Source: Cyanophora paradoxa CCMP329 (lineage: Eukaryota > Plantae > Glaucophyta). Taken from it: 64,000 nucleotides of DNA. The translations under genes and the position numbers were made by a program. The notes beneath the pieces were generated by a model. It worked only from the letters and a program-made list of their open reading frames with translations, was not told the origin of the DNA and made no database searches. The DNA is taken from the NCBI GenBank assembly GCA_004431415.1, contig QPMI01000103.1, positions 247,986 through 311,985 of the forward strand, written 5' to 3'. This document shows, piece by piece, positions 1-64,000 of the stretch (position 1 is the first letter of the stretch; each line of letters begins with the position of its first letter).

Positions 1-642
1 CCCCCCACGCCCGCCGCCTCCCGCTGCCCCGCCCGCCCTCTTAGGCGGGGGCGGGGGCAGGGGATCGAGCTCGGGGAGGACGCGGAGGAGGCGGGGCGGG
101 GCGAGCTGCGCCTCACGGCCCTCGTCCTCAACGCCGCCCTCGCCGAGTGGAACATGGCCCGCCCCGCCCCCCGCCGGCCGCCCCCGGCCCGCCCGCCGCC
201 CTTCAAGCGTGACCGCCCGGCGCGCCAGGTGGGGTACTTCCGGAGCGCGGCGGGGCCGTGCGGGGTGACGGCGGCGCAGCTCCTCGCCAGGCGGCAGGCC
301 GCCGCCAAAGAGTGCGTCCCGCCCGCGGCCCCCGCCCCGCGCCCTCCCCTCTCCCCGCCCCGCCGCGCCCGCCCCGGCATCGATCTGACGCCGCCCGTGC
401 GCCCTCCGGCCCGCCAGCGCCTGGGAGTACCAGCAGGTGCGCGCGCGGCGACCCTCGCGCGGCTCGCGGCGGCGTGTGAGCGGGGCCGGGGCCGGGCCCG
501 GGGCGGGGCGGGCAGGTGGAGGTCTCGGACTTCACGCCGGAGGGTGTGGCGGCCTTCCTGCGCGAGCGCGGCCCCGCCTCGTCAACTACGCCAAGGTCCG
601 CCCGCCCGCTGGGGGCCGGGGGCCGGGGGGATGCCCGCCTCG

Positions 643-689
<47 letters not shown>

Positions 690-830
690 CTCCCCTGCGT
701 CCGAGCGGGGGCGGGGCGGGCGGGCGTGCCGGCGCGTGCGCAGGTGGGTGCCGTCCTCGCCCTCCTCGCCCACTTCCCCGAGGCCGACGTCCGCGCCGCC
801 TTCGAGGCCGCCCCCCCGCCCGCCCCGTAG
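1..830 (+). CDS. 3' part of a spliced gene, unknown protein (partial; starts upstream of the window)
   Basis: GC3-rich exons ELRLTALVLNAALAEWNM / VGYFRSAAG..AAKE / AWEYQQ / VEVSDFTPEGVAAFLRERG / VGAVLALLAHFPEADVRAAFEAAPPPAP* are separated by short GT/GC-AG introns; TAG at 828-830. No family recognised. Confidence 0.6.
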
Positions 831-1920
831 CCCCGCCCCGGCCCCCGCCCCGGCCCCGGCCCACCCCTCATCCAAGTTAAGCCCGCTCCACTCCTCCCCG
901 GCCCGACTCCGTCCAAGCCCTACTTGCCAAAAGTTACCCGTGCACGTGATCCTGACCCCGCCTTGCACAACGGGGTCGCGGGATCCCGGAGCCGCAGTAG
1001 CAAGAAACTCGAAGGGGTATACGTACGCGTGTGCGCACAGTGGAGACCCTCACGTGCACTCCCTTCTGAGACTCACAATCAGTGACTCGGCAATCGTGAC
1101 TCAGGACTGCTGAAATGCTGTACTATGCAATCTTTACAAACTAGACAAATCAAATTAAAGAGGCGAAGATACATATTCGCGATCGTAGAACCGATATCAG
1201 ATCTAGATCTAGATCTAGAGCAGTTAAGCTAATATGTATGCTGATCATGAAAATAATGCGCATGCGAATCGTTGAACTTGGAATTTGCAAATGCGATGAC
1301 CCTGGCGAGTTTCATTATATAATTACTGTACTAAGAAAGAACTTCACTAGTACGCGTACGTATTTGTATACGTTAAACGTTAATTAGCTTCCGGTATTCC
1401 GAATTGAAATGTTGATCATGAGGCGCGCCCGCGGTGCGGGCGAATTTAAAAAGCTTAAGTGCTATATATATGTGTGTGTGTTAACGTAGATGCGGTTTAC
1501 TGAATGCAAAAAAATAATTACCAAGTTCTAGTTAACGTTATAGTTAAATTAAACTCATGAAATGAAGAATTCGAAGTGATTCTAATCTAGCAACAGCGAT
1601 GCAGTTCGCGCTACCCGACTACATATTTGGTTAGTTCTAGAAAAAACGCGCTCTAGATCTGACACCCTTGTAATTCGGAGTACCAGCATTCATGATTCTA
1701 ATTCTAAAAGCACGTGGAGCGCGATCGAGCTCGAGATAGCGGTATATACCAAATCAGGAAAAAGAGCGGCCAGGGGAGGCGTGCATGTGGCGCGGCTGCC
1801 AGGCTGCCGGCGCCGCTCCCCCCATCGCGAGGACGTGCATGGGCGGCCGCGGGTCCGGGGTTTGGGGCGGCGGGCGGCCGAGGGCGGAGCCTCGCGATCG
1901 GAGGGGCGGGAACGCGGGGG

Positions 1921-4400
1921 CTAGATGGCGCGGGCGAACATGGCGTGGGGGGTGAGGCACTCGGAGGTGAAGGGGTTGCGGGAGGGGGCGACGGGCCCCG
2001 CCTCGGGATCCCACGCGAGGACGGGCACGGGGCTCGCCGTGCTCGGCGACCAGCTCCCCTCCGGCCCCGCCTCCCGATCCACGTCGACCTTCGGGGGCGC
2101 GCCGCAGAGCTTGGCCGCCCGCTCCCTGCAGCTGCACCGCATCGAGAGGCCCAGGCGCCCCAGCGGCGTCCGCGGCGGCTGCCCCTCCTCGCTGGGACTC
2201 GAGGCCGGCGGCGGCAGCGGCGTCGGCTCGGCGTCGGCGTCGGCGTCGGGGCTCGAGGCGCAGGGCGGGGAGTCGACGTCCCCGCGGGGGGAGATGTCGA
2301 TGACGCGCCCGTGGAGGGGCCCCACCGGTACCGCCGCCGCCGGGGGCGACGGCGACGGCCGCCGCGCGGGGCGCGGCCTCGAGGGGGGGATGGCGACCTG
2401 CGCGCCCCAACGTAAATCGATATCGAGCGCGCCCGCAAATCAAGATTCGAATTAATTTTCGCAGGATCGCGGGAGCCGCGAGCCGCTGGCCCAGTGGAGC
2501 CGAAACAATAGATCTGGATTGAAGCGTGCGCGGGGCCGCGGCTCGGGCTCGCCTGCTTGACGCCGGCGGAGAGGAAGACGTGGCCCCCGGGCGCGTTCTG
2601 CGCCTGCACATGCGTCGGCACCGGCGCCGGCAGCTCCGCCCCCGCCTCAAGGACCTGACGCGCAGAGCCGACTTCAGACGGAGACGAGGAAAATCGCAAA
2701 CGAATGGTTCGCGGATCGTGCCGACAAGGGGCCGGGGCGGGGGCGCACGGCAGCGTCTCCGATGTCAGTGAGGGTGCCCGTGCCGCGCGCCTCGTGCGCC
2801 TTGGCGCAACCGCGGAAGACGCAGCCGGGGGCCGCCCCCCGGGCGTTCGACTCGACCACGAGGCCGCACGCGTCGGCGCCGTCGACGAGGCACCGCTCGA
2901 ACGTCGCCTTGCCTGCGCATGCCGCCGCCGGTGTCGAAATTCGCGATTGCGGTCGACGTCAATCGCCCTAAGCTTATTTATAGTAGTTCTGCAATCGATC
3001 GCGAAGTTCGAACTGTAGATCTAGCTTCTTAGATCTAAAGCTAGCCATGGACGGCAGCGGACCGCCGATGCCGGCGACGGAGGCCCCGACGCTCGAATTC
3101 GCCATGCGGCAGTCCCTGCGCATGCGCCGGGCCGCCGCCGGCGCCGTAAGACCGCCGAGTGCAAGGGACGCGCGGTTGTTCAAGATCTAGAACCGTTGAA
3201 CCGCGCGCTCGAGCCGCGCGCCGCGCACGTCACTATGTAGGAGCCGTCGGGGTGCTCGAGGAGCATGGCGGGGGCGGGGCCGCAGTTCGCCACGGACGTC
3301 CGCATGATCCAGAGCTTGCTCCGGAGCCCGAGGGGCGCAGCCCAGATGCCGGGCCCCTTGCCGACGCCCTCCGCATCCGGATCCCGGTCCACGCTCACGT
3401 CCTTAACAAACCACTTCGCTCTGCGCGGCGTGGTCGCGCGCGCTGGGCGTCAGCAGCGCGCCAGCGCACGAGGCGGGCGTGAGATGGGGGTCGGCGCCGC
3501 GCGCGGCCGGTCGCATTGGCGAGCGCACCCCGCCACCTCGAACCGGATTCCGCTGACCAGGATATTCTGAATTAAACCCTTCCCTCCATTTCCGATGATG
3601 ACAATTGAAGCGGGGCTTGCTTTCTCACAGCTGCTTCTCAAAACTATTTGTACGCCCGGTCTGCACATGCATATGCACACGAGTTATGATTAGTGCGAAC
3701 TCATGATCAGAGCTCGAGCATCATGGCATGCGTATGCGTGTTCCTTAACTGGGGCACTAATCGCTCAGGACACGCACCCTGAACCGATAATGGCGAGATC
3801 TGACCGGACGCAGCACAGCATTAATCATGATCATGATCAGTTGCGAACTCGCAACATGTACATGGACCGCTTTACAACATGCACATGGATACACACCCCT
3901 GCTCGGTCCCCCCTCGACGTGGATGGGGCCCAGCTCTTCGTAGACGCCCGGCTCCAGGATAAGCGTCCCCGTGAAGTTCTGGGTGCAAACCATCAGATGG
4001 CGAAAAGTGGCCGGCAATGTTCCACTTGTAAGTGGGGGGGGAATCGGAGAGGGCGCACCATGTTCTTCAGCGCGGAGCTGATCGCCGAGGGCCCCGGCGA
4101 GCACGTTGCGCGCGGCTCGGGCAAATTTGGGAGGACGTTGACAACCGTACGTGTGCACGTGGCCGTGGGCTCCCTTATGCAGCTGGCAGACAATTGCGAG
4201 CTCAATTGCAAGCGCGCGTGATTGTGATCGTGACCAGCGCTGACGGTACTCAACGAGGTGCTCTCCATCGGGGCCTGCAGCTGCATGCGCAGCGTCATCG
4301 ACGGCTGCAGTTGCTGCTGCGAGTCGGCTGCCGACGAGGGCATGCCCTCCATGTCAATCTGCGTACAAATACGTACGTGTAGCGTTATATATGCGCACTG
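1921..4400 (-). CDS. Putative right-handed parallel beta-helix (pectin-lyase-like fold) protein, multi-exon; 5' end uncertain (may extend past 4700)
   Basis: Exon peptides TLILEPGVYEELGPIHVEG, DLAIIGS, SIVIIGNGGKGLIQNILVSGIRFEVAG and GKATFERCLVDGADACGLVVESNARGAAPGCVFRGC resemble beta-helix repeats (PGxY.E cap motif, 'C.F.GC' turns). Low-complexity C-terminus ends at stop 1921. Confidence 0.45.
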
Positions 4401-4732
4401 CGGCATGCTTCAGCCCCTGGCAGGGTCCAGAACCAGAACCAAACGGGTGCGGACGTTGAACGCTTTGCACATGCCGCGGCCCCCTGGAGGCTGGAACTAC
4501 CGGATCTAGAGATCTTACTACTAAGTTAATTTAAGCTTGCCGCATTGCGGCTTCTTCAATTCGCGTCGGATCGAGTCCACCGCGGGCCGCGGCCTGCTGC
4601 TTGACACGGGCACGCCGGGCACGCAGCTCTCAGCCGACTCGGCGAGTCTCCGGGAACGTTCCGATCGCGAAGTTCCCGAGTCCAGGCTGGAATATTCAAG
4701 GCTTATAATTAAAAGCTTCTGCAAAGATAGAC

Positions 4733-4925
4733 GTCCGGACTCCGGAGTCCGGAGTCCGGACTCCGGACGGGTTAACGTTAACGTTGACCGCCGAGTCCGG
4801 CCGGTGTCGGATCATCGACTCCGATGTCAATTGACATTGACATGTCAATGTCAGTTGAAATGTCATGTCAATGTCCACTCCGGGTCACCGGGTTGACATG
4901 TCGACGTCGACGTCCATTGACATTG
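4733..4925. repeat. Mixed-orientation short-unit cluster (TCCGGA[C/G], GTTAAC, TGACAT/ATGTCA)
   Basis: gtccggactccggagtccggagtccggactccggac, then gttaacgttaacgtt, then atgtcaattgacattgacatgtcaatgtca. A second TGACAT cluster lies at ~5548-5628. Confidence 0.75.
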
Positions 4926-5464
4926 GGGGGGATACCACTCCAAACAGGCTAAAACACCTGCAAATCATGTTTAAAACATGTACGTATACTGTAACTTAGT
5001 AAAACGAGAAATGTCCGGCAGCACTTCAGTTAATTTGGGACCGCATTACTTAAGTGCGCGCATTACTTAAGTGTTACACGGTATACGTAGGCCTGCAGGC
5101 TGCAGCTGCCGCACTGCGCGGCAGTGCCGCAGTACCGTAGTACACTGAGACTCTGAGAGTCACTACAGACTGTACATGTACAGTACAGACTGTACAGTGC
5201 GACTCGGCTGCGATGCACGATGATCGATGATGCCGATCGAGGCTCTGCGTATGCGCAGGCGTACGTTTCCGCCCGGCCGCGCCCGGCCGACTTACCAGCC
5301 TGAGTATTCATTGATAAACGGCACTGTCACAGTGTACTAGTAAGCAGCACTCTGCAAGCGTTAGCAGCACGTTTCTGATGTTAGGAAGGAGGCAGAGGGC
5401 AGCGGGGAGTCGGGGACTCGCCGGGGAGTCGCTGAGGACCTCGCCCAAGCTGCCCCGCCGCCTC

Positions 5465-5513
5465 ATGTTCCAAAAGTGAGCTCGAGGCGGCCTCGAGCTC
5501 ACTTTTGGAACAT
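5465..5513. repeat. Perfect 24-bp inverted repeat with 1-nt spacer
   Basis: atgttccaaaagtgagctcgaggc (5465-5488), g, gcctcgagctcacttttggaacat (5490-5513). Confidence 0.95.
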
Positions 5514-5688
5514 AATATCATAGTATAATAATATATAATATAATAATCAATGTCAGTTGACATGTCGGTTGACATGTCGATGTCCGATATCACTGTCCAC
5601 AGGGTAGACTGACATGTCAATTGACACGGCAACCCTAGGGCCGCCCCGTCGATCGCGATCGATACGACCAGGTACTGTAGGAATGCTT

Positions 5689-5856
5689 AAATTGCCGCGT
5701 AGCTATAGTTAAATTGCCGAATTCGATCAAAACCGGAATTGCCGAGGCGATAAATTGCCGAAACGTTAACTCTGGACTTCTTCTATGGCGCCATACAAAA
5801 GCGGCCGTTTAGCCCTACCCCCAGCTGCAGAGAATTGCCGCGGCTCTAAATTGCCG
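5689..5856 (+). repeat. Six dispersed direct copies of AATTGCCG
   Basis: Copies near 5690, 5712, 5737, 5753, 5833 and 5849. Confidence 0.85.
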
Positions 5857-7415
5857 AAAATTGGGCCCGCGGGGATGCCATGATGATATATATATCGATG
5901 GCAAGTTAACGTTTGTAACGGGAAAAAGTTTGTGACGGTGTGACGCCCGTCCGTGACGACGGAGCTTGAACACCAACTTGTCACCAGGTAGTGTACCCGG
6001 TACTAATAATAACTAGCGATCATCGGTCCTGACATCGGATACGTCACGGCGTACCGGTAGCCTTTTCATTCTTACAAGTTACATGTAACTTGATCATGAT
6101 ATATCGATGTTTACTAAGTTACATTGATGTATCATATATGCATAGTATGATTAGTATCATGTAAGTTGATGTAACATGTACTACGGTAAGTCGCCGACGA
6201 CTCGGCACTGAGTCGGCAGTGCCACGGTGAGTCGGCAGTAGGGCTGGGTTCATCTGCCGCCATGGCCACTGCTTGCTCATGCCATTCGCTGATTCGACCC
6301 GCAATTGACGACGCCGACTGATTCTATCGCACAGGCTGTTCGTGCACCCGACGTTGATGAAGTTCCACATGTACAAGATACCCGCGGCCGGGAGCTCCGT
6401 TCACGATCGCGCATTGACGTGTGCATCCCCTCCCCTCGCCGACCGTCGGACCCACCAGGGCTGACGCTTTCCGCGTCTCTGCAGCTGCAGGCTGCAGGCC
6501 TGCAGCTGGACACGGCGGGGAGCCTGCGCCGCGGCGCGCAGCCGAATCGACCTAAAAAGGATCTTCTGCCGTCTTACCGTAGTACCTCCAGAAAAATTAA
6601 ACAACGAAATTAAATCTGAACGAAACCGCCCGCGCTAACGAGGCTTATAATTACGGCGTCTGACACTGTGACACCTGGCGGGGGCTGAATTCCTTTCTCC
6701 AGTGTTCTTTGTTTGCATAATTACCCTCTACTGCCCGCGCACTGTGCTTGGCAACTTAGATGGATCGCGTCTGGGTCATTTCTGGGTCATTTTCCTCAGT
6801 TTTTGTTGCACGGTAGCCTGACTGAACCTTGGGTTGACGTCGACTGATTCAGTCACAGTCAGGGGGGCTGAGCGACTGGGTCAGCTGCAGGGGGGGACCC
6901 TGACTGAACCCAGCACTAGTCGGCAGTGCGCCGACTCGGCTAGGTCTAGGCTAGCTCAGCGGCTGCCAGGCTGGGCCGGCCGGGGGACGGGGCCTGGCCC
7001 GCCCGGGCCCTGGGGGCCCCTGGGCCCTGGGACCTGCAGCTGCTGGGTTGAAGTGGGTACACCGGTTATTCTGCCCTCGCGGGCCGCCGGAGGCGAGAAT
7101 AAGCGGTATAACGTTCATGTTCGGCCGGTCAACCGTGGCGCCGACATTAACTTGTTCACTTAAATTAAATACGATCATCGGATCCCTCACATGATCGTTG
7201 TTAGGAGGGGAGCTCGAGGCCCAGGGGTCAGAGCGAAGAATAGCAGATGAAGAGTAAGCGACAATACCTAACGCAACGAATGTTTGAGCGTACCGATCGA
7301 TATAGCTAGCGATACTAGGTAAGACTAGGAGGAAAGTTTCGGGGGCGGTCACTGGCTGGCCCCAAGCGCGCACAAGCGCAACATGCGCAGGCGAGCGCAG
7401 CGGGGCGGGGCGGGG

Positions 7416-10400
7416 CTAGAAGGCGTGGTTGACGGGGACGGCGGTCTGCAGCTGGAAGCGCCCCCCGAAGCTGAGCATGCGCTTGAAGCGCGAGTTGGAG
7501 CGCTTGAGGCGCGGGGGCGGGGGCGGCCCCTCCTCCTCCTCCTCCTCCTCGGGGGCCGTCGCCTCGGCCTCGGTCTGGTGCGGGCCGGCCGGGCCCTCGT
7601 CCGCCTCGCTCGAGGGGCGGGAGCCCTCGCCGCCCCCCTCCTCCGCCCCCTCCTCCTCCTGCTGCTGCCCGTGCCCGTGCCCGCGCCCGCGCCGCGCCGA
7701 GTGCGGCGCCCCGTACAGCCCCTCCTGCGCCGGCGTCAGCTCCAGCCGGCCCGGCGGCGCAGGCCAAGGCGGCGCGCGCGCCTGCACCCCCATGCGCAGC
7801 GCCGCGATCTCGTTCAGCGCCGCCGCTGCCGCCTGCGCAGCGTGCGCCGCCTGCGGGCCGCGCGGGAGGTCAGCGGGGGCCCGGGGGGAAGAGGGGCGGG
7901 GAGGGGCGGGCCTGGGCGGCGATGTCCATGAGGTTGGAGCCGTGGCGCTCGCCGCGGGCCGAGCGGGCGGAGCGGAGGCCGCGGGCGGTGCTGGCGCGGG
8001 AGAGGGCCTCGGAGCGCGCCGAGGGCCGGTCCGCGTACGCCTCCCCGCCCCGCGCGCTCCGCGACCGCGCCGTCCTCCGCGACGTCCGCCCACCCCCGCC
8101 CGCCCCGTCCGAGTCCCCGCCTCCGCCCGCCTGGCCCCGCCCCGCCCCTCAGCTCCCGCAGCCGGCGGCGGGAGCGGCGCGCGCACTGGAGGCGGAGCGG
8201 GGGCAGGCTCTTGGCGCCGGAGAGGCTGGCGATGTTGGAGAGGCGGGGCGAGGCGGTGACGATGACGGGCGGGGGCGAGGGCGAGGGCGTCGGGTCCCCG
8301 TCGGGCGCCAGCAGCGGCACCACCACCGTCTGCGCCTTCCCGCCCTTCTCCGCCTCCTCCTCCCCCTGCCGCCCCGTCGGCCCCGGCCCCGGCCCGCACC
8401 CGCGCGGCGCCCCCGGGGGCCGCACCGCTCCTGCCCGCCCGCGCGCGCGCTGCTGTCCGTGGTGGCCCCTGCCGCGCCCCGCGTGCTCTGCGCCGGCCCC
8501 CGGGGGCCGGGGAGGGGCACGCGGCACCTCGTCGTCGTCGGGAGGGGGGAGACGTGGAGGGCGACGGGGGCGATGGGTGGCAGCCTCCGCCCGTTGGTCA
8601 TCCTGCGGGCCCGGGGCCAGCCGCCGGCGCGTCGGGAGGGCGGGGCGGGGCGGGGGCGGGGGCGGGGCGGGGCGGGGCGGGGCGCACGCGACGGGGAACG
8701 CGAAGCGGGCGCTCTTGCCCTCGCGGTCGCTGCGGGCCGTCCGCGCCGAGCGGCTCCCCTTGAGGCTCGTGTTCTGGCTCCGCTCCCCGTCGCTGTTGCT
8801 GCCCCGCTTCCCGCTGCGGCGCGCGCGTCGGGGCGGGGAGCGTTGGGGGCGGGGCGGGGCGGGGCGGGGCGCGGGGGCGGGGACCTGCGCTCGGGGCCTC
8901 GGTGCGCTCGGTGAGGGTCCCCAGGTCGCCCAGCAGCTCCCCCAGGCGGTCCCCCAGCGCCCGCGGCCCCGCGGCGGCAGCCGCCCAGCCCCGCCGGCCC
9001 GCAGGCCCGCGGGCCCCGCGGGGTCGCCGGCGCCGCCCCGGGGAGCGGGGCGGTGGCCTCGGGGGGCGGCGAGGTGGTGCCGCTTCCGGGGCCGAAGGAG
9101 GGGGGCCTCACGGCGAGGACGGGGCCGCCCTCGGGGCGCAGCGGGCTGCGGACCCCCGCGGCCCCCGAAATCGAGTTGGAGCGGGAGGGCCGCTTCGAGC
9201 TCGAGCTGCCCACGCTCTTCGCGTGCGGGTAGTCCGAGAGGGCCGTCTGCGCGGGGCGGTCGCGCGGGGGGCGGGGCCGGGGAGGGGGCGCGCGGGGGGC
9301 CGGCGCACCCTGAGGCCCATCCCGGCGCCGGCGGAGCCGGAGGAGGCGCCGAAGGAGGAGTTGCGGAAGACGGCGGGGCGGGCGCGACCGCTCATGGTGG
9401 GGAATGAGGGGCGGCGGGGCAGGGCCGGGGCCTGCTGCGCCGGGGCCGAGGCGCGGCGGTTGACGTGCACGCCGGCCTCGGCAAGCGCCGCCGCCACCTC
9501 GTCTTCCGAGATAGAGGGCACCGCCACCGCCATCGAGTGCGGCTGGCCCCGCCCCCGCCTAAGCGCGCAGATGGGAGGAGACGGGGAGGGAAGGGGGCCG
9601 GGCACCTTCCAGGTGGACATCTTGCGGGAGGGGGCGACGGAGTGGAGCATGGAGGGGACGCCCCGCGTCATGAACCGCTCCTCCTCCTCGAAGCTAAGGG
9701 GGCCGTCCGTCAGCCGGCGGCGGCTGCGCGGAGGAGCGGAGCGCGGGGCGCGCCTCGTGTTGGAGTAGCGCCGCTCGCGATCCGCGCGGTCGTACTTCTC
9801 GAAGAAGCGCGTCGAGGGCATCCTGCGGGGCGCCCGGGGCTCAGCGGGGCGCGGCGCGGCGGGGCGCAGCAGAGCGGGGTGGGGTGGGGCGGGGCGGACT
9901 TGTTGGCCTGGTCGATGAGGGAGGCGGAGGTCTGCTCGAGGATCTCCTGGTAGACGTACTTGGGGAAGTCGTCCGGATCGTCCCCGAACGGGTTGACGAG
10001 GACCTGCGGCGGGTACGGGTGAGGGGAGCAGGCGGGGGGGGGGGGGGTACGCGAGCGCGCGCGCCTCGTGGATGGTGAGGAGGCCCTCGTAGATGACGCG
10101 GTTGACGAAGAGGAAGATGTACCCGAACACGATCATCGAGATGCTCTGCTTGTTGAAGCCGTCCCCTGCGCCCCCGCGCCCCCGCCCCGCTCGGCCGCCG
10201 GTGCGGGAGGGGCGCGGGGGTGGCCGGGGGTGCGCCCCGGCCCGCCCCGGCCCGCCCCGGCCGGCGCGCAGCGCACCGATGAGGCCGCCGGCGTAGACCA
10301 TGATGAAGAGGACGTGGAGCTTCGTCGCGAAGGTCAGCAGGTGCACGTACGCGTACGGGATCTGCGGTTGCGGCCCCGGCGCCGCGTCAGCGGGGCGGGG

Positions 10401-11951
10401 GGAGCGGGGCGGGGCGGGGCGGGCGGGGGGGCGACCTGGCAGTTGAGGAACATCATGACGTCACCGGCGCCGGCGCGCATGGTGGCGATCTGCTCCTGGA
10501 ACTGCGGGAGGAACGTGTCCGGGAAGAGCATGCGCCCCGAGACTGGAGGCGCGACGCCAGGAGGCGTCAGGAGGCGGGCCCGCGTGGGAGGCGGCGGCTG
10601 GCGCACTCGCGCATTCCTTGAGGAGCTCGGAGAGCCAGGCGTAGACGATCTGGTACTTGCTCGGCAGGCTCCGGAGCGACCCGGCCTCAGCCTTGGTCAG
10701 CACTGCGCCGCCCCGCGCCGTCAGCCGCGCCCCAGCGAGGCGCGGGGCGGGGCGGACGCTTGCGCTTGACGAGCGAGTCGATGTCCTCCTGGCCGGCGGC
10801 CTGCATGTAGAGGAGCGCGTGGGCGCAGTTGCAGTAGCGCACGACCTCCTTGCGCGCCCGCCGCGCCCCCTCGTCCGTCCCCGTGATCATCGTGCTCGTC
10901 TGCGCCGCCGCCGCCGCCCCCGCTCGGAAACGAGCGGAGAGGAAGGAAGGAAAAGGAAGGGAGAGGAAGGCGGGCAGGCACCATCAGGGAGAGGTTGTTC
11001 GTCCGCCCGATGACGAGCTGCAGCCGCTCGCGCGTCGACCACCAACGGTTGAAACTGCCGGCCCCGTCAGCGGTGCGGGGCGGGGCGGGGGGGCGGGCGG
11101 GGCGCCGCGCACGTGAGCTGGCAGAACATGCCGAGCAGGAAGGCGACGAGGGAGGTGAGCATGAGCATCTCCGAGCCGAAGACCGGCACGCATCTGTTGC
11201 CCCACGAGAGCGGCACATCCTCCGGGCACCGGAAGTACCCCAGCAGCGTCGAGAGCGCGCAGTAGACGAGCGTCGAGACGAGCGTGCGGATAGTGATGGC
11301 CGTCCCGTCGGCCCAGACAAGAAACCCGTAGCTAAGGAGCTTGTCGACGTCATACTTCAGGATGTTGCTGTTGCTCCACGCGATTAGGTTCCGAAAGGTC
11401 CTCCCCTCCTGCGCGGGCCCGGAGCGGTCGGCGCGCGGGCAAAGTGCGCCCCCCCCGGGGCACCGCGAACCTTCGCCGCCTCCTTCCACGTGCTCACTGC
11501 CTCGGCCTGCTTCGCGACGACCTACATGGCGGGCCAGTCAGCGAGTGGAGCGGCGCACGTGGGCGGACCGCGGGCGGGCGGCCGGGGCGCATTTGCTAGG
11601 AGTAGGGGGCTGTGAAGCAACTGTAAGAGCAAGCACCTGCACTGTGGCTTTCCACTTCGTCGAGGCGTTCTTGCGCCCCGCAGATCGCTCGGACGCTGTC
11701 GGCTGCGTCGCTGCGCCAGCCGCAAGCGTCGCCGGTTCCGGACTTGCGCTAGGCGCTACAGGTGCATTCAGAACGGCGGTGTCGCTGGATGCGGTGCCCG
11801 CGCTGTCGCCGGCCGCCTTGAAGAGGTTCAGCGCTGTGATGGCAAGCGGAGGAGTGGTGCGCCCGGGACCCTCCAAAGAGGGTCTAGAGGGGATCTCATA
11901 CTTCTTCCCCGATCCAGAAGCGCTGGGCTGAACAGGGGCACCGTCCGTCAT
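7416..11951 (-). CDS. Bestrophin-family anion channel with long low-complexity N- and C-terminal tails, multi-exon
   Basis: Spliced motifs LVAFLLGMFCQLT/FNRWW, EVVRYCNCAHALLY, IVYAWL, CQ/IPYAYVHLL, IYEGLL..HE/VLVNPFGDDPDDFP (bestrophin NPFGxDxDDF signature). C-terminal exon structure approximate. Confidence 0.9.
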
Positions 11952-12943
11952 TGGTGCGGCGGCTGGTCGGGGGATCAGCGGGCTGCCATGAAATGAAACG
12001 GAGAGTTGCTGAGCTGTGGAAGCGCCCGCGGCCGCGCCGCTAGCACCCCCCGGCTAACGCCAAATGCAGATGCGGCGCTAGTTAAGCAGGTGATCGCTGC
12101 GCGCGGCGACTCGTAATGCTAGTGCTGCTGGTGACGGGTGTATCAGAGAGATGATGAAGCTGGCCCAAACTTTTGGAGGGTCACCGCTTTGGACAAGCTC
12201 GGTGGTGTGTACCCCCCGTGAGTTCGCAATCCTAGCTGCGCATGTATGTGCATGCCTTGCATGTTGAGGTTGGTACCCGGTGAGCTTGAAGCTTGCATGC
12301 GTAAGCCATGGCCAGAGGCGTAGCGCCCGCGGTTGTAGATGTGCATGCGCAAGCGCATGCAGGCGCCATGATCATGACGTCGACGGCGCCGGGCGCCGGC
12401 CGCGGCCGCGGCCGACGTCGACTGTACATGCATGTGCCGACGGCTTAAAGCTTGCCAAGCTGCATGTTGAGCGCCGCGGCCGGCCGGTGAGCTTGCCGGC
12501 CGGCGCCGGCGCCGCCCGCCGCATGCGCATCGATATCGGTATATATGAGTTCGCGCTACAGCTGCAGCTGGCCCAAAGATGTACACCAATTGCAAATTGT
12601 CACCAACATTAATACACTGGTACTGGCGGCGTCTGGCGCTGCAGCTGCATGCTGGCACAGATCGCAGGATTTGCAGCATGCGCATGATCAATGATTAGCG
12701 GACTTGGCTACAATTACTTAATGCAATGTTACTAGCCTATGTACACTAGAAATCTAGATCTTCAGAACCTACAAAATCCTCCACTGGGCCAACAAGCGCT
12801 TCGGTAGGAGGAAGCAGACGAAGGGAAAGTACTATGCGAGCGATCATGCGAACGCGATTGGGCATGGAAGGCAGTTCGGCGGTTCACGGCCGGGGAGGAG
12901 GAGGAGCCGCCCCAGGAGGGGGGCGGTGCGGCCCCTCTCATGA

Positions 12944-15380
12944 TCAGTACCCGTAGCCGTACGTGCCGCGGAGGGTGCGGCCGGCGGCGTAGCCGCTGGC
13001 GCCGGAGAGGGACGAGTGCCCGCCGCTGGCGCCGCGGGCGGAGCGGGGGCCGTACCCCCCGTACTCGGAGCGGAAGTTGTCCGACTTGGTGTCCCAGTCG
13101 CGCTCGTCGGGCGAGCGACGCGAGACCGAGTCCCAGTTGTCGGCCGCCCCGGGGCCCGGGCCCCCCGCCGGCATCGCCGGGATCAGCGGCTGCCGGCCGG
13201 GGCGGCGGAATCAGGCGGCCGGCGGCGCAGAGAGGGGCGCGGGAGGAAGGAAGGGGCGCAGGGGGCCGGGGCGCACGACGACGTTGGGCTGGCCCTGGTG
13301 GCGCGCCAGGTGGGAGCGCATGTGCTCGAACTTCGCCTCCACGCCCTTCTCGCCCCGCGGCCGGTGCTTCAGCGGGCCCTGCACGTGCACCCGCCCCGCC
13401 CCGCGCGCCCGGTCGGCCCCCGGCGGCGAGCGAGCGGGTGGCGAGCTCGAGGGCGGGGGAGCGCTAGCGCTGGACCTTGAAGTACTTCTTGAAGTTGTAC
13501 CCCGTCGCGTGCCGCTCCTTCTCCCCGGGGTGCGAGTACTCTGGAGGCGGGCCCCGGGTGAGGGGGAGGGGCGGGGAGGGCGCCGGGGCGGGCCGGCGGG
13601 GCGCACCGAGCATCCAGGAGCGGCTGACGGGGTCGGCGACGAGCTTGACGAGCGAGCAGAAGCCCGGCAGCGTCGTCACCTTGGCCTGCGGGGCGCCGTT
13701 GGACCACGAGGCCGCGGCGGGGCGGGGCGGGGCGGGGCGGGCCGCACGTCAGGCGCCCCGCAGAGCGTCTTCAGCATGATCTCCGCGTTCGCTCGATCTG
13801 CGTACCCCGGCCCGCGCTCGGGGGGCGCGCGATCCGCGCAGGGGGGTGCGCGATCCGCGCAGGGGGGTGCGCGATCCGCGCAGGGGGGTACGGGGCCGCA
13901 CGCGTCACAACGAAGACGTTCATACCCTTCTTCGCGCACAGCTCCGTGGCGATGTACCTGTACCCCGCACCCCGTGAGCGATCGCGGGGCGGGGCACGGC
14001 GACGGGACGCGGGTCCGGCGCACTGGGCGACGTTGCGGGAGCGCTCCTGGAGGCCGACGGGCGCCTCGGGGTACTTGGGCACGGCGACGGGGCCCTGCGG
14101 CGCGGGGCGAACGCTCGCTCGGAATGCGGGCCGGCGGGGCGACGCGGGGGCCGGGGGCGGCGGCTCGCCTCGGTCTTGAGGCCCGGGAAGTTGAACTCGA
14201 GCATCTTGGAGGGGAGCGAGTTGTACCTGCGCGGGCGGGCCGGACGCTGTGAGGCCGCTGGCCTCAGGGGCGCCCCGGCCCCGCGTTGCCCCGGAGCGCA
14301 CTCGAGGTCCGGCGTGGCGTTGAACCTGCGCGGGGCCGGCCTCAGCGCCCAGCGCGGGGCGAAGCGGCGAGCATGCGGGGGCGACGGCGGCGCGCTCACT
14401 CCTTGTGCTTGCCGGTGATCTGGGGGCACAGCTCCGTCATCACCCGGATGGGCGCGTGGATCCACCGGTTCGCCACGCCTGCCCGCCCCGGCCCCCCGCG
14501 CGTGAGCCACGGCCGGTGGTCTGGTCGTGAAGGACGGGGGCGCGGTCCGCGCCGAGCCGCACCGGCCGTCTGCAGCCTGCGCGTTCCGAGCGGGTCAGCG
14601 GCGGAGGAGGCGCCGCGCGGCGCGGCGGGGGCCCGCGCACGTGCGCCAGAAGGGGCTCGAAAGGATGAGGTCGATCTGGCCGCTCGCGCCCGCCTTGGAC
14701 ACTGCGCGGGGCCGGCTCGAGGGGCCGGGGCGGGGCGCGGGCGCGGCGGGGGCGGACCTCGCCGCGCCATCCGCCTGCCGAGCTCTTGCGCGTGGCGCAT
14801 CCCGTCGCTGCGGCGGCCGGTCGGCGGCGGCGCGCGGCTGCCGCAGGGCGGCGGCGCACTGGGAGAGCGGCGGGTCGTAGGGGAAGTCCTGCAGCGGCGC
14901 CCGGTTATTGGCGGGCGGGCCGGGCGCGCGGCGGTCATTGCCGGCCGGGCGTGCGCACGGCATCTTCTTGCCACACGCTTTGTAGGCCCGGGCGCCAGTG
15001 TCAACGTTTTCTGGGTGAGGAGGACAAACGGAGCTCACCTATTGATCTGCGAGCATGGACGCGTTAGCTAACGGCGCCGAACGCGAGGCGGCGGGCCGGG
15101 TCCGAAAAGTTGCTGGTGGCAGCTAACGCTGGGGGAGCGCGCTCGGTAGCGGCCCGCGGGTCGGGTCCGAAAAGTTGCAACTGGCAGCTAACGCTCGGGG
15201 CCCCGGGAGGCGGGGATCCGAAAAACGCACCCAGTCCTCTCGTTCGCCGTGACGGCATATGTACAGAGCTGCGCGCGCGCCGAGCGTTAGCTTGCAGAAA
15301 TCGAGATGGCAGCCCGCGCGGCCGCGGCGGCGATTGCGATGTTTTACGGCCGAAATTGATCGGCCCGCACCTCCGGTCAT
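12944..15380 (-). CDS. Histidine phosphatase superfamily (phosphoglycerate-mutase-like) protein, multi-exon
   Basis: MTG/ALYICRHGEREDW/INS/VWQEDA/DFPYDPPLS (RHG motif and DPPL), IDLILSSPFWRT/LQTA, PKYPE, VFVVT (second catalytic His region). Stop at 12944. Confidence 0.85.
13820..13888. repeat. Intronic 21-bp tandem repeat x3.3
   Basis: ggggggYgcgcgatccgcgca at 13820, 13841 and 13862. Confidence 0.9.
15097..15225. repeat. Intronic imperfect tandem duplication (~65-bp period)
   Basis: gggtccgaaaagttgc..tggcagctaacgct occurs twice, plus a partial third copy ggatccgaaaa. Confidence 0.7.
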
Positions 15381-15633
15381 CGATCCGCGCAAAGTTGCCA
15401 CCGGACCAGGCCCTTTTCGCTCTTTCTGGCGACCTTGTACCCGTCTATTGCAACTTCTTGAAATCTTCACTTCTTTCCCTCTGTCAGCCTGCCACAGCCT
15501 GGCGCAGTCATTCAGGTGCAGGTAAACTATCGGGATGCGTCCGCCAGCGAGCGCGAGCAAGGTCGGCGGGGGCTAGCCAGCCTGAGCGAAGACGCGTTGA
15601 AAGTTCCTCTCCGGGCGGGCCGCGTGGCTGCGG

Positions 15634-17503
15634 ATGGCGAGCGCGGCATCGCACCAGCGGCGCGCCGCGCACCAGCCTCCGCATTCCTTCGAGCTCGAGA
15701 TCAAGTTCGACGAACCGCACAAGGCGATTGCGGCCGCGAATGTGGCGACAAGGCGAATGCCGTTGCCGGCGGGCAGGCTCCCGTGGCTGAGCTGCAGCTG
15801 GCGCTGCATCTCGGCGCTCTGCCTTGCCGCGCTCGTCTGCTGGTCTGCATGTGGGCTCATCTTCGTCTTCAATTTCGTCAAAATCCCTTCGCTGCCGTCG
15901 TATTTCCAGCCGGCGTGGGGTGGCGAGCCGCTGCCGGCGCGCGGGGGCGGGGCGGGGGCGGGCGGCGCCTTCGAGTCGTACCTGACGGTGTGCACGCTGG
16001 TGAAGGACGAGGAGCGGTACCTGCGCGAGTGGGTCCTCTTCCACCGCCTCGTCGGCGTCACCCGCTTCGACGTCTACGACGACGGGTCCGCCCGCGCGCG
16101 CGCTCTCTCTCTCTCGAGCTCCCCGCCCCCTGCGCCGGCGCCGGCGCCGGCCCCGAGCGGGGCGGCAGGTCGACGGACGGGACGGCGGAGCTGCTGCGGC
16201 GGCTGGGCGCGGGGGATGGCGACGTGCACCGGATCCCGTGGCCGCCGGCCGCCGGCGAGGACGCCGAGGCCGGCACCACGTTCCACTCCCAGGCGCGCCG
16301 GCCCCGCGGCCCGCGCGGCGCGCGGCTCGAGCGGGGCGCGCAGGCGGAGGCGGACGAGTTCCGGCGCCGGGTGGCCTGGTGCCGCCGCCGGGACCTCAAA
16401 GAGCACATACAGGGCGCCTGCCAGGCCCGCCCCCGCCCCCGCCCCGCCCCCGCCCCCGCCCCGGCCCCTCGCCCGCTGCCGCCGACGGTCGCTGGGGCGC
16501 AGCTGGCGGCGTTCAGCCACTGCATCGCACGGCACCGGAACCGCTCCCGCTGGGTCGCCGTCTTCGACGGCGCGCCCCCGCCGCCCCCCTCGCCCGCCCC
16601 CCTCGCCCGCCCCCCGCGCCCGCCCCCGCGCCCCCGGGCGAGCGGCGCGCGCGCAGTGGACGAGTTCGTCTTCCCGGCGCCGGCGCCGCCGGGGCGGCCC
16701 CTCCGCACCTTCCGCGACGTGCGCCGGGCCCCCGCGCGGCGCCGGCGCCGCGAATTCGAACCAAGGCGAGGGCGGGGGCGGGCGGGGGGCAGGCGCTGGA
16801 GCCTCGGGGGGGCGAGGCGCCGGACGGGATGGCGATCGAGGGCCTCGTCTTCGGGGCCTCGGGCCGCCAGGAGGCCCGCCCACGCCTCCCGCCCACGCCC
16901 CCGCCCCGCCCCGGCCCGGCCCACGCTGAGGCCCGGCCCGCGCAGCCGCCCCCGCTGGGGACGCTTACCCTCGAGGCGTACCAGCGCCGCGCCCCGGCGA
17001 CCTACGGCCGCGAGGTGGGGCACGCGCTGCCGCCGCCCCTGTGCCGCCCCGCGCCCCGCCCGACGCCGGCGCGGGGCGGCGCAGGGGCTGCTGGGGCGGT
17101 TCCTGGACCCGCCGGCCAAGTCGATCGCCGACCCGCGGGCGGTGGCGCGGGCCGAGGTGCACCGGCACGCGTACCTCCCCGCCGCCCGCTCCTACCGCGT
17201 CGCCGCCGAGGGCGGGCCCATCCGCTACTTCCACTTCCAGGCCCGCCCGCCCGCCCGCTCCCCCGCCCCGCCCCGCCCCGCCCTCCGGTCCGACGCGGCC
17301 GGCAGTACAAGTCGGTGGCGGAGGCGCGGGCGAAGGCGGCGGCGAACGGGAACCCGCACGTTCTCCTCACGGCGGAGAAGGACGCGGCGCTCTCGGCCGT
17401 CCCCGACGCCACTGCCGCCGTCTTCCTGCCCCTCCTCCGCGCCCGCCTCGCCCAGCCCCTGCCCCCGGACCCGGGGCCCCCGCCCCCCGAGGCTAAGGGC
17501 TAG
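15634..17503 (+). CDS. Type II membrane glycosyltransferase, GT92/DUF23 (GT-A) like, multi-exon
   Basis: N-terminal TM (CISALCLAALVCWSACGLIFVF), YLTVCTLVKDEERYLREWVLFHRLVGVTRFDVYDDGS/TDGT, Q/LAAFSHC, WVAVFD/VDEFVFP (DxD), FGASG, KSIADP, HFQ/YKS. Confidence 0.85.
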
Positions 17504-17832
17504 GCCTCCTTAAACCTCGCTCTCTCTTCCTCCCTCCCGGAGCGAGCCGAGCCGCGAGGCCGGCTCCTGCGCCGCCCGCTGCGCGCCTGAGAGCCATCTG
17601 AGACCCCTCCCCCTCCCCTCGTACCCTTCTCGTACCCCGCCGCGCCCCCGTGCCTGCGCCGCCCTGCCGGTACCCCCCTCTTCCTCGTCATCCCCTTGCC
17701 CTCCTCTCCTCCCTGCCCTCTCCATTTTCTCTACCCTGCCCGGCAGCCCTCCGCCCGGCCCCCTCGCCCTTCGAGTTGGAACTGCTGCGCCCGGCCCGCG
17801 CACTCCTGTGGCGTGGCGTTGACTGGACGTCG

Positions 17833-17940
17833 AATGCACAAGCCTGTAAAATGCACAAGCCTGTAAAATGCGCACGGCTGTAAAATGCACAAGCCTGTAA
17901 AATGCACAAGCCTGTAAAATGCGCATGGCTGTAAAATGCA
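17833..17940. repeat. 17-bp minisatellite with a 51-bp higher-order period (a-a-b a-a-b')
   Basis: aatgcacaagcctgtaa x2, aatgcgcacggctgtaa, aatgcacaagcctgtaa x2, aatgcgcatggctgtaa. Confidence 0.9.
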
Positions 17941-18612
17941 TATATATATGGCTGCGACTGGTACGTAAACGATGACACGGAATTGAAAGAATGTGCTGTG
18001 CGTGTCTGCAAAAATACGCCGGCGGCGAGCACTGTGCTGTACGTATTCATGCAAAAAAACGATGACTGATTTTCAGGACTACTGGCCATGGGCTAGTCTA
18101 GTGGGCCATTTCAATGCAACTCGGAGAGGGCCGCGGAAACTTGAAAACCTAACCCCGTAGCTATCTATTGTAACAGTACCAGAAGCCGGCAGGGGCGGCC
18201 ACCGCCACCGCACAATTGCAAGAAAACCAAATCCGATCCAGTCTCTCACGTGCACACAGCCCACCAAGAAAACTCACATTGGCAATCGCCATCAATAAAG
18301 CCACCTCGAGCTCCAAAAACGGTTATATATACGTAATTATATAAAATGAACTTCGCGATCGCTTCTACAGATGTTCCTATGAGAGAAAACGACTAGCTTG
18401 CATTAAATTTGTCTACGGCATATAAAATAATCTATACAGCTTCGCCCGCCGCCTTTCAAAGCCTGTACATGTGGCGGCGATCCCCCTCTGATACAACGGC
18501 AAGTCCCGAGTGGTGAAGTGAACCCAGCCGCCGCCGAGTGATGAACCCAGCCGCCGCCGGGCCGGGGGAGATCCAGATGGCCATGGGGAGGGGCCGGGGG
18601 CCGGGCGGGCGC

Positions 18613-19059
18613 TCAGTCGCCCTTGAGGGTGGCGGGGGTGGCGGGGTAGGAGGCGGGGTAGCCGAGGGCGGGGCGCTCCCCGGGGGCCCCCGCGGGGCCC
18701 TGCACGAGGGCGGCCCCCGCGGCGGCCTGCTGGGGGCCCGGGCCCGAGGCGGCCAGGGCGAGGGCCTCCTGGTCGGCCTGCGGGAGGGCCCCGCCGCCAC
18801 GAACTGCACCTGCACGTCGTGCACCCTGCAGAGGCCGTGAGAGGGGCCGGGGAGAGGCCTGGGGGGGGACAGGGTCGACGCACGAGAACTTGCCGCGGAG
18901 GGAGCCGCCCTCGGCGGCGGCGGCGGCGGCGGCGCGGCGGAGGGAGCCGCCGACGACGGAGGCGAGCGCGGCGCCGTTGCGAAGCGAGCCGCCCAGCACC
19001 GCCGCGCTCGGCTGCCGGCCCCGGCCCCTCAAACCCCGTGCAGCGTCGACGTCGAGGGC

Positions 19060-19097
<38 letters not shown>

Positions 19098-22000
19098 GGG
19101 CGCACGGCGTCGGAGACGAACTCCTTGAGGGACATGCGGGTGGAGCCCTCCTTGGGGGCCGACACGGCCCCGCTCGTCCACCCCGTCGATCAGGTACGCG
19201 ATCTGAGGCCGCGTCACCGCGTCGGCGGCGGCTGGCCCGGGACGCGGGCGGGGCGGGGCGGGGAGGGGCCGGGGCGGGCGGGCCTCGCCGTGGGTGATGG
19301 AGTCGACCCCCTCGATCTCCTTGGTGGGGTCCACCCGCAGCCCGATCGTCTTCTTGATCGCCAGCAGCGTCACCTGCCGCCCGGCCCGGCCCGGCCCGGC
19401 CGCGCCCTCAAGATCAGCGGGGCCCGCGCGCGGCGGTGCGCATGCTCGACGGGAGGAGACAGCGAATTCGAAGGCGGCGGGGCGGGGCGCACGACGGCGA
19501 TGGAGATGGAGAGAGCGGCGACGACGAGGACGGCGAGCAGCTGCACCCCGAGGAGCCGCCCGTTCCCTGCCCGCCCCGCGCCACACCCCGCCTCAGGCCT
19601 CGGGCTCCGGGGGAAGCGATGGAGGGGGCGGCCGCGGGTGGGGACCGTAGAAAGCGCCGTCGGGGCCCAGCGGGTTCACTTTCTTCGTCGCGAAGAGGCC
19701 TGCGGGACACGGCCTCGGCGTCAGGCGCAGCGGCGAGGGCGGCGGCGGGGGCGGGGGCGGGCGCGTGCCGGTGCAGAGGGGCCCGACGACGCCGCCGACG
19801 CCGTGGCAGGAGAAGACGTCGAGGGTGTCGTCGATGAGGGTCAGCCGCTGCCGCAGCTTGATCGCGTAGAACGAGCACGCCGCCCCGATCTGCCCCGCCC
19901 CGCCCCGCCCAAGCGCTCAATCCCGAGAGGACCGGAGCCGGAGACGGTCGACTGGAGCTGGCATGGAGTGCTGCTCGCGATCGCGATCGGGGCGATTGCG
20001 GGCGCACGATGCCGATGAGGAAGGCGGCCCAGAGCTCGACGAAGCCCGAGTTGGGGGTCGAGACGATGAGGCCGACGACCTGCCGCGCCCCGGCGACCCC
20101 GGCTGAGCTGCGAGGGGCGGGGGAGAGGATCCGGAGTGTGTGGGAGGGCGGGGCGGGGAGGGCGCGCCATGCCGACGGAGGCCTGGGAGGCGGAGATCTT
20201 GCGGTCGTGGAGGTACTCGAGGGCCATCCACGTCGCCAGGCCCGTCGCCGCCGAGAGCTGCGTGTTCGCCACCGCCACCGCCGCCACGTCTGCCCGGCGC
20301 GGCGATCGCGAGGCCCAGCGTCGACGTCAGCGCGCGGGCTCTGAGGCCGCTCGGGTTTATTGGGCTCGCCGGGCACGGGCGGGCACCGTCGGAGAGGTAG
20401 CCGTTGCCGCCGTTGAAGCCGAACCAGCCGAACCAGAGGAGGCAGGCGCCGAGGACGATGAGGGAGACGTTGTGCGGCACCAGCGGCTTTTCGAACGCCT
20501 TGCGCCTGCACGCGCGCGCCCCCCCGCCGCCCCTCAAACCCTGAAACGAGACTGAAATTCTTCGAATTCGCCGCGGTGCGGCCCGCATTGAAGTGCCCCG
20601 CACCGCCCGATGATGACGGCGGAGGCAAGGGCAGCCATGCCGGCCTGCGCGGCCCGGCGGGAATCAAATATTAATTCCAGTGAAATTCGGAGGGGGCGGG
20701 GCGGGCGGGGCGTACGGTGAGGTGGACGACGAGGCCGCCGCCGAAGTCGACGACGCCGAGCTCACGGAGCCAGCCCTTCCAGGCGCACACCACCGAGGGG
20801 CCCTCCTTGGCGTATGCCACCCTGCACCCCGCCGCCGCCCACACCCAGTGCGCCACGATGTCTGCCCGCACCCGCCGTCGACGTCACTCGCCGGCGGCGA
20901 GCTGCGCGCTAGGAGCGGGCGGGGGCGCGGGGCTCGCCGTAGCAGAAGGTGCTCCAGAGAATGATGAAGGCGAGGTAGGCTGCGGGTGGATGGGGCGCGC
21001 GGTCAGGGGGCGCAGCGCAGGGCGGCCGGGCCGCGGGCAATCGCGGGGGCGGATCCCCGGACCGCGGAAGGACATGCGACCGACGACGGCGCCGGAAATG
21101 AGCGCCGGTGTGATGATCGCTGCGCGGCGCGACGGTCAACGTTGCGACTCGAAAAATGCACCGCAATCCCAGTGAACGATTTTGCACCGAACATCATCTG
21201 ATAGGTCATGAAGAGCGCGTGGGGGATCTGGGGGGGCGGTTAGCTGCAGCTGCAGCAGCAGGCCTGGGCCGCGGTCCCATGGCCAGCGGCCCGGCCCGGC
21301 GGGGCGGCACAGCGCGGGGCGGGGTGCTGGGCGGACGTTCTCTGCGTACTGCGGGCAGCAAAAAGAGTGAGGGCATCAACGAGAGCGGACCGGAGGGGCC
21401 GGTGCGGGGCGGGCGCACGTCGGGGTTGGACTCGCCGCCGACGTCCTTCAGGCCGCCCCAGCGCAGGTCCCCGTAGATGCGCGAGCCCCCGTCCGGCGCG
21501 TACGTCACGCTGTACCCGAACAGGAACCACTGGATCGTGATCGCCTGCGCCGGGAGGAGGGGAGGAGGGGCGGGGGGGGGGGGGGAGGGGGAGGGGGGGG
21601 GGGCGTTGTTCTGATTATTTAATGTCCTGCGATATCCAGCACGCGCACGCAGCGACCGCGAAGCTGGACGCGCACCGGGATCGCCACCACAGACATCCTG
21701 CGCGCGCGAGGGACCCGCAGATGTGATTAGAATTTGTATTATATAATCACGACGTCGACTCGGCGAGCTCGAGCTCGAGCTCGAGGCGCCCGCCCGCGGC
21801 AAATGGACGGGCGGGTCGCGATCGGCCGGGGCCGGTTGGGGCTCACATGAGCGTGTTGATGCTGTTGATGCTGTTCACGAAGCCTGGGAGCGGCCGCGCG
21901 CGTCACGCGGGGAGCGGCTTGAATGCGGGGGGCATGGGCGCGTGTACCCCCGTAGAAGAAGGCGAGGGCCTTCGAGTTCGAGGGGCGGGGCGGGGGCGGC

Positions 22001-25000
22001 GCCGGGGCCGGGGGCCGGGCCGGTCAGCGGCCTGGGGCGGCGGATCGATATCCCGCGCTGAGCTCGAGGCGCACCGGAGTCATCACAAAGACCTGCACGG
22101 GCCGGGGGAGGCGGCGAGCACGATCGCGAGGTCAGCGGGCCGGGCGTGCACGTGCCAGCCCCGTGGCGCCGGCCGGGTTGGCGGGCGGGGCCAGGCTCAC
22201 GAGGAGGGCGCAGAGCAGCATCCACGCTGTGTCGCCCGAAGCCACCGAGCAATTCCTCGATTTATGCTTGGCCTCACGTGCTTTTTCTTCGCCGAAAAGC
22301 TCGCATGAATTATATACAGATCACGAAGTATTGTTTCTCTACGTATACCTACTTCTATGACGTGATCTATTCTGCCACGCGTACGACGGCTACTGCCACT
22401 CGGCGGGCTAGTTTCTATTCTATTATTAATTCGCGACTATATTGCTGCGTGCATATATTGTGTTTGGCAGTCGCGGGGAGCACGGTTTTGCGGCGCAAAA
22501 CCGGAGAGAACCTTCCACCGTGTTGAGATCACGGTTTATCAGTTCTCTCAAGCCGAGGATACCGGCGGATGCTTCCCCAGGGGTCCACATCAAGTGCTTT
22601 TTTCTGACGAGCTACTGCGAGTCTACAATTGCTGTACCCCTCTGGGTTAGTGCCCGATTTCTTGAGGGGCATCTGGCCCAGGCCTCTCACGTGGTCGGCC
22701 GCAGCCTTCACGTGATTCGGAGGCGGGGTACAGCGACCGCTGGTAAGTACAGCGGTTTGAGACGGAGGCAGGAAATAGTTGGTGGGCCGGCGGGCTTCGC
22801 CCGCCGTGCACAAACCACACCACTCACGGACTGTCCTCGCCTCTTCAATATTAATGGAGTACAGCACAGGAAAGCAGTGCGGATCGAGCTTTGTCGGTCA
22901 TTCGACGAGCTTAACGCTTTCTCGATCTCTTAATTACGTAAGAGCCTGCTATTCTCCATGTGCAATTACAGGGCTTGAGGTCGACGTTATATGAAATTCG
23001 GATCTGGGCGTCTCCGCCGCCAGCTGCAGGCTTCTAGCCGCAGATCTAGATCCGGTAAGGCAAGCTAGTTCGACGTCGACTTGCCACTATTCCTTATTAT
23101 TCCTCTCGGGTTTGCAGTGCGATCGCTTTGGGCATCAATCGATGCCATCCTAGCGATTTCAATCGCGTCGATCGCAATCGCGGGGTTGATGCCCGCAAGC
23201 CATGTCGAATGTATCAGCCCGATTTCGATTTTTGTCTCGAGCTCTTCTCTGGTCGCGAGTCTTCCGTGGCCATATGCATTCTGCAGCCTGCGGCTTGCTT
23301 CGAATTCGCAGCTCACGGCTTATAATTGCGAAGGACTCGTGCGATTAATCCACCCGATCCAGCTCATGAATTATCTGAGCTTATAATTAAAGATCCGGAT
23401 CCGGATGCAGAGAATTACTCCGACAGCCGTGTTCAACGGCGGGGAGCTCAATCGCGAGGGCTGGACGTCGACATCGCGTGTTCGTGTATCCGGTTCGCGC
23501 CCTAGGCCTAGAGCTAGTCGGTGGCCATGGCACTACAGATTGGAGACTCCGGGTTCCGGTCTCCGTGTCGATTTTTAATTATAGGCCCGTATACGTAGGC
23601 GTTCTGCAGCGAAAGGCTGCAGGCTCCAGCTCGACTGCGAACCTCTTATGGCCAGGCTTAGGCCCCTGAGGGCTCCGAGCTCGACTGGGCATATGCATGA
23701 GCCTGGTTAAATATATATAGCCATTAATGGGCCCCGGTTCTCGAAACGTTAACTATTGCAAGTTAATTGCAATTGCAAGTCCAGCGCCGACAGCGCGACT
23801 TGTAATTTGACCCTGACATGGCAGGTCTGTCTCACGATCAGCTGCAGAGCTCGATTCTGCCAGCTGCAGTACACGTGAACGTATACTTCACTGTATACGA
23901 CGAGGTGTGGGAGGGTGGGTGCGCGAGGCGATTCCTCGCACAGATCGTAGTAAAAGATTGAAGAACAAGGCGCGCCGCCCGCGAGCGGGGCGGGCGGCGC
24001 GCCTCAGACGGACTGGCGCTCTCAGGAGCGCCTTGCGTCAGTGATGCAATCAATAGCAGGCGGTACCCGTGGCGGCGTGTCGGACGGGTACGTCTCGCGT
24101 TCATAATTAATATTTTGTTTTCTCGTGCGCGATCACGATCGCAGCCGAGCGCCGGCCGCGGCCGCGGTTACGATTCCGGGCGCGCGCCGATAGCTGAGCT
24201 TGTCGGCTGTTTTGCACTGACGGCTTGCACAAATCTTCGTCTACGCTTACGCGCATACGACGTTTTATGCTTGGCCTCACGTGCTTTTTCTTCGCCGAAA
24301 AGCTCGCATGAATTATATACAGATCACGAAGTATTGTTTCTCTACGTATACCTACTTCTATGACGTGATCTATTCTGCCACGCGTACGACGGCTACTGCC
24401 ACTCGGCGGGCTAGTTTCTATTCTATTATTAATTCGCGACTATATTGCTGCGTGCATATATTGTGTTTGGCAGTCGCGGGGAGCACGGTTTTGCGGCGCA
24501 AAACCGGAGAGAACCTTCCACCGTGCTGCGCCGGGGCCGGGGGCCGGGCCGGTCAGCGGCCTGGGGCGGCGGATCGATATCCCGCGCTGAGCTCGAGGCG
24601 CACCGGAGTCATCACAAAGACCTGCACGGGCCGGGGGAGGCGGCGAGCACGATCGCGAGGTCAGCGGGCCGGGCGTGCACGTGCCAGCCCCGTGGCGCCG
24701 GCCGGGTTGGCGGGCGGGGCCGGGCTCACGAGGAGGGCGCAGAGCAGCATCCACGCTGTGTCGCCCGAAGCCACCGAGCAATTCCTCGAGTAGAAGCCTG
24801 CCCCCGCCGGGCCCGCCCGGGCAGGGCCGTCACCCGTCAGAGGCAAGGGGCGCCGTCCGACGGTCGCGATCGCTGGGCGCGCGCGATATGCATGCGGCGC
24901 CGGCGCCGGCGCCGACGTCATGATCACCTCGCGCGCAGACGCAGGAGCCGTCCTCGTTCTTCAGGAAGCTCCCGTCCGCGCCCTTCTCCGTCCGCCCTTC

Positions 25001-25392
25001 ATGGCACTCCGCTGCGCGTGCGCCATGCATATGCTCATCCGTCATGATCAGCTCGAGCTCATGGTTTGCAAGGTTTGCAACATAGGTATCTGCGATATTT
25101 CGACCGTGCGGCAATATATTTAATAGCTATCCGGTCCGGCCCGGGGCCTCGTCGGAGGCTCGTCCGGCCGTGGTCCGGCCCGCAGCCCGCGATCGATATC
25201 GATCGACATCATGACCATGATCATCTTTAAATTTAGCTATAGCGATGGTGCCTATGCCGCGCACGTATACGCGCGCGCGTACGGATATATACTTCTAGCC
25301 TGCGATCGATCGCGAAGACAGATCTAGAGCAGCGCACCGGACACGCACAGGCCCGCGCCCAGAATCAAAGTGGCAACCAGTAACGCTCTCAT
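18613..25392 (-). CDS. AMT: Ammonium transporter (Amt/Mep family), about 20+ exons, interrupted by an insertion with duplication of exon 3 (partial) and exon 4
   Basis: Exons 25392-25338 (MRALLVATLILGAGLCVS), 25011-24928, 24797-24730 (SGDTAWMLLCALL), 24621-24604 (VFVMTP), 21969-21948 (ALAFFYG), then IQWFLFGYS, YQMMF, ITPALISGAVVGR, AHWVW, DFGGGLVVH, PHN, LLWFGWFGFNGG, DDTLDVFSCHGVGG, GLRV..EIEGVD..HGE. Twin His and Phe gate retained. Confidence 0.93.
21999..22260. repeat. Host duplication A, left copy (262 bp; AMT intron/exon sequence)
   Basis: Matches 24528-24789 except one visible substitution (22193 A vs 24722 G). Confidence 0.95.
22261..22522. repeat. Element-end duplication B, left copy (262 bp)
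   Basis: tttatgcttgg...ccttccaccgtg, apparently identical to 24264-24525. Confidence 0.95.
22814..24104 (-). pseudogene. Decayed KDZ (Kyakuja/Dileera)-like transposase remnant
   Basis: In order on the minus strand: RRHGYRLL..APES (24077-24018, cf. CxHG..GE/ES), PTLPHLVVYS (~23920-23890, cf. LP..xYD), DTFDMACGH (23215-23189, cf. DxFHxxxxH), LDPHCFPVLYSINIEEARTVREWCG (22888-22814, cf. NP..FP.L..NxxxAEQxNxWxG). Key residues substituted; matched by eye only. Confidence 0.4.
24264..24525. repeat. Element-end B, right copy (262 bp)
   Basis: Identical by eye to 22261-22522. Confidence 0.95.
24528..24789. repeat. Host duplication A, right copy (262 bp), continuous with the AMT 5' exons
   Basis: Continues directly into the exon-3 acceptor (ctg at 24798-24800). 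Confidence 0.95.
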
Positions 25393-25537
25393 TCTGCAGC
25401 TGCTTCGAATTCGAATTCGAGTTCCCCTTACGATGTCTCGTACGCGTGCGAATATATACGCCGGCGACGCTGTGGAGGCCGCTGTGGAGCGTACGTACGT
25501 ATACGTACAGGAGAAAGCTCGAGCTGTACTGCGGTAC

Positions 25538-25582
25538 AAGCAGGGGGGGCTCCGCCCCCCCCGCACCCCCCCCGCTTGCTAG
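25538..25582 (+). other. G7-CTCCG-C8-GCA-C8 hairpin followed by CTAG (Helitron-3'-end-like or REP-like)
   Basis: aagcagggggggctccgccccccccgcaccccccccgcttgctag. Confidence 0.35.
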
Positions 25583-26819
25583 CTGGCCAATCGGAATTGC
25601 TGGGTTTAATTGACCAATCACCAAGTCGCCCGAGTTTTAGACTGTAGCTTTTTGACTGGACTCGCCGTAGTAAGCGATTTCAACTCAACTGGGTATACTG
25701 GTACTTGAGCAAGTGTTCAAACTTGTATATATATCACCATGACCGGGTACACGAAAGCCCAATACTATGCAAGCTGGCAAAGCAGTGTTTTTTTCGACTG
25801 AATCTATCACTCAGACAATTACACCATTGGTGGGCAGTTTTGCTGGCAGGATTTTCCTTTTTTTTGCCTCTTCAAGCTCGCAGCTGCCGTAGTTCGGATG
25901 ATCCCAAATGTGTTCAGAACTTACCAGTGGCAGCCTCCGGCTTCCGAGTTTGAAATTCCCAGCCTGGGCCGGTAGTGAAGCGAAGAGCTAGTAATATAAA
26001 CTAGTTATACAGTTACATGAGGAGGTGCTGCCGCAGGAGGCGCCCGGACGGAACTGCCATCAGCGGAAAGGCGTGGCCGCGGACGCCGGAAAGAGGCGAG
26101 ATGGTGACGGCGAACGAAGCAATGCTGGCTATACTATGATAGGTAGCAGAACAAACTTTGTTCGCTCATTTCGAAATGATGACAAGCTCGGCAATTGCAA
26201 ATTCCAAAAACAAATTTGCAAATTCGCGATATTTCAATATCACGAATTGCAATATGTCGACGTCCCAAATTCAATATCGGCCTGCTATAAACATTCCTGC
26301 CCTTGGGGCAGTGCAGCCTCGGGTCACTGGGGTGGCGCCGGCTTGAAGGCTATAGAGCTAGCAGGCTATATAGCTAGCCGCTACAAAGCTGGCAGGCCAG
26401 CCGCACTGCGGCAGGCAGGCCTACCCTGGCGCAGCCATATAATTCTATAAACGATAGCTATTGCTGGCCAACAGGTTCGGCTCACCAAACCTTTGGAAGT
26501 TACCGGGTACATAAATTGATTGATCTTGGAAGAGCGATTGTTAAATAAGCAAACCGTTGCGATTGCGATTGATAATCAAGCATTGATAACCGGCGACAGA
26601 CAACATGACCGTGAAAAGAGAAGCCTCTTGGTCACCCACCGACCAGGTGACCCGAGGCTGACCGCCGTATACGTACCGCCGGCGGCGCCCCGGGCGGCCG
26701 GGCCGGGTACCCGGTCGGAGGTTGCAAAGTCAACCTTGCAATTTCATGCGCATATGTTGTATAATTATGTATACGTTTGCACATATCCATATGTTGTCTG
26801 CGCATGCGGGGTACCTCGA

Positions 26820-27790
26820 GCTCCGCCGCCGTGTTCGGCGCCGGCTGTCAGTACTTTGCTCGGTAGCTCCCCCGTCGTGGCTCCTCGGGGGCCTCTTCGT
26901 CGTCGTCGTTCGCTGGGTTCCGGCTCCGGGTCAGATTTCTCGCCGGGCTTACCTTCTCCTGGCTCTGCTCCTGCAGCTGGGCCCTCAGCTCCGGGACCGG
27001 CTTCCCCGATCTCCTCCCGGACTCGTGGTCGTACCCGTCGCCGGCTTGCCAAGCCTGCGGCTCCTTCTACTCCCCCCCGGCGGTTTGCCGGGCCGGACCC
27101 TCCGGCCTTTGTTCTTGATACCGGACTGCCGCCTTTGCCTTCGTCTTCTGCTTCGCTGGTCGCGATCGTATCCCGCCGGCGGCGGCGTACTTCTTCGTCT
27201 TCTAGTTTAGTTCGGTCTGGTTCGGATTCTGATCGTAGTGTTGATGCTAGAGTTAGTTTCAATACTAGCTATAGTCCTCGTGCTCGACCTGTTGTTCGCC
27301 GTCGTTTGCAGTTCGATATCGATTGCCCGCCTCGACCCCGGCCGGCTTTAGTGATTCCTTTGACTGTCCTTTTGCCTGCTCTTGATCCGCCTGCTCCGCC
27401 TCCTGTGTCCTCCTCGACCTCGTGCCGTAGCTCTGCCCTTTCGCATCGTCCTGCTTCGCCTCCGGGATCCGCCTCCATGTCGTCTTGTTGTTCCTCTTAC
27501 TTGTCTTCTTCCTGTTATTTATCTTTCTCAATTTTGTCCCCCGCTTCTTAGTGATATCGATGTAATTCCTTCTGATATTGATGGTATCTCTAGCTCTGGC
27601 TTTTCTTCGTGTCAGTTATCCTCTGTCCCTAGATCTGCTCGATTTATCGTCTCTTCTCGCTATCGATCTGTCTCGAGCTCTGTGTCTTTCGAATTCCTTT
27701 TTTATTGTCGATTTTGGCTCTTTGTCTTATCTTTCTTCGTGCTCTTGTCTTAGTTATTTTGCTTTTTTGTCTTTCTGCCCCCTGGGCAGC
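26820..27790 (+). mobile_element. Pyrimidine-skewed, intronless decayed ORF-like tract; probable retroelement/TE remnant
   Basis: Ser/Pro/Arg-rich ORF (26520-27551) with mostly NNT codons, unlike host GC3. Strong T/C strand skew, no introns, no recognisable domain. Confidence 0.35.
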
Positions 27791-27798
27791 CCCCGCAG

Positions 27799-27895
27799 TG
27801 CTGGTGTCGACGTCTAGAGACTGTGGCCGGTAATTCACCAAAACAAATATGCTGGTGTCTAGAGACTGTGGCCGGTAATTCACCAAAAAACAAAA
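27799..27895. repeat. 45-bp-period tandem duplication
   Basis: gtctagagactgtggccggtaattcaccaaaa at 27812 and 27857. Confidence 0.9.
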
Positions 27896-29079
27896 TGCAT
27901 ATTAAAACAATTACAGAATTTACAGTCTCCGCGGCAATTGAATCGGCAATGACTGCCAATGAGTCGACGTCGGCAATGAGTCAGTGACTCAGTGCCAATG
28001 ACTCGGCAATGAGTCGGCATGCGCGCGCGACGTTTCCTGGTTCAGAGGGCCGGGCCTGCATGCGCAGCTGGCGAGTGTTCCGAAGTTCCCAGTACCCCAC
28101 CGCGACCGGCGCGGCAGCGGCGCGCCGGCGGCGGCGCCGGCGGCGGCGCTTCCCGGGAATCAAGTGTTCCCGGCCCGCGGGCCTGGAAGATCTAGAACAC
28201 TAGTACTACATCTAACTGCCAGGGCTGCAGCCTGCAGGCCTATAGCGCCTACTAGGCTAGGCTGCAGCTGCGGCGCGGGTGATGCAGGGCAGGCTGCAGC
28301 CAGCGGGAGCCCGAACTTCGAAATAGCGCTCGGCGCCAGCGCCGCGCCGGCACAGCTGCAGGGCGCAAGCCTTGAAGAGGTCGTCGCGGCGGCGACGTGC
28401 GCGACTTAGGCGCCGCCTTGACGCGCCCGCATCATCAGCGATCTTAAGCTTGCATCATCGCCATCGATATATCGCGGCCTTCAAGCTTCTCAGCGGCTGA
28501 AAGCGCTAGCCGCTGTAGATGAGAAGGTGACAGCCAGGGACGCCAGCTGCAGCGCTAGCCCCGGTCCGGCCCATTGCGCGTGCAATTGCAACGGCGCGCG
28601 CACGGCCGCGGGCGCGCGGGCGGAGGCCTATAGAGCTCAGGCAGATTGCAATTGCAAGCTGCGGGCTGGAGCCGTTCGCAGTTCTAGCCCTATACGTGTC
28701 TAGAGCATCGCGCGCGAGCCGCCGCGCGCGGCCGCCGCCCCGGGCCGGGCCAGCGCCATTTTTCCATGGCCAGCTGCAGCTGCGACGCGTGCAGTGCATC
28801 TCGGTGACTAATACTGCTTCATCGTTTACGTCTGGGCGAGCCTGTGGCTGTGCCGTCCCACGGTCCGCTGCAGCTGGCGTACGCGTCGCGGCCGCGGGCA
28901 GGGTGGCTCCAGCGCGCGCGGTCGACCACGCATGCGCAGCTGAAGCATTCGGTGACATACAAGACCAGCGCCCAAGCTGAAAGGTTCGATCCGCTGTTTC
29001 GTCAACGATCGGTATTCATGCTTCGAAATTCTTAGCTGACCCGCTAGCGCTGCATGCGCATGCGCAGGTGACAAAAGCA

Positions 29080-32000
29080 ATGCCGAGCGATGCGGGCGCT
29101 ACACAGGCGGTTCGAAATCCAGACCGCCCGCCGACGGCTCAGAGCAGAGAGAGCTCGGGCTCGTCCCGCAGCGGGCGCATCCTTGTGCGGCGGCCGAGTG
29201 CCGCAAACGCCCCGCTGCAGTCCGCGACCACCTCGCTCGTTGGATCGATATCCAGGAAAGTGTCACGGGTCGAGAAGCTTTTCCCGCGGGTGGGGCCTGC
29301 ATTTTCCAGAATTTTCTGAGTGATGTGCTTTCGGCGTGCTCATTTGCGCCGGACGTGCAGAGCGCGAGCCGCGCGCGCCTGGAGTCGATCGCGGTCGACG
29401 GGAACGCAAGCCGCTCGCGATCGGACAGCCTCATCTCGCCGCAGATACCGTCATCGCCGGCGGCACCCCTCCCGCCGGCCCCGCCGACGCACGCCCCCTT
29501 GAGCTTGAGAGCTAGCTCGCCTCGGCCCCTAGGCCTTCGGTCGACACCGGCGACCGCGCTTGCCGCAGCGCCCGTCAGCTTCACTGGAACGGCGGCAGGG
29601 TCTGCATCGACGGCGGCCGCCGGCGCCGGCGCCGGCCCCGGGCAGCACTGCAGCTGGGCGCCGGCGCCGGCCGCCGCCCCCGCGAGCTTCGCCTGCAGCC
29701 TCGCCAGCGCCTCCTACTTCCTCTCCGACTTCCACGCCCGCCTCCTGCAGCTGCCGGCCGCGAGCGACGCCTCGCCCCTCGCCTCCCTCGCCGGGGGCGG
29801 CGGGGGTGGCGGCGGGGCCGCGCCCTTCTGGGCGGCCGCCGTCCGCCTGCACATCCGCGGCCTCTCCTCCCTCGTCGAGCGCTTCCTCAGCAAGTGCGCC
29901 CCCTCGCCGCCGCGTCTGCTCGCGCCCCCGGCCTCGGCCTTTCGGTTCGACCCGCATCGACGTCGACGTCGGCTCACGCGAGGCGGCGCCTGCCGCAGGG
30001 CGGCGATGGCGTCGTTCGCGGAGGCGCAGGAGCAGGGGCCGCGGCTCCTTGGGGCCGACCTCAACGCCTTCTTCGCCCGCATCCTCCGCTCCGCCAAGAA
30101 GCACGGCGGTCCGCCCCCGCTTCCCTCTCACTAAATATTTAGATTCGATCTGTGGCTGCCTGGGCCTCCCCGGCCCTCCCCTCCCAACTCCCGCTCGCGT
30201 CTGCAAGCTCTGACGGGATCGTGGCTGCGTCTCCTCGGCAGGGGACGTCCACCATCTATTCGGTGCGCGTGCATTCGCGGCCGTCGGTAATCTCAGTGTT
30301 GATCGATCGGTACGTACCAACTCGGGCGGCGCCGGGGCGGGCAGACAACTCGCTTGTGGTGTTCGTGCACGCGGGGGAGGAGGCGGGGCTTGCGGCGGCC
30401 GCCCGCGCGGCGCTGAGCGTCGCGGCGGAGGTGGTCGGGCAGAGCCAGCACGGGGGCCTGGCCGCTGTCGCCTCCCTGCGCGCCGCCCCCGGGTCCCTCC
30501 CCTCGCAGTACCACCAGGTGCCCCACTCCGCTCCGCTCCGTTTCGTTTCGATCTGTTCCTCGCGCCGCTCCGGGCTGAGGCGCGCCTGGGGCTCCCTGCC
30601 GCGCCCCGCTGCAGCTGGCGGCGGAGAGGATAGCGGCGGCCGACCGCCTCCAGCTCCTCGTCGACGCCTCCGTCGCCGCCGGCCGCTTCTCCTGCCTCCC
30701 CCTCTCGGGCGCCGGCCCCGAGGGTATCGATCCGGACGGGGCGGAGGGCGAGGAGCTCGAGGGGAGCGTGCTCTGCGTGTGGGGGCCGCCCCTCGCGCGC
30801 CTCGTGCGGGCCGGCGGCCTCCTCAAGCCCTGGCACATCGGCGTCGCCCCCGAGGTGCGCGTTGCCGCGCGCCCCCAGCTCAGTGTCCGCGCGCCCGTCC
30901 CGGCCCGTTCCGACGCGATCGGTGCCCGGCACGCGCGCGCGCGATCGCCGCAGGTGACCCAGCTCCTGCCGACCTTTGACGGCGACGCAGCGGCCGCGCT
31001 GCAGCTCAACTGCCGCACTCCCGATCACGTCCGCGTTCTCCGCTTCTTGTTCTCCACGCTTTCGCGCGCTCTGATCGCCCTCCTCCGGGCAGTATTCGAT
31101 CTACGACGTGAACGTGCCAGAGAAGGAGGAGAAGAGCTGGCGAGGGATTGCCACGGCGTCTCGATTCGGGGCTGATCGCGACAGCGACAGCGACGCCGAG
31201 CGAAAGCGCGAGGGCAGCTCGAGCCCGAGAGGGGGCAAGGCCTTCATGCAGCTGCAGGTGCAGGGGGATTCGCGATCGCACCGGGTCTTCCTGGTGCCCG
31301 AGAGCCTGACCGGGCGCCTGCAGAACGTCTTGCGCCGCGCCGGCGGTCTCTTCGGCTCGCTGCGGCGCTCGAGCTCGCCCGTCTCGATCGTCCCGTCTGA
31401 CTCCGAGCTCAAGCAGCAGCAGCAGCAGACGCAGGAACTTTCGGCGTCGATGCGGCCCGCGCCGGGCTCTCCCATCCCACCCGACGATTTCTTTCTGCAC
31501 TCGCTGCCCGAAGACATAAGGACCTGCCTCGAAAATCAATCCTGGTGCTTAAAGCTTCCCGCCGCGCCGCGCCGCGCCGCGCCGCCGCCCCCTCGCCGCC
31601 TGACGAGCGGCGGCAGCCCGGAGAGCGAGGTCCGCAGCGTCGTGTGCGCGTGCGTGTCGCTGGCCGCCCCCGCGGCCCCCGCCGCCGAGGCGGGCCTCCT
31701 GGGGAGCCCGCCGAGGGACGACCGCGAGAGGGTGCGCCCCGAGGCGGCCGCGCCCCGGCTCGCGATCGCGATGGCGCGCGCGCAGGAGAGGATGCGGGCG
31801 CTGCAGCGGGGCCTCCGCCTGGTGGCAGCCGCCGTCGCCGCCTCGGGCGGCGTCCCGAGGGACGCCGCCCTCGAGGGCGCCAGCCTCTCCGTGCGCCCCC
31901 GCCCCTGTCGAGCATTCCACGCCCCCCAGTCGCTCCCCTCGCTCCCCTTAGTCAACTATCTCCTTTCCGCAGATTTTCATCACGGTGCATTCACTTCGCG

Positions 32001-35000
32001 CGCGCCGCTCGATCGGGCGGCATCGATATCGATATCGCCAGCATCCTTTCCTTAAGCTTTGGCAATTGCAACTTTAATTGGCCGCTGCTGATCCTGAGAC
32101 TCGCGCAGTGGGGCGCGGTCGGCGTGCCCCGCCCCGAGGACGCGTTCCGGGCCGTCTCGGCGGCGTTGCGCATCCGCGCCGGCTTCCGCGACGAGGGCCT
32201 CGGCCCCGTCTCCGTCGGCGTCGCCACGGGACCGTGCGCCCGTTCGATTCGATTTGATGCACAATTGCGCGCCCGCTGTCTTGCGCGTCGGCCCCCGCGC
32301 TCACTGCTGCACGAAGCGTCTACACGGGCGTGGTGGGCGACGAGGCCGCGCGGCGCGCCCTCTTCCTCTGCCTCGGCCGCCCCGTCTCCTCCGCCCTCCG
32401 GTCCGCGACGCCGCGCCGCGCCCCGCGCCGCGCCGCGCCGCTGCGTCCCGCCTCGTGACCGAGGGCGCGGGGGCGCCGAGGCGGCAGGCTTGCGCTGGCG
32501 GCGGCCGGCTCCATCTACATCGACACGGCCACGTGCGAGCGCGTCGCGGAGGACTTCGTTATCGAGGCCGCCAACTTCCCCTTCCGCGGCGAGGTGCGCC
32601 TTAACTCTCGCCGGGAGGCTGCGGGGAGGCTTGGGCTGAGGGGGCGAGCGCGTGCGCAGGGGGCGGCGGGGCAGGCGAAGCTGAAGGCGCCGGCGTGCTT
32701 CCGGGTCCTCTCCGCCCTGCGCCAGCCCCGCGAGACGGCCGTCGCCGCCGGCCGCGCCCGCCACCGCGCCGCTCGCGCTCGGCCGCCGGCTCGGCGCGCG
32801 GCTCGGCGCGGTCGGCGCGGCGGCGCTCCGAGCGCGCCCTCGTCGACCTCGCCGACCTCGAGTCCGAGGCGGCGGGGAGCGGGGCCGGCACGGGCTCTGG
32901 CTCCGGCTCGGGCGGGCTCGCCGGGGGCCCCGATCCCGAGGCGGACTCGGTGGCGAGCAGCAGGGCGCTCACGCGGGAGGAGGCGGCGGGCCGGCTGGCG
33001 GCGGCCGCCGCGTCGGGCGAGAGCCTCGTGTACGGGCGGCGCGAGGCGAGGGCGCAGCTTGTGGAGCTGCTCACGGCCGCCCGCTGCGGCGAGTACCTCC
33101 GCGGCGGCGCCGCGAGCGGGCACACGCTCCTGGTCGAGGGCGACCGCGGCTCGGGCAAGAGCACGCTCGGTGCGCAAGACGACCTCGCCTCCCCTTCTTC
33201 CCACAGGGGGCCCGTTGGCTGGCCCGCGATCGGTCTGAAGGCCGCCGCGCGCAGTGGCAGAGGCGGAGCGGCTGTGCGAGATCGTCGACCTGCCGTTCCT
33301 GAGCCTGCAGCCCGACCCTAAAGAGGTGCCCGGGCCGGGGGCGGGGCGCCCTGCTGCCGGCCGCCCCCTGACACCGGAGCCTCGCGGCAGATGTACCCCT
33401 ACGAGGCGGTGCGGCTGCTGCTGCGGGGCATCATCCTCCCGGGCCGGCGCGGGAGCGCGGCCTCGCACGCCGTCGAGCTCGATCGCGAGACGGTCGTGGA
33501 GCCCTCGCCCCGCGCCGAGAGCGCCACGCCCGGGCCGGAGCCGCCGGCCAGCGCGAGCGCGAGCGAGCGGCGGCAGGCGGCGGCAGCGCTGGGCGCCTGG
33601 CTGCAGTCGGCGGCCTCGGGCCCCGCCTCGCCGCTCGGAGGCTCGACGCGCTCGGAGCCGCAGGGGGCGGGGGAGGGCGGGTCGGAGTGGAGCAGCCCGC
33701 GGGGCTCGGCTGAGGTGCGGGCCTTTCGCGGGAGGCGCCCGGGAGCCCGTCGAGCCCGCGGGACGGCGGCTTCCTCTTCAGCATGCTGGCCCCCTCGGCC
33801 TTCGATCTGGGGCCCCGCGCCGCCGGCGCCCCCGAGCCGCCGGCGGGGCCCGCCCCGCGGCCCCGCTCCGTCTCTCCCGCCGAGAGCTCGAGCTACGGCT
33901 CGCCGGCGACGGCCGCCGGCGCCGCGGTGGCGGCCGCCGCCGATCGGGAGCTGTACGACATCGAGGAGCCCGAGTCGGAGTCGCCGGAGAGCTCGCGGTC
34001 GCCCCCGCGGGCCCGCCCCGGGGGGCGCGGGAGCGCGGGCCCGCGGCTCTCGGCCTTCGGGGACGGGCGCCTCTTCCTGGACGCCCTCGCCTTCCTCAAG
34101 CAGGTCGACCCGCAGCTCGCCTCCGGCTACAACGCCCAGGCCCGCCCCGCCCCGCCCCGCCCCGCCCCGCCCCGCCCCGCCCGCCCCGCCCGCGCGCGAG
34201 GCGGCCGCGCAGGTGCTGGTGCGGCTGCTGTGCGACGGCGTCTTCTTCCCCTCGACGACGGCGGCGGCGGGGAGAGCTCCAGCCCGGGGGGAGCCCGCAG
34301 CTCTCCTCCGCCGGCGGCTCCCGCGCGCGCCGGCGCTCGCGGGCGCGTAGCGACGCGCCCTCACTCGGGAGCCGCGGCTCGAGCGACGCGCGCACGGCCG
34401 CCGGCGCCCTCGTCGACTTTTCGATGGCCGCCTCCTCCGAGGGCTACCGCGTCTTCTCCTTCCTCTGCCGCCTCCTCGAGGTCCGCCCCCGAGCGCGCCG
34501 TGCCCCGCCGCGGCCCGCCCCGCGGGGCCGCTGAGCGGGGCGCTTGCAGGGGGTGGCGCGGAGCTCGGCGGCGCTGGTGATCATCGACGACTTCTGCGAC
34601 CTCGACGCCGCCTCCCAGAAGTGCCTCGCCTTCGTCGCCCAGACCGGGTCGGCACCCGCCCGGCCCCCGAGCTGGCCGGGGCCCCGCCCCCGCCGAGCCC
34701 GATCGCCGCGCAGGCGCGTGTGCATGCTGGCGACCTCGCGCAGGGTGCCCGCCTCGACCGTCTCCCTCGAGTTCAACATGGTGACCCCGGCCCTCTCTAC
34801 GACTGGCGAACTCGTTGCACTGACACACTTCTCTACGCGGACCAGCTGCGGCAGAGCCGCCAGACGCGCCACGCCGAGCTCCGCCCCTGGTCCTCCCTCG
34901 GTGCCCCCCGACCGCACCCGCCCCGCTTGCGGGCTTCAGCGCGCGCTGCCGACCGACGCGGCCCGCGGCGCCGCAGACGACGTGGCGGGTTTCGTGAGCT

Positions 35001-38000
35001 TCGTGCTGCGCATCGAGAAGGAGAACCTCTCGCCGGTGCTGGCGAGGGCGCTTGCGGAGCGGACGGGCGGGGCGCCGCGCTTCCTGCGCGAGCTCGTCCT
35101 CCACCTCGTCCAAGCTGGCTTCGTCGAGCTCGACAACGGCCGCGCCCTCGCCTCGGCCGCCCTGCTGCAGGGCGGCGAGCTCGACTCGCGCTCCCCGGAG
35201 CCGTCCCCCTCCGCCGCCTCGCCCACGCCCCGCCACTCCGTTGGCCCCCACGCGGGGGCCGAGGCGGGCACGGCGGCTGCGGAGGAAGCAAGGCGGGGGG
35301 CCAGCCCGGCGCCGCCCGGGGCCGCCGGAATCGGCTCGCTGCTCGGGCCGGGGAGCGCGGAGCCGCCGTCGAGCGGCGAGCGGAGCGCGGCGGGCGGGGA
35401 GCGCCGGCGCGGCCCGGAAATGTCGCCCGAGTGGGAGCGCGAGCGGGCCCAGAAGCCGGCCTTGAACGCCAAGGCCCTCCCCCTCCCCGAGAGGCGCGCC
35501 GCTCCTCCCCGGCCTTCCCCATGGGGCCGCCCCCTCACGCCCCGGCGGCGCCCCCGCAGCCTCCTGCCGTCCTCGATCCTGGTCGAGCTGGAGCGGATCC
35601 CGCCCGTCGCCGCCGGCGTCCTCAAGCTCGCCTCCGTCCTGGCGCGCCCTGTACCCCCCTTCCCCCGCCAGAGCGCCGGGCCTAAAGCGGGGGGCGGGGC
35701 GGCCGCGGCAGGGGGCGCGCTTCGAGACGGGCCTGGCGCAGTACGCGATCGACGGGGTCGTCGAGTGGAGCTCCATCGTCGACTGCCTCAAGGCCCGGCC
35801 GCCCGGCCCCCGGCCCCGGCCCCCGCGCCTCACCGCCGCCGGCCCCGCGCGCAGGTGCTAGAAAGGCACGAGGTGCTCGCGTGCGTGCAGACCGGCGACG
35901 GCCTCTTCGAGTACGGTGCGCATGCGCCTCGCGCCCCCGGCCGGCCGCCACGCCCGCCGGCGCCCCCTCTGACGGCCTTCGGGCACGCACAGTCTTCACG
36001 GAACGCGCCCACGGTCCGCATGCGCAGTCTTCGCGGAACCCGGCGCCCGCCCCGCGCGCCGCCCGACGCCCGATCGCGCAGTCGAAGTGCTGCGGAAGAC
36101 GGTCGACGCGGTGGACGCGGCGCTCGTCGCGTGGCGCGCCGCGGAGTACCTTTCCCGCACCTCCGAGCGCCGCGGCAAGGCTGCCGCCGCCCTGGTCCGC
36201 GATTCGATCTGGCTGGCCGCTGCCGCGCAGCCAACGTCGAAGGCCAACGCCGCGCAGGTCGCGGGGTACTACACCGCGGCGGGGGCTTCTTCGTTCGCGG
36301 AGCCGTACTGGGAGATCGCGGCGGAGGCGGCGGTCGAGGCCGGCCGCCCCGCCGAGGCCCTCGCGCTCCTCCCCGCAGAGCGCCTCCCGCCCGCTCTCGG
36401 CCTCGCGCTGCGCCCGCGGGGCGGCTCGACGGCGAGCGCCGCGAGCGTGGCCGCCGGCGAGGCACTCGGCGCGGCGCGGCGGCTCGAGCTGCGGTCGCGC
36501 GCCCTCTTTGCCCTCGGCCGCCCCGAGGCCGCCCTGGAGGCGCGTGCCCCCTCTAGATCTGCCGCCGCGCAGCGCCCCTGACGCCCCGCGCCAGGCGGTG
36601 CAGGCGTGCCTCGCGGAGCTGGGCGTGCGCTTCCGAGGGAAGCGGCCCCTCCCCCTCCCCGTCCTCTTCGCCGCCCTCTCCGCCGCCCGGCCCCGGGAGC
36701 CCGGCGGCTCCAGCAGGTGCCCACTCTTCCCTCGAGCTCGCCCTGTCGGGCCCCCCGCGAAAGCCGAGCGCGTCGCGGGCAGGGCGGCGCTGCAGGCCGC
36801 GGCCGGGGCCTCCGGCTCCCTGCAGGCCGCGCTGCAGCGGGCGACGGAGGCACCCCCGGAGCAGCGCCGCGCCGACATCCTCGTCGCCGCCCTCGGTGCG
36901 CCGGCGCCGTGTCGCGCCTTGACTTGGCGGTGGCGCGCGCGCTGAGGCCCCAAAGGCACCCACGTCTCCATCCTCGCCCACCGCGGCGACTCGGCCGCCG
37001 CCGCCGAGTCCGGTCCGCCCGCCCCGCGCCTCGCAAGGGCCCGCCTTCATACCTTCGCTCGCGCCGCCGGCAGCGCTGGCGCTGGTGCGGCTGGCGCGGC
37101 GGTGGAGCCCGCCCCCGGAGCGCGCCGACGCCCTCGCCACCGCCGCCTCCGCCCTCTCCGTGCGCCCCGCCCTTTCGCTGAGGCCCGAGTTCGGGGCCGA
37201 CGCGCGGGCGGCAGCGGGCGCGGTTCGGGCGGCGGGCGACGGAGGCGCTCCTCGCGGGGCGGCCCGCGCGGCGGCCGCCCTGCCCGCCGGCGAGCTCTCC
37301 GGGCCCCTTACCGTCGCCCGGGTAGGCCGCCCCCCTCCCCCCCCCTCCCCTCCCCCGGCCCCGGCCCCGACCCCTTTGATAGGGGGGCAGGTGACGGCGG
37401 GGGCCCTCGGGGCGCGTTCGGCGCGATCGACGCGGAGGCGCGCTCCCTCGCCGCCCGCGTGCGCCGCCCGCCCGCGCGCCCTCGCCTCGAGCCCTTGGCG
37501 CCGACGCGAGGCCGCGCTCCGATCCGATGCGCAGCTGCGGGCGATGGGGAAGCACGTGGAGGCGGGCGAGGTGGCGCTGGCGCACGCGCTGGCGCACCTC
37601 CTCCGGGGCCAGGCCGGCCCCGCCTCCGCCCTCTACGCCTCCCTGGCGCGCCCTGGCCGGCCCCCGCCCCGGCCCCCTTCCCCGGCCTGCTGGCTCACGG
37701 GGCGGCCCCCGCGCAGGAGGCCTTCACCGCCCCTCCAACCACTTCCTCCACCTGTCCGCCCCGCCCTCCCCGCGCCCCCCGCCTCGAGCGCGCCCGGCCT
37801 CGGGCTGACGGGCGCCGGCCCCGCTCCCGTTCGCAGGTTCTGGTCGCTCGTGGGCCGCGCGACGGCCGCCCTTCTGCAGCGCCCCGCCCCGCCCCGGCGC
37901 CCCCGGCGTTGGCGTCGCAGCCGGCGAGTACCCGCCGCCCTGCACCTACTCGTGCGCCCCCGCCTCTCTGCCGCCCGCCCCGCCCGCCGCTGAGCGCGCG

Positions 38001-38909
38001 CGGTCGGCGGCGCAGGGACGAGGCGGGGAGTGGCCACGTGGCGGAGCTCATCGAGCGGGCGCGGGCGGCGTTCGGCACGGAGCGCTTCCCGCTGGAGGCG
38101 CTCGCGCTGTCGGCCGCCGACGCCGCCTGCGCCCTCCGCGAGGGCCGCCTCCAGGTCCGAGCCGCGGCCGCCGGCTAAGGGAATTGAAGGGCGGGGCTGA
38201 TAGGGCGGCAGGCGGCGGAGGAGGCGGCGCTGGCAGCGGCAGAGGCGCTGCGGCGGCACGAGCCGGCGGGGTGCGGGTTCGGGCGGCGGCGGCGTGCCGG
38301 GGGACGGCGCTGCAGCTCGCGCTGCTGCCGCTGCTGATGGCGGGGGAAGCCCTCGCCGACCTGCTCGAGCGGGGGTACACCGAGGCGGCCGCCGAGGTCT
38401 CCTGGCGCCGCTCGAGCAGCCGCCGCCGCCTCCTCCACGGCGGGTCCGCCCCCACCCCCGCCCCCGCCCCCGCGCGAAGTCCGCGTCGGCGCCGACCGGT
38501 CCGCGCAGGCCGCTGCTGGCGTCGTTCGCGGACCGGAACCGGGCGCCGGTGCGGGACTACGGGGAAACGGAGGCGGGCTGGCAGCGGCACCTGCGGGCCG
38601 CCCTCCGCGACCTCGTCGACGCGCTCCGCCCCGAGGCCGCCCGCTTCCCCGCCGCCGCCCCCGCCTACGAGCTCCTCGAGGCACCCGCCCGCGCCGCCCC
38701 CCGAGCCGCCGACGCACATCGATGACCGCGGGCTGGGTCCCCCGCAGGGCCGGTGGCAGGAGCTCTCGGGCTCGCGGGGGGCAGCGCTGCGGCTCTACCG
38801 GCGGGCGGCCGGCCTCGCGCGGGCCGCGGGGGCCAGGCTCCTCGAGGAGATGGCGGCGGCCCAGACGAAACGCCACCGCCCGGGGCAGCCCGACGCCTCT
38901 CTCCCGTAG
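29080..38909 (+). CDS. Soluble adenylyl cyclase (ADCY10)-like protein: two class III cyclase-like domains, STAND/AAA ATPase and TPR-like repeats; multi-exon
   Basis: C1: VRLHIRGLSSLVE..LNAFF..HG/GDVHHLF/DNSL. C2: SEVRSV, PEDAFRAVSAAL, VSVGVATGP/VYTGVVG, GRPVSSAL/RL, IYIDTAT. ATPase: VYGRRE, Walker A LLVEGDRGSGKSTL, Walker B LVIIDDFCDLDAAS, ERTGGAPRFLREL, VLKLASVL. Ala-rich helical repeats to TAG at 38907. Confidence 0.8.
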
Positions 38910-38956
38910 CCCAGCAGCCCTTGCAAGACATTAGCCCAGCAGCCCTTGCAAGACAT
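38907..38956. repeat. Perfect 25-bp tandem duplication beginning at the stop codon
   Basis: tagcccagcagcccttgcaagacat x2. Confidence 0.95.
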
Positions 38957-39814
38957 TTCTTCCGCTCCTTTCAGTCTAGTTAGCGTTCGATTGGTTGGTT
39001 TTCTTCTCCTTCATCCCTGCCAGCCGTAAGCTTAATTGGGGAAGGACCCCCTTCCCCTTCCCCCACTTGGGGGTGTTCGGGTGCCCACCCTAGGCCAAAA
39101 TGAAATGTCCCGACCTCCCAAAACCCAAGTGTTCTCACCGGATCCTAGCAAGGCATGCCCCTAGAAGTCCGGAAACATGTTCCGGGAGATCCGGGTCCCG
39201 TCGGGTCGACCAGGAATGGGCGATAACACATTTTCACAAAATGCAATGTAGCGCCTCACCAAGTGGCGGCATATCTGCCGGACCAAGTGCGCCTGCATGC
39301 GCATGATGAGCACGACAATTCATTTCATACATGCTGAGACCGGAGGAGCACAGGGTGGCCCGCTAGACCGCCTCAAGTACCTGTTGTACCGGGCGCCGAA
39401 AAAAAGCGCTCCTGAGAGTTTGTGGCGATATCGTGTTGCAGTACCCGTACGCCGCTTTGGGGGGAATGGAGCAGGGGGGAATGGACGCCGCTTGCTGGGG
39501 GAATGGAGCAGGGGGTTGCTGGGTACACGTACGTAGCACCTGGTGGATCGTGGTGGACGAGGTCGCGGGGCCGAGCCGCCCTGCAACATAGCAGCAAGCG
39601 GCGTTCAGCTCTGTTCTAGCTCACATCCTTGCTCTGACCTTCGGAAGCTGGACGAAGACGCCCGCGACGCCGTGTGCTGGTGCGGCCGAGTGCGCGCCAA
39701 CGGTTCCGCGCTGGGGCGCGCACAGAAGCCGCTCAAGTGCAGATCTCGCCATGTTGTCGAACAGCTCCTCTTGCGCATCTTCTTCTTCTTCTCCGCTCCG
39801 CAGCAGACGGCAGG

Positions 39815-40175
39815 CGGCGGCGGGGCTCGCCGGGCGGGGCGGATCCAGAGGCGCGGCGGGCGGCGGCGGCCGCGGGGCTCGCCGTGCGGGGCGGAGGCGC
39901 GGTGGGCGGCGGCGCGGCGCGGCTCGCCGGGCGAGGCGGAGGCGCGGCGGGCGGCGGCGCGGCTCGCCGGGCGAGGCGGAGGCGCGGCGTGCGGCGGCAC
40001 GGCGCGCCGCACGGGAAGCAGGCGCGGCGGGCGGCGGAGCGGCGCGCCGGGCAGGGCGGACGCGCGGCGGGCGGCGGCGGGGCTCGCCGGGCGGGGCGGA
40101 GGCCGGCGGGCGGCGGCGCGGCTCGCCGGGCGGGACGGCGGCGCGGCTCGCCGGGCGGGGCGGAGGCGCGGCGGG
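39815..40175. repeat. ~40-bp GC-rich minisatellite, about 9 degenerate copies, in a TE-like intergenic block (39030-40800)
   Basis: Unit approximately ggcggaggcgcggcgggcggcggcgcggctcgccgggcgR. Confidence 0.8.
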
Positions 40176-40823
40176 AGGCACGTCTACGCCTAACGAGCAT
40201 TAGCTGCAGTCTGCAGATGCTGTTTTTGTTGCATTAGGCCACATGGCCACCTCGCACATCCCAAGACGCCGTGACGAGCAGGCCTAGGGGGCGGCGGCGA
40301 GTCGAACACCTAGAACTTAGCAACCTCACTGATCATGATTGACCTGCAAGTCCTCTTCCGCGCCCGGTCCCACGAGCTCGCCGAGTCGATTCGCGAGCCC
40401 GGCCGACCGTCCCAACCGCAGGGGTTCGCGCATGCGCAGCTCAGCGGCTGCAGGCTCCAAAGAGTTAGCACTATTTCTATCTCGGCCCGGCTAACCTGAC
40501 CTTTCCTGCTCAACCGTTAGAGGTCCTTCCCCTTCAACAGGGGCAGTGCAACTGCAGAGTCCCTGTTCCGTTCATTTATCACCTTTCGAATTTGTGAAAC
40601 ATCATTGCAATTGAACTTCGGAATCGGGTTCCCATATTAGAAGAGTATTTATATGTCTTTTACCAAATCTAGATTGTTCTTGGGCAGGACAGATTTTCGC
40701 ATAGCAGTTGCAAATTGTTTGGGGCATCCTCAGTACCAGATTGATTCCAGATTGCTTTCCCGGGTCCGACATGTACACGACAGATTTTCACTGAGTCAAG
40801 CCATGCTCTTAATTTAACTTAAT

Positions 40824-41036
40824 TTACTTGGTCAAATGCATCCAACGCCAGCTGTTTGTATACTTATACGCATGCCTGCCACAAGCAGCCTTGCTTCTTC
40901 CCGAAGACTTGCCCTTCTTATTCGACCCCGCCTCCGCGCAGGCCGCCAGGAGGCTGAAAACGACGATGACGAGGACAAGGGCGACCACCAGAGGGGCCCA
41001 GCTACGGCCCCTCCCACGACGAGCCACGCGACACAT
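40824..41036 (-). CDS. Short ORF (70 aa) with signal peptide/TM; small secreted protein or orphan first exon
   Basis: MCRVARRGRGRSWAPLVVALVLVIVVFSLLAACAEA|GSNKKGK...; host-like GC3 in the hydrophobic part. Confidence 0.35.
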   Translation of the reverse strand: MCRVARRGRGRSWAPLVVALVLVIVVFSLLAACAEAGSNKKGKSSGRSKAACGRHAYKYTNSWRWMHLTK

Positions 41037-41585
41037 CTTCACTGCTTCGCGCGAAAGAAGACTGAAGGTTGTACCCCTAGCAATCATTATATAGAATCGA
41101 GGCTGCTTACAGAGTGGCAGGCATACAAAGTCATATGCTACGCGTTCGCTCGCATATTCAATAATAGCACTGTAATTGTGATATCGATACTTGCAATTCA
41201 GGCCTGAGCTTGGTAGTCTGACTCTAGATCTGCATGTGGATGTCCAGGTTCTCGATCTAGTGCTAGTTGAATGCAACGGTTCTCTCTTGCTGTCATCAAA
41301 TAGCTTCATTTTAAACCTTTTGGAATTCACTGTCAGTCCAGTATAGTGTATAACGTTCAACTTTGTGCGCGTCAATGCTGAAGCTTAGAATGCTGGCCAT
41401 TGCGGTAACGTTAACGTCAGAATCGATGTCGATACCAGGGGAGAGGGCGCGCTCCGGATCCGGCGAGCCTAGGAGGGCGCGGGGCGCCGCGGCGAAGGCT
41501 CCATGGCAGTAAAATTGAACACGAAGACAAGTTCGGGACATGCGGGGCCGCTGCAGGCTTCCGCCCCTGAGGCCCCTCGGCGCGC

Positions 41586-43206
41586 TCACGAGGCGCGGCG
41601 GGCAGCGGCGACGAGGCAGGCCGCCGCCAGGGCGGCGGCGAGGGCGGCGGCCTGGTGCGCTCGGCGTCAGCGGGGGCGGGGCGAGCTGGGCAGGGGCGGG
41701 CGGGCGGGCGGACCGCGAGGGTGGGCGCCGGCCTCTCCAGCTCGGCCGCGGCAGCCGCCTGGAGGGCCTGGAGGGCGCGCAGCGCGGCGGCGCGGCCCTC
41801 CCGCAGGGCGCCCGCCCACTCGCCGGCGCCTCGCCCCAGCTCGCCGGCGAGGGAGCCGCGGGGCAGGGACGGGCGCTGCTGCGGGTGGTGCTTGGCCTTG
41901 AGCCGGCGCTGCTTCTCGGCGAGCTGCTCGAGCCGCGCCGCGTGCTGCTGCTGCGCCTCCGCCGCCTGCTGCAGCTGCTCGTCCACCCCCGCCAGCGCGC
42001 CGGCCTGCCGCTCCTGCGCATCGGCCACCGCCGCAGCTGCGCGCCGGCCTCCTCCTGCGCCCCGCCCAGGGCCGCCAGGCGCGCCGCGCAGCCGCGCAGC
42101 TCGTCGGCGTGCAGCCGCTGCGCCTCTGCGAGCCGCTGCAGCTGCGCCGCCGCCGCCTCGCGCGCCGCCTCGAGGCCGGAGAGGCGCGCGCCCTGCCGCG
42201 CCGCCTCCGCCTCGAGCGCCGCCAGCCGCCCCGCCTGCTCGCGCAGCGCCGCCGCCGCCTCAGCGCGCTCCCTGCGTGCCTCGGCCGCCTCGGCCGCCTC
42301 GCGCTCCCGCGCCCCCGCGAGCCGCCCGACCTCCGTCTCGAGCCGCTGCGCGCGCGCCTCGATCCGCTCGAGCCGCGCCTCCTGCCCCATGCGCTCCACC
42401 TCTCCCGCCGACACCTGCGCGTGCGCGCGCCCCGCCGGCCGGTCGGGTCGGCGCCACGGAGGGCCCGGGCGCGCGGGGCCCCGCCCCGCACCGCGACGAA
42501 GAAGTTGGAGTCGGGGCCGGGCTTGACCCAGCACTCGCCCTCGCCGGCCGTCGTCGCGCGGACGCACATGGCGAAGCTCGCGGCCGGAGAGCCCGGCGCC
42601 GCCTCCAGCGCGAAGCAGAAGGAGCGCACGTCGAGCGCGCCCCTCTGGTGGGAGGCGGCGGAGGCGAGGAGGTACGTGTCCCGGTACAGGATCGCGTGGT
42701 TCTCCTGCGGCGGGGTGAGGCGCGCGGCGCCCTGCCCCGCGGGGGCTGATCGGACCTGGTCGGGGAGGAGCAGGGCCTCCCGCACGCCGGCGTCCATCGC
42801 CCACGCCGCCTTGCTGCACCCGTCCGTCGCCTGCCCCACCTGGAAGTCCACCCGCAGCTCTGCCCCCGAGGCTCTCGGCGCCAACCCCGGGCGCGGGGCG
42901 CGGGGCGCCGGCGGCGGGCGGGCGCGCACCGCCGCGCCGCTGCAGCTTGTCGAAGGTCGCCCTGAACTCGAAGACGGAGTGCCGCGCGCCCGCGAAGCAG
43001 CGGATGACGACGTGCCTAAGGCCGAGGTCGTTGCCGGCCTCGTCGGGGCGGTACGTCGCCGTCTCTCCCGCCGAGAAGGGTCCCTCCAGGCCGAGCTGCC
43101 GGCCGAGCTCCGCGACCGGGAGCGCGTTGCCGGCGACGCGCGAGTCCGCCACGCGCGTGCACGTCAGGAGGGGCTTCATCTGCGGGTTCGAGCGGTCCGG
43201 GGTCAT
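41586..43206 (-). CDS. Tail-anchored coiled-coil protein with an unrecognised beta-rich N-terminal domain
   Basis: Spliced exons MTPDRSNPQ..FEFRATFDKLQ / ELRVDFQVGQ / ENHAILYRDTY..SNFFVA, then an Ala/Glu/Arg heptad region and C-terminal hydrophobic AAALAAALAAACLVAAARRAS*. Confidence 0.65.
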
Positions 43207-43675
43207 TGTAGATCTTGGCGCACTCGCGCCGGCGCGGCGGCTCGCCTGCAGCCGCTGACGATCCTTTTGGATATGATCGATGAAGGCCGCCGCAAGTGTG
43301 GGAGAATGGCCTGCGCTCGCGTTGGGAGTTTCAGCGACGGACCCAGCGCGCACGAAGGCTGCACCTACGGCAGCGATCTACCCGAACAAAGCCTAGGCCT
43401 CGTGAACTCTTCGAATGCGCTAGGTGCTAGATCGGTGGTTTGCGACACGCACGATTCTGAATGAGGTGTTCGGATGCGCGCAAGCCCGCGACGCCCAGAG
43501 TTCCCGGATGCACTTCGGCTACGATTGGCTCGCTGACGCGCGGATTTCGTCAAGTCCGTCAGACCCTATGCTAGGTCTGGTTTGAACTACCGAGTTGCCG
43601 TACCCCGGATGCGGCCTGGCTGCCAGAGCCCGCAGCTCAGCTATCTCGCTTGTTTCTTTCTACCGCACATACGCG

Positions 43676-46600
43676 CTAACTGACGGCGCCCACGAGGCTC
43701 CCTTCCCGTTCCCTCGGCTCGTTCGCCCCCGGTGCTGCCGCCCCCGCTGGCGCCCCGCCCGCCCCCGCCTCCGCGCCGTTCTCCTCCTCGTCTTCGTCGC
43801 CCTCGTCGCCCGACCCCCGCTCCGCCGGCGCGCCGGTGTCGGCGCCCGTGCCAATGCCGATGCGCATCTGAGAGAAAAGCCAAAGTATACGTAAGCGACC
43901 CATGATGAGTGTTGGGCTGGGGACGGGCAAGGGTGGGCAGGCGGCGCGCCTTGGGCTTTGGGTCGCCGCCGGCGGGGTCCGCGTCGTACGGCACCTCGCT
44001 CCCGCTTCTCGCCCTGTGCGCGTCTGCGCGGGCCCTCCGCCGGTCAGCTAGTAGGCCAGCGCCGACGTCGCGGGCGGGGGGCGAGGGGGGCGGTGCGCGC
44101 AGGCGAACGGTCCCTTGAAGTTGAACCGGACGACGGAGGGCTCCTTCGGGCTCCGGATGGAGTAGAAGCAGACGCACGGCACCAGCTTGTAGTACTTCTG
44201 CTCCACCGGGAAGTCCCTGCACGGGATTCGAACCCGGAACCCTGGAAGGGGGTACGCGAGGGGAGCTCTCACCCGCGGGCGAGGACGGGGTCCGGTGCCC
44301 CAACGCAGGCCGCCTTGTTGCCCCTTCGGAAGAACGAGACGGTGCGGTCGTCCTGCGGGGAAGGTCAGGAACGAAAAGAGGGCCCCCCGGATTCGAACCT
44401 GGTTCAGGAGGACGCCGACAATGTCCTCCTTGGCGAAGGGGGTACCCGCGAAGTGCGAGCGGCCCTGCCAGTGCACGTCTGCGACGGGGTGCGTTCGGTC
44501 GGGGGCGCGGGGCGTTCAAAGACGTCTGAGCGGGGCGCGCACTGCCGTCGTTCTGGATGGCGCAGCCGTACTCCCCCCCGGAGCCTGCGCGAGGGGTAAG
44601 CGCTGGAGCCCGGGGCGGGCCTCGCCGCAGCTGCGGCGGCGGGCGCCTGGGGTGATGCCGGGGCGCAGGGTGCGCGAGTGCCGCTCCCCGGGCGCCCGCG
44701 GCACGTCGAATCCGACCGAGAGCCTGCCCCCCAGCCCCGGCACTCAGCCGCCGGTACCCCCGGGATAATCTAAAAATAGCGCACGTGGAGCCCGAGAAAG
44801 AGTCGAGGTGGAGGATCTCGACTTCGAAGTACCTGGTCCGGGCTCCGGTTCGAGTCCGCCCGGGGCCGCTTTCGCGGCGGGCGGGGCCCGGGGCGGGAGC
44901 GGAGCGCACCACTTGCCCATCGTGCCGAGCTCGAACGTGTGGCTCGCCCACGCCGTCACGTACCGCAGCGGCACCTGCCGCCCCGCGCCCCGGCATGAGA
45001 TATTGATTGACGCCGGGGCCGCGCGGGGGGTACGAGCGCGCCTGGGCGGCCGCGATGAGGCGCGACTCGCGGTCGATCGCGACGCCCGGCGGCGCGCTGC
45101 GGCGGATCAGGCGGGTACGCGATACGGCGGGGGCCGGGGGGGGGGAGAGGCCCACGTGGGAGGGGGCAGGAGGAGGCGAATGTGGGGACGGGTGGAAGCA
45201 ACGCGGCGCGCGAGCTCGGACTTGATGGTCTGCGGGCACGCCGCTCAGGCAGAATCCAAACCGGGGGGGGGCGCGGGGGGCACCTCGCGGGTGACGCGGT
45301 CGAGGGGGCTGGCCGGGGAAGAATCGTATGAGCGCGCGGAGCGAGCGCGAAGTCAAAGGAGAAGAGGAAGAGAAAGGGCACTTGGCGGGGTTGGGGGGCG
45401 CGGAGAGCATCGCGTCCAGCTCGACGCGCGCCGTCTTCCTGCCCGGCGCCGGCGGCGGCGCGCCCCCGTGAGCTAGAGCTAGCGCGCACGGAGTGGGAGG
45501 GGGCGCGGGGCGGGGCGGGGCGGGCGCGCTTGAACTGGTTGTCGAGGACCTTGCGGCGCAGCTCGACCTCGTGGGCGAGGGCCCCGGGGTCGAAGCAGTG
45601 CGTCTTCCAGCCCTCGTCCCGCAGCCACACCACCTGCCCCGGTCTTAGGGGGCGCGCGGCGGGGGCGGCGGGGGCGGTCTTAGGGGCGGGACGGGGGCGG
45701 GCCCTGTGGAGGGGCAGGCGGGAGAGGAGGTCGGCGACGCTCTCCTGCATCAGCGGCGACCGGAACTCCCGCGCCTGCGCCGCCCCCGCCCCTGTGTGAG
45801 GAGGAGGAAGCAGAGAGGAGGAGAGGGGGCGGGGCGGGGCGGGCCATGAGGTGCTGGTCGAACTGGCGCGGGTCCCCCGCCATCAGCTCCACGCACTGCA
45901 GCCTGCGCCCCGCGGCCTCGGCCGGGGCGCGGCCTCGACGGGGGCGGGCCTCGGCGGGGGCGGGGGCGGGGGCGCCTGAGGGGCTCGGCGCGGATGGCAG
46001 AGGCGAGGATGCAGAGGGAGGGGAGCTTGCGCGCCGGGAAGATCTTCTGCTTCAGGTCCTTCGCCTGCGCCCGCCCCCGCGCCCCCCACGCCTCAGCGCG
46101 GCGCCGGCGGCCCTCGAGAAGGCTTCGCCCCGCGCGCCTCGCGCCACTCAAGCTCGGCCTCCTTGCGCTCCGCCTCCAGCACCTTGTCGCAGACCTCCCT
46201 GCGCCCCGCCCGCGTGAGGCGCGCGGAGCGGGCGGGCGGCTTCTTCGCCGCGCGGGGGCGGGCGGACAGGAGGCGGGAGCGCTCGAGGGCGAAGGCGCCG
46301 GCGGCGTCGTCCTCGCGGTCGTTGAACGCGCTCGCCACGTTCTCCTTCTCCGCCTGCGCGCGCGTACCCCGTCACCCTCCGCCCTTCCTTCCCGCCCGGG
46401 GTAGGGGGCCCCGCGCCTCGACCATGCGCGCGTGCTCCTCCCGGATGTGCCGGATCCGCGCCTCGAACCTGGCCGGCCGTCAGGCCGGCGGGAGAGGCGC
46501 CGGCGGGGGCGGGGGGCGGGGCGCGCTTGGCCTCGAGCTCCTCCTTGCGGCCCTCCCACTCCTTCTCCCGCTCCTGCCGCGCCGCGCCGCCGCGCCGCGT

Positions 46601-48348
46601 CGGCCGGGGCGTCGCGCGGGTCCGGTCCCGCGGGGAGGGCGCGGGCGCACGGCCTGGAGCCTCGCGAGGCGCGCCGACTGCTCCTCCTCCAGCTCCTGCC
46701 CGGAGGAGGGGGGGAAGGTCAGCGGCGAGAGGCGAGGGGGGCGGTGCGAGGCCGCGGCGAACCCGCAGCAGCTGCTCCCGCGTCCTCACGTGCCCCTGCT
46801 TCACCTGCCGGCGGGTCGGCGGGGCCGGCGGCGCGGAAAATGCGCAGCCGGCCGCAGCGCCCCGCCCCGCCCCGCACCTCCTCCACGTGGGACGCCAGCT
46901 TCGCCTCCTGTACCCCGGGTGAGGGGAGGAAGCGGGGGTGGGGGTACGGGCGCGCACGGCGGCGACCGCGTCCGGGTGCTTCGAGAAGAGAACGAAGCGG
47001 TTAAAGTTGGGCGCTGCGCGAGGCGCGTGTACCCCGGTCAGCCTCTGCCTCTACCCCCCCCCACCCCCGGAAAGGGCCGGCCCCGCCGCACCGTCGAAGC
47101 AGTCGCAGCAGTCGTGCCCCCCGAAGTGGTCCCCGATGTCCCTGCACCCCCGCGGGTCGGCGCCTTCGGGCCAGATGCGTACCCCCCTCGGGGGCGCACG
47201 TGATGGCGATGGAGGGGTGGTGGTCGCTGCCGACCGCCGTGCCCGCCGTGATGTCATCCACCCGCCTCTGCACGCCCGCCCCGCCGCCTCGGCGCGGGGA
47301 GATGCGCGGTACCCCCCGAACCGATCGCGGAAATCCCGTACCCGGATGTACTCGGAGTGCTCGACGGTGGGCTTCTTGAAGACAGTGAAGGTCGCCGGCT
47401 CCGTGCGCCGTCCCATGAGGCGGATCTCGAGCTGCGCCCGGGTCCGGGGTCAGGGGGGTACAGGAGGGATTCAGGGAGGGGCCGGGGCGCCTTCTCCTTG
47501 CCGTAGAGGGCGACGGGGTGCGCCTTCTTGCCCACCTCCCGCATCTGCCGCCGCTGGTCCCGCTTCTGGAGGGGGGCGTCGGCCCTTGGGGCGCCGGGGC
47601 GGGGGCGGGGGCGGGCGGGGGGTACGCCGCGCGCGCCTTCATGTCGGCCTCGTGCTGGAGGTCGCGCACGAGGATCTCGAGCCGCGCCGGCTGCCCCTCG
47701 AGCTGCCGGCCCGCCCGAGTCGGGGCGCTGCCGGGCCCGGAGGGGGGGTACGGGAATGGGCGGGGGGCGGGCCTGGGCGAGGCGCTCGCGGAGGGCGGCC
47801 TCGGTGACGGCCTTCTTGGGGTACGCGCGCGGATCGGACTTGCGCGCGGAGGCGTACGCGAGGGAGAGGAAGTCGCTGCCGGCCAGGGCCGGGGGGATGG
47901 GCGGCACGACCACCCCGGGGCCCCCGGGCCGCTCCCCGTCGCCCTCCCGCTCCGCCCGCTCCTCGTCGGCCGCGGCGGAGAGGTACCTCGCCTTCACGAT
48001 CGTCCGATCCTGCGCCCCGCCGCCGCCGTGGGCGCCCGCCTGCAGCGGCGGCGGAAGGCGGGCGGCGGGGGGCGGGGCGGCGGGCGCGGGGCACCTCCTC
48101 GTAGGTCCATATGTCGAGTAGGGCCTGGTTTTCCTTCACCTGCCGCGAGTTCTTCCGCGCCTCGCTCGACGCCGGCCCCGCCTGGCTCGCATGGCTCGCC
48201 GCCGACCCCCGCCGCGTGTGGCCCTCCGGCTGCCGCCGCTCAGGCCCGCGCGGCGCCCGCGAGGCGGCGGCAGATCTGAGAGGCGCTGGCGCACCACAGA
48301 GCTCAGCGGCGTCAGGGGCCTTTGATTGAGCGCCGGGAGGCTTGTCAT
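43676..48348 (-). CDS. Coiled-coil plus C-terminal SPRY (B30.2) domain protein, about 30 exons
   Basis: SPRY: YFEVEIL, LSVGF, PG..EYGCAIQNDG/VHWQG..GTPFAKEDIVGVLLN/DRTVSFFRRG, LVPCVCFYS..VRFNF. Central E/K/R coiled coil. ATG 48348 splices in frame to PEGHTRR. Confidence 0.8.
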
Positions 48349-48766
48349 CTTCTCGTTCGCTGGCGGCCCCTACAGCGCCAAGAAGACGGGGGGTGCTCCT
48401 GTGCTTAGATCGTGCTCCCGGTGGGTCTGTGGCACGGTGCGGCAGGCTGGGAACCGCTGGCGGGTCAACTCTCTTCTGTTGGCTGACTGCTGCACTAGCT
48501 AAGACCAACGACGTCTCAATTAGGCTCAACTACGCTCAGAGAGACCGCAGCTAAGGGCGGCGGCGGCCAGACCCTGAGAAGCGGCTGCTCTGACGCTGGT
48601 GCCTCTTCTGACACCCGGGTTCGACTCCGGATCAGGCCGGCCACGCGAAGTTTCTAGAAGGCACCGGCACGACAAAACCGCGGGCCTGGAGCCCACAGCG
48701 AGCAGTTTGATAGCCCAGTAGAGCTAAAAGCGATCAAGTCGAAGTAAGAGAGCCGAACAGAGCCGC

Positions 48767-50041
48767 ATGGCGTCGGCGGACGTGCAGCGCAACGGGGCGG
48801 CGGACCCCTTCGGGCACTGGCCGGCGATGGACGCGCACTTCCGACCCGATGCAATGTTCCGTGAGTTCGGTACGCGCACGTACGGCGCCCCTCGCGCGCC
48901 CCCAGCCGGCAACGCGCCGCATGCGCACGCGCACGCGGTCCGCGGCGGCCCAGCTGACCTCCCGGCGCCGTCCGCGCCGCAGACGACTTCCACCGTCGCG
49001 TAATGGGCACGTTCTTCGGCGGCCGGGACCCGTTCGACGGCTTCTTCGGCGGACGGGGCCTCCTTGAGTTCCCCCGCCCCTCGTCCTTCTTCGGCGGCGG
49101 CGCCGGCGGACAAGAGCGCGACCCGTTCTTCTCCTCGTGGGGCTTCGGTAACGACGACGGATTCTTCTCCCGCCCCGTACGCGTCCGCCCCGTCGACGTC
49201 CGCCCGCCGAGCGCTCGCGTCTGATCCCAGCGCACGCGCAGCGCCTGGAGGGCCCGCGCATCGAGGAGCTGGACGAGCGGGGCAGCGCGCGCGCTCCGGT
49301 CTCCTCGGCGCAGCCGCGCGTGCAGGAGCCCGGCGACCCCGACTACGCGCGCCCCGCCTCGGCCGGCGCCGCGGCGAACGGGGCGTCGAACCCGAACGGC
49401 TACTCGTACCGCATGTCGTACCGCGGCGTCTTCGGCCCCGGCGGGGTGCGCGCGCCGCCCCCGCCCCCGGCAGAACCTTCTGGAATTCAGATTTGATCCG
49501 GCTGGCAGGCGAGGCTGGAGCAGGCGCACGAGCAGGACTCGACGGGCCGCGAGCGAAAGCGCGAGCGCAAGGGCCTCGGCGAGCAGGTGCGCCCTCCCCC
49601 GCGCCCCTCGAGCCGGCATCGAAATCCCCCCGGCCCTCGCCGCTGACGGCCGCGGCCGCGCGCGGCGCCGCGGGCGCATGTGCAGGCGCGGGAGGTGGCG
49701 TGGGAGAGGCAGGCGGACGGGCAGGCGCGCACCACCGAGAACCTGCACCGCATTGAGCAGGGTGCGCCGCCCCGGCGGCCGCGGAGGCGAGCGCGCGGCT
49801 CCCGTCTGACCCCTGACCCCCCCCGCCCCGCGCATGCGCAGGCCAGGCGGAGAGGTTCGAGCAGGACTGGCGCTCCGCGATGCAGCGCGAGAATTACCCG
49901 CGCCTCGAGGGCGGGCCTGGCGCCTACCCCGCCCAGTATCCCGCCCAGCCCGCGGGGTACATCACCGGCGCCCGCGGCGACCGCGACGGGTACAGCGACA
50001 TGCGGGACGGCCGCGGGGGGCGCGGCGACCGCCAGCGGTGA
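48767..50041 (+). CDS. Myeloid leukemia factor (MLF)-like protein
   Basis: FFGGRDPFDGFF, PRIEEL, YSYRMSY..GPGG, EQDSTGRERKRERKGLGEQ/AREV..TTENLHRIEQ/GQAERFEQDW match the MLF domain layout. Confidence 0.7.
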
Positions 50042-51336
50042 GCCACCCTGGCCACTCTAGATCTCCCCTGAGGTCCCCCGCGCCTGGCCCCCCTGAGGTC
50101 TCTCGCGACCGGCCAGGACGGAGCGGGGCGGGAGCGACCGCGAGGACGAGGGCGGCTTCGGCTCCTCCGTCCGCCGCACCCTCCGCCGCTGGTTCTCCTG
50201 ACCGCCCCCTCTCACTCTCGCCACGGACATCGCCTATGTCCGTCCGACGATTTAATTTATTTCGTGAGGATAAAACCGATATCTAAGGGAGAACTTGTAA
50301 TTTATAATCAAGCCTGTGCGGCCCTTTTACATGCAGTTCATTTCGCCGACAAGGTGTCAAGCGCTAGCGTGTTCAGATTTAGATCTAGATACGTTTGACT
50401 TCGAATTCCTTGAAGCTGGCGGCCTTGCTCCTTTCTTTATTGTTAGTGCGCAGATTTCAAAATCTAAAATGCACTTCAGATCTAGAGATAACAGGTGTTT
50501 GCATTGTTAGCGCGTATACGTAGACTGCGCGTAAGTACATGTTTAGTCGTCTAGTTCATAGATCATTGCAAATTAAATTGGTAGTAGTTCTCAGGATTTA
50601 AAGCCAGTAGTACGGCCGTCGATCTTAAGCTTCGTCTTCTGCACATGTGCATGCAAACTTGAAATTAAACGTCCAAATTAAAAGCCGGCGCTGACTCAGT
50701 GCGCGAATTCGAATGTAAGGTTAAGCTTTAAGCCTTCACGATCAGGCTACGCACGCGCACGACGCCTGCTGCTGCTGGCAGCCTGCTGCTGCTGGCAGCC
50801 TGTCACAGTGTTGCTGCTGCTGCTGCTCCTGCCGCATGCGCAGTGCCGCCGCCACCGCTGTTGCCGGGCAGTGCCGGCAGCCTGCCGCTGCTGTGCATGC
50901 AGCCTGCTGCTACGCCGGCGCCCCGTGGCACGCGCGGCACCTCGCCGAGCTCGCCGCCGCGCCGGGGCCGCCCGCTGGAGGTGAGTCGGATTCGGACAGC
51001 GAATGAGCCTCGCAGGGCTGCAGCTGCACGCCTAGGGAAGGCGCAGGCACCGTGGCGGGCGTCGCCCCGGATCGATATTCCTGCCCCCCGCGCCCTATAG
51101 CTAGCTTTAATTCTCTTCATGATCAAACCCAATAGCTTGCCTTCTTTTCGAATTCGAGCCGCGCCCGCAATCTCGAGCCTTTCTTCCGGAGGGGGCCCGT
51201 TGAGAGGGGGGGGGGAGGGGGGGAGGGGTAGGATGGTCGACGAAAATGGAAAAATCTCGAATTCAGGCTCACTCAAGCTGACTCAGTGACTCATACACTG
51301 TGACACGGGGGGCGGTCTAAGGAGGGCGCGAGGGCG

Positions 51337-51760
51337 CTACGCCTCGGGGACGGCGACGGGCTGGTTCACGATCGTCTTCACCAGGTCGATCCCTGGGGGG
51401 GGGGGGGTTCAGGCCTACGGTAAAGGATTGGGGGGGGGGTACGGGGCCGACGGACCGGCTTTCGGGTCCCCTCCGACGAGGCTCTCGACGCCTGCCCAGA
51501 TGAGCCTGGCGGGGGCGTCAGGGGTACGGGTCGCGGGGGGCGAGGGGGGTACGGGCGGCGCACCGGTAGAGAACGTAGAAGAAGACGACGAGGTAGAGGC
51601 CCATCTTCGCGTAGCGCTGGTTCTTGTGCACCTGCCGCGCGGCTCGGCGACGCGGCGCGCTCGCGGCGGGCGGCGCGGGGCGCGGGCGCACGCTGACGGT
51701 CTGGAAGACGGAGGTCGGGTCGAGCCGGTGCTGGCGCTTGCTGTACCTGCCGCGGCGGTG

Positions 51761-51796
<36 letters not shown>

Positions 51797-52187
51797 CGGG
51801 GCGAGCGTTTCGCGCACAGGTAGCCGTGGTAACCGGCGACGGGAAGCATGACCAGGGCAAAGAGCCAGTGGCCGAAGAGCAGCAGGAGCGCGGCGAGGAG
51901 CGCCTGCCCGCCGTACTCCGGCATCACCAGCTGGTTCAGGCGCTCCGACAGATCGACAGGGTTGATGCTGAGGGCGGCGCGACGCGGCGCAACGCGCGGT
52001 CAGCCGGGCGAATGAAGGAATCGGCCGATGCGCGTCGGCGCGATGTCGAAGGACGGTGGACGGGCGGCGATGCGGCGCACTAGTCATTCTCGAGGTCCGA
52101 CAGCGAGATGAGGCCGAAGATGGTCACGAACAGCGCCGCGGCCGTCAACAGGAAAAGAAACAGCCAGAGAAGCAAGCTCCAATCCAT
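51337..52187 (-). CDS. CNIH: Cornichon / Erv14 family ER cargo receptor
   Basis: LISLSDLENDY/INPVDLSERLNQLVMPEY, GHW, LDPTSVFQT, KMGLYLVVFFYVLY/R. Confidence 0.95.
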
Positions 52188-52322
52188 TGCTGCTCGTGGG
52201 ACGCTTGCAATGAGATGAAGTTGAGATGCCCGGGTTCGGCACACTTCGTTCGCCGAAATTTGAGCGTGTCTTGTGCGCGCCGGCGTCTCCGGCCTTGGCT
52301 TTAGGCATCGGACGTGCTTCTA
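52188..52322. promoter_or_regulatory. Putative bidirectional promoter (135 bp between divergent ATGs)
   Basis: Cornichon ATG at 52187 (-) and RUN-protein ATG at 52323 (+). Confidence 0.55.
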
Positions 52323-55300
52323 ATGTCGTCGGAGGGCGATGCCGCCGCGGCCGACCCGCCAGCCGTGAGAGCTGACGAGCCAGCCGATGCGCTCACTCGG
52401 ATATCGGCGCTAGAAAAGCTGCTGCACTCTACAACGTCTTCCATGCTGCGTACAATCGAACGTCAGTCGCAGACGATAGCGCGCTTAGAAAGCTCCCAGA
52501 CGAGGTGCGGCCGCCTATGCAGAGCGGAGCGTTAGAGGGCCCCCCGCGACCGCCCTGCCTCGCCGCAGCATTCGTCACCAGCTGGGCGCTCTCCAAGGGC
52601 GTTCGGACTCCGCGGAGACTCCACGGACCGCGGCAGCGCGCGAGGCGCAGGCCGAGGTGCGCCGGGCGCGCCATTGCGCGACGGGAGCCGACGCCGGCGG
52701 CAGATGGACGAGATGCGGGACGCTATCGCGGACCTCACGGAGCGGGTCGAGCAGGTGGGCGGCCCGGGCGGGCCCCGCGCCGCGGCCCGCGGCCAACCGG
52801 CCGGTCGGGCGCAGGTCGAGCCGCGCGTGCTGGGCTCCCTCGTGGAGCTCGCCACGACGGGCTCGGCCTCCGCCGCGTGCCCCTTCGCGCTCGCCGCCGA
52901 CGTGGCCGAGCTGACGGCCCGCGTCTACGCCGTCGAGAAGGCCCTCGCCGGCCCGCACCGCACCGGCGGCGGCGGCGGCGGTGGCGGCACGCCCAGCTCC
53001 TCCAAGCGCGCTTTCGAGCCCTCGGAGGCGCCGGCCTCGCCGCCGGCGACTCCGCAGGCCGCGCCGGCGCCGGAGGCGGCGGAGGCGGAGCTAGAGGCGC
53101 GGACGCGGCTGGCGGCTGAGCTTGAGAGCGTGCGGCGGGCGTGCGAGTCGCTGGCGGCGCGGCAGGCGCGGGCCGACGAGCAGTGCGCGGCCGCCGCCCG
53201 CGCCGCCGCCGAGGCCTCCGCCGTCGCCGCCTCGGCCGCGGCGATGGCCCACGCTGCCCGCGACGCGGTGCCGGCGGCGGCGCCGCCCGTGACCGTCACC
53301 TCGTCGGGGGCGACGACGCGGCCCATCCGGCAGCCGCTGTCGCCCCTCGCCCTCGGCCCGCTCGAGTCCACCGCGGAGGAGGCCCCCGCCCCCGCCCCGG
53401 GCGCCGGCGCCGGGGCCGGCGCCCCCGAGGACCTCGCCGCCTCCGTCGAGCAGCTCCAGCACCAGGTACCCCGCCCCTCCTCCATCCGCCAGAAAAGCGG
53501 CCCCGCCCGGATCCGAGCCCGGGGCGCAGCTGGCGCGGCTGGACCGGCGCGTGGGCTTCGGCCTCGCGGACGCCGGCTCCCGCCTCGTCGAGCTCGAGAA
53601 GGTGCCGTACCCCCCGCCGAGCCCTCCCCCCTCCCGCCCCGCGGGGCCGCGCCGACGGGGGGCCAGTGGGTGGGCGTGGCGGGCGCGGGGAGCCTCCTGA
53701 ACACGCCGCGGCTCCCCGGCGCCTCCTCCAACTCGAAGGAGGCGGCGGGGGGGCCCGGCGGGGCGGACGTGGCGGCGTCGGCGGTGGCGGCGGCGCTGGC
53801 CGGCGTGGGGCGGGGCGGGCAGGGCGCGGGCCCCGCGGGGGCGGCCCCCGACGAGGCCCGCGAGGCCCGCGAGGCGCAGCGCGACGCCGAGCTCGTCGAG
53901 ACGATCCAGGTTTGTTTTCCCGCACCCCCGTACCCCCCTCCCCCGCCCACCGGCTCCGTTCGCAGGCGCTGAACGAGCTCGAGGCGCGCGTCTCGGAGGC
54001 CGAGTCGCGCATCTCCTTCGCCGAGCAGGCGCGTACCCCCTTGGCGCGCGCGCCCGGTACCCCCTGACGTCGTCTGCCGCAGAGCGTGCGGGCGCGGTTC
54101 GCGTTCATGGACCACGCGCTGGACGACGCCGCGACGCGCGTCGCCGCCACCATGGCCGCCGTCGAGGAGCGTGCGCCCCGCCCCGCCCCACCCGCCCGGC
54201 CTACTCTCGTGGGGGCCGGCCCGAGGCGCCCCGCGCAGTGCGGCAGCAGGGCGAGAGGACGGAGGCAGCGCTGACGGCGCGGGTCGACGAGGGGCGCGCC
54301 GCCGCCGCCGACTGGGCAAAGGTCGCGCCCCGCCCCGCGCCCCAACCCCCGCCCTCCCCGCGCCTGAGGCGGCGCAGCGGCTGCGGGAGGCGCTGACGGC
54401 GCTGCGGGCCGAGGCGGCCGCCCGCTCCGACGCCCTCGGAAAGGGTGCGGCGGCGCCCACGCGGCGAGTGGAGCCGCGCCGCTGTCGCTCAGCTCACGCG
54501 GCGCGCGCCGCAGCGGTGGAGGGCGCCGCGGCGCGGGCGGCGGGGTCGAGCCCCTCGCCGAGCGAGGTGGGCCCCCGCGCCCCTTCCCCGCCGCCCGCGC
54601 CTCCGGTCCGAGCGCGCGGGCCGGCAGCGGAGGCGCTGTGCCGGGGCGTGGAGGCGGAGATGCGGGCGGGGCTCGAAGCCGCCCGCGCCGAAAGCCGCGC
54701 TGCCGCCGAGGCCGCGCTCGAAGGCCCGCCCCGCCCGCCCCTCCCGCCCCGCCCCGCGCCCGTCCTCAAGCGGGGAGCAGTGCGGGGGGCGCTGGAGGCG
54801 GAGGCGGCGGCGATCCGGGGCGAGGTCGGGGCCCAGTGGAGCGTGGTGCGCGCCGGCCCCTCCGCGACCCCGCCCGCGGCGTCCGAGGCCCCGCGGGGGC
54901 GCGCAGGTGAAGCTGCACGCCAACGAGATCGAGCTCCGCGCGCACGCCGCCGCCCTCGACGCCCGCGCCGCCGAGGCCCGCCCACCGCGCCCCTTCCCCT
55001 CCGCCCCGTCTCACGTCGGGCGGGGCGCAGGCGGAGGGGCGCTGGCGGCGGTGCGGGAGCGGCTGGCGGCGGTGGAGGCCCTCGCGGGGACCTCGCCGCC
55101 CGCCTCGAGGAGGGGCGCGAGGGCGGCGCCGGGGGCGCCCCGCCGCCCGGGGCCGCCCCCGCGAGCTCTCCCCGCTCCGCGACGCCGTCGTCGCCTGCGT
55201 GCGCTCTCGCACCCCCGTACCCCCTCCCCGCCCCTCCCGCCCTGAGCCCCGCCTCCCCGCAGATGGAGAAGGAGGCGCGGGCGCGGGAGGAGGCCCTCGA

Positions 55301-58188
55301 CGCCCTCCGCGCCGCCCTCGCCCGCCTCGTGCCTTCTACTCCCCTTCCCCCCCCCCCCCCCCCCCCCCCCTGCCCTCCCCTCTGAGCGCCCTGGCGGCAG
55401 GCGGAGGGCCAGGCTGCGATCCGCGTGGAGATGGCCGAGGCCGCCGACGCCGCCGCCCGCGCCCGCGCCGACGCCGTCCGCCCTCCCTCGTCCCCGCCCC
55501 CGCCCCGCCCCGCTTAGGCCTCGCCGGCAGGAGGAGGGGAGGCGCGGGCGCGGGAGGCCGCCGTCAACGGCCTCCGCGCCGCCATCCTCGAGCAGGCGCC
55601 TCCCCCGCCCCTCCCTCCTCCCTGCCGCCCCCTCCTCCTCTCAGCGCCCCTGCAGGTGGAGGCGGAGGCGGAGGCGCGCGCTGCGGGCGGGGAGCGGCTG
55701 GCGGCGGAGGCGCGGCGGCTGGTGGAGGAGGAGGCGGGGGCGCGCCGCGCCGCCCTCGACGCCATCCAGGGCGACCTCCTACGCCTCGTCCGCCCCTCCC
55801 CTGCTTGCTCGCCGCTCCTCGGCTCTCCTCCTGACGGGGCGGGCCGGGGGCGCAGGGGGCGGCGCTGGCGGCGCTGCCACCGCCGACGGCGACCCCGCCC
55901 TCCTCGGCCCCCTCCTCGCCCCAGCGCGGCGCCCCGCACCACCACGAGGCCCGCAAGGCGCGCCCCCTCCGTCCCCTTTCCCCGCTCCCCCCCTCCCCGC
56001 GTGACCCTGTGCCCAGCCGGAGGACACGCGGGCGCGGCTCAAGGCCTGCGAGGCCCTCCTCAAGGCCCACTCCAGCGAGCTCGAGAGTGCGCCGTACCCC
56101 CGCCCGCCCGACCCCGTACCCCGCCTCCGTGACGCCCTGCCCGTCAGCGCACGAGTACCTCATCCGCGCCCAGGCCGCCCAGGTACCCCCCGCGGGTCCC
56201 TTGAACCCCCCGCCCCGCCCCCCCCCCCACCCCGGCCAAAACGCGTACCCCAGGTGGAGCACTGCGCGACGACGAAGGCGCTGGAGAACCTCCGCACCGC
56301 CACCGCCGAGCAGGTAGCCCCCCCCCCGCCTTGCTTCTGGGCGGTGTACCTTCTGCACCCACTCACCGCCCGGTCCCCCCCCGGCAGATGGCGGGTGTGA
56401 ACGCGCGGGCGCAAGCGGCGGAGGAGAGGGTACGGCAGCTCGCCTCCGGTACCGCCCCCGCTCCCGCCGCGTACCCGGTACCCCATCCCCGACGCTCGGC
56501 CGTACCCCAGCGGTGGTGGCGGACCAGGAGGGCATGCGCCGCTCTTTCGCAGAGTCCCTCGACGCCCTTCGGTGCGCCCGTACCCCGCCGGCCGGCACGG
56601 CGAGGCGGGGTACGCGAGAGAGGCTGACCGGGTCCGGCCGGGCCGGGCAGGTTCGACGTGGAGGGGGCCGTGGGGCGGCGGGGTGGCCCGCCCGCCGAGC
56701 CGGGGCCCGCCCCAGGATCCCGCTCGCCCCCTCCGGGCCAGGGCTTCGCCGCCCGCGCCGCCGGTGCCCGCGCCGGCCCGCCCCTCCCTGCCGCCGCCGC
56801 CCCCTCTGAGCTGGGCGCCGGCGGGCAGCGCCTGAGCGGGAGGGCGGGGGCGCGCTGTACACGTGCGGCCCGCTGGCGGCGACGCTGGCGGGGCTGCTCT
56901 CCCCCGAGCGGCAGGCCGCGCCGCCCCCCGCGAGCGCCAACGCGAGCCCTCGCCGCGGGGCCTCCGCCCCAGCACCTCCGTCTCTGCCCCGCGCCCCGTC
57001 TCCCTTCCATCCGCCCCGGCGCCCCCGGCCCCGGCCCTGGACCCGCCTCCGTCAACCCGTACTCCGCCCACGTCGCCCCTCCCCCGTCCCCGACCTCCTC
57101 CCCTCGTCCCCGCCGCGCCCTCCTCCCCCCGGGGCCGGCGGCGGCCCCGGCGGGGTGCCCTCCTCGGCGGCAGCGGCGGCGGCCCTCTCGCCCTTTGCGG
57201 AGCGCCACAGTGCGCCGGGCCGGCCGGCCCCGCCCCGGCCCCGCCCCGCCCTGCTCTGACGGGGCCGGCCGGGGGCGCAGCGACGGCGCTCGCGGCGCTG
57301 CACGCGGCCGTGGAGACGCTCGACGCCTACGTCCGCTACGCGCCCCACGAGCAGGCCCGCCCCTTGCTCCAGCCCGCCGCTCTGCCCCTCCGCCCCAGCC
57401 GCCCAACGCGCCCCCGCAGGCGGCGCGGGCGCCCTCGGGTCCCGTCTCTTCTGTCGCCACTGCCCTCTGCTCCTCCCTCCAGGCCCGCCCCCTCCCGCTC
57501 CTTCCCCTTCTCGTTCCCTGACGCGCCCGTACCCCAGGCGGTGGTGACGGAGGGGGTGCGCGCCGGCGTCCTCCTGCGCCCCACGCAGCACCCCTGGGAG
57601 TTCCTCGAGGCCCTCGTCATCCGTACCCCCCCGCGCCCTCGAATTGCGTCCCCGCCCGAGCCGCGCGCCCAGGGGAGCCCGGCTCGGCGATGGCGGAGGC
57701 GGTGGGGTACATCAACCGGACGGCGCCCCCGCCGCAGAGGTGCGCGGCGAGGCGCTGCCGCCGGCCACGGGCGGGGCCGACGGGGCGGGGCGGGGCAGCG
57801 CGGAGGACGAGGCGGCCCTGTCCGACGCCAAGTTCGCCGCCTTCGTCCGCGCCGCCCTCAAGTGCGCCCCGCCCCGCCCCCCCGCGAGACCTTTCCCGCC
57901 TGAGGCGCCGGGCGGCGCGCAGCAAGCGGGCGCTGCGCGAGTGGCTCGGCGCCCTCGCCGCCTACATGGTCGACCGCGCCCACAAGCGCGGCGCCGACGG
58001 CGGGTGCGCCCCCGCCCCGCCCCCCTCGAGCTAGACTGCCGCCTGACTCGGGGGGCAGGGCGACGCCGCGCGCCGGCTTCGTGCAGGAGCTGCTGGAGGC
58101 CGTCGGGCCCCTCGCCGCCCTCGACTTCGCGTACCCCGTCGAGGCCGCCGCCGGGGCCCCCGCCCCCGCCCCGGGGCCCGCCCCTTGA
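52323..58188 (+). CDS. Long coiled-coil protein with a C-terminal RUN-like domain, multi-exon
   Basis: Heptad exons throughout. C-terminus AVVTEGVR..HPWEFLE, AKFAAFVRAALN/KRALREWLGAL, ELLEAVGPLAALDF follows the RUN block order. TGA at 58186-58188. Confidence 0.7.
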
Positions 58189-58404
58189 ATCGATATCGCG
58201 CCGAGCCCGTCTCCGAGATCGTGAATCGCACGCGCATGCTCCGCTGCACGCGCACGCCGGGCACCGAGCTCGAGCTCGAGCTCGAGGAAACGAAGGTCGC
58301 TTTAGCCGGGCGGAGTTGCAGGCCTAGCAATACGGCAGAGCCAACAAGCCGAGCAAGCCGACAAGCCGAGAGCCGACGGTTCGCAGTACCCGGGTGCGAA
58401 CGCG

Positions 58405-60729
58405 ATGAGCAGCTCCACCAGCGCCGGCGCCAGCGCCGCGAACTCGAAGGTGCCGGTAACGGTGTTCACGGGCTACTTGGGAGCGGGCAAGACAACGATC
58501 ATCCTGAACGTGCGCCCCGCGCGGAACTCCCCGCGCCACTGCAGCGGCACGAGACGCTCACGCGCACTGCGCAGGTCATCAAAGCACTTCCGCAAGGGTG
58601 CGCAGCGTCGCGCGCGCGCGCTTCGCGCTTGCGTCGCGGGAGTGACGGCCCCGCGCAGCTACAAGTGCGTGTGGCTCAAGAACGAGATCGGCGATGTGGC
58701 TGTGGACTCCCAGGTTGCCGCCAGCAACAGCATCCAGTCGGCGGAGATGCTCGCGGGCTGGTGCGCTCGCGCCGGCGCTCGCCTCCCCCGCGCGCGCCGC
58801 TGCAGCAGACACCCGAGGCCCACGACCGCATAGTAGCAGCGTCTCCATCTGCTGCGCGGCTGCCGGCTAGAATCCAGGCGGCTGAGAGGCGTCTGACGGC
58901 GACTCCCCCGCCGCAGCGTCTGCTGCGTGCTCATCGGGCAGCTGGAGAACGCCCTCGCGGACATCATAACGCAGGCATGCCGCTGCACCGCCCTCCACCC
59001 CTGCTGCCCGCCGGCGCCGCCCTGCGCCTCCGGCGCCGGCGCTGACGTCGACCTCGCGTGGCCGCCGGCAGTACGCGCCGGATCGAATCGTGCTGGAGAC
59101 CTCGGGGTCGGCGCTGCCGGCGCCCATCGCCTGGGCCGTCCGTCGCCGTGCCGACATCGTCGTGCGCCCGGCCCCGCCCGCGCCCGCGCTCCGCCGACCC
59201 CGACTTCGAATCCGCAGAGGCTCGACGGCATCATCAACGTCGTCGACTGCGTCAACTTCCAGGGCTACAAGGACCGCTCTCAGGCGCATCCCGCCCTCTT
59301 CCCCCTCCCGCCCACCCCCTCCCCCCATCGCGCCGCTCGCCTGATTGGTAACCCCGCAGACTGCGAAGCTCCAGGCGCAGTACACTGACGTCATCCTCAT
59401 CAACAAGCACCAGGTTTCTGTTTTCTCTACTCTCGTACCCCGGGAGTGGAAGTTGGGCAGCCGCGGCGCTGAAACCGTACCCCCTCTCGCCAGTTGGTGC
59501 CGGAGACGAGGCTGGACTCGGTACTGGACGACGTGTACGATCTCAATCCCGATACCCCCAAGGTGCGGTCACGGCCGTACACCCTTTTTAAGACCAGCTC
59601 CAAGACCAAGACCGTTGTACCCCCGCCGCAGATCCGGGTACGGGGCAAGGGGGAGGTGGACCCGGCGGTGATTCTGGGTATCGACACGAAGCTCTTCCTG
59701 AGCGAGGCGCGCGCCCCCCGCGGCCCCGCGCCGCGCGCGCGAGCGGCCGCTGATCATGAGCCGCCGGGCGGGCGCCGCGCAGGAGGAAGGGGCGGCGGCG
59801 GCGGCGGGGATCAGCAAGCGGCACCAGGCAATGGACGTGGACCTGATCCAGGCCCGTACCCCCCCTTCGCCCGGCGTACCCCTCCCCTGACTCGGGGCTG
59901 CAGGTGATCGTGGGGGAGAAGCCGGCGGGGCGCGCCTGCTGCGGGGACCACTCGCACGACCACGGCAACGACCACGCGCACGCGCACGGGTGCGGGCGCC
60001 GGTCGAGCGGGCGCCGCCTCGGAGGGCCCTCGCCCGCCCCCGACGCCCTCTCGGCCGCAGCGACGGGCAGGCCTGCGGGAAGGACCACGCGCACGCCCCC
60101 GGAGACGCCTGCGGGCACGCCCACGGCCACCACGTGCGGCCGCAAGCCCCCTCCCCCTCCGCCCCGCTCTTCTCACCTTCGACCGTGTCGCCCGCAGGGG
60201 TACGAGTACGCGGGGGACGAGGCGACGGCGTTCCTGCGCTCCCTCCCCGCCGACGCCTTCGTCCGGGTCAAGGTTCGAATCCGGGCGGGGTCTTTTCGAA
60301 CTCCCTTCAACCCCTTTCCGATCGCAGGGCGTGATCCGCCTCGCGCCGGCCCCCGCGAGCCTCTCCCACGCCGTCGGCGCCGCCCTCGACGCCCCCGCCC
60401 CCGACCCCGCCTCCCCCGCCGCCCCGCCTTCCCCGGGGTACTACGTCATCAACTACGTGCGTTCCCGTACCCCCGTCGTCCAGCCCGGGCGCGACGCCGG
60501 CCCAGGTGCGGGGCCGCTTCGACCTGGTGCCCACGCCGGACTACGACGCTGCGAGCTGCCCCCTCAAGATGGTGCCCCGGCCCCCCCTCCCGGCCCGCAG
60601 CGCCCCCTTCCTCTCACCCTGGGCCGGCAGGTGTTCATGGGGACGTCAGACATGCACGCGCACCGGGCGCGGATACGCGACTTCCTCCGCGTCCCGGACT
60701 CCTGCCTCTCCGTCCACAGGGCCGACTAG
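58405..60729 (+). CDS. CobW/COG0523 (ZNG1-type) metal-chaperone GTPase, 16 exons
   Basis: VPVTVFTGYLGAGKTT, KNEIG, GC/VCC (GCxCC), DRIVLETSGSALP, VVD, Q..YTDVILINK, His-rich insert, FVRVK/GVI. Confidence 0.93.
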
Positions 60730-61667
60730 CGCCCCGCAGCCGGCCCCGCGTGCCGAGCGCGTGAGGCCGGGGGCCTCGGAGAGGGGGCCGGAAATTTGGC
60801 AGGAGAGGGGGGCTCGTCGGAAGGGCCCGGGCACGTCACGTAGGTCTAGACATAATCCCGAATACCTGTTGTGCCAAGTTTTGCAAAAACTGCGACGTCC
60901 ACTTTCGCGAAAACAACAACATGAACGTTAACCCTAAAAATGCATCGATATATATCCCCGACCCTGCCGGCCCCGACTTGTGGGCGGTCGATACCATCGG
61001 ATCCGGATTTCGATCGCGATATATGAAGGACCCGCGCGCGCGTGACGTTGACTGGCTACGTTCGCTATAAATTTTGAATTCAGAATTTAACACACGTGCA
61101 CGGCCATGGCAACTGCAATATCGCGATCGATATCGACTAGTACTGCGATTGCAATTGGCCATGGGCTCGCAACATATGGTGGCCACGTCCCTGCAGCTGC
61201 CTGCACATGAATATCTGACCCCACGTCCCTGCGCATAAGCGATCGCGAAATGCTGAATATCGATACTATGATATGTCGCATTTTTTGCATTAGCCGTTAG
61301 GCTAGTATACGTACAGCATGCGCATTTATCTACTTCAATCCTTCCGATCCCAGAACCCCGTACTATACCGAATTCGAAAGGGCAAAACTCGAGAAACGCG
61401 GGCGCAAAGAAAGTTCAAATATAGAAAATATAGATATCGATCTGCGTCTACTTTTGCACGACGATGCAAAGCTTAGTAGCTTACTACTACTGAAAATTAC
61501 GTACAGTACGCATGAAACGAAAACCACGGCAAATATGAATTACAACCGCTGTGCTGGTCTAAAGTTGCTGCTACTGCTGAAAACTAGCGATACAGACACT
61601 GCGAGCGCCCAAGAGAACTGCACAAGAGAAAGCGTGCTGCACAGTGTCAGAGAGGTGGCCGCGCGAG

Positions 61668-64000
61668 CTAGGCGAAGGCGCCGCGGCCGGCGTCGGGCGC
61701 GGGGAGGAAGCGGGCGACGGCGGCGAGGAGGGCGTCGCGGAGGACGGGCTTGGTGAGGTAGTCGTTGGCCCCGAGGCGGAGGCCGGCCTCGCGGTCCTCC
61801 TCCAGCGCGTTCGCCGTCATTAAGACGATGGGCACGGGGCCGGCGCGCCCCAGCTCGCCCGGGCAGGCGGCCGCCGCCTCGAAGGCCCGGATGCGCCGGC
61901 ACGCCTCCCGCCCGTCCATCACCGGCATCTCCTGCGCCCCGCCCCGCCCCGCCCCGGCGTCGGCATCGCGGATTGAATTTAAAAAATGCGGCGTAATTCG
62001 CCGAGGCCGGGTGCGCGGGCGGGGCGGAGGCCGGGGCCGGGGCGCGGACCATGTCGAGGAGGATGAGGTCGATGTCGCGCGGGCTCTCGTAGTACATCCC
62101 TGCGCCCCCGCCCCGCCCCGCTCAGCGCCCCGGCACCGGCCCGGCGCACAGAAATACGATGGACACTCGGAGACGAGACGCGACGCCGGGGGCGGCGCAC
62201 CGACGCACTGGTTGCCGTTGGAGGCGGTGAGGACGTTGTAGCCGGCGCGCTCGAGCATGCGGCGCGCCACCAGCACGTTCGCCTGCGCCGCGGGCTCAGG
62301 GCCGCGCAGGCGAACGTTCGCCCGCCCGGGGCGCCCGCGCCCGAGGGCGGACCTTGATGTCGTCCACCACGAGGATCGTGCGCTGCCGCCCCGGCCCCAC
62401 CCCCGCCCCCGCCCCGCCGCCACCGTTTGTTGCCGCCGCCGCCGCCGCCGTCGCCGCCGCAGGCGCCTCGGGGGAGGGGGACGCCGGGTGGGCTGGGGCC
62501 GCGCGGCGCCGGCTCCGCGACCTGGGCGGGGCTCTGGGGCCGGCGGTTCGCCTCTGGGGACGGGGAGGGGCCGCCGCCGTCAGCGTCGACGAAGGTGGGC
62601 GCCTCGGGCGGCGGCGGGGACGAGCGGCGCTGGAGGGCCGCCACGATCGCCCGCTCGAGCAGCGTCGGGCGCAGCGGCAGCGTCACCTGCTCGAGCCCGC
62701 CCCGCCGCTGCGCCCCGCCCCCGCCCCTCGTCTCAGCTTCGGGCGGCGAGGAGGGGTCCCAGGGCGGGGGGTGGGGTGGAGGGGGTGGGGGGGGGGGGGG
62801 GGGGACCTGGGTGCGGGGCGGGAGGGCGGCGTCGGGCTCGCCGACGAGGCCCACGACCGCCTCGAAGGGCGCCAGCGCCCCCGTCCGGCCCCTGCAGCAG
62901 CGCCACCTCTGCGCCCGCCGCCCCGGCGTGAGATGGGAGGACGGGGAGCGGGAGGGAGCCCCGAGACGCCGCGGGCACGGGCCTGCGAAGAGGAGGGGCC
63001 GCGCGCGACGGGCACGCCCGAGCGGCGCCGCCCGCCGTTCCCGCCGCCGTCCTTGAGGCCCCCGCGCTCCAAGGCGGCCTGCAGCGCCGCGGCGATCTCC
63101 TCGGGGGCCGCCGCCTGCGCCACCGTCCCGCCCCACTGCGCGCCCCCCGTTCCCACCCGTGGCGGCTTCCCTCGCGCGATTCGGCGGCGGCGCGCACCTG
63201 TGCGAGGTAGTAGCTGACGGGGTCGAAGAGGGGCGCGCGGCTCGCGAGGACGACGCAGGGGACGCCGGAGAGGTTGGGCCAGCAGGGGGCGACGGGGGCC
63301 GGCCCCCGGTCCCCCAGCGGGAGCTCCGTGACCATGATGCGCGGCCCGCTGCGCAGGCCGCTGAGCGGGGCGGGCGGAAGAATTCGGGAAGAGTGGAACA
63401 GGAGGCGGGGCACCCTGGGGAGGGCGCGCGGGTCGGGGGCAGGGCGAGGGGCGGGAGCGGGGAGGGCTCCGAGAGGGCCCCCGCCAGCACCGCCGGCCCA
63501 ACAAACGGCGAGCTCGACCTCGACAGCGACTGCGGGTGTGTGGCGCGCCTGTCAGGGCGGGACGAGGGCGGGGGCCCCGGAGGGCGCTGCGCGAGGCGCA
63601 CGGCGGAGGCTGCCTGGATTCCGAAGACGGCGGTGGCCTGGCGGGCGGGCGGGCGGGCGCGGGGTCAGAGGGCGGGGGCTCGGAGAGCAGCGGGGCGGGG
63701 AGGGGCGGGGCGGGGCGGGGCGGGGCGGGGCGGGGCGGACCCAGAAGGTGGAGCCCTTGCCGACCTCCGAGAAGACCCCGGAGGTCCCGCCCATCCCCTC
63801 CGCCAGCCGCTTCGTGATCGCCTGCGCGAACTCAAACACAGCTCGCGAGGACGGGGGGCGGAGAGAGGAAGCGGGCGGGGGCGCGCCAGGCCGAGGCCAG
63901 TGCCCTCGAACATGCGGACGCCCGACCCCTTCGGGACCTGCTGGAAGGGCCGGAAGAGCGCGCCGATGTGCTCCGGCGAGATCCCGATCCTGCCGCCCGC
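61668..64000 (-). CDS. Hybrid histidine kinase, 3' part (HATPase_c plus receiver); partial
   Basis: GIGISPE..LFRPFQQ..EGTGLGL/AITKRLAEGMGG..SEVGKGSTFW. Receiver: ILVVDD, DLILLDM/EMPVMDG, PIVLMTANA, GANDYLTKPV. Confidence 0.95.

Follow-up and report, generated by a model that had tools for sequence, protein, structure and literature searches.

A nested repeat of the order A-B-X-B-A in the Cyanophora genome appears, on balance, to be a recent, non-autonomous and non-coding retroelement that entered single-copy host DNA in one event of target-primed reverse transcription, with the equality in length of its two repeats, A and B, being coincidental. The arrangement lies within a window of 64,000 nt, which is the whole stretch of DNA that was analysed.

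Structure of the insertion

Repeat searches and base-by-base comparison confirmed the two 262 bp duplications that had originally been described. The A copies (21999-22260 and 24528-24789) differ by one mismatch (22193 A vs 24722 G), and the B copies (22261-22522 and 24264-24525) have zero mismatches. When one mismatch per edge was tolerated, A extended to at most 265 bp and B to at most 268 bp, so the two lengths are equal within ~3 nt. The GC content was 0.76 for A, 0.47 for B and 0.55 for X, with 0.70 for the whole window, in which repeat searches detected no further copies of A, B or X. Repeats of such length and similarity cannot have arisen by chance, and the nested A(B..B)A order is the signature of an insertion as opposed to a tandem assembly error. 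The identity of the B copies, together with the single base by which the A copies differ, supports a single, recent insertion event, and this part of the original prediction stands. No host gene was recognised at A, the flanks having neither clear codon periodicity nor a Pfam domain. The features of the region are as follows, with strand given where one applies.

21998..22003, palindromic hexamer GGCGCC at the left host boundary (L|A), cut as G^GCGCC on the top and GGCGC^C on the bottom strand; putative second-strand nick
21999..22260, A1, left copy of the host target-site duplication; single-copy, with flank contigs matching the window
22261..24263, minus strand (probable sense), complete unit of the repeat family, non-coding and 2,003 bp long, delimited by family contig ends
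22261..22522, minus strand, B1, terminal 262 bp of the full unit, from repeat comparison
22483..22503, perfect 10-bp hairpin adjoining the main hairpin, from inverted-repeat and folding analysis
22504..22549, main hairpin, with arms at 22504-22522 and 22530-22549 and a 7-nt loop, TTGAGAT, at 22523-22529
24264..24525, minus strand, B2, second partial copy of the unit end; its first nucleotide is that of B1 and its last is the end of a hairpin arm
24526..24527, fuzzy junction CT within GCTG, where the host has GCGG and the donor GTTG
24528..24789, A2, right copy of the host duplication, from repeat comparison
24785..24790, palindromic hexamer CTCGAG at the right host boundary (A|R), cut as CTCGA^G; putative first nick and priming site

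The CT at the fuzzy junction is either filler or a mosaic of 4-nt imperfect microhomology; junction microhomology is 0-4 nt at most and imperfect.

Support for the assembled structure and the repeat family

The family was traced in public Logan short-read contigs from four runs, consisting of X14 and three 2024 runs. These contigs also bear on whether the arrangement is an artefact, with one copy of A or B absent from the organism, which is considered very unlikely. The assembly is of PacBio reads, with short-read polishing by majority rule (PMC6704402), no junction-spanning contig was present among the contigs listed, so that support from reads is partial, and in the three 2024 runs contigs continue unbroken through both the A1/A2 mismatch position and the A|R boundary, all as an artefact would allow. 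However, the arrangement is nested and not tandem, the A copies differ by one base, and the structure is just 2.8 kb in a PacBio assembly (PMC6704402), a length that long reads are expected to span. Furthermore, all four boundaries coincide with meaningful features, and the X14 contigs break at the A1/A2 mismatch (22192|22193) and at 24760, 30 nt (k-1) before the A|R boundary, exactly where breaks are expected because the two A copies continue differently. Per-bin and per-place contig depths disagree on the insert versus the empty site in the 2024 runs.

Host flank contigs were identical to the window and at single-copy depth (28-72) in the four runs. By contig depth, B and X belong to a family of ~6-13 copies, with B and the start of X at 9-13x the flank depth and the end of X at 6-7x. 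In every run, family contigs stop at 24263 or begin at 24261, and they cross the B|X junction (22522/22523) unbroken. This indicates that the unit ends are the start of B and the end of X, which makes B2 an additional, partial copy of the unit end and not an LTR. CACGGT, which had been proposed as a fixed end, is thus not one. Likewise, the proposal that B|X is a circle junction ("TIR, 7 nt, TIR") does not hold, as it is crossed by family contigs of 9-13x depth and the hairpin is internal and contiguous in all of them. A variant head-to-tail junction with a period of 1,792 was present at 2-3 copies. The terminal redundancy of the insert is supported as the product of a donor copied over more than one unit length, for ~1.13 rounds. 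Copying begins twice at one base (22261 and 24264), and that end is present at 9-13 copies versus 6-7 for the other, with uneven depth. The minus strand is probably the sense strand of the unit, which would put the RNA 3' end on the 22261 side; this assignment is based on contig depths, which are uneven along the unit and show no smooth fall.

Both unit ends are conserved among copies, a pattern that would suit a DNA element too and that counts against a retroelement.

The main hairpin had a folding z-score of -4.9, with no shuffled sequence folding as well, and contains an inverted repeat of 6+8 bp around a 7-nt spacer. B2 terminates exactly at its apex, on the edge of a hairpin arm, and such edges comprise 1.15% of unit positions. 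The length of B is the distance from the unit end to the apex of this strong hairpin. The hairpin was also considered as a possible core site of a tyrosine recombinase (arms plus 7-bp spacer, with CACCG as in Crypton); family contigs put the unit ends elsewhere.

Coding capacity and element class

None of ten ORFs in the insert had a Pfam match better than E = 0.09, which leaves a reading of the insert as a fossil KDZ transposase unsupported. An Rfam search of the insert, down to E = 5, detected no hammerhead or other ribozyme and no other family, and a tRNA search was likewise negative. The ORF across B|X had no homologue in the protein collection searched, no record of a junction-spanning ORF was found, and metagenome and viral contigs searched for exact 32-mers gave no match.

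The B-X-B order resembles LTR-body-LTR, and the 6+8-bp inverted repeat flanks a 7-nt spacer as the joined ends of a transposon might. Identity as an LTR or TRIM element with B as the LTR and an unrelated host duplication, or as a DNA transposon with ends meeting at B|X, is nevertheless largely refuted and highly improbable. B begins with TTTATG and finishes with CCGTG, without TG..CA, and the flanking duplication is 262 bp, not 4-6 bp. B1 is followed by TTGAGATCACGG, with no TGG-type primer site seen, and no tRNA gene lies nearby; GCGCATACGACGT, which precedes B2, is not purine-rich and contains no purine tract. The depth of B is approximately that of the start of X, in one unbroken high-depth contig, and B is not twice as abundant. 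With respect to DDE elements and insertion sequences, the sequences at 22261 and 24263, the two ends of the unit, do not form inverted repeats. The original view that the element is neither LTR nor DDE was upheld: it has no TG..CA, its target duplication is not a short one of fixed length, and it lacks coding capacity.

Helitrons have a 5' TC and a 3' CTRR, carry a hairpin at 10-20 nt from the latter end, insert between A and T, and produce no target duplication. This class was rejected, as the unit has TTTATG and GACGT (or their complements) at its ends, the distance from its end to the hairpin is 262 nt and a long duplication is present. Replitrons were also dropped, as their ends differ and none has been detected in glaucophytes. 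Of the features of Penelope-like elements, a partial tandem forming a pseudo-LTR is present, with B2 as the truncated head-to-tail second copy, while the hammerhead ribozyme of canonical clades was not found in the pseudo-LTR (Rfam, E = 5). Counting against a retroelement, searches found no autonomous partner, no gene for a reverse transcriptase and no shared 3' end, and a poly(A) tail is absent, the end being just ...CATAAA(ACG).

Host boundaries and mechanism of insertion

Both boundaries of A lie in palindromic hexamers, at matching offsets and on opposite strands, with a joint chance of ~0.003 as judged post hoc; the GGCGCC hexamer sits within a G-rich tract (21982-22019). From their sequence, the boundaries look as would two endonuclease nicks. 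The 262-bp duplication, with CTCGA^G and GGCGC^C on opposite strands, corresponds to the geometry of nicks leaving a 3' overhang, in the one copy examined.

Under target-primed reverse transcription, an element-encoded endonuclease would make a nick at CTCGA^G on the top strand. The 3' end released there, ...CGA, would pair with two of the three last RNA bases and prime cDNA over the whole RNA, giving B1, the hairpin and X. On reaching the 5' end of the RNA, the cDNA, with ...CGT as its last bases, would use a 3-nt microhomology to jump to the 3' end of another RNA copy, where synthesis would restart at the same nucleotide and give B2. After 262 nt, copying would reach the apex of the stable hairpin, whose free arm may re-pair and expel the cDNA end. 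The cDNA would then switch to the target 262 bp upstream, recopy A and rejoin the chromosome. The bottom strand would be cut at GGCGC^C, a nick stagger of 262 bp, and fill-in would yield A-B-X-B-A. Two of these steps have published counterparts: the R2 reverse transcriptase jumps from full-length cDNA to further RNA copies (PMC11371274), and a jump of cDNA to upstream target before second-strand cleavage has been modelled (PMC6895275). The length of B would be set by element anatomy and that of A by the position of the second nick, and their equality is most likely a coincidence. The exact match of 262 with 262 has a chance of ~0.3-1% per single insertion, which counts against coincidence.

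A route without reverse transcriptase, in which the equal lengths are also coincidental, is unlikely. It would start from a break with nicks 262 bp apart, repaired off a circular or tandem 2,003-bp unit for 1.13 turns by rolling-circle or microhomology-mediated break-induced replication, with a stall at the extruded hairpin and a switch to the other host end. Such copy choice between DNA templates would agree with the conservation of both unit ends in the family, the recurrence of head-to-tail junctions, a stop point at the hairpin, junctions with just 0-4 nt of imperfect microhomology and the lack of poly(A). However, the copy-number excess on the 3' side fits 5' truncation, and the two symmetric palindromic nick sites suggest an endonuclease of the element.

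The original prediction took the equal lengths to indicate one coupled event. In its developed form, a circular or multimeric donor would undergo a single strand exchange with the target, creating a four-way junction, which a motor or polymerase would drive equally along both until the hairpin, with resolution and fill-in duplicating equal lengths. Agreement of A and B to within ~3 nt at 262 bp, at a chance of ~0.3-1% per event, is what this predicts; four-way junctions have been proposed for the integration of LINEs with a restriction-like endonuclease (PMC6895275), and the hairpin is a possible stop signal. However, spontaneous branch migration is impossible for lack of homology between A and B. 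A purely measured distance would not predict that the far host boundary lies in a palindromic hexamer with an offset mirroring that of the first nick, as it does here, and the case was singled out because its lengths match. No support for forced equality was found, and the equal lengths can be had without coupling, B being the distance to the hairpin apex and A lying between two palindromic-hexamer sites; coupling is regarded as unlikely. Were this improbable reading true, redundancy and host duplication would always be equal, revealing an undescribed resolution pathway in retroelement or circular-DNA integration.

Comparison with known systems

The closest parallel to the host duplication, on the target-primed reading, is provided by the Dualen LINEs of Chlamydomonas reinhardtii. 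Dualen target duplications have a median of 900 bp and are ascribed to widely staggered nicks (PMC9977147). The present insertion, also a single one, likewise lies between very long copies of host DNA, of 262 bp here versus the median of 900 bp (PMC9977147). Unlike Dualen, the element here is non-coding, and no gene for a Dualen-type reverse transcriptase, restriction-like endonuclease or AP endonuclease was found; its host is a glaucophyte, and the text available mentions no partial tandems for Dualen insertions (PMC9977147). For the R9 LINE of rotifers, which is rDNA-specific, a target duplication of 126 bp is given as a single value (as cited in PMC9977147 and PMC6895275), whereas the target here is single-copy DNA.

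The partial tandem has its counterpart in Penelope-like elements, in which a truncated copy head-to-tail beside a full copy mimics an LTR, as here (PMC8557442, PMC11167929). Multicopy head-to-tail arrays and non-autonomous members exist in this group, and hammerhead ribozymes are absent from its Naiad and Chlamys clades, as they are here (PMC8557442, PMC11167929). Both partial tandems and head-to-tail insertions are on record for non-autonomous Chlamys elements, one of which, MRC1, was formerly misclassified as an LTR element (PMC8557442); neither glaucophytes nor Cyanophora are mentioned in that paper (PMC8557442). The likeness is one of architecture, and unlike in Penelope-like elements no 30-40 bp tail was recognised here. 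In a Penelope-like element of the green anole, reverse transcription starts inside a stem-loop, whereas the stem-loop here marks where copying stops.

The R2 reverse transcriptase forms head-to-tail products by jumping from an RNA end to the 3' end of another RNA (PMC11371274), a step that would have been taken here too. As in the open four-way junction model, a cDNA jump upstream before second-strand cleavage would displace the DNA between the nicks (PMC6895275). R2 differs in being site-specific and in staggering its nicks by a few bp, as against the long stagger and hairpin exit proposed here (PMC11371274, PMC6895275).

Two leads arise from this insertion, namely an endonuclease that would nick one base inside the ends of palindromic hexamers and a hairpin that would make the copying enzyme quit its template. 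Such inserts resemble LTR elements or circle junctions, with a risk of mis-annotation. Should some cultures truly lack the insertion, the element would be one that is still active in a laboratory model alga. Long host duplication and partial tandem are both already known from algal (Chlamydomonas) retroelements, and both signatures have so far been published for green algae and animals. Here, one clean and very young glaucophyte insertion shows the two together, a target duplication of hundreds of bp and a pseudo-LTR.

Nested direct repeats at the insertion site

Repeat search and base-by-base comparison confirmed the nested direct repeats of the original prediction, in which two copies of a host segment (A) bracket an insert whose body (X) lies between two direct repeats (B):

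21999-22260 and 24528-24789: host segment A, left copy (A1) and right copy (A2), 262 bp with one mismatch
22261-22522 and 24264-24525: insert-end repeat B, left copy (B1) and right copy (B2), 262 bp, identical

With one mismatch tolerated at each edge the repeats grew by 2-3 nt, to lengths of 262-265 (A) and 262-268 (B), and no further copy of A, B or X was found within the window. GC content was host-like in A (0.76), 0.47 in B, 0.55 in X and 0.70 for the whole window. The sole difference between A1 and A2 was A at 22193 versus G at 24722; if G is ancestral, the A1 change may be a copying error during insertion and not later divergence.

Three features argue for A-B-X-B-A being a real structure: the nesting of the repeats, the mismatch between A1 and A2, and a small insert size, which the long reads of the assembly presumably exceed. 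The assembly was built from PacBio data and comprises 99.94 Mb in 712 contigs with 67.6% GC, probably haploid (PMC6704402). Public short-read (Logan) contigs were available for four runs (k = 31). In the 2019 run, one contig stops at 22192, directly ahead of the mismatch, and another starts at 24760, 30 nt ahead of the boundary between A and the right flank (A|R), which is exactly the pattern predicted by two copies of A with different continuations. In the three 2024 runs both positions were traversed unbroken, with G at the mismatch position, as expected from an empty site consisting of left flank, single A and right flank (L-A-R); graph simplification could equally produce this pattern, and the depth figures conflict. 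None of the contigs listed for the four runs spans a junction. Where contigs continue through A2 into the right flank, the mismatched base is G.

Repeat family and its unit

Copy numbers were expressed relative to the host flanks, which were identical to the window in the contigs and had a depth of 28-72 by run. Pieces of B and X reached 135-650 and included sequence variants, indicating that the insert is a member of a repeat family. B with the first ~300 nt of X was present at about 9-13 copies and the last ~340 nt of X at about 6-7, while the middle of the insert (about 22823-23414) was divergent or private to the local copy. High-depth contigs terminated at 24263 and started at 24261 in every run, and position 22522/22523 was crossed without a break by contigs 22466-22817, 22496-22660 and 22261-22822. 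The unit is therefore 22261-24263 (2,003 bp), with the B|X junction internal to it and B2 an extra piece. The inverted repeat at B|X, previously read as the joined ends of a circle, is thus an internal hairpin of the unit:

22504-22522 and 22530-22549: hairpin arms, loop TTGAGAT

A joint from 24290 to 22499 occurred in all runs at 2-3 copies, which indicates other loci with head-to-tail units; these have a period of 1,792, owing to a 211-bp deletion in B. At 22641-22719 (79 nt), most family copies (depth 465-680) have a different 40-nt sequence instead, so the local copy represents a minor subfamily. Relative to the family majority, the local B shows a single substitution and two indels, of 1 nt and 6 nt. 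The strongest hairpin within X is a perfect 15-bp inverted repeat at 23968-24004 (7-nt spacer), with GGCGCGCC in both arms.

No Pfam domain was found in the insert ORFs, and no tRNA, hammerhead or other Rfam family in the insert. An LTR element was rejected because the insert lacks TG..CA ends, a purine tract and a short target duplication, a Helitron because its characteristic ends are missing, and a Replitron because none has been detected in glaucophytes. The insert does not resemble a DDE transposon either, since the actual ends of its unit do not form inverted repeats.

A second repeat family adjoins the insertion site. Beyond the single-copy host flank on the right, from 25564-25800 onward (low GC to about 28000), contig depth rises to about 400-480, roughly 6-8 copies; the 343-aa ORF at 26520-27551 had no Pfam match. 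Tandem repeats were observed at 17816-17951 (17-bp AATGCACAAGCCTGTAA, about 8 units) and 39853-40179 (40-45 bp, about 7 units).

Junctions and boundaries

B1 and B2 begin at the same base, the T of TTTATGC, immediately ahead of which family contigs have CGT. The other unit end reads ...ACGACGT, and a single CGT is present at the head-to-tail junction, amounting to a 3-nt overlap; at A1|B1, CGA from the host occupies its place. B2 terminates in ...ACCGTG, at the final base of the hairpin 5' arm, and hairpin-arm edges of this kind make up only 1.15% of unit positions. The 141-nt hairpin region has a fold z of -4.9 (0/200 shuffles fold as well), and in a loose end of a divergent subfamily among the Logan contigs the apical CCGTG/CACGG stem is preserved although the loop differs. 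The right junction, GCTG (host GCGG, donor GTTG), is fuzzy, of the kind found where copying ends.

In the empty-site sequence the boundaries read G^GCGCC (L|A) and CTCGA^G (A|R), so that each, read on the strand that would supply its 3' end, corresponds to cleavage behind the fifth base of a palindromic hexamer. The per-position chance of such a match is 0.054 in these flanks and the joint chance ~0.003 for a pattern noticed post hoc. Palindromic hexamers are strongly enriched across the window (1-64000; 2,543 versus 1,594 expected from shuffles), with the excess peaking where GC is low, as in the islands X (90 versus 28) and 24790-26789 (120 versus 32). The L|A boundary lies inside a G-rich tract. 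Such G4-type (GGGGC)n or (GCCCC)n tracts number 146 and account for 7.5% of the window, with examples at 8618-8687, 21982-22019, 34133-34210 and 63669-63748. Uninterrupted runs of G or of C, 30-45 nt long, occur at about 643-690, 19057-19095 and 55349-55375.

Proposed route of insertion

Two features, a higher copy number toward 22261 and the identical start points of B1 and B2, suggest that the RNA 3' end lies on the 22261 side and hence that the sense strand is minus. The mechanism that we infer as most likely has six steps. A nick at CTCGA^G would be followed by priming with two of three terminal bases paired and by synthesis of full-length cDNA, which would then jump to a second RNA copy via the 3-nt microhomology. 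Copying would continue for 262 nt, as far as the hairpin apex, where the free arm could re-pair with its partner and free the cDNA end. This end would then switch to the target at a site 262 bp upstream, A would be copied again and the second strand would be cut at GGCGC^C. Hairpin-promoted template switching is known in retroviral reverse transcriptases.

The equal lengths of A and B had been attributed to one coupled event, and for any one insertion the probability of agreement to within ~3 nt is roughly 0.3-1% (estimated from the 2,003-nt unit), a figure that applies here to an insertion singled out because its lengths match. A true 1:1 coupling is nevertheless improbable. B extends from the unit end to the hairpin apex, both of them landmarks of the element, and A is bounded by matching nick sites, so each length is separately explained; moreover, A and B share no homology, so the junction cannot migrate spontaneously between them. 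Of the earlier interpretation, coupling and the circle junction are not supported, and a single event, the copying of more than one unit and the exclusion of LTR and DDE elements are.

Comparison with known insertion systems

The insertion belongs to already known kinds of insertion signature, and the probability that it holds something new is small. It offers two useful leads, namely nick sites in palindromic hexamers and a proposed exit of the cDNA at the hairpin. For the main steps of the proposed route there are published precedents. Target duplications of Dualen LINEs have a median of 900 bp (PMC9977147). Partial tandems and head-to-tail arrays are made by Penelope-like and non-autonomous Chlamys elements, and MRC1 was formerly mistaken for an LTR element (PMC8557442). 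R2 proteins that have finished a cDNA jump onto further RNA molecules (PMC11371274). In a published model for restriction-like-endonuclease LINEs, the cDNA jumps to upstream target DNA ahead of second-strand cleavage, and this jump displaces the DNA between the nicks (PMC6895275).

Follow-up and report, generated by a model that had tools for sequence, protein, structure and literature searches.

In the green alga Chlamydomonas, non-autonomous Helitron2 elements are mostly truncated at the 5' end and retain intact 3' ends, a pattern described as 'one-ended transposition', and their target duplications vary from 7 to 19 bp, with some of 44, 50, 93, 242 and 443 bp (PMC3627910). The same study cites one-ended transposition of IS91 and proposes a terminal hairpin/ATIR switch for Helitron2 (PMC3627910). 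For Helitrons, circles whose ends are joined have been documented, as have head-to-tail junctions and truncated insertions in tandem (PMC5148889; PMC5876387). Here we describe a locus of the glaucophyte Cyanophora paradoxa that shares several of these features, found in a window of 64,000 nucleotides (the whole stretch of DNA analyzed). Within an ammonium-transporter (AMT) gene, a 2,003-bp non-coding unit (B+X) is present 1.13 times between two copies of a duplicated target, giving the order L-A-B-X-B-A-R. From the one copy examined, our tentatively favored reading is a non-autonomous rolling-circle (Helitron2-like, HUH-type) insertion.

The duplicated target (A) measures 262-265 bp and comes from the 5' part of the AMT gene. 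The insert consists of one 2,003-bp unit plus 262-265 bp, with a start-to-start spacing of 2003 and copies that are 99-100% identical (Table 1). Strict identity between the A copies begins at 21999 and is interrupted by a single internal mismatch at 22193; as the B copies are identical and the A copies one base apart, the structure points to one young event. A begins at the margin of a GGGGC repeat run, and the bases ahead of it read ...GGGGCGG. The left edge of B1 (22261) is the ragged end of the insert, and the last base of B2 (24525), the G of ACCGTG, is its fixed end, followed by ctgcgcc. An insert of one unit and some 262 nt makes the B|X boundary a head-to-tail joint, which requires a circular or tandem donor. 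The preliminary description had already inferred one full circle plus 262 nt, and that part is supported; the analogy to IS3/IS256 circles that it attached to the count is not, as set out below.

Table 1. Features of the insertion and of the adjoining AMT exon (positions in the window)
Feature	Position	Strand	Basis or remarks
A1, left target copy	21996..22260	.	vs 24525-24789, 99%
B1, final 262 nt of unit (terminal redundancy)	22261..22522	+	22261-22525 vs 24264-24528, 99.6%
Hairpin 1	22483..22503	+	9-bp stem, 3-nt loop, -8.7 kcal/mol; second copy 24486-24506
Imperfect palindrome	22504..22549	+	8-bp outer and 6-bp inner helix, 7-nt center; spans head-to-tail joint 22522|22523
X, other 1,741 nt of the 2,003-bp unit	22523..24263	+	non-coding, 55% GC
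B2, second copy of the unit's final 262 nt	24264..24525	+	sequence repeat comparison
'ct' at insert/host joint	24526..24527	.	filler, or 1-nt microhomology plus one mismatch (gcTg vs gcGg)
A2, right target copy	24528..24789	.	runs on into R
AMT exon 1 (inferred)	24730..24921	-	ATG at 24921; GC3 0.82

The reading frame of the host gene identifies the insert. This gene is a spliced eukaryotic AMT with the EukProt Cyanophora model P0001, an annotated model that lacks Pfam PF00909 positions 1-36 and is short of ~45 N-terminal residues relative to solved Amt chains; the three 5' exon pieces were examined one by one. The predicted exon 1 reads ...GAGFY|SRNCSVASGDTAWMLLCALL, ends at the splice donor GTGAGC and passes the A2|R boundary in frame, and A2 holds the usable 3' part of exon 1 together with micro-exon 2 (24604-24621). 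A1 carries, on the minus strand, a stretch of AMT intron 2, another copy of micro-exon 2 (22075-22092), intron 1 and the final 60 nt of exon 1. A encodes the conserved Amt N-terminal motif GDTAW in frame. An ATG in the same frame exists only at A2|R (24921); at A1|B1 a stop is met first. The native order was therefore L-A-R, and B-X-B is the insert. A native order L-A-B-X-R with a permuted 530-bp copy inserted at X|R is rejected, since GDTAW has its upstream in-frame ATG only in A2|R. The exon-1 ORF had no match among 1.84 billion representatives and none in the PDB.

An imperfect palindrome lies across the head-to-tail joint. Its left half comprises GAGAGAAC (22504-22511), cttcc (22512-22516) and ACCGTG (22517-22522), its center is ttgagat (22523-22529), and its right half comprises CACGGT (22530-22535), ttatca (22536-22541) and GTTCTCTC (22542-22549). 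Reading the sequence bore out all of these coordinates as first reported, together with a third CACGGT (22481-22486) and the hairpin alongside, CGGTTTTGC-ggc-GCAAAACCG at 22483-22503, in which we count a 9-bp stem. The ACCGTG end also meets host DNA on the right, as had been claimed: B2 closes with ...GGAGAGAACCTTCCACCGTG at 24506-24525, then ct and host sequence. The fixed-end sequence of the unit is ...CCACCGTG, with hairpin 1 finishing 19 nt short of the end; if the joint is precise, the unit starts with T (TTGAGAT).

Folded as single-stranded DNA, the 46-mer palindrome reaches -10 kcal/mol (z = -3.9), a value that none of 200 shuffles equalled, and folding it together with the neighboring hairpin gives z = -6.4. 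Only 0.46% of GC-matched 46-mers of the window fold equally well. On the right, the insert stops with the final base of the inner left arm (24525); on the left, it stops at an arbitrary point inside the unit (22261). This argues that the palindrome is the head-to-tail joint, at which copying either started or stopped. Because hairpins abound in this DNA, the coincidence of end and palindrome has a chance of ~1-5%: perfect stems of 6 bp or more with 3-9-nt loops occur at 17 loci of the unit, such a 5' arm ends at 28 of its 2,003 positions (~4 expected), and a random insert end would land exactly on such a position with a chance of ~1.4%, or within 2 nt of one with ~5%. The two adjacent hairpins at the fixed end look organized. 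As terminal inverted repeats the arms are weak, and an inverted comparison of the two putative ends (250 x 250 nt) gave nothing above shuffles (score 16, null mean 16.8). The central TTGAGAT had been proposed to be captured donor flank. Its TTGAGA is complementary to TCTCAA at 22546-22551, forming a weak 6-bp stem (-2.8 kcal/mol, z -2.3). This pairing suits a TTGAGAT that belongs to the element no worse than one that is random flank.

The insert has no coding capacity: its longest ORF is 163 aa, and 10 ORFs searched against Pfam, KDZ families included, matched no family above noise, which also dismisses a coding or KDZ fossil in X. The ORF spanning the head-to-tail joint is without homologues; ORFs over the insert/host joints, and an AMT exon, were not recorded as genes. 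Searches of the unit at gathering and relaxed thresholds found no ribozyme, hammerhead included, and no tRNA or other RNA. One sub-threshold hairpin-like match falls at the palindrome and was taken as chance. An LTR-type element (TRIM/LARD) or retrozyme was rejected: B starts tttatgc and ends ccaccgtg, not TG...CA, no polypurine tract precedes B2, the duplication is 262-265 bp rather than 4-6 bp, and there is no ribozyme.

The unit shares the palindrome-rich composition of other low-GC stretches. Across its full 2,003 bp we counted 27 of the X-rc(X)-X scars peculiar to this genome against 0.56 expected, 25 of them within X, a density equal to that of ordinary spacer DNA and of other low-GC stretches. 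Neither blastn at word size 9 nor a scan for three end motifs, allowing as many as 3 mismatches, found unit copies beyond the two known in the 64-kb window. Exact 20-29-mers had no matches in JGI metagenome contigs and IMG/VR, and the 19-mer core gave two chance matches, with unrelated flanks, against bacterial and archaeal genomes (596 Gb of bacterial contigs).

Among described systems, the non-autonomous Helitron2 elements of Chlamydomonas come closest. They too reside in an algal nuclear genome, keep one intact end beside a hairpin while the other is truncated, have variable target duplications of hundreds of bp (242 and 443, compared with 262-265 bp here) and occasionally carry extra nucleotides at their joints. 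Our locus shows the same one-ended pattern, with a fixed end at 24525, a ragged end at 22261 and a long duplication. GTTCTCTC has an alternative pairing partner in the GAGAGAAC near the other end of the unit, which resembles the proposed terminal hairpin/ATIR switch. Helitron2/Helentron-type elements start with T and fold their terminal nucleotides into a 5' hairpin; at this place our unit has, if the joint is precise, TTGAGAT and the weak TTGAGA/TCTCAA stem. Several features differ. The copy here exceeds one unit and hence includes the joined ends. Helitron2/Helentron-type elements insert after TTTT or between T and T, and in Chlamydomonas a T-rich tetranucleotide precedes the duplicated target, in contrast to ...GGGGCGG here. 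In Helitron2 the order is ATIR (~20-30 nt from the 3' end), hairpin, end (PMC3627910), whereas here it is hairpin, arm, end: the hairpin stops 19 nt from the end, and the arms complementary to the head (GAGAGAAC and ACCGTG) lie downstream of it. The comparison with Helitron2 is of one copy. Helraiser (PMC5876387, PMC4778049) and FoHeli of Fusarium (PMC5148889) likewise have a tail-to-head joint implying a circular intermediate or a rolling-circle concatemer, and a hairpin near the tail end. Canonical Helitron ends (5'-TC, CTRR-3', A^T target) are absent here, and Helitron insertion normally occurs without target duplication.

The circle junctions of the bacterial IS3 and IS256 families, to which the preliminary description likened the joint, share with it inverted ends facing each other across a few base pairs. 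Those elements encode a DDE transposase, have inverted repeats that are long and good, and make target duplications that are short and of fixed length. The host here is a eukaryotic nuclear genome, the insert encodes no transposase, the duplication measures 262-265 bp, one end of the insert falls at an arbitrary point inside the unit and the arms are weak as terminal repeats. We found no short target duplication around the putative element 22530-24525 (its flanks are gat and ctg), and the long duplication flanks B-X-B, not a CACGGT...ACCGTG element. Moreover, copy-out-paste-in integration opens the junction and uses up the abutted ends, so that the junction would not persist inside the insert. 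The analogy is therefore not supported. The HUH-type hairpin origin offered as a second option is a better fit. Copying in IS91, reportedly described by Mendiola et al. in 1994, is said to proceed from one fixed end, to be able to pass the origin round the donor circle and to stop at a variable point, yielding inserts longer than one unit. One fixed end, one variable end and a length beyond one unit are common to such inserts and our locus; IS91 differs in being bacterial, with its own HUH transposase, a specific tetranucleotide target and no target duplication.

On the favored rolling-circle reading, the unit would have been copied for 1.13 turns from a circular or tandem donor, and the product would have integrated in the 5' part of the AMT gene, between the two target copies. 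The exact start or stop of copying would be the palindrome's inner edge, just behind ACCGTG and 19 nt past a stable hairpin, and the joint region may be the origin or terminus of a putative non-autonomous rolling-circle element. Such an event would be 'one-ended' transposition carried once round the circle and beyond its origin, leaving the opposite end ragged. We infer the circular donor, the rolling-circle enzyme and any mobility of the unit. The fullest version of the reading is more doubtful, namely that a glaucophyte non-autonomous rolling-circle element inserted at greater than unit length with its own joined ends still inside, between 262-265-bp target copies.

The strongest competitor, itself unlikely, is that the unit is an ordinary 2-kb nuclear spacer, not mobile, which template switching or end joining copied from an extrachromosomal circle or a tandem array into a site of broken or stalled replication. 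The breakpoints would then lie at a structure-forming hairpin and a G-rich run, and the 265-bp duplication would be the fill-in of a long staggered break. With a scar density like that of other low-GC stretches, the unit could simply be spacer DNA from elsewhere, and its usual palindrome-rich composition and its silence in the coding and ribozyme searches agree with this. The joints do so too: the 2 nt of filler at 24526-27 have the look of end joining, not of a joint made by a transposase, or there may be 1-2 nt of microhomology, and A starts at the edge of the GGGGC run while B ends at a hairpin. Spacer copying, however, needs more than one turn on a circle without a dedicated replication function and places an end exactly on the last base of a helix arm (p ~0.014), and the double hairpin at the fixed end looks organized. 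Assembly error, with nested direct repeats arising from mis-joined long reads, is brought to mind by a contig name of long-read assembler type, yet it is very improbable. Every joint is clean and unique, a single base distinguishes the A copies and the structure is consistent with a single insertion plus target duplication; long-read artefacts are typically inverted repeats, not nested direct ones.

We consider it improbable that the unit is a eukaryotic cut-and-paste element with CACGGT...ACCGTG ends abutted over a 7-nt flank, of which an excised circle or tandem dimer, copied for more than one turn, was captured in the chromosome through illegitimate recombination. The inverted arms do sit exactly at the joint and the right insert end is exactly ACCGTG, but the arms are only 6 and 8 nt with unequal, mismatched gaps, subterminal inverted similarity is absent, gat and ctg at 22530-24525 form no short target duplication, and Pfam, KDZ included, reveals no transposase remnant. 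Set against CACTA and KDZ elements, CACGGT/ACCGTG is present without the matching short duplication (CACTA 3 bp, Zisupton 8 bp), subterminal inverted similarity or a transposase match. Excised circles are moreover dead-end by-products whose capture alone gives no terminal redundancy, and the TTGAGA/TCTCAA pairing within the unit is expected for only ~1% of random flanks. Slimmest of all is the chance of target-primed reverse transcription (LINE- or Penelope-like) of a read-through or circular RNA, which would account for a fixed 3' end, 5' truncation, a partial tandem and an unusually long duplication. A fixed and a ragged end with a target duplication of variable length are hallmarks of that process, and partial tandems are typical of Penelope-like elements. 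Against it, neither end has poly-A or a simple repeat, no reverse transcriptase remnant was found, hammerhead and other ribozymes are absent even at relaxed thresholds, and an RNA longer than one unit would be required.

A 2.5-kb insertion in a coding exon is tolerable here, because the duplicated target restores an intact exon 1 and the insert becomes intron sequence. If the unit is a spacer copied from a circle, the locus would record the reintegration of an extrachromosomal circle in a glaucophyte, which is of more modest interest. If it is a rolling-circle element, one young insertion keeps its tail-to-head joint, the fixed point beside its hairpins at which copying started or stopped, and a target duplication of great length. 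Together these would be relevant to how Helitron-type elements begin, end and integrate, and to the question, open since 2013, why duplications of hundreds of bases flank some insertions in algae. Should the longer-than-unit version hold, the locus would be a natural snapshot of one-ended Helitron-type transposition running on a circular donor past its origin and integrating either at a replication fork or at nicks separated by hundreds of bases. It would give a way into the long target duplications, still unexplained, that were first noticed in Chlamydomonas.

A repeat search and blastn resolved two nested direct repeats, A and B, each about 265 nt long, so the locus reads L-A1-B1-X-B2-(ct)-A2-R, where L and R are host DNA and B is the tail of a unit whose remainder is X. 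With its B copies starting 2003 nt apart, the unit (B+X) measures 2,003 bp; B-X-B, the insert, amounts to 1.13 units, bearing out the preliminary description of one full turn plus 262 nt of a circular or tandem unit joined at the palindrome. B1 and B2 share the terminal sequence GGAGAGAACCTTCCACCGTG, which puts the insert's right-hand limit (24525) at the final G of the palindrome's inner left arm; the same ACCGTG end thus meets host DNA on the right, as had been proposed. Reading of the sequence from 21800 to 25000 found all parts of the palindrome and its neighbors where they had been described. CACGGTTT forms a direct repeat flanking the joint (22481-22489 and 22530-22538, 49 nt apart), one copy supplying the 5' arm of hairpin 1, and the arrangement looks like a candidate for the iteron type. 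A GGGGC run (21982-22000) stops exactly at the start of A; the window is also dotted with (GGGGC)n arrays and with long C or G homopolymer runs (to ~45 nt).

Features of the insert, its joint and the surrounding host DNA
Feature	Position	Strand	Details
A repeat	21996-22260 and 24525-24789		single internal mismatch, 22193
B repeat	22261-22525 and 24264-24528		copies identical except fuzzy edges
Third CACGGT	22481		direct reading
Hairpin 1	22483-22503		CGGTTTTGC-ggc-GCAAAACCG; direct reading
Outer left arm of palindrome	22504-11		GAGAGAAC; direct reading
Left gap	between GAGAGAAC and ACCGTG		cttcc; direct reading
Inner left arm	22517-22		ACCGTG; direct reading
Center	22523-29		ttgagat; direct reading
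Inner right arm	22530-35		CACGGT; direct reading
Right gap	between CACGGT and GTTCTCTC		ttatca; direct reading
Outer right arm of palindrome	22542-49		GTTCTCTC; direct reading
AMT (ammonium transporter) exon 1	ATG 24921 to 24730	minus	...GAGFY/SRNCSVASGDTAWMLLCALL, donor GTGAGC, GC3 0.82
AMT micro-exon	24604-24621	minus	VFVMTP, 18 nt
AMT exon piece	21947-21969	minus	ALAFFYGG
C/G runs, (GGGGC)n arrays	633-706, 19057-19095, 21559-21603, 55341-55383, 62780-62805		sequence

Among database sequences, only EukProt tig00000405_g494.t1 (P0001), an ammonium transporter (PF00909, E 2.6e-80), is related to a local exon. This model begins at MSVVAIPAITIQW and lacks PF00909 profile positions 1-36, the ~45 N-terminal residues found in solved Amt chains, and the first transmembrane helix, whose coding sequence is split among three minus-strand pieces flanking the insert. 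The pieces, each read separately, match the N-terminal motif of the Amt family, D-x-A-W...L-V-x-x-M-x-P-G-x-A-x-F-Y-x-G. The boundary between A and R falls within exon 1. Where A2 adjoins R, the reading frame upstream of the GDTAW codons contains an ATG; where A1 adjoins B1, it runs into a stop first and offers no ATG; the native order is therefore L-A-R and the insert B-X-B. The same ATG/stop context rules out the other formally conceivable history, in which a permuted 530-bp copy entered an original L-A-B-X-R. Judged from the sequence, A is the target duplication, predicted to run from within exon 1, of which it has the final 60 nt, through intron 1 and micro-exon 2 into intron 2; a second micro-exon copy at 22075-22092 (minus) is owed to it. 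Because the duplication preserves exon 1 and the micro-exon intact on the right-hand side, the inserted DNA now effectively amounts to intron sequence; this may account for the absence of the 5' exons from the gene prediction. The gene may still function through splicing across 2.5 kb, or the decoy micro-exon may be included. Just downstream of the gene region lies a 17-nt tandem array, AATGCACAAGCCTGTAA (~8 copies, 17816-17951).

Any mechanism must cover a head-to-tail length exceeding one unit, one end at the palindrome by a second hairpin with the other arbitrary, a 262-265-bp target duplication, and the lack of coding capacity. The preliminary description had favored a circle of the IS3/IS256 type. 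In IS circles the abutted ends are the substrate opened at integration, and copy-out-paste-in IS elements are bacterial, with short, fixed target duplications. Here, in contrast, the joined ends remain within the insert and the duplication is 262-265 bp, leaving the IS circle unsupported; its mechanism explains neither the extra unit, nor the fixed and arbitrary ends, nor the duplication. The HUH-type hairpin origin, offered as the alternative, is the better reading. In a rolling-circle process, copying would begin at a nick beside the hairpin, circle round the donor, cross the origin and halt at a variable point, which would explain directly both the head-to-tail excess and the one fixed and one arbitrary end. 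IS91 starts at a nick by a hairpin, runs past its origin and stops variably, a behavior termed one-ended transposition.

Non-autonomous Helitron2 elements of Chlamydomonas have intact 3' ends, truncated 5' ends and variable target duplications, mostly 7-19 bp and also 44, 50, 93, 242 and 443 bp (Bao and Jurka, PMC3627910), a range that covers the duplication here. For Helitrons, published work documents circles in which the ends are joined, as well as head-to-tail junctions and truncated copies in tandem (PMC5148889; PMC5876387). Several details would fit such an element: 19 nt separate the hairpin from the fixed end, the putative first base of the unit is T, and TTGAGA can pair, weakly, with TCTCAA; GTTCTCTC is able to pair with GAGAGAAC near the tail, recalling the hairpin/ATIR switch proposed for Helitron2. 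Unlike Helitron2, the target is not T-rich and the hairpin/arm order is reversed relative to the published description, and the 2-nt filler at the fixed-end joint fits poorly. We tentatively propose that the locus works like a one-ended rolling-circle insertion, and do not assign the insert as a proven Helitron2 member.

As single-stranded DNA, the palindrome (an imperfect 46-mer) folds into a two-helix hairpin of -10 kcal/mol (z -3.9, matched by 0 of 200 shuffles), equaled by just 0.46% of the window's GC-matched 46-mers; with hairpin 1 included, the 75-mer reaches z -6.4. Palindromic hexamers run 3-6x over expectation in all low-GC stretches of the window, and the unit holds 17 hairpin loci whose stems are perfect over 6 bp or more. 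It also contains 27 X-revcomp(X)-X nonamers (scars) versus 0.56 expected, a density equal to that of other low-GC stretches. An insert end placed at random would coincide with the final base of the 5' arm of one of these hairpins in 28 of 2003 cases (p = 1.4%), and would come within 2 nt of one in ~5%. The coincidence of insert end and palindrome is suggestive, not decisive. Low-GC stretches with both excesses include 1001-1500, 4000-7000, 25000-28000 and 61001-61500, with nonamers at ~35-50x expectation (some 12-13 per kb); in GC-rich coding stretches both counts lie close to expectation.

The unit's longest ORF is 163 aa. No homolog was found for the ORF spanning the joint, no Pfam family in ten unit ORFs, KDZ included (giving no support for a KDZ fossil), and, even with the threshold relaxed, no Rfam family of any kind, tRNAs and ribozymes included. 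Composition and scar load match resident nuclear spacer DNA, and the unit is not recently acquired foreign DNA. The 64-kb window holds no further copy of the unit or of either end, exact 20-29-mers from it were not found in metagenome or viral contigs, and the 19-mer core matches bacterial contigs totaling 596 Gb just twice, near chance level and with unrelated flanks. Its most stable hairpin, also that of the insert, is a 15-bp perfect GC-rich palindrome, AGGCGCGCCGCCCGC-7 nt-GCGGGCGGCGCGCCT (23968-24004).

Several observations favor ordinary spacer DNA: its scar load is at background level, the joints show microhomology or filler, and a G-rich run lies where A starts. Such DNA, circularized or tandem, would have been copied in by end joining or template switching where structure-forming sequences lie, an origin we consider somewhat unlikely. 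Capture of a circle or dimer derived from a cut-and-paste element whose short ends begin with CAC, the eukaryotic form of the preliminary proposal, is improbable: the arms are weak as terminal inverted repeats (6+8 nt, with unequal gaps between), comparison of the 250 nt just internal to either putative end gives inverted similarity no better than shuffles, a short target duplication is absent and no transposase trace is seen. An assembly artifact is highly unlikely, and a product of target-primed reverse transcription barely plausible.

A literature search found no report of such an insertion in the host lineage. If mobile, the unit would exemplify a known type, the one-ended rolling-circle insertion that carries a long target duplication.
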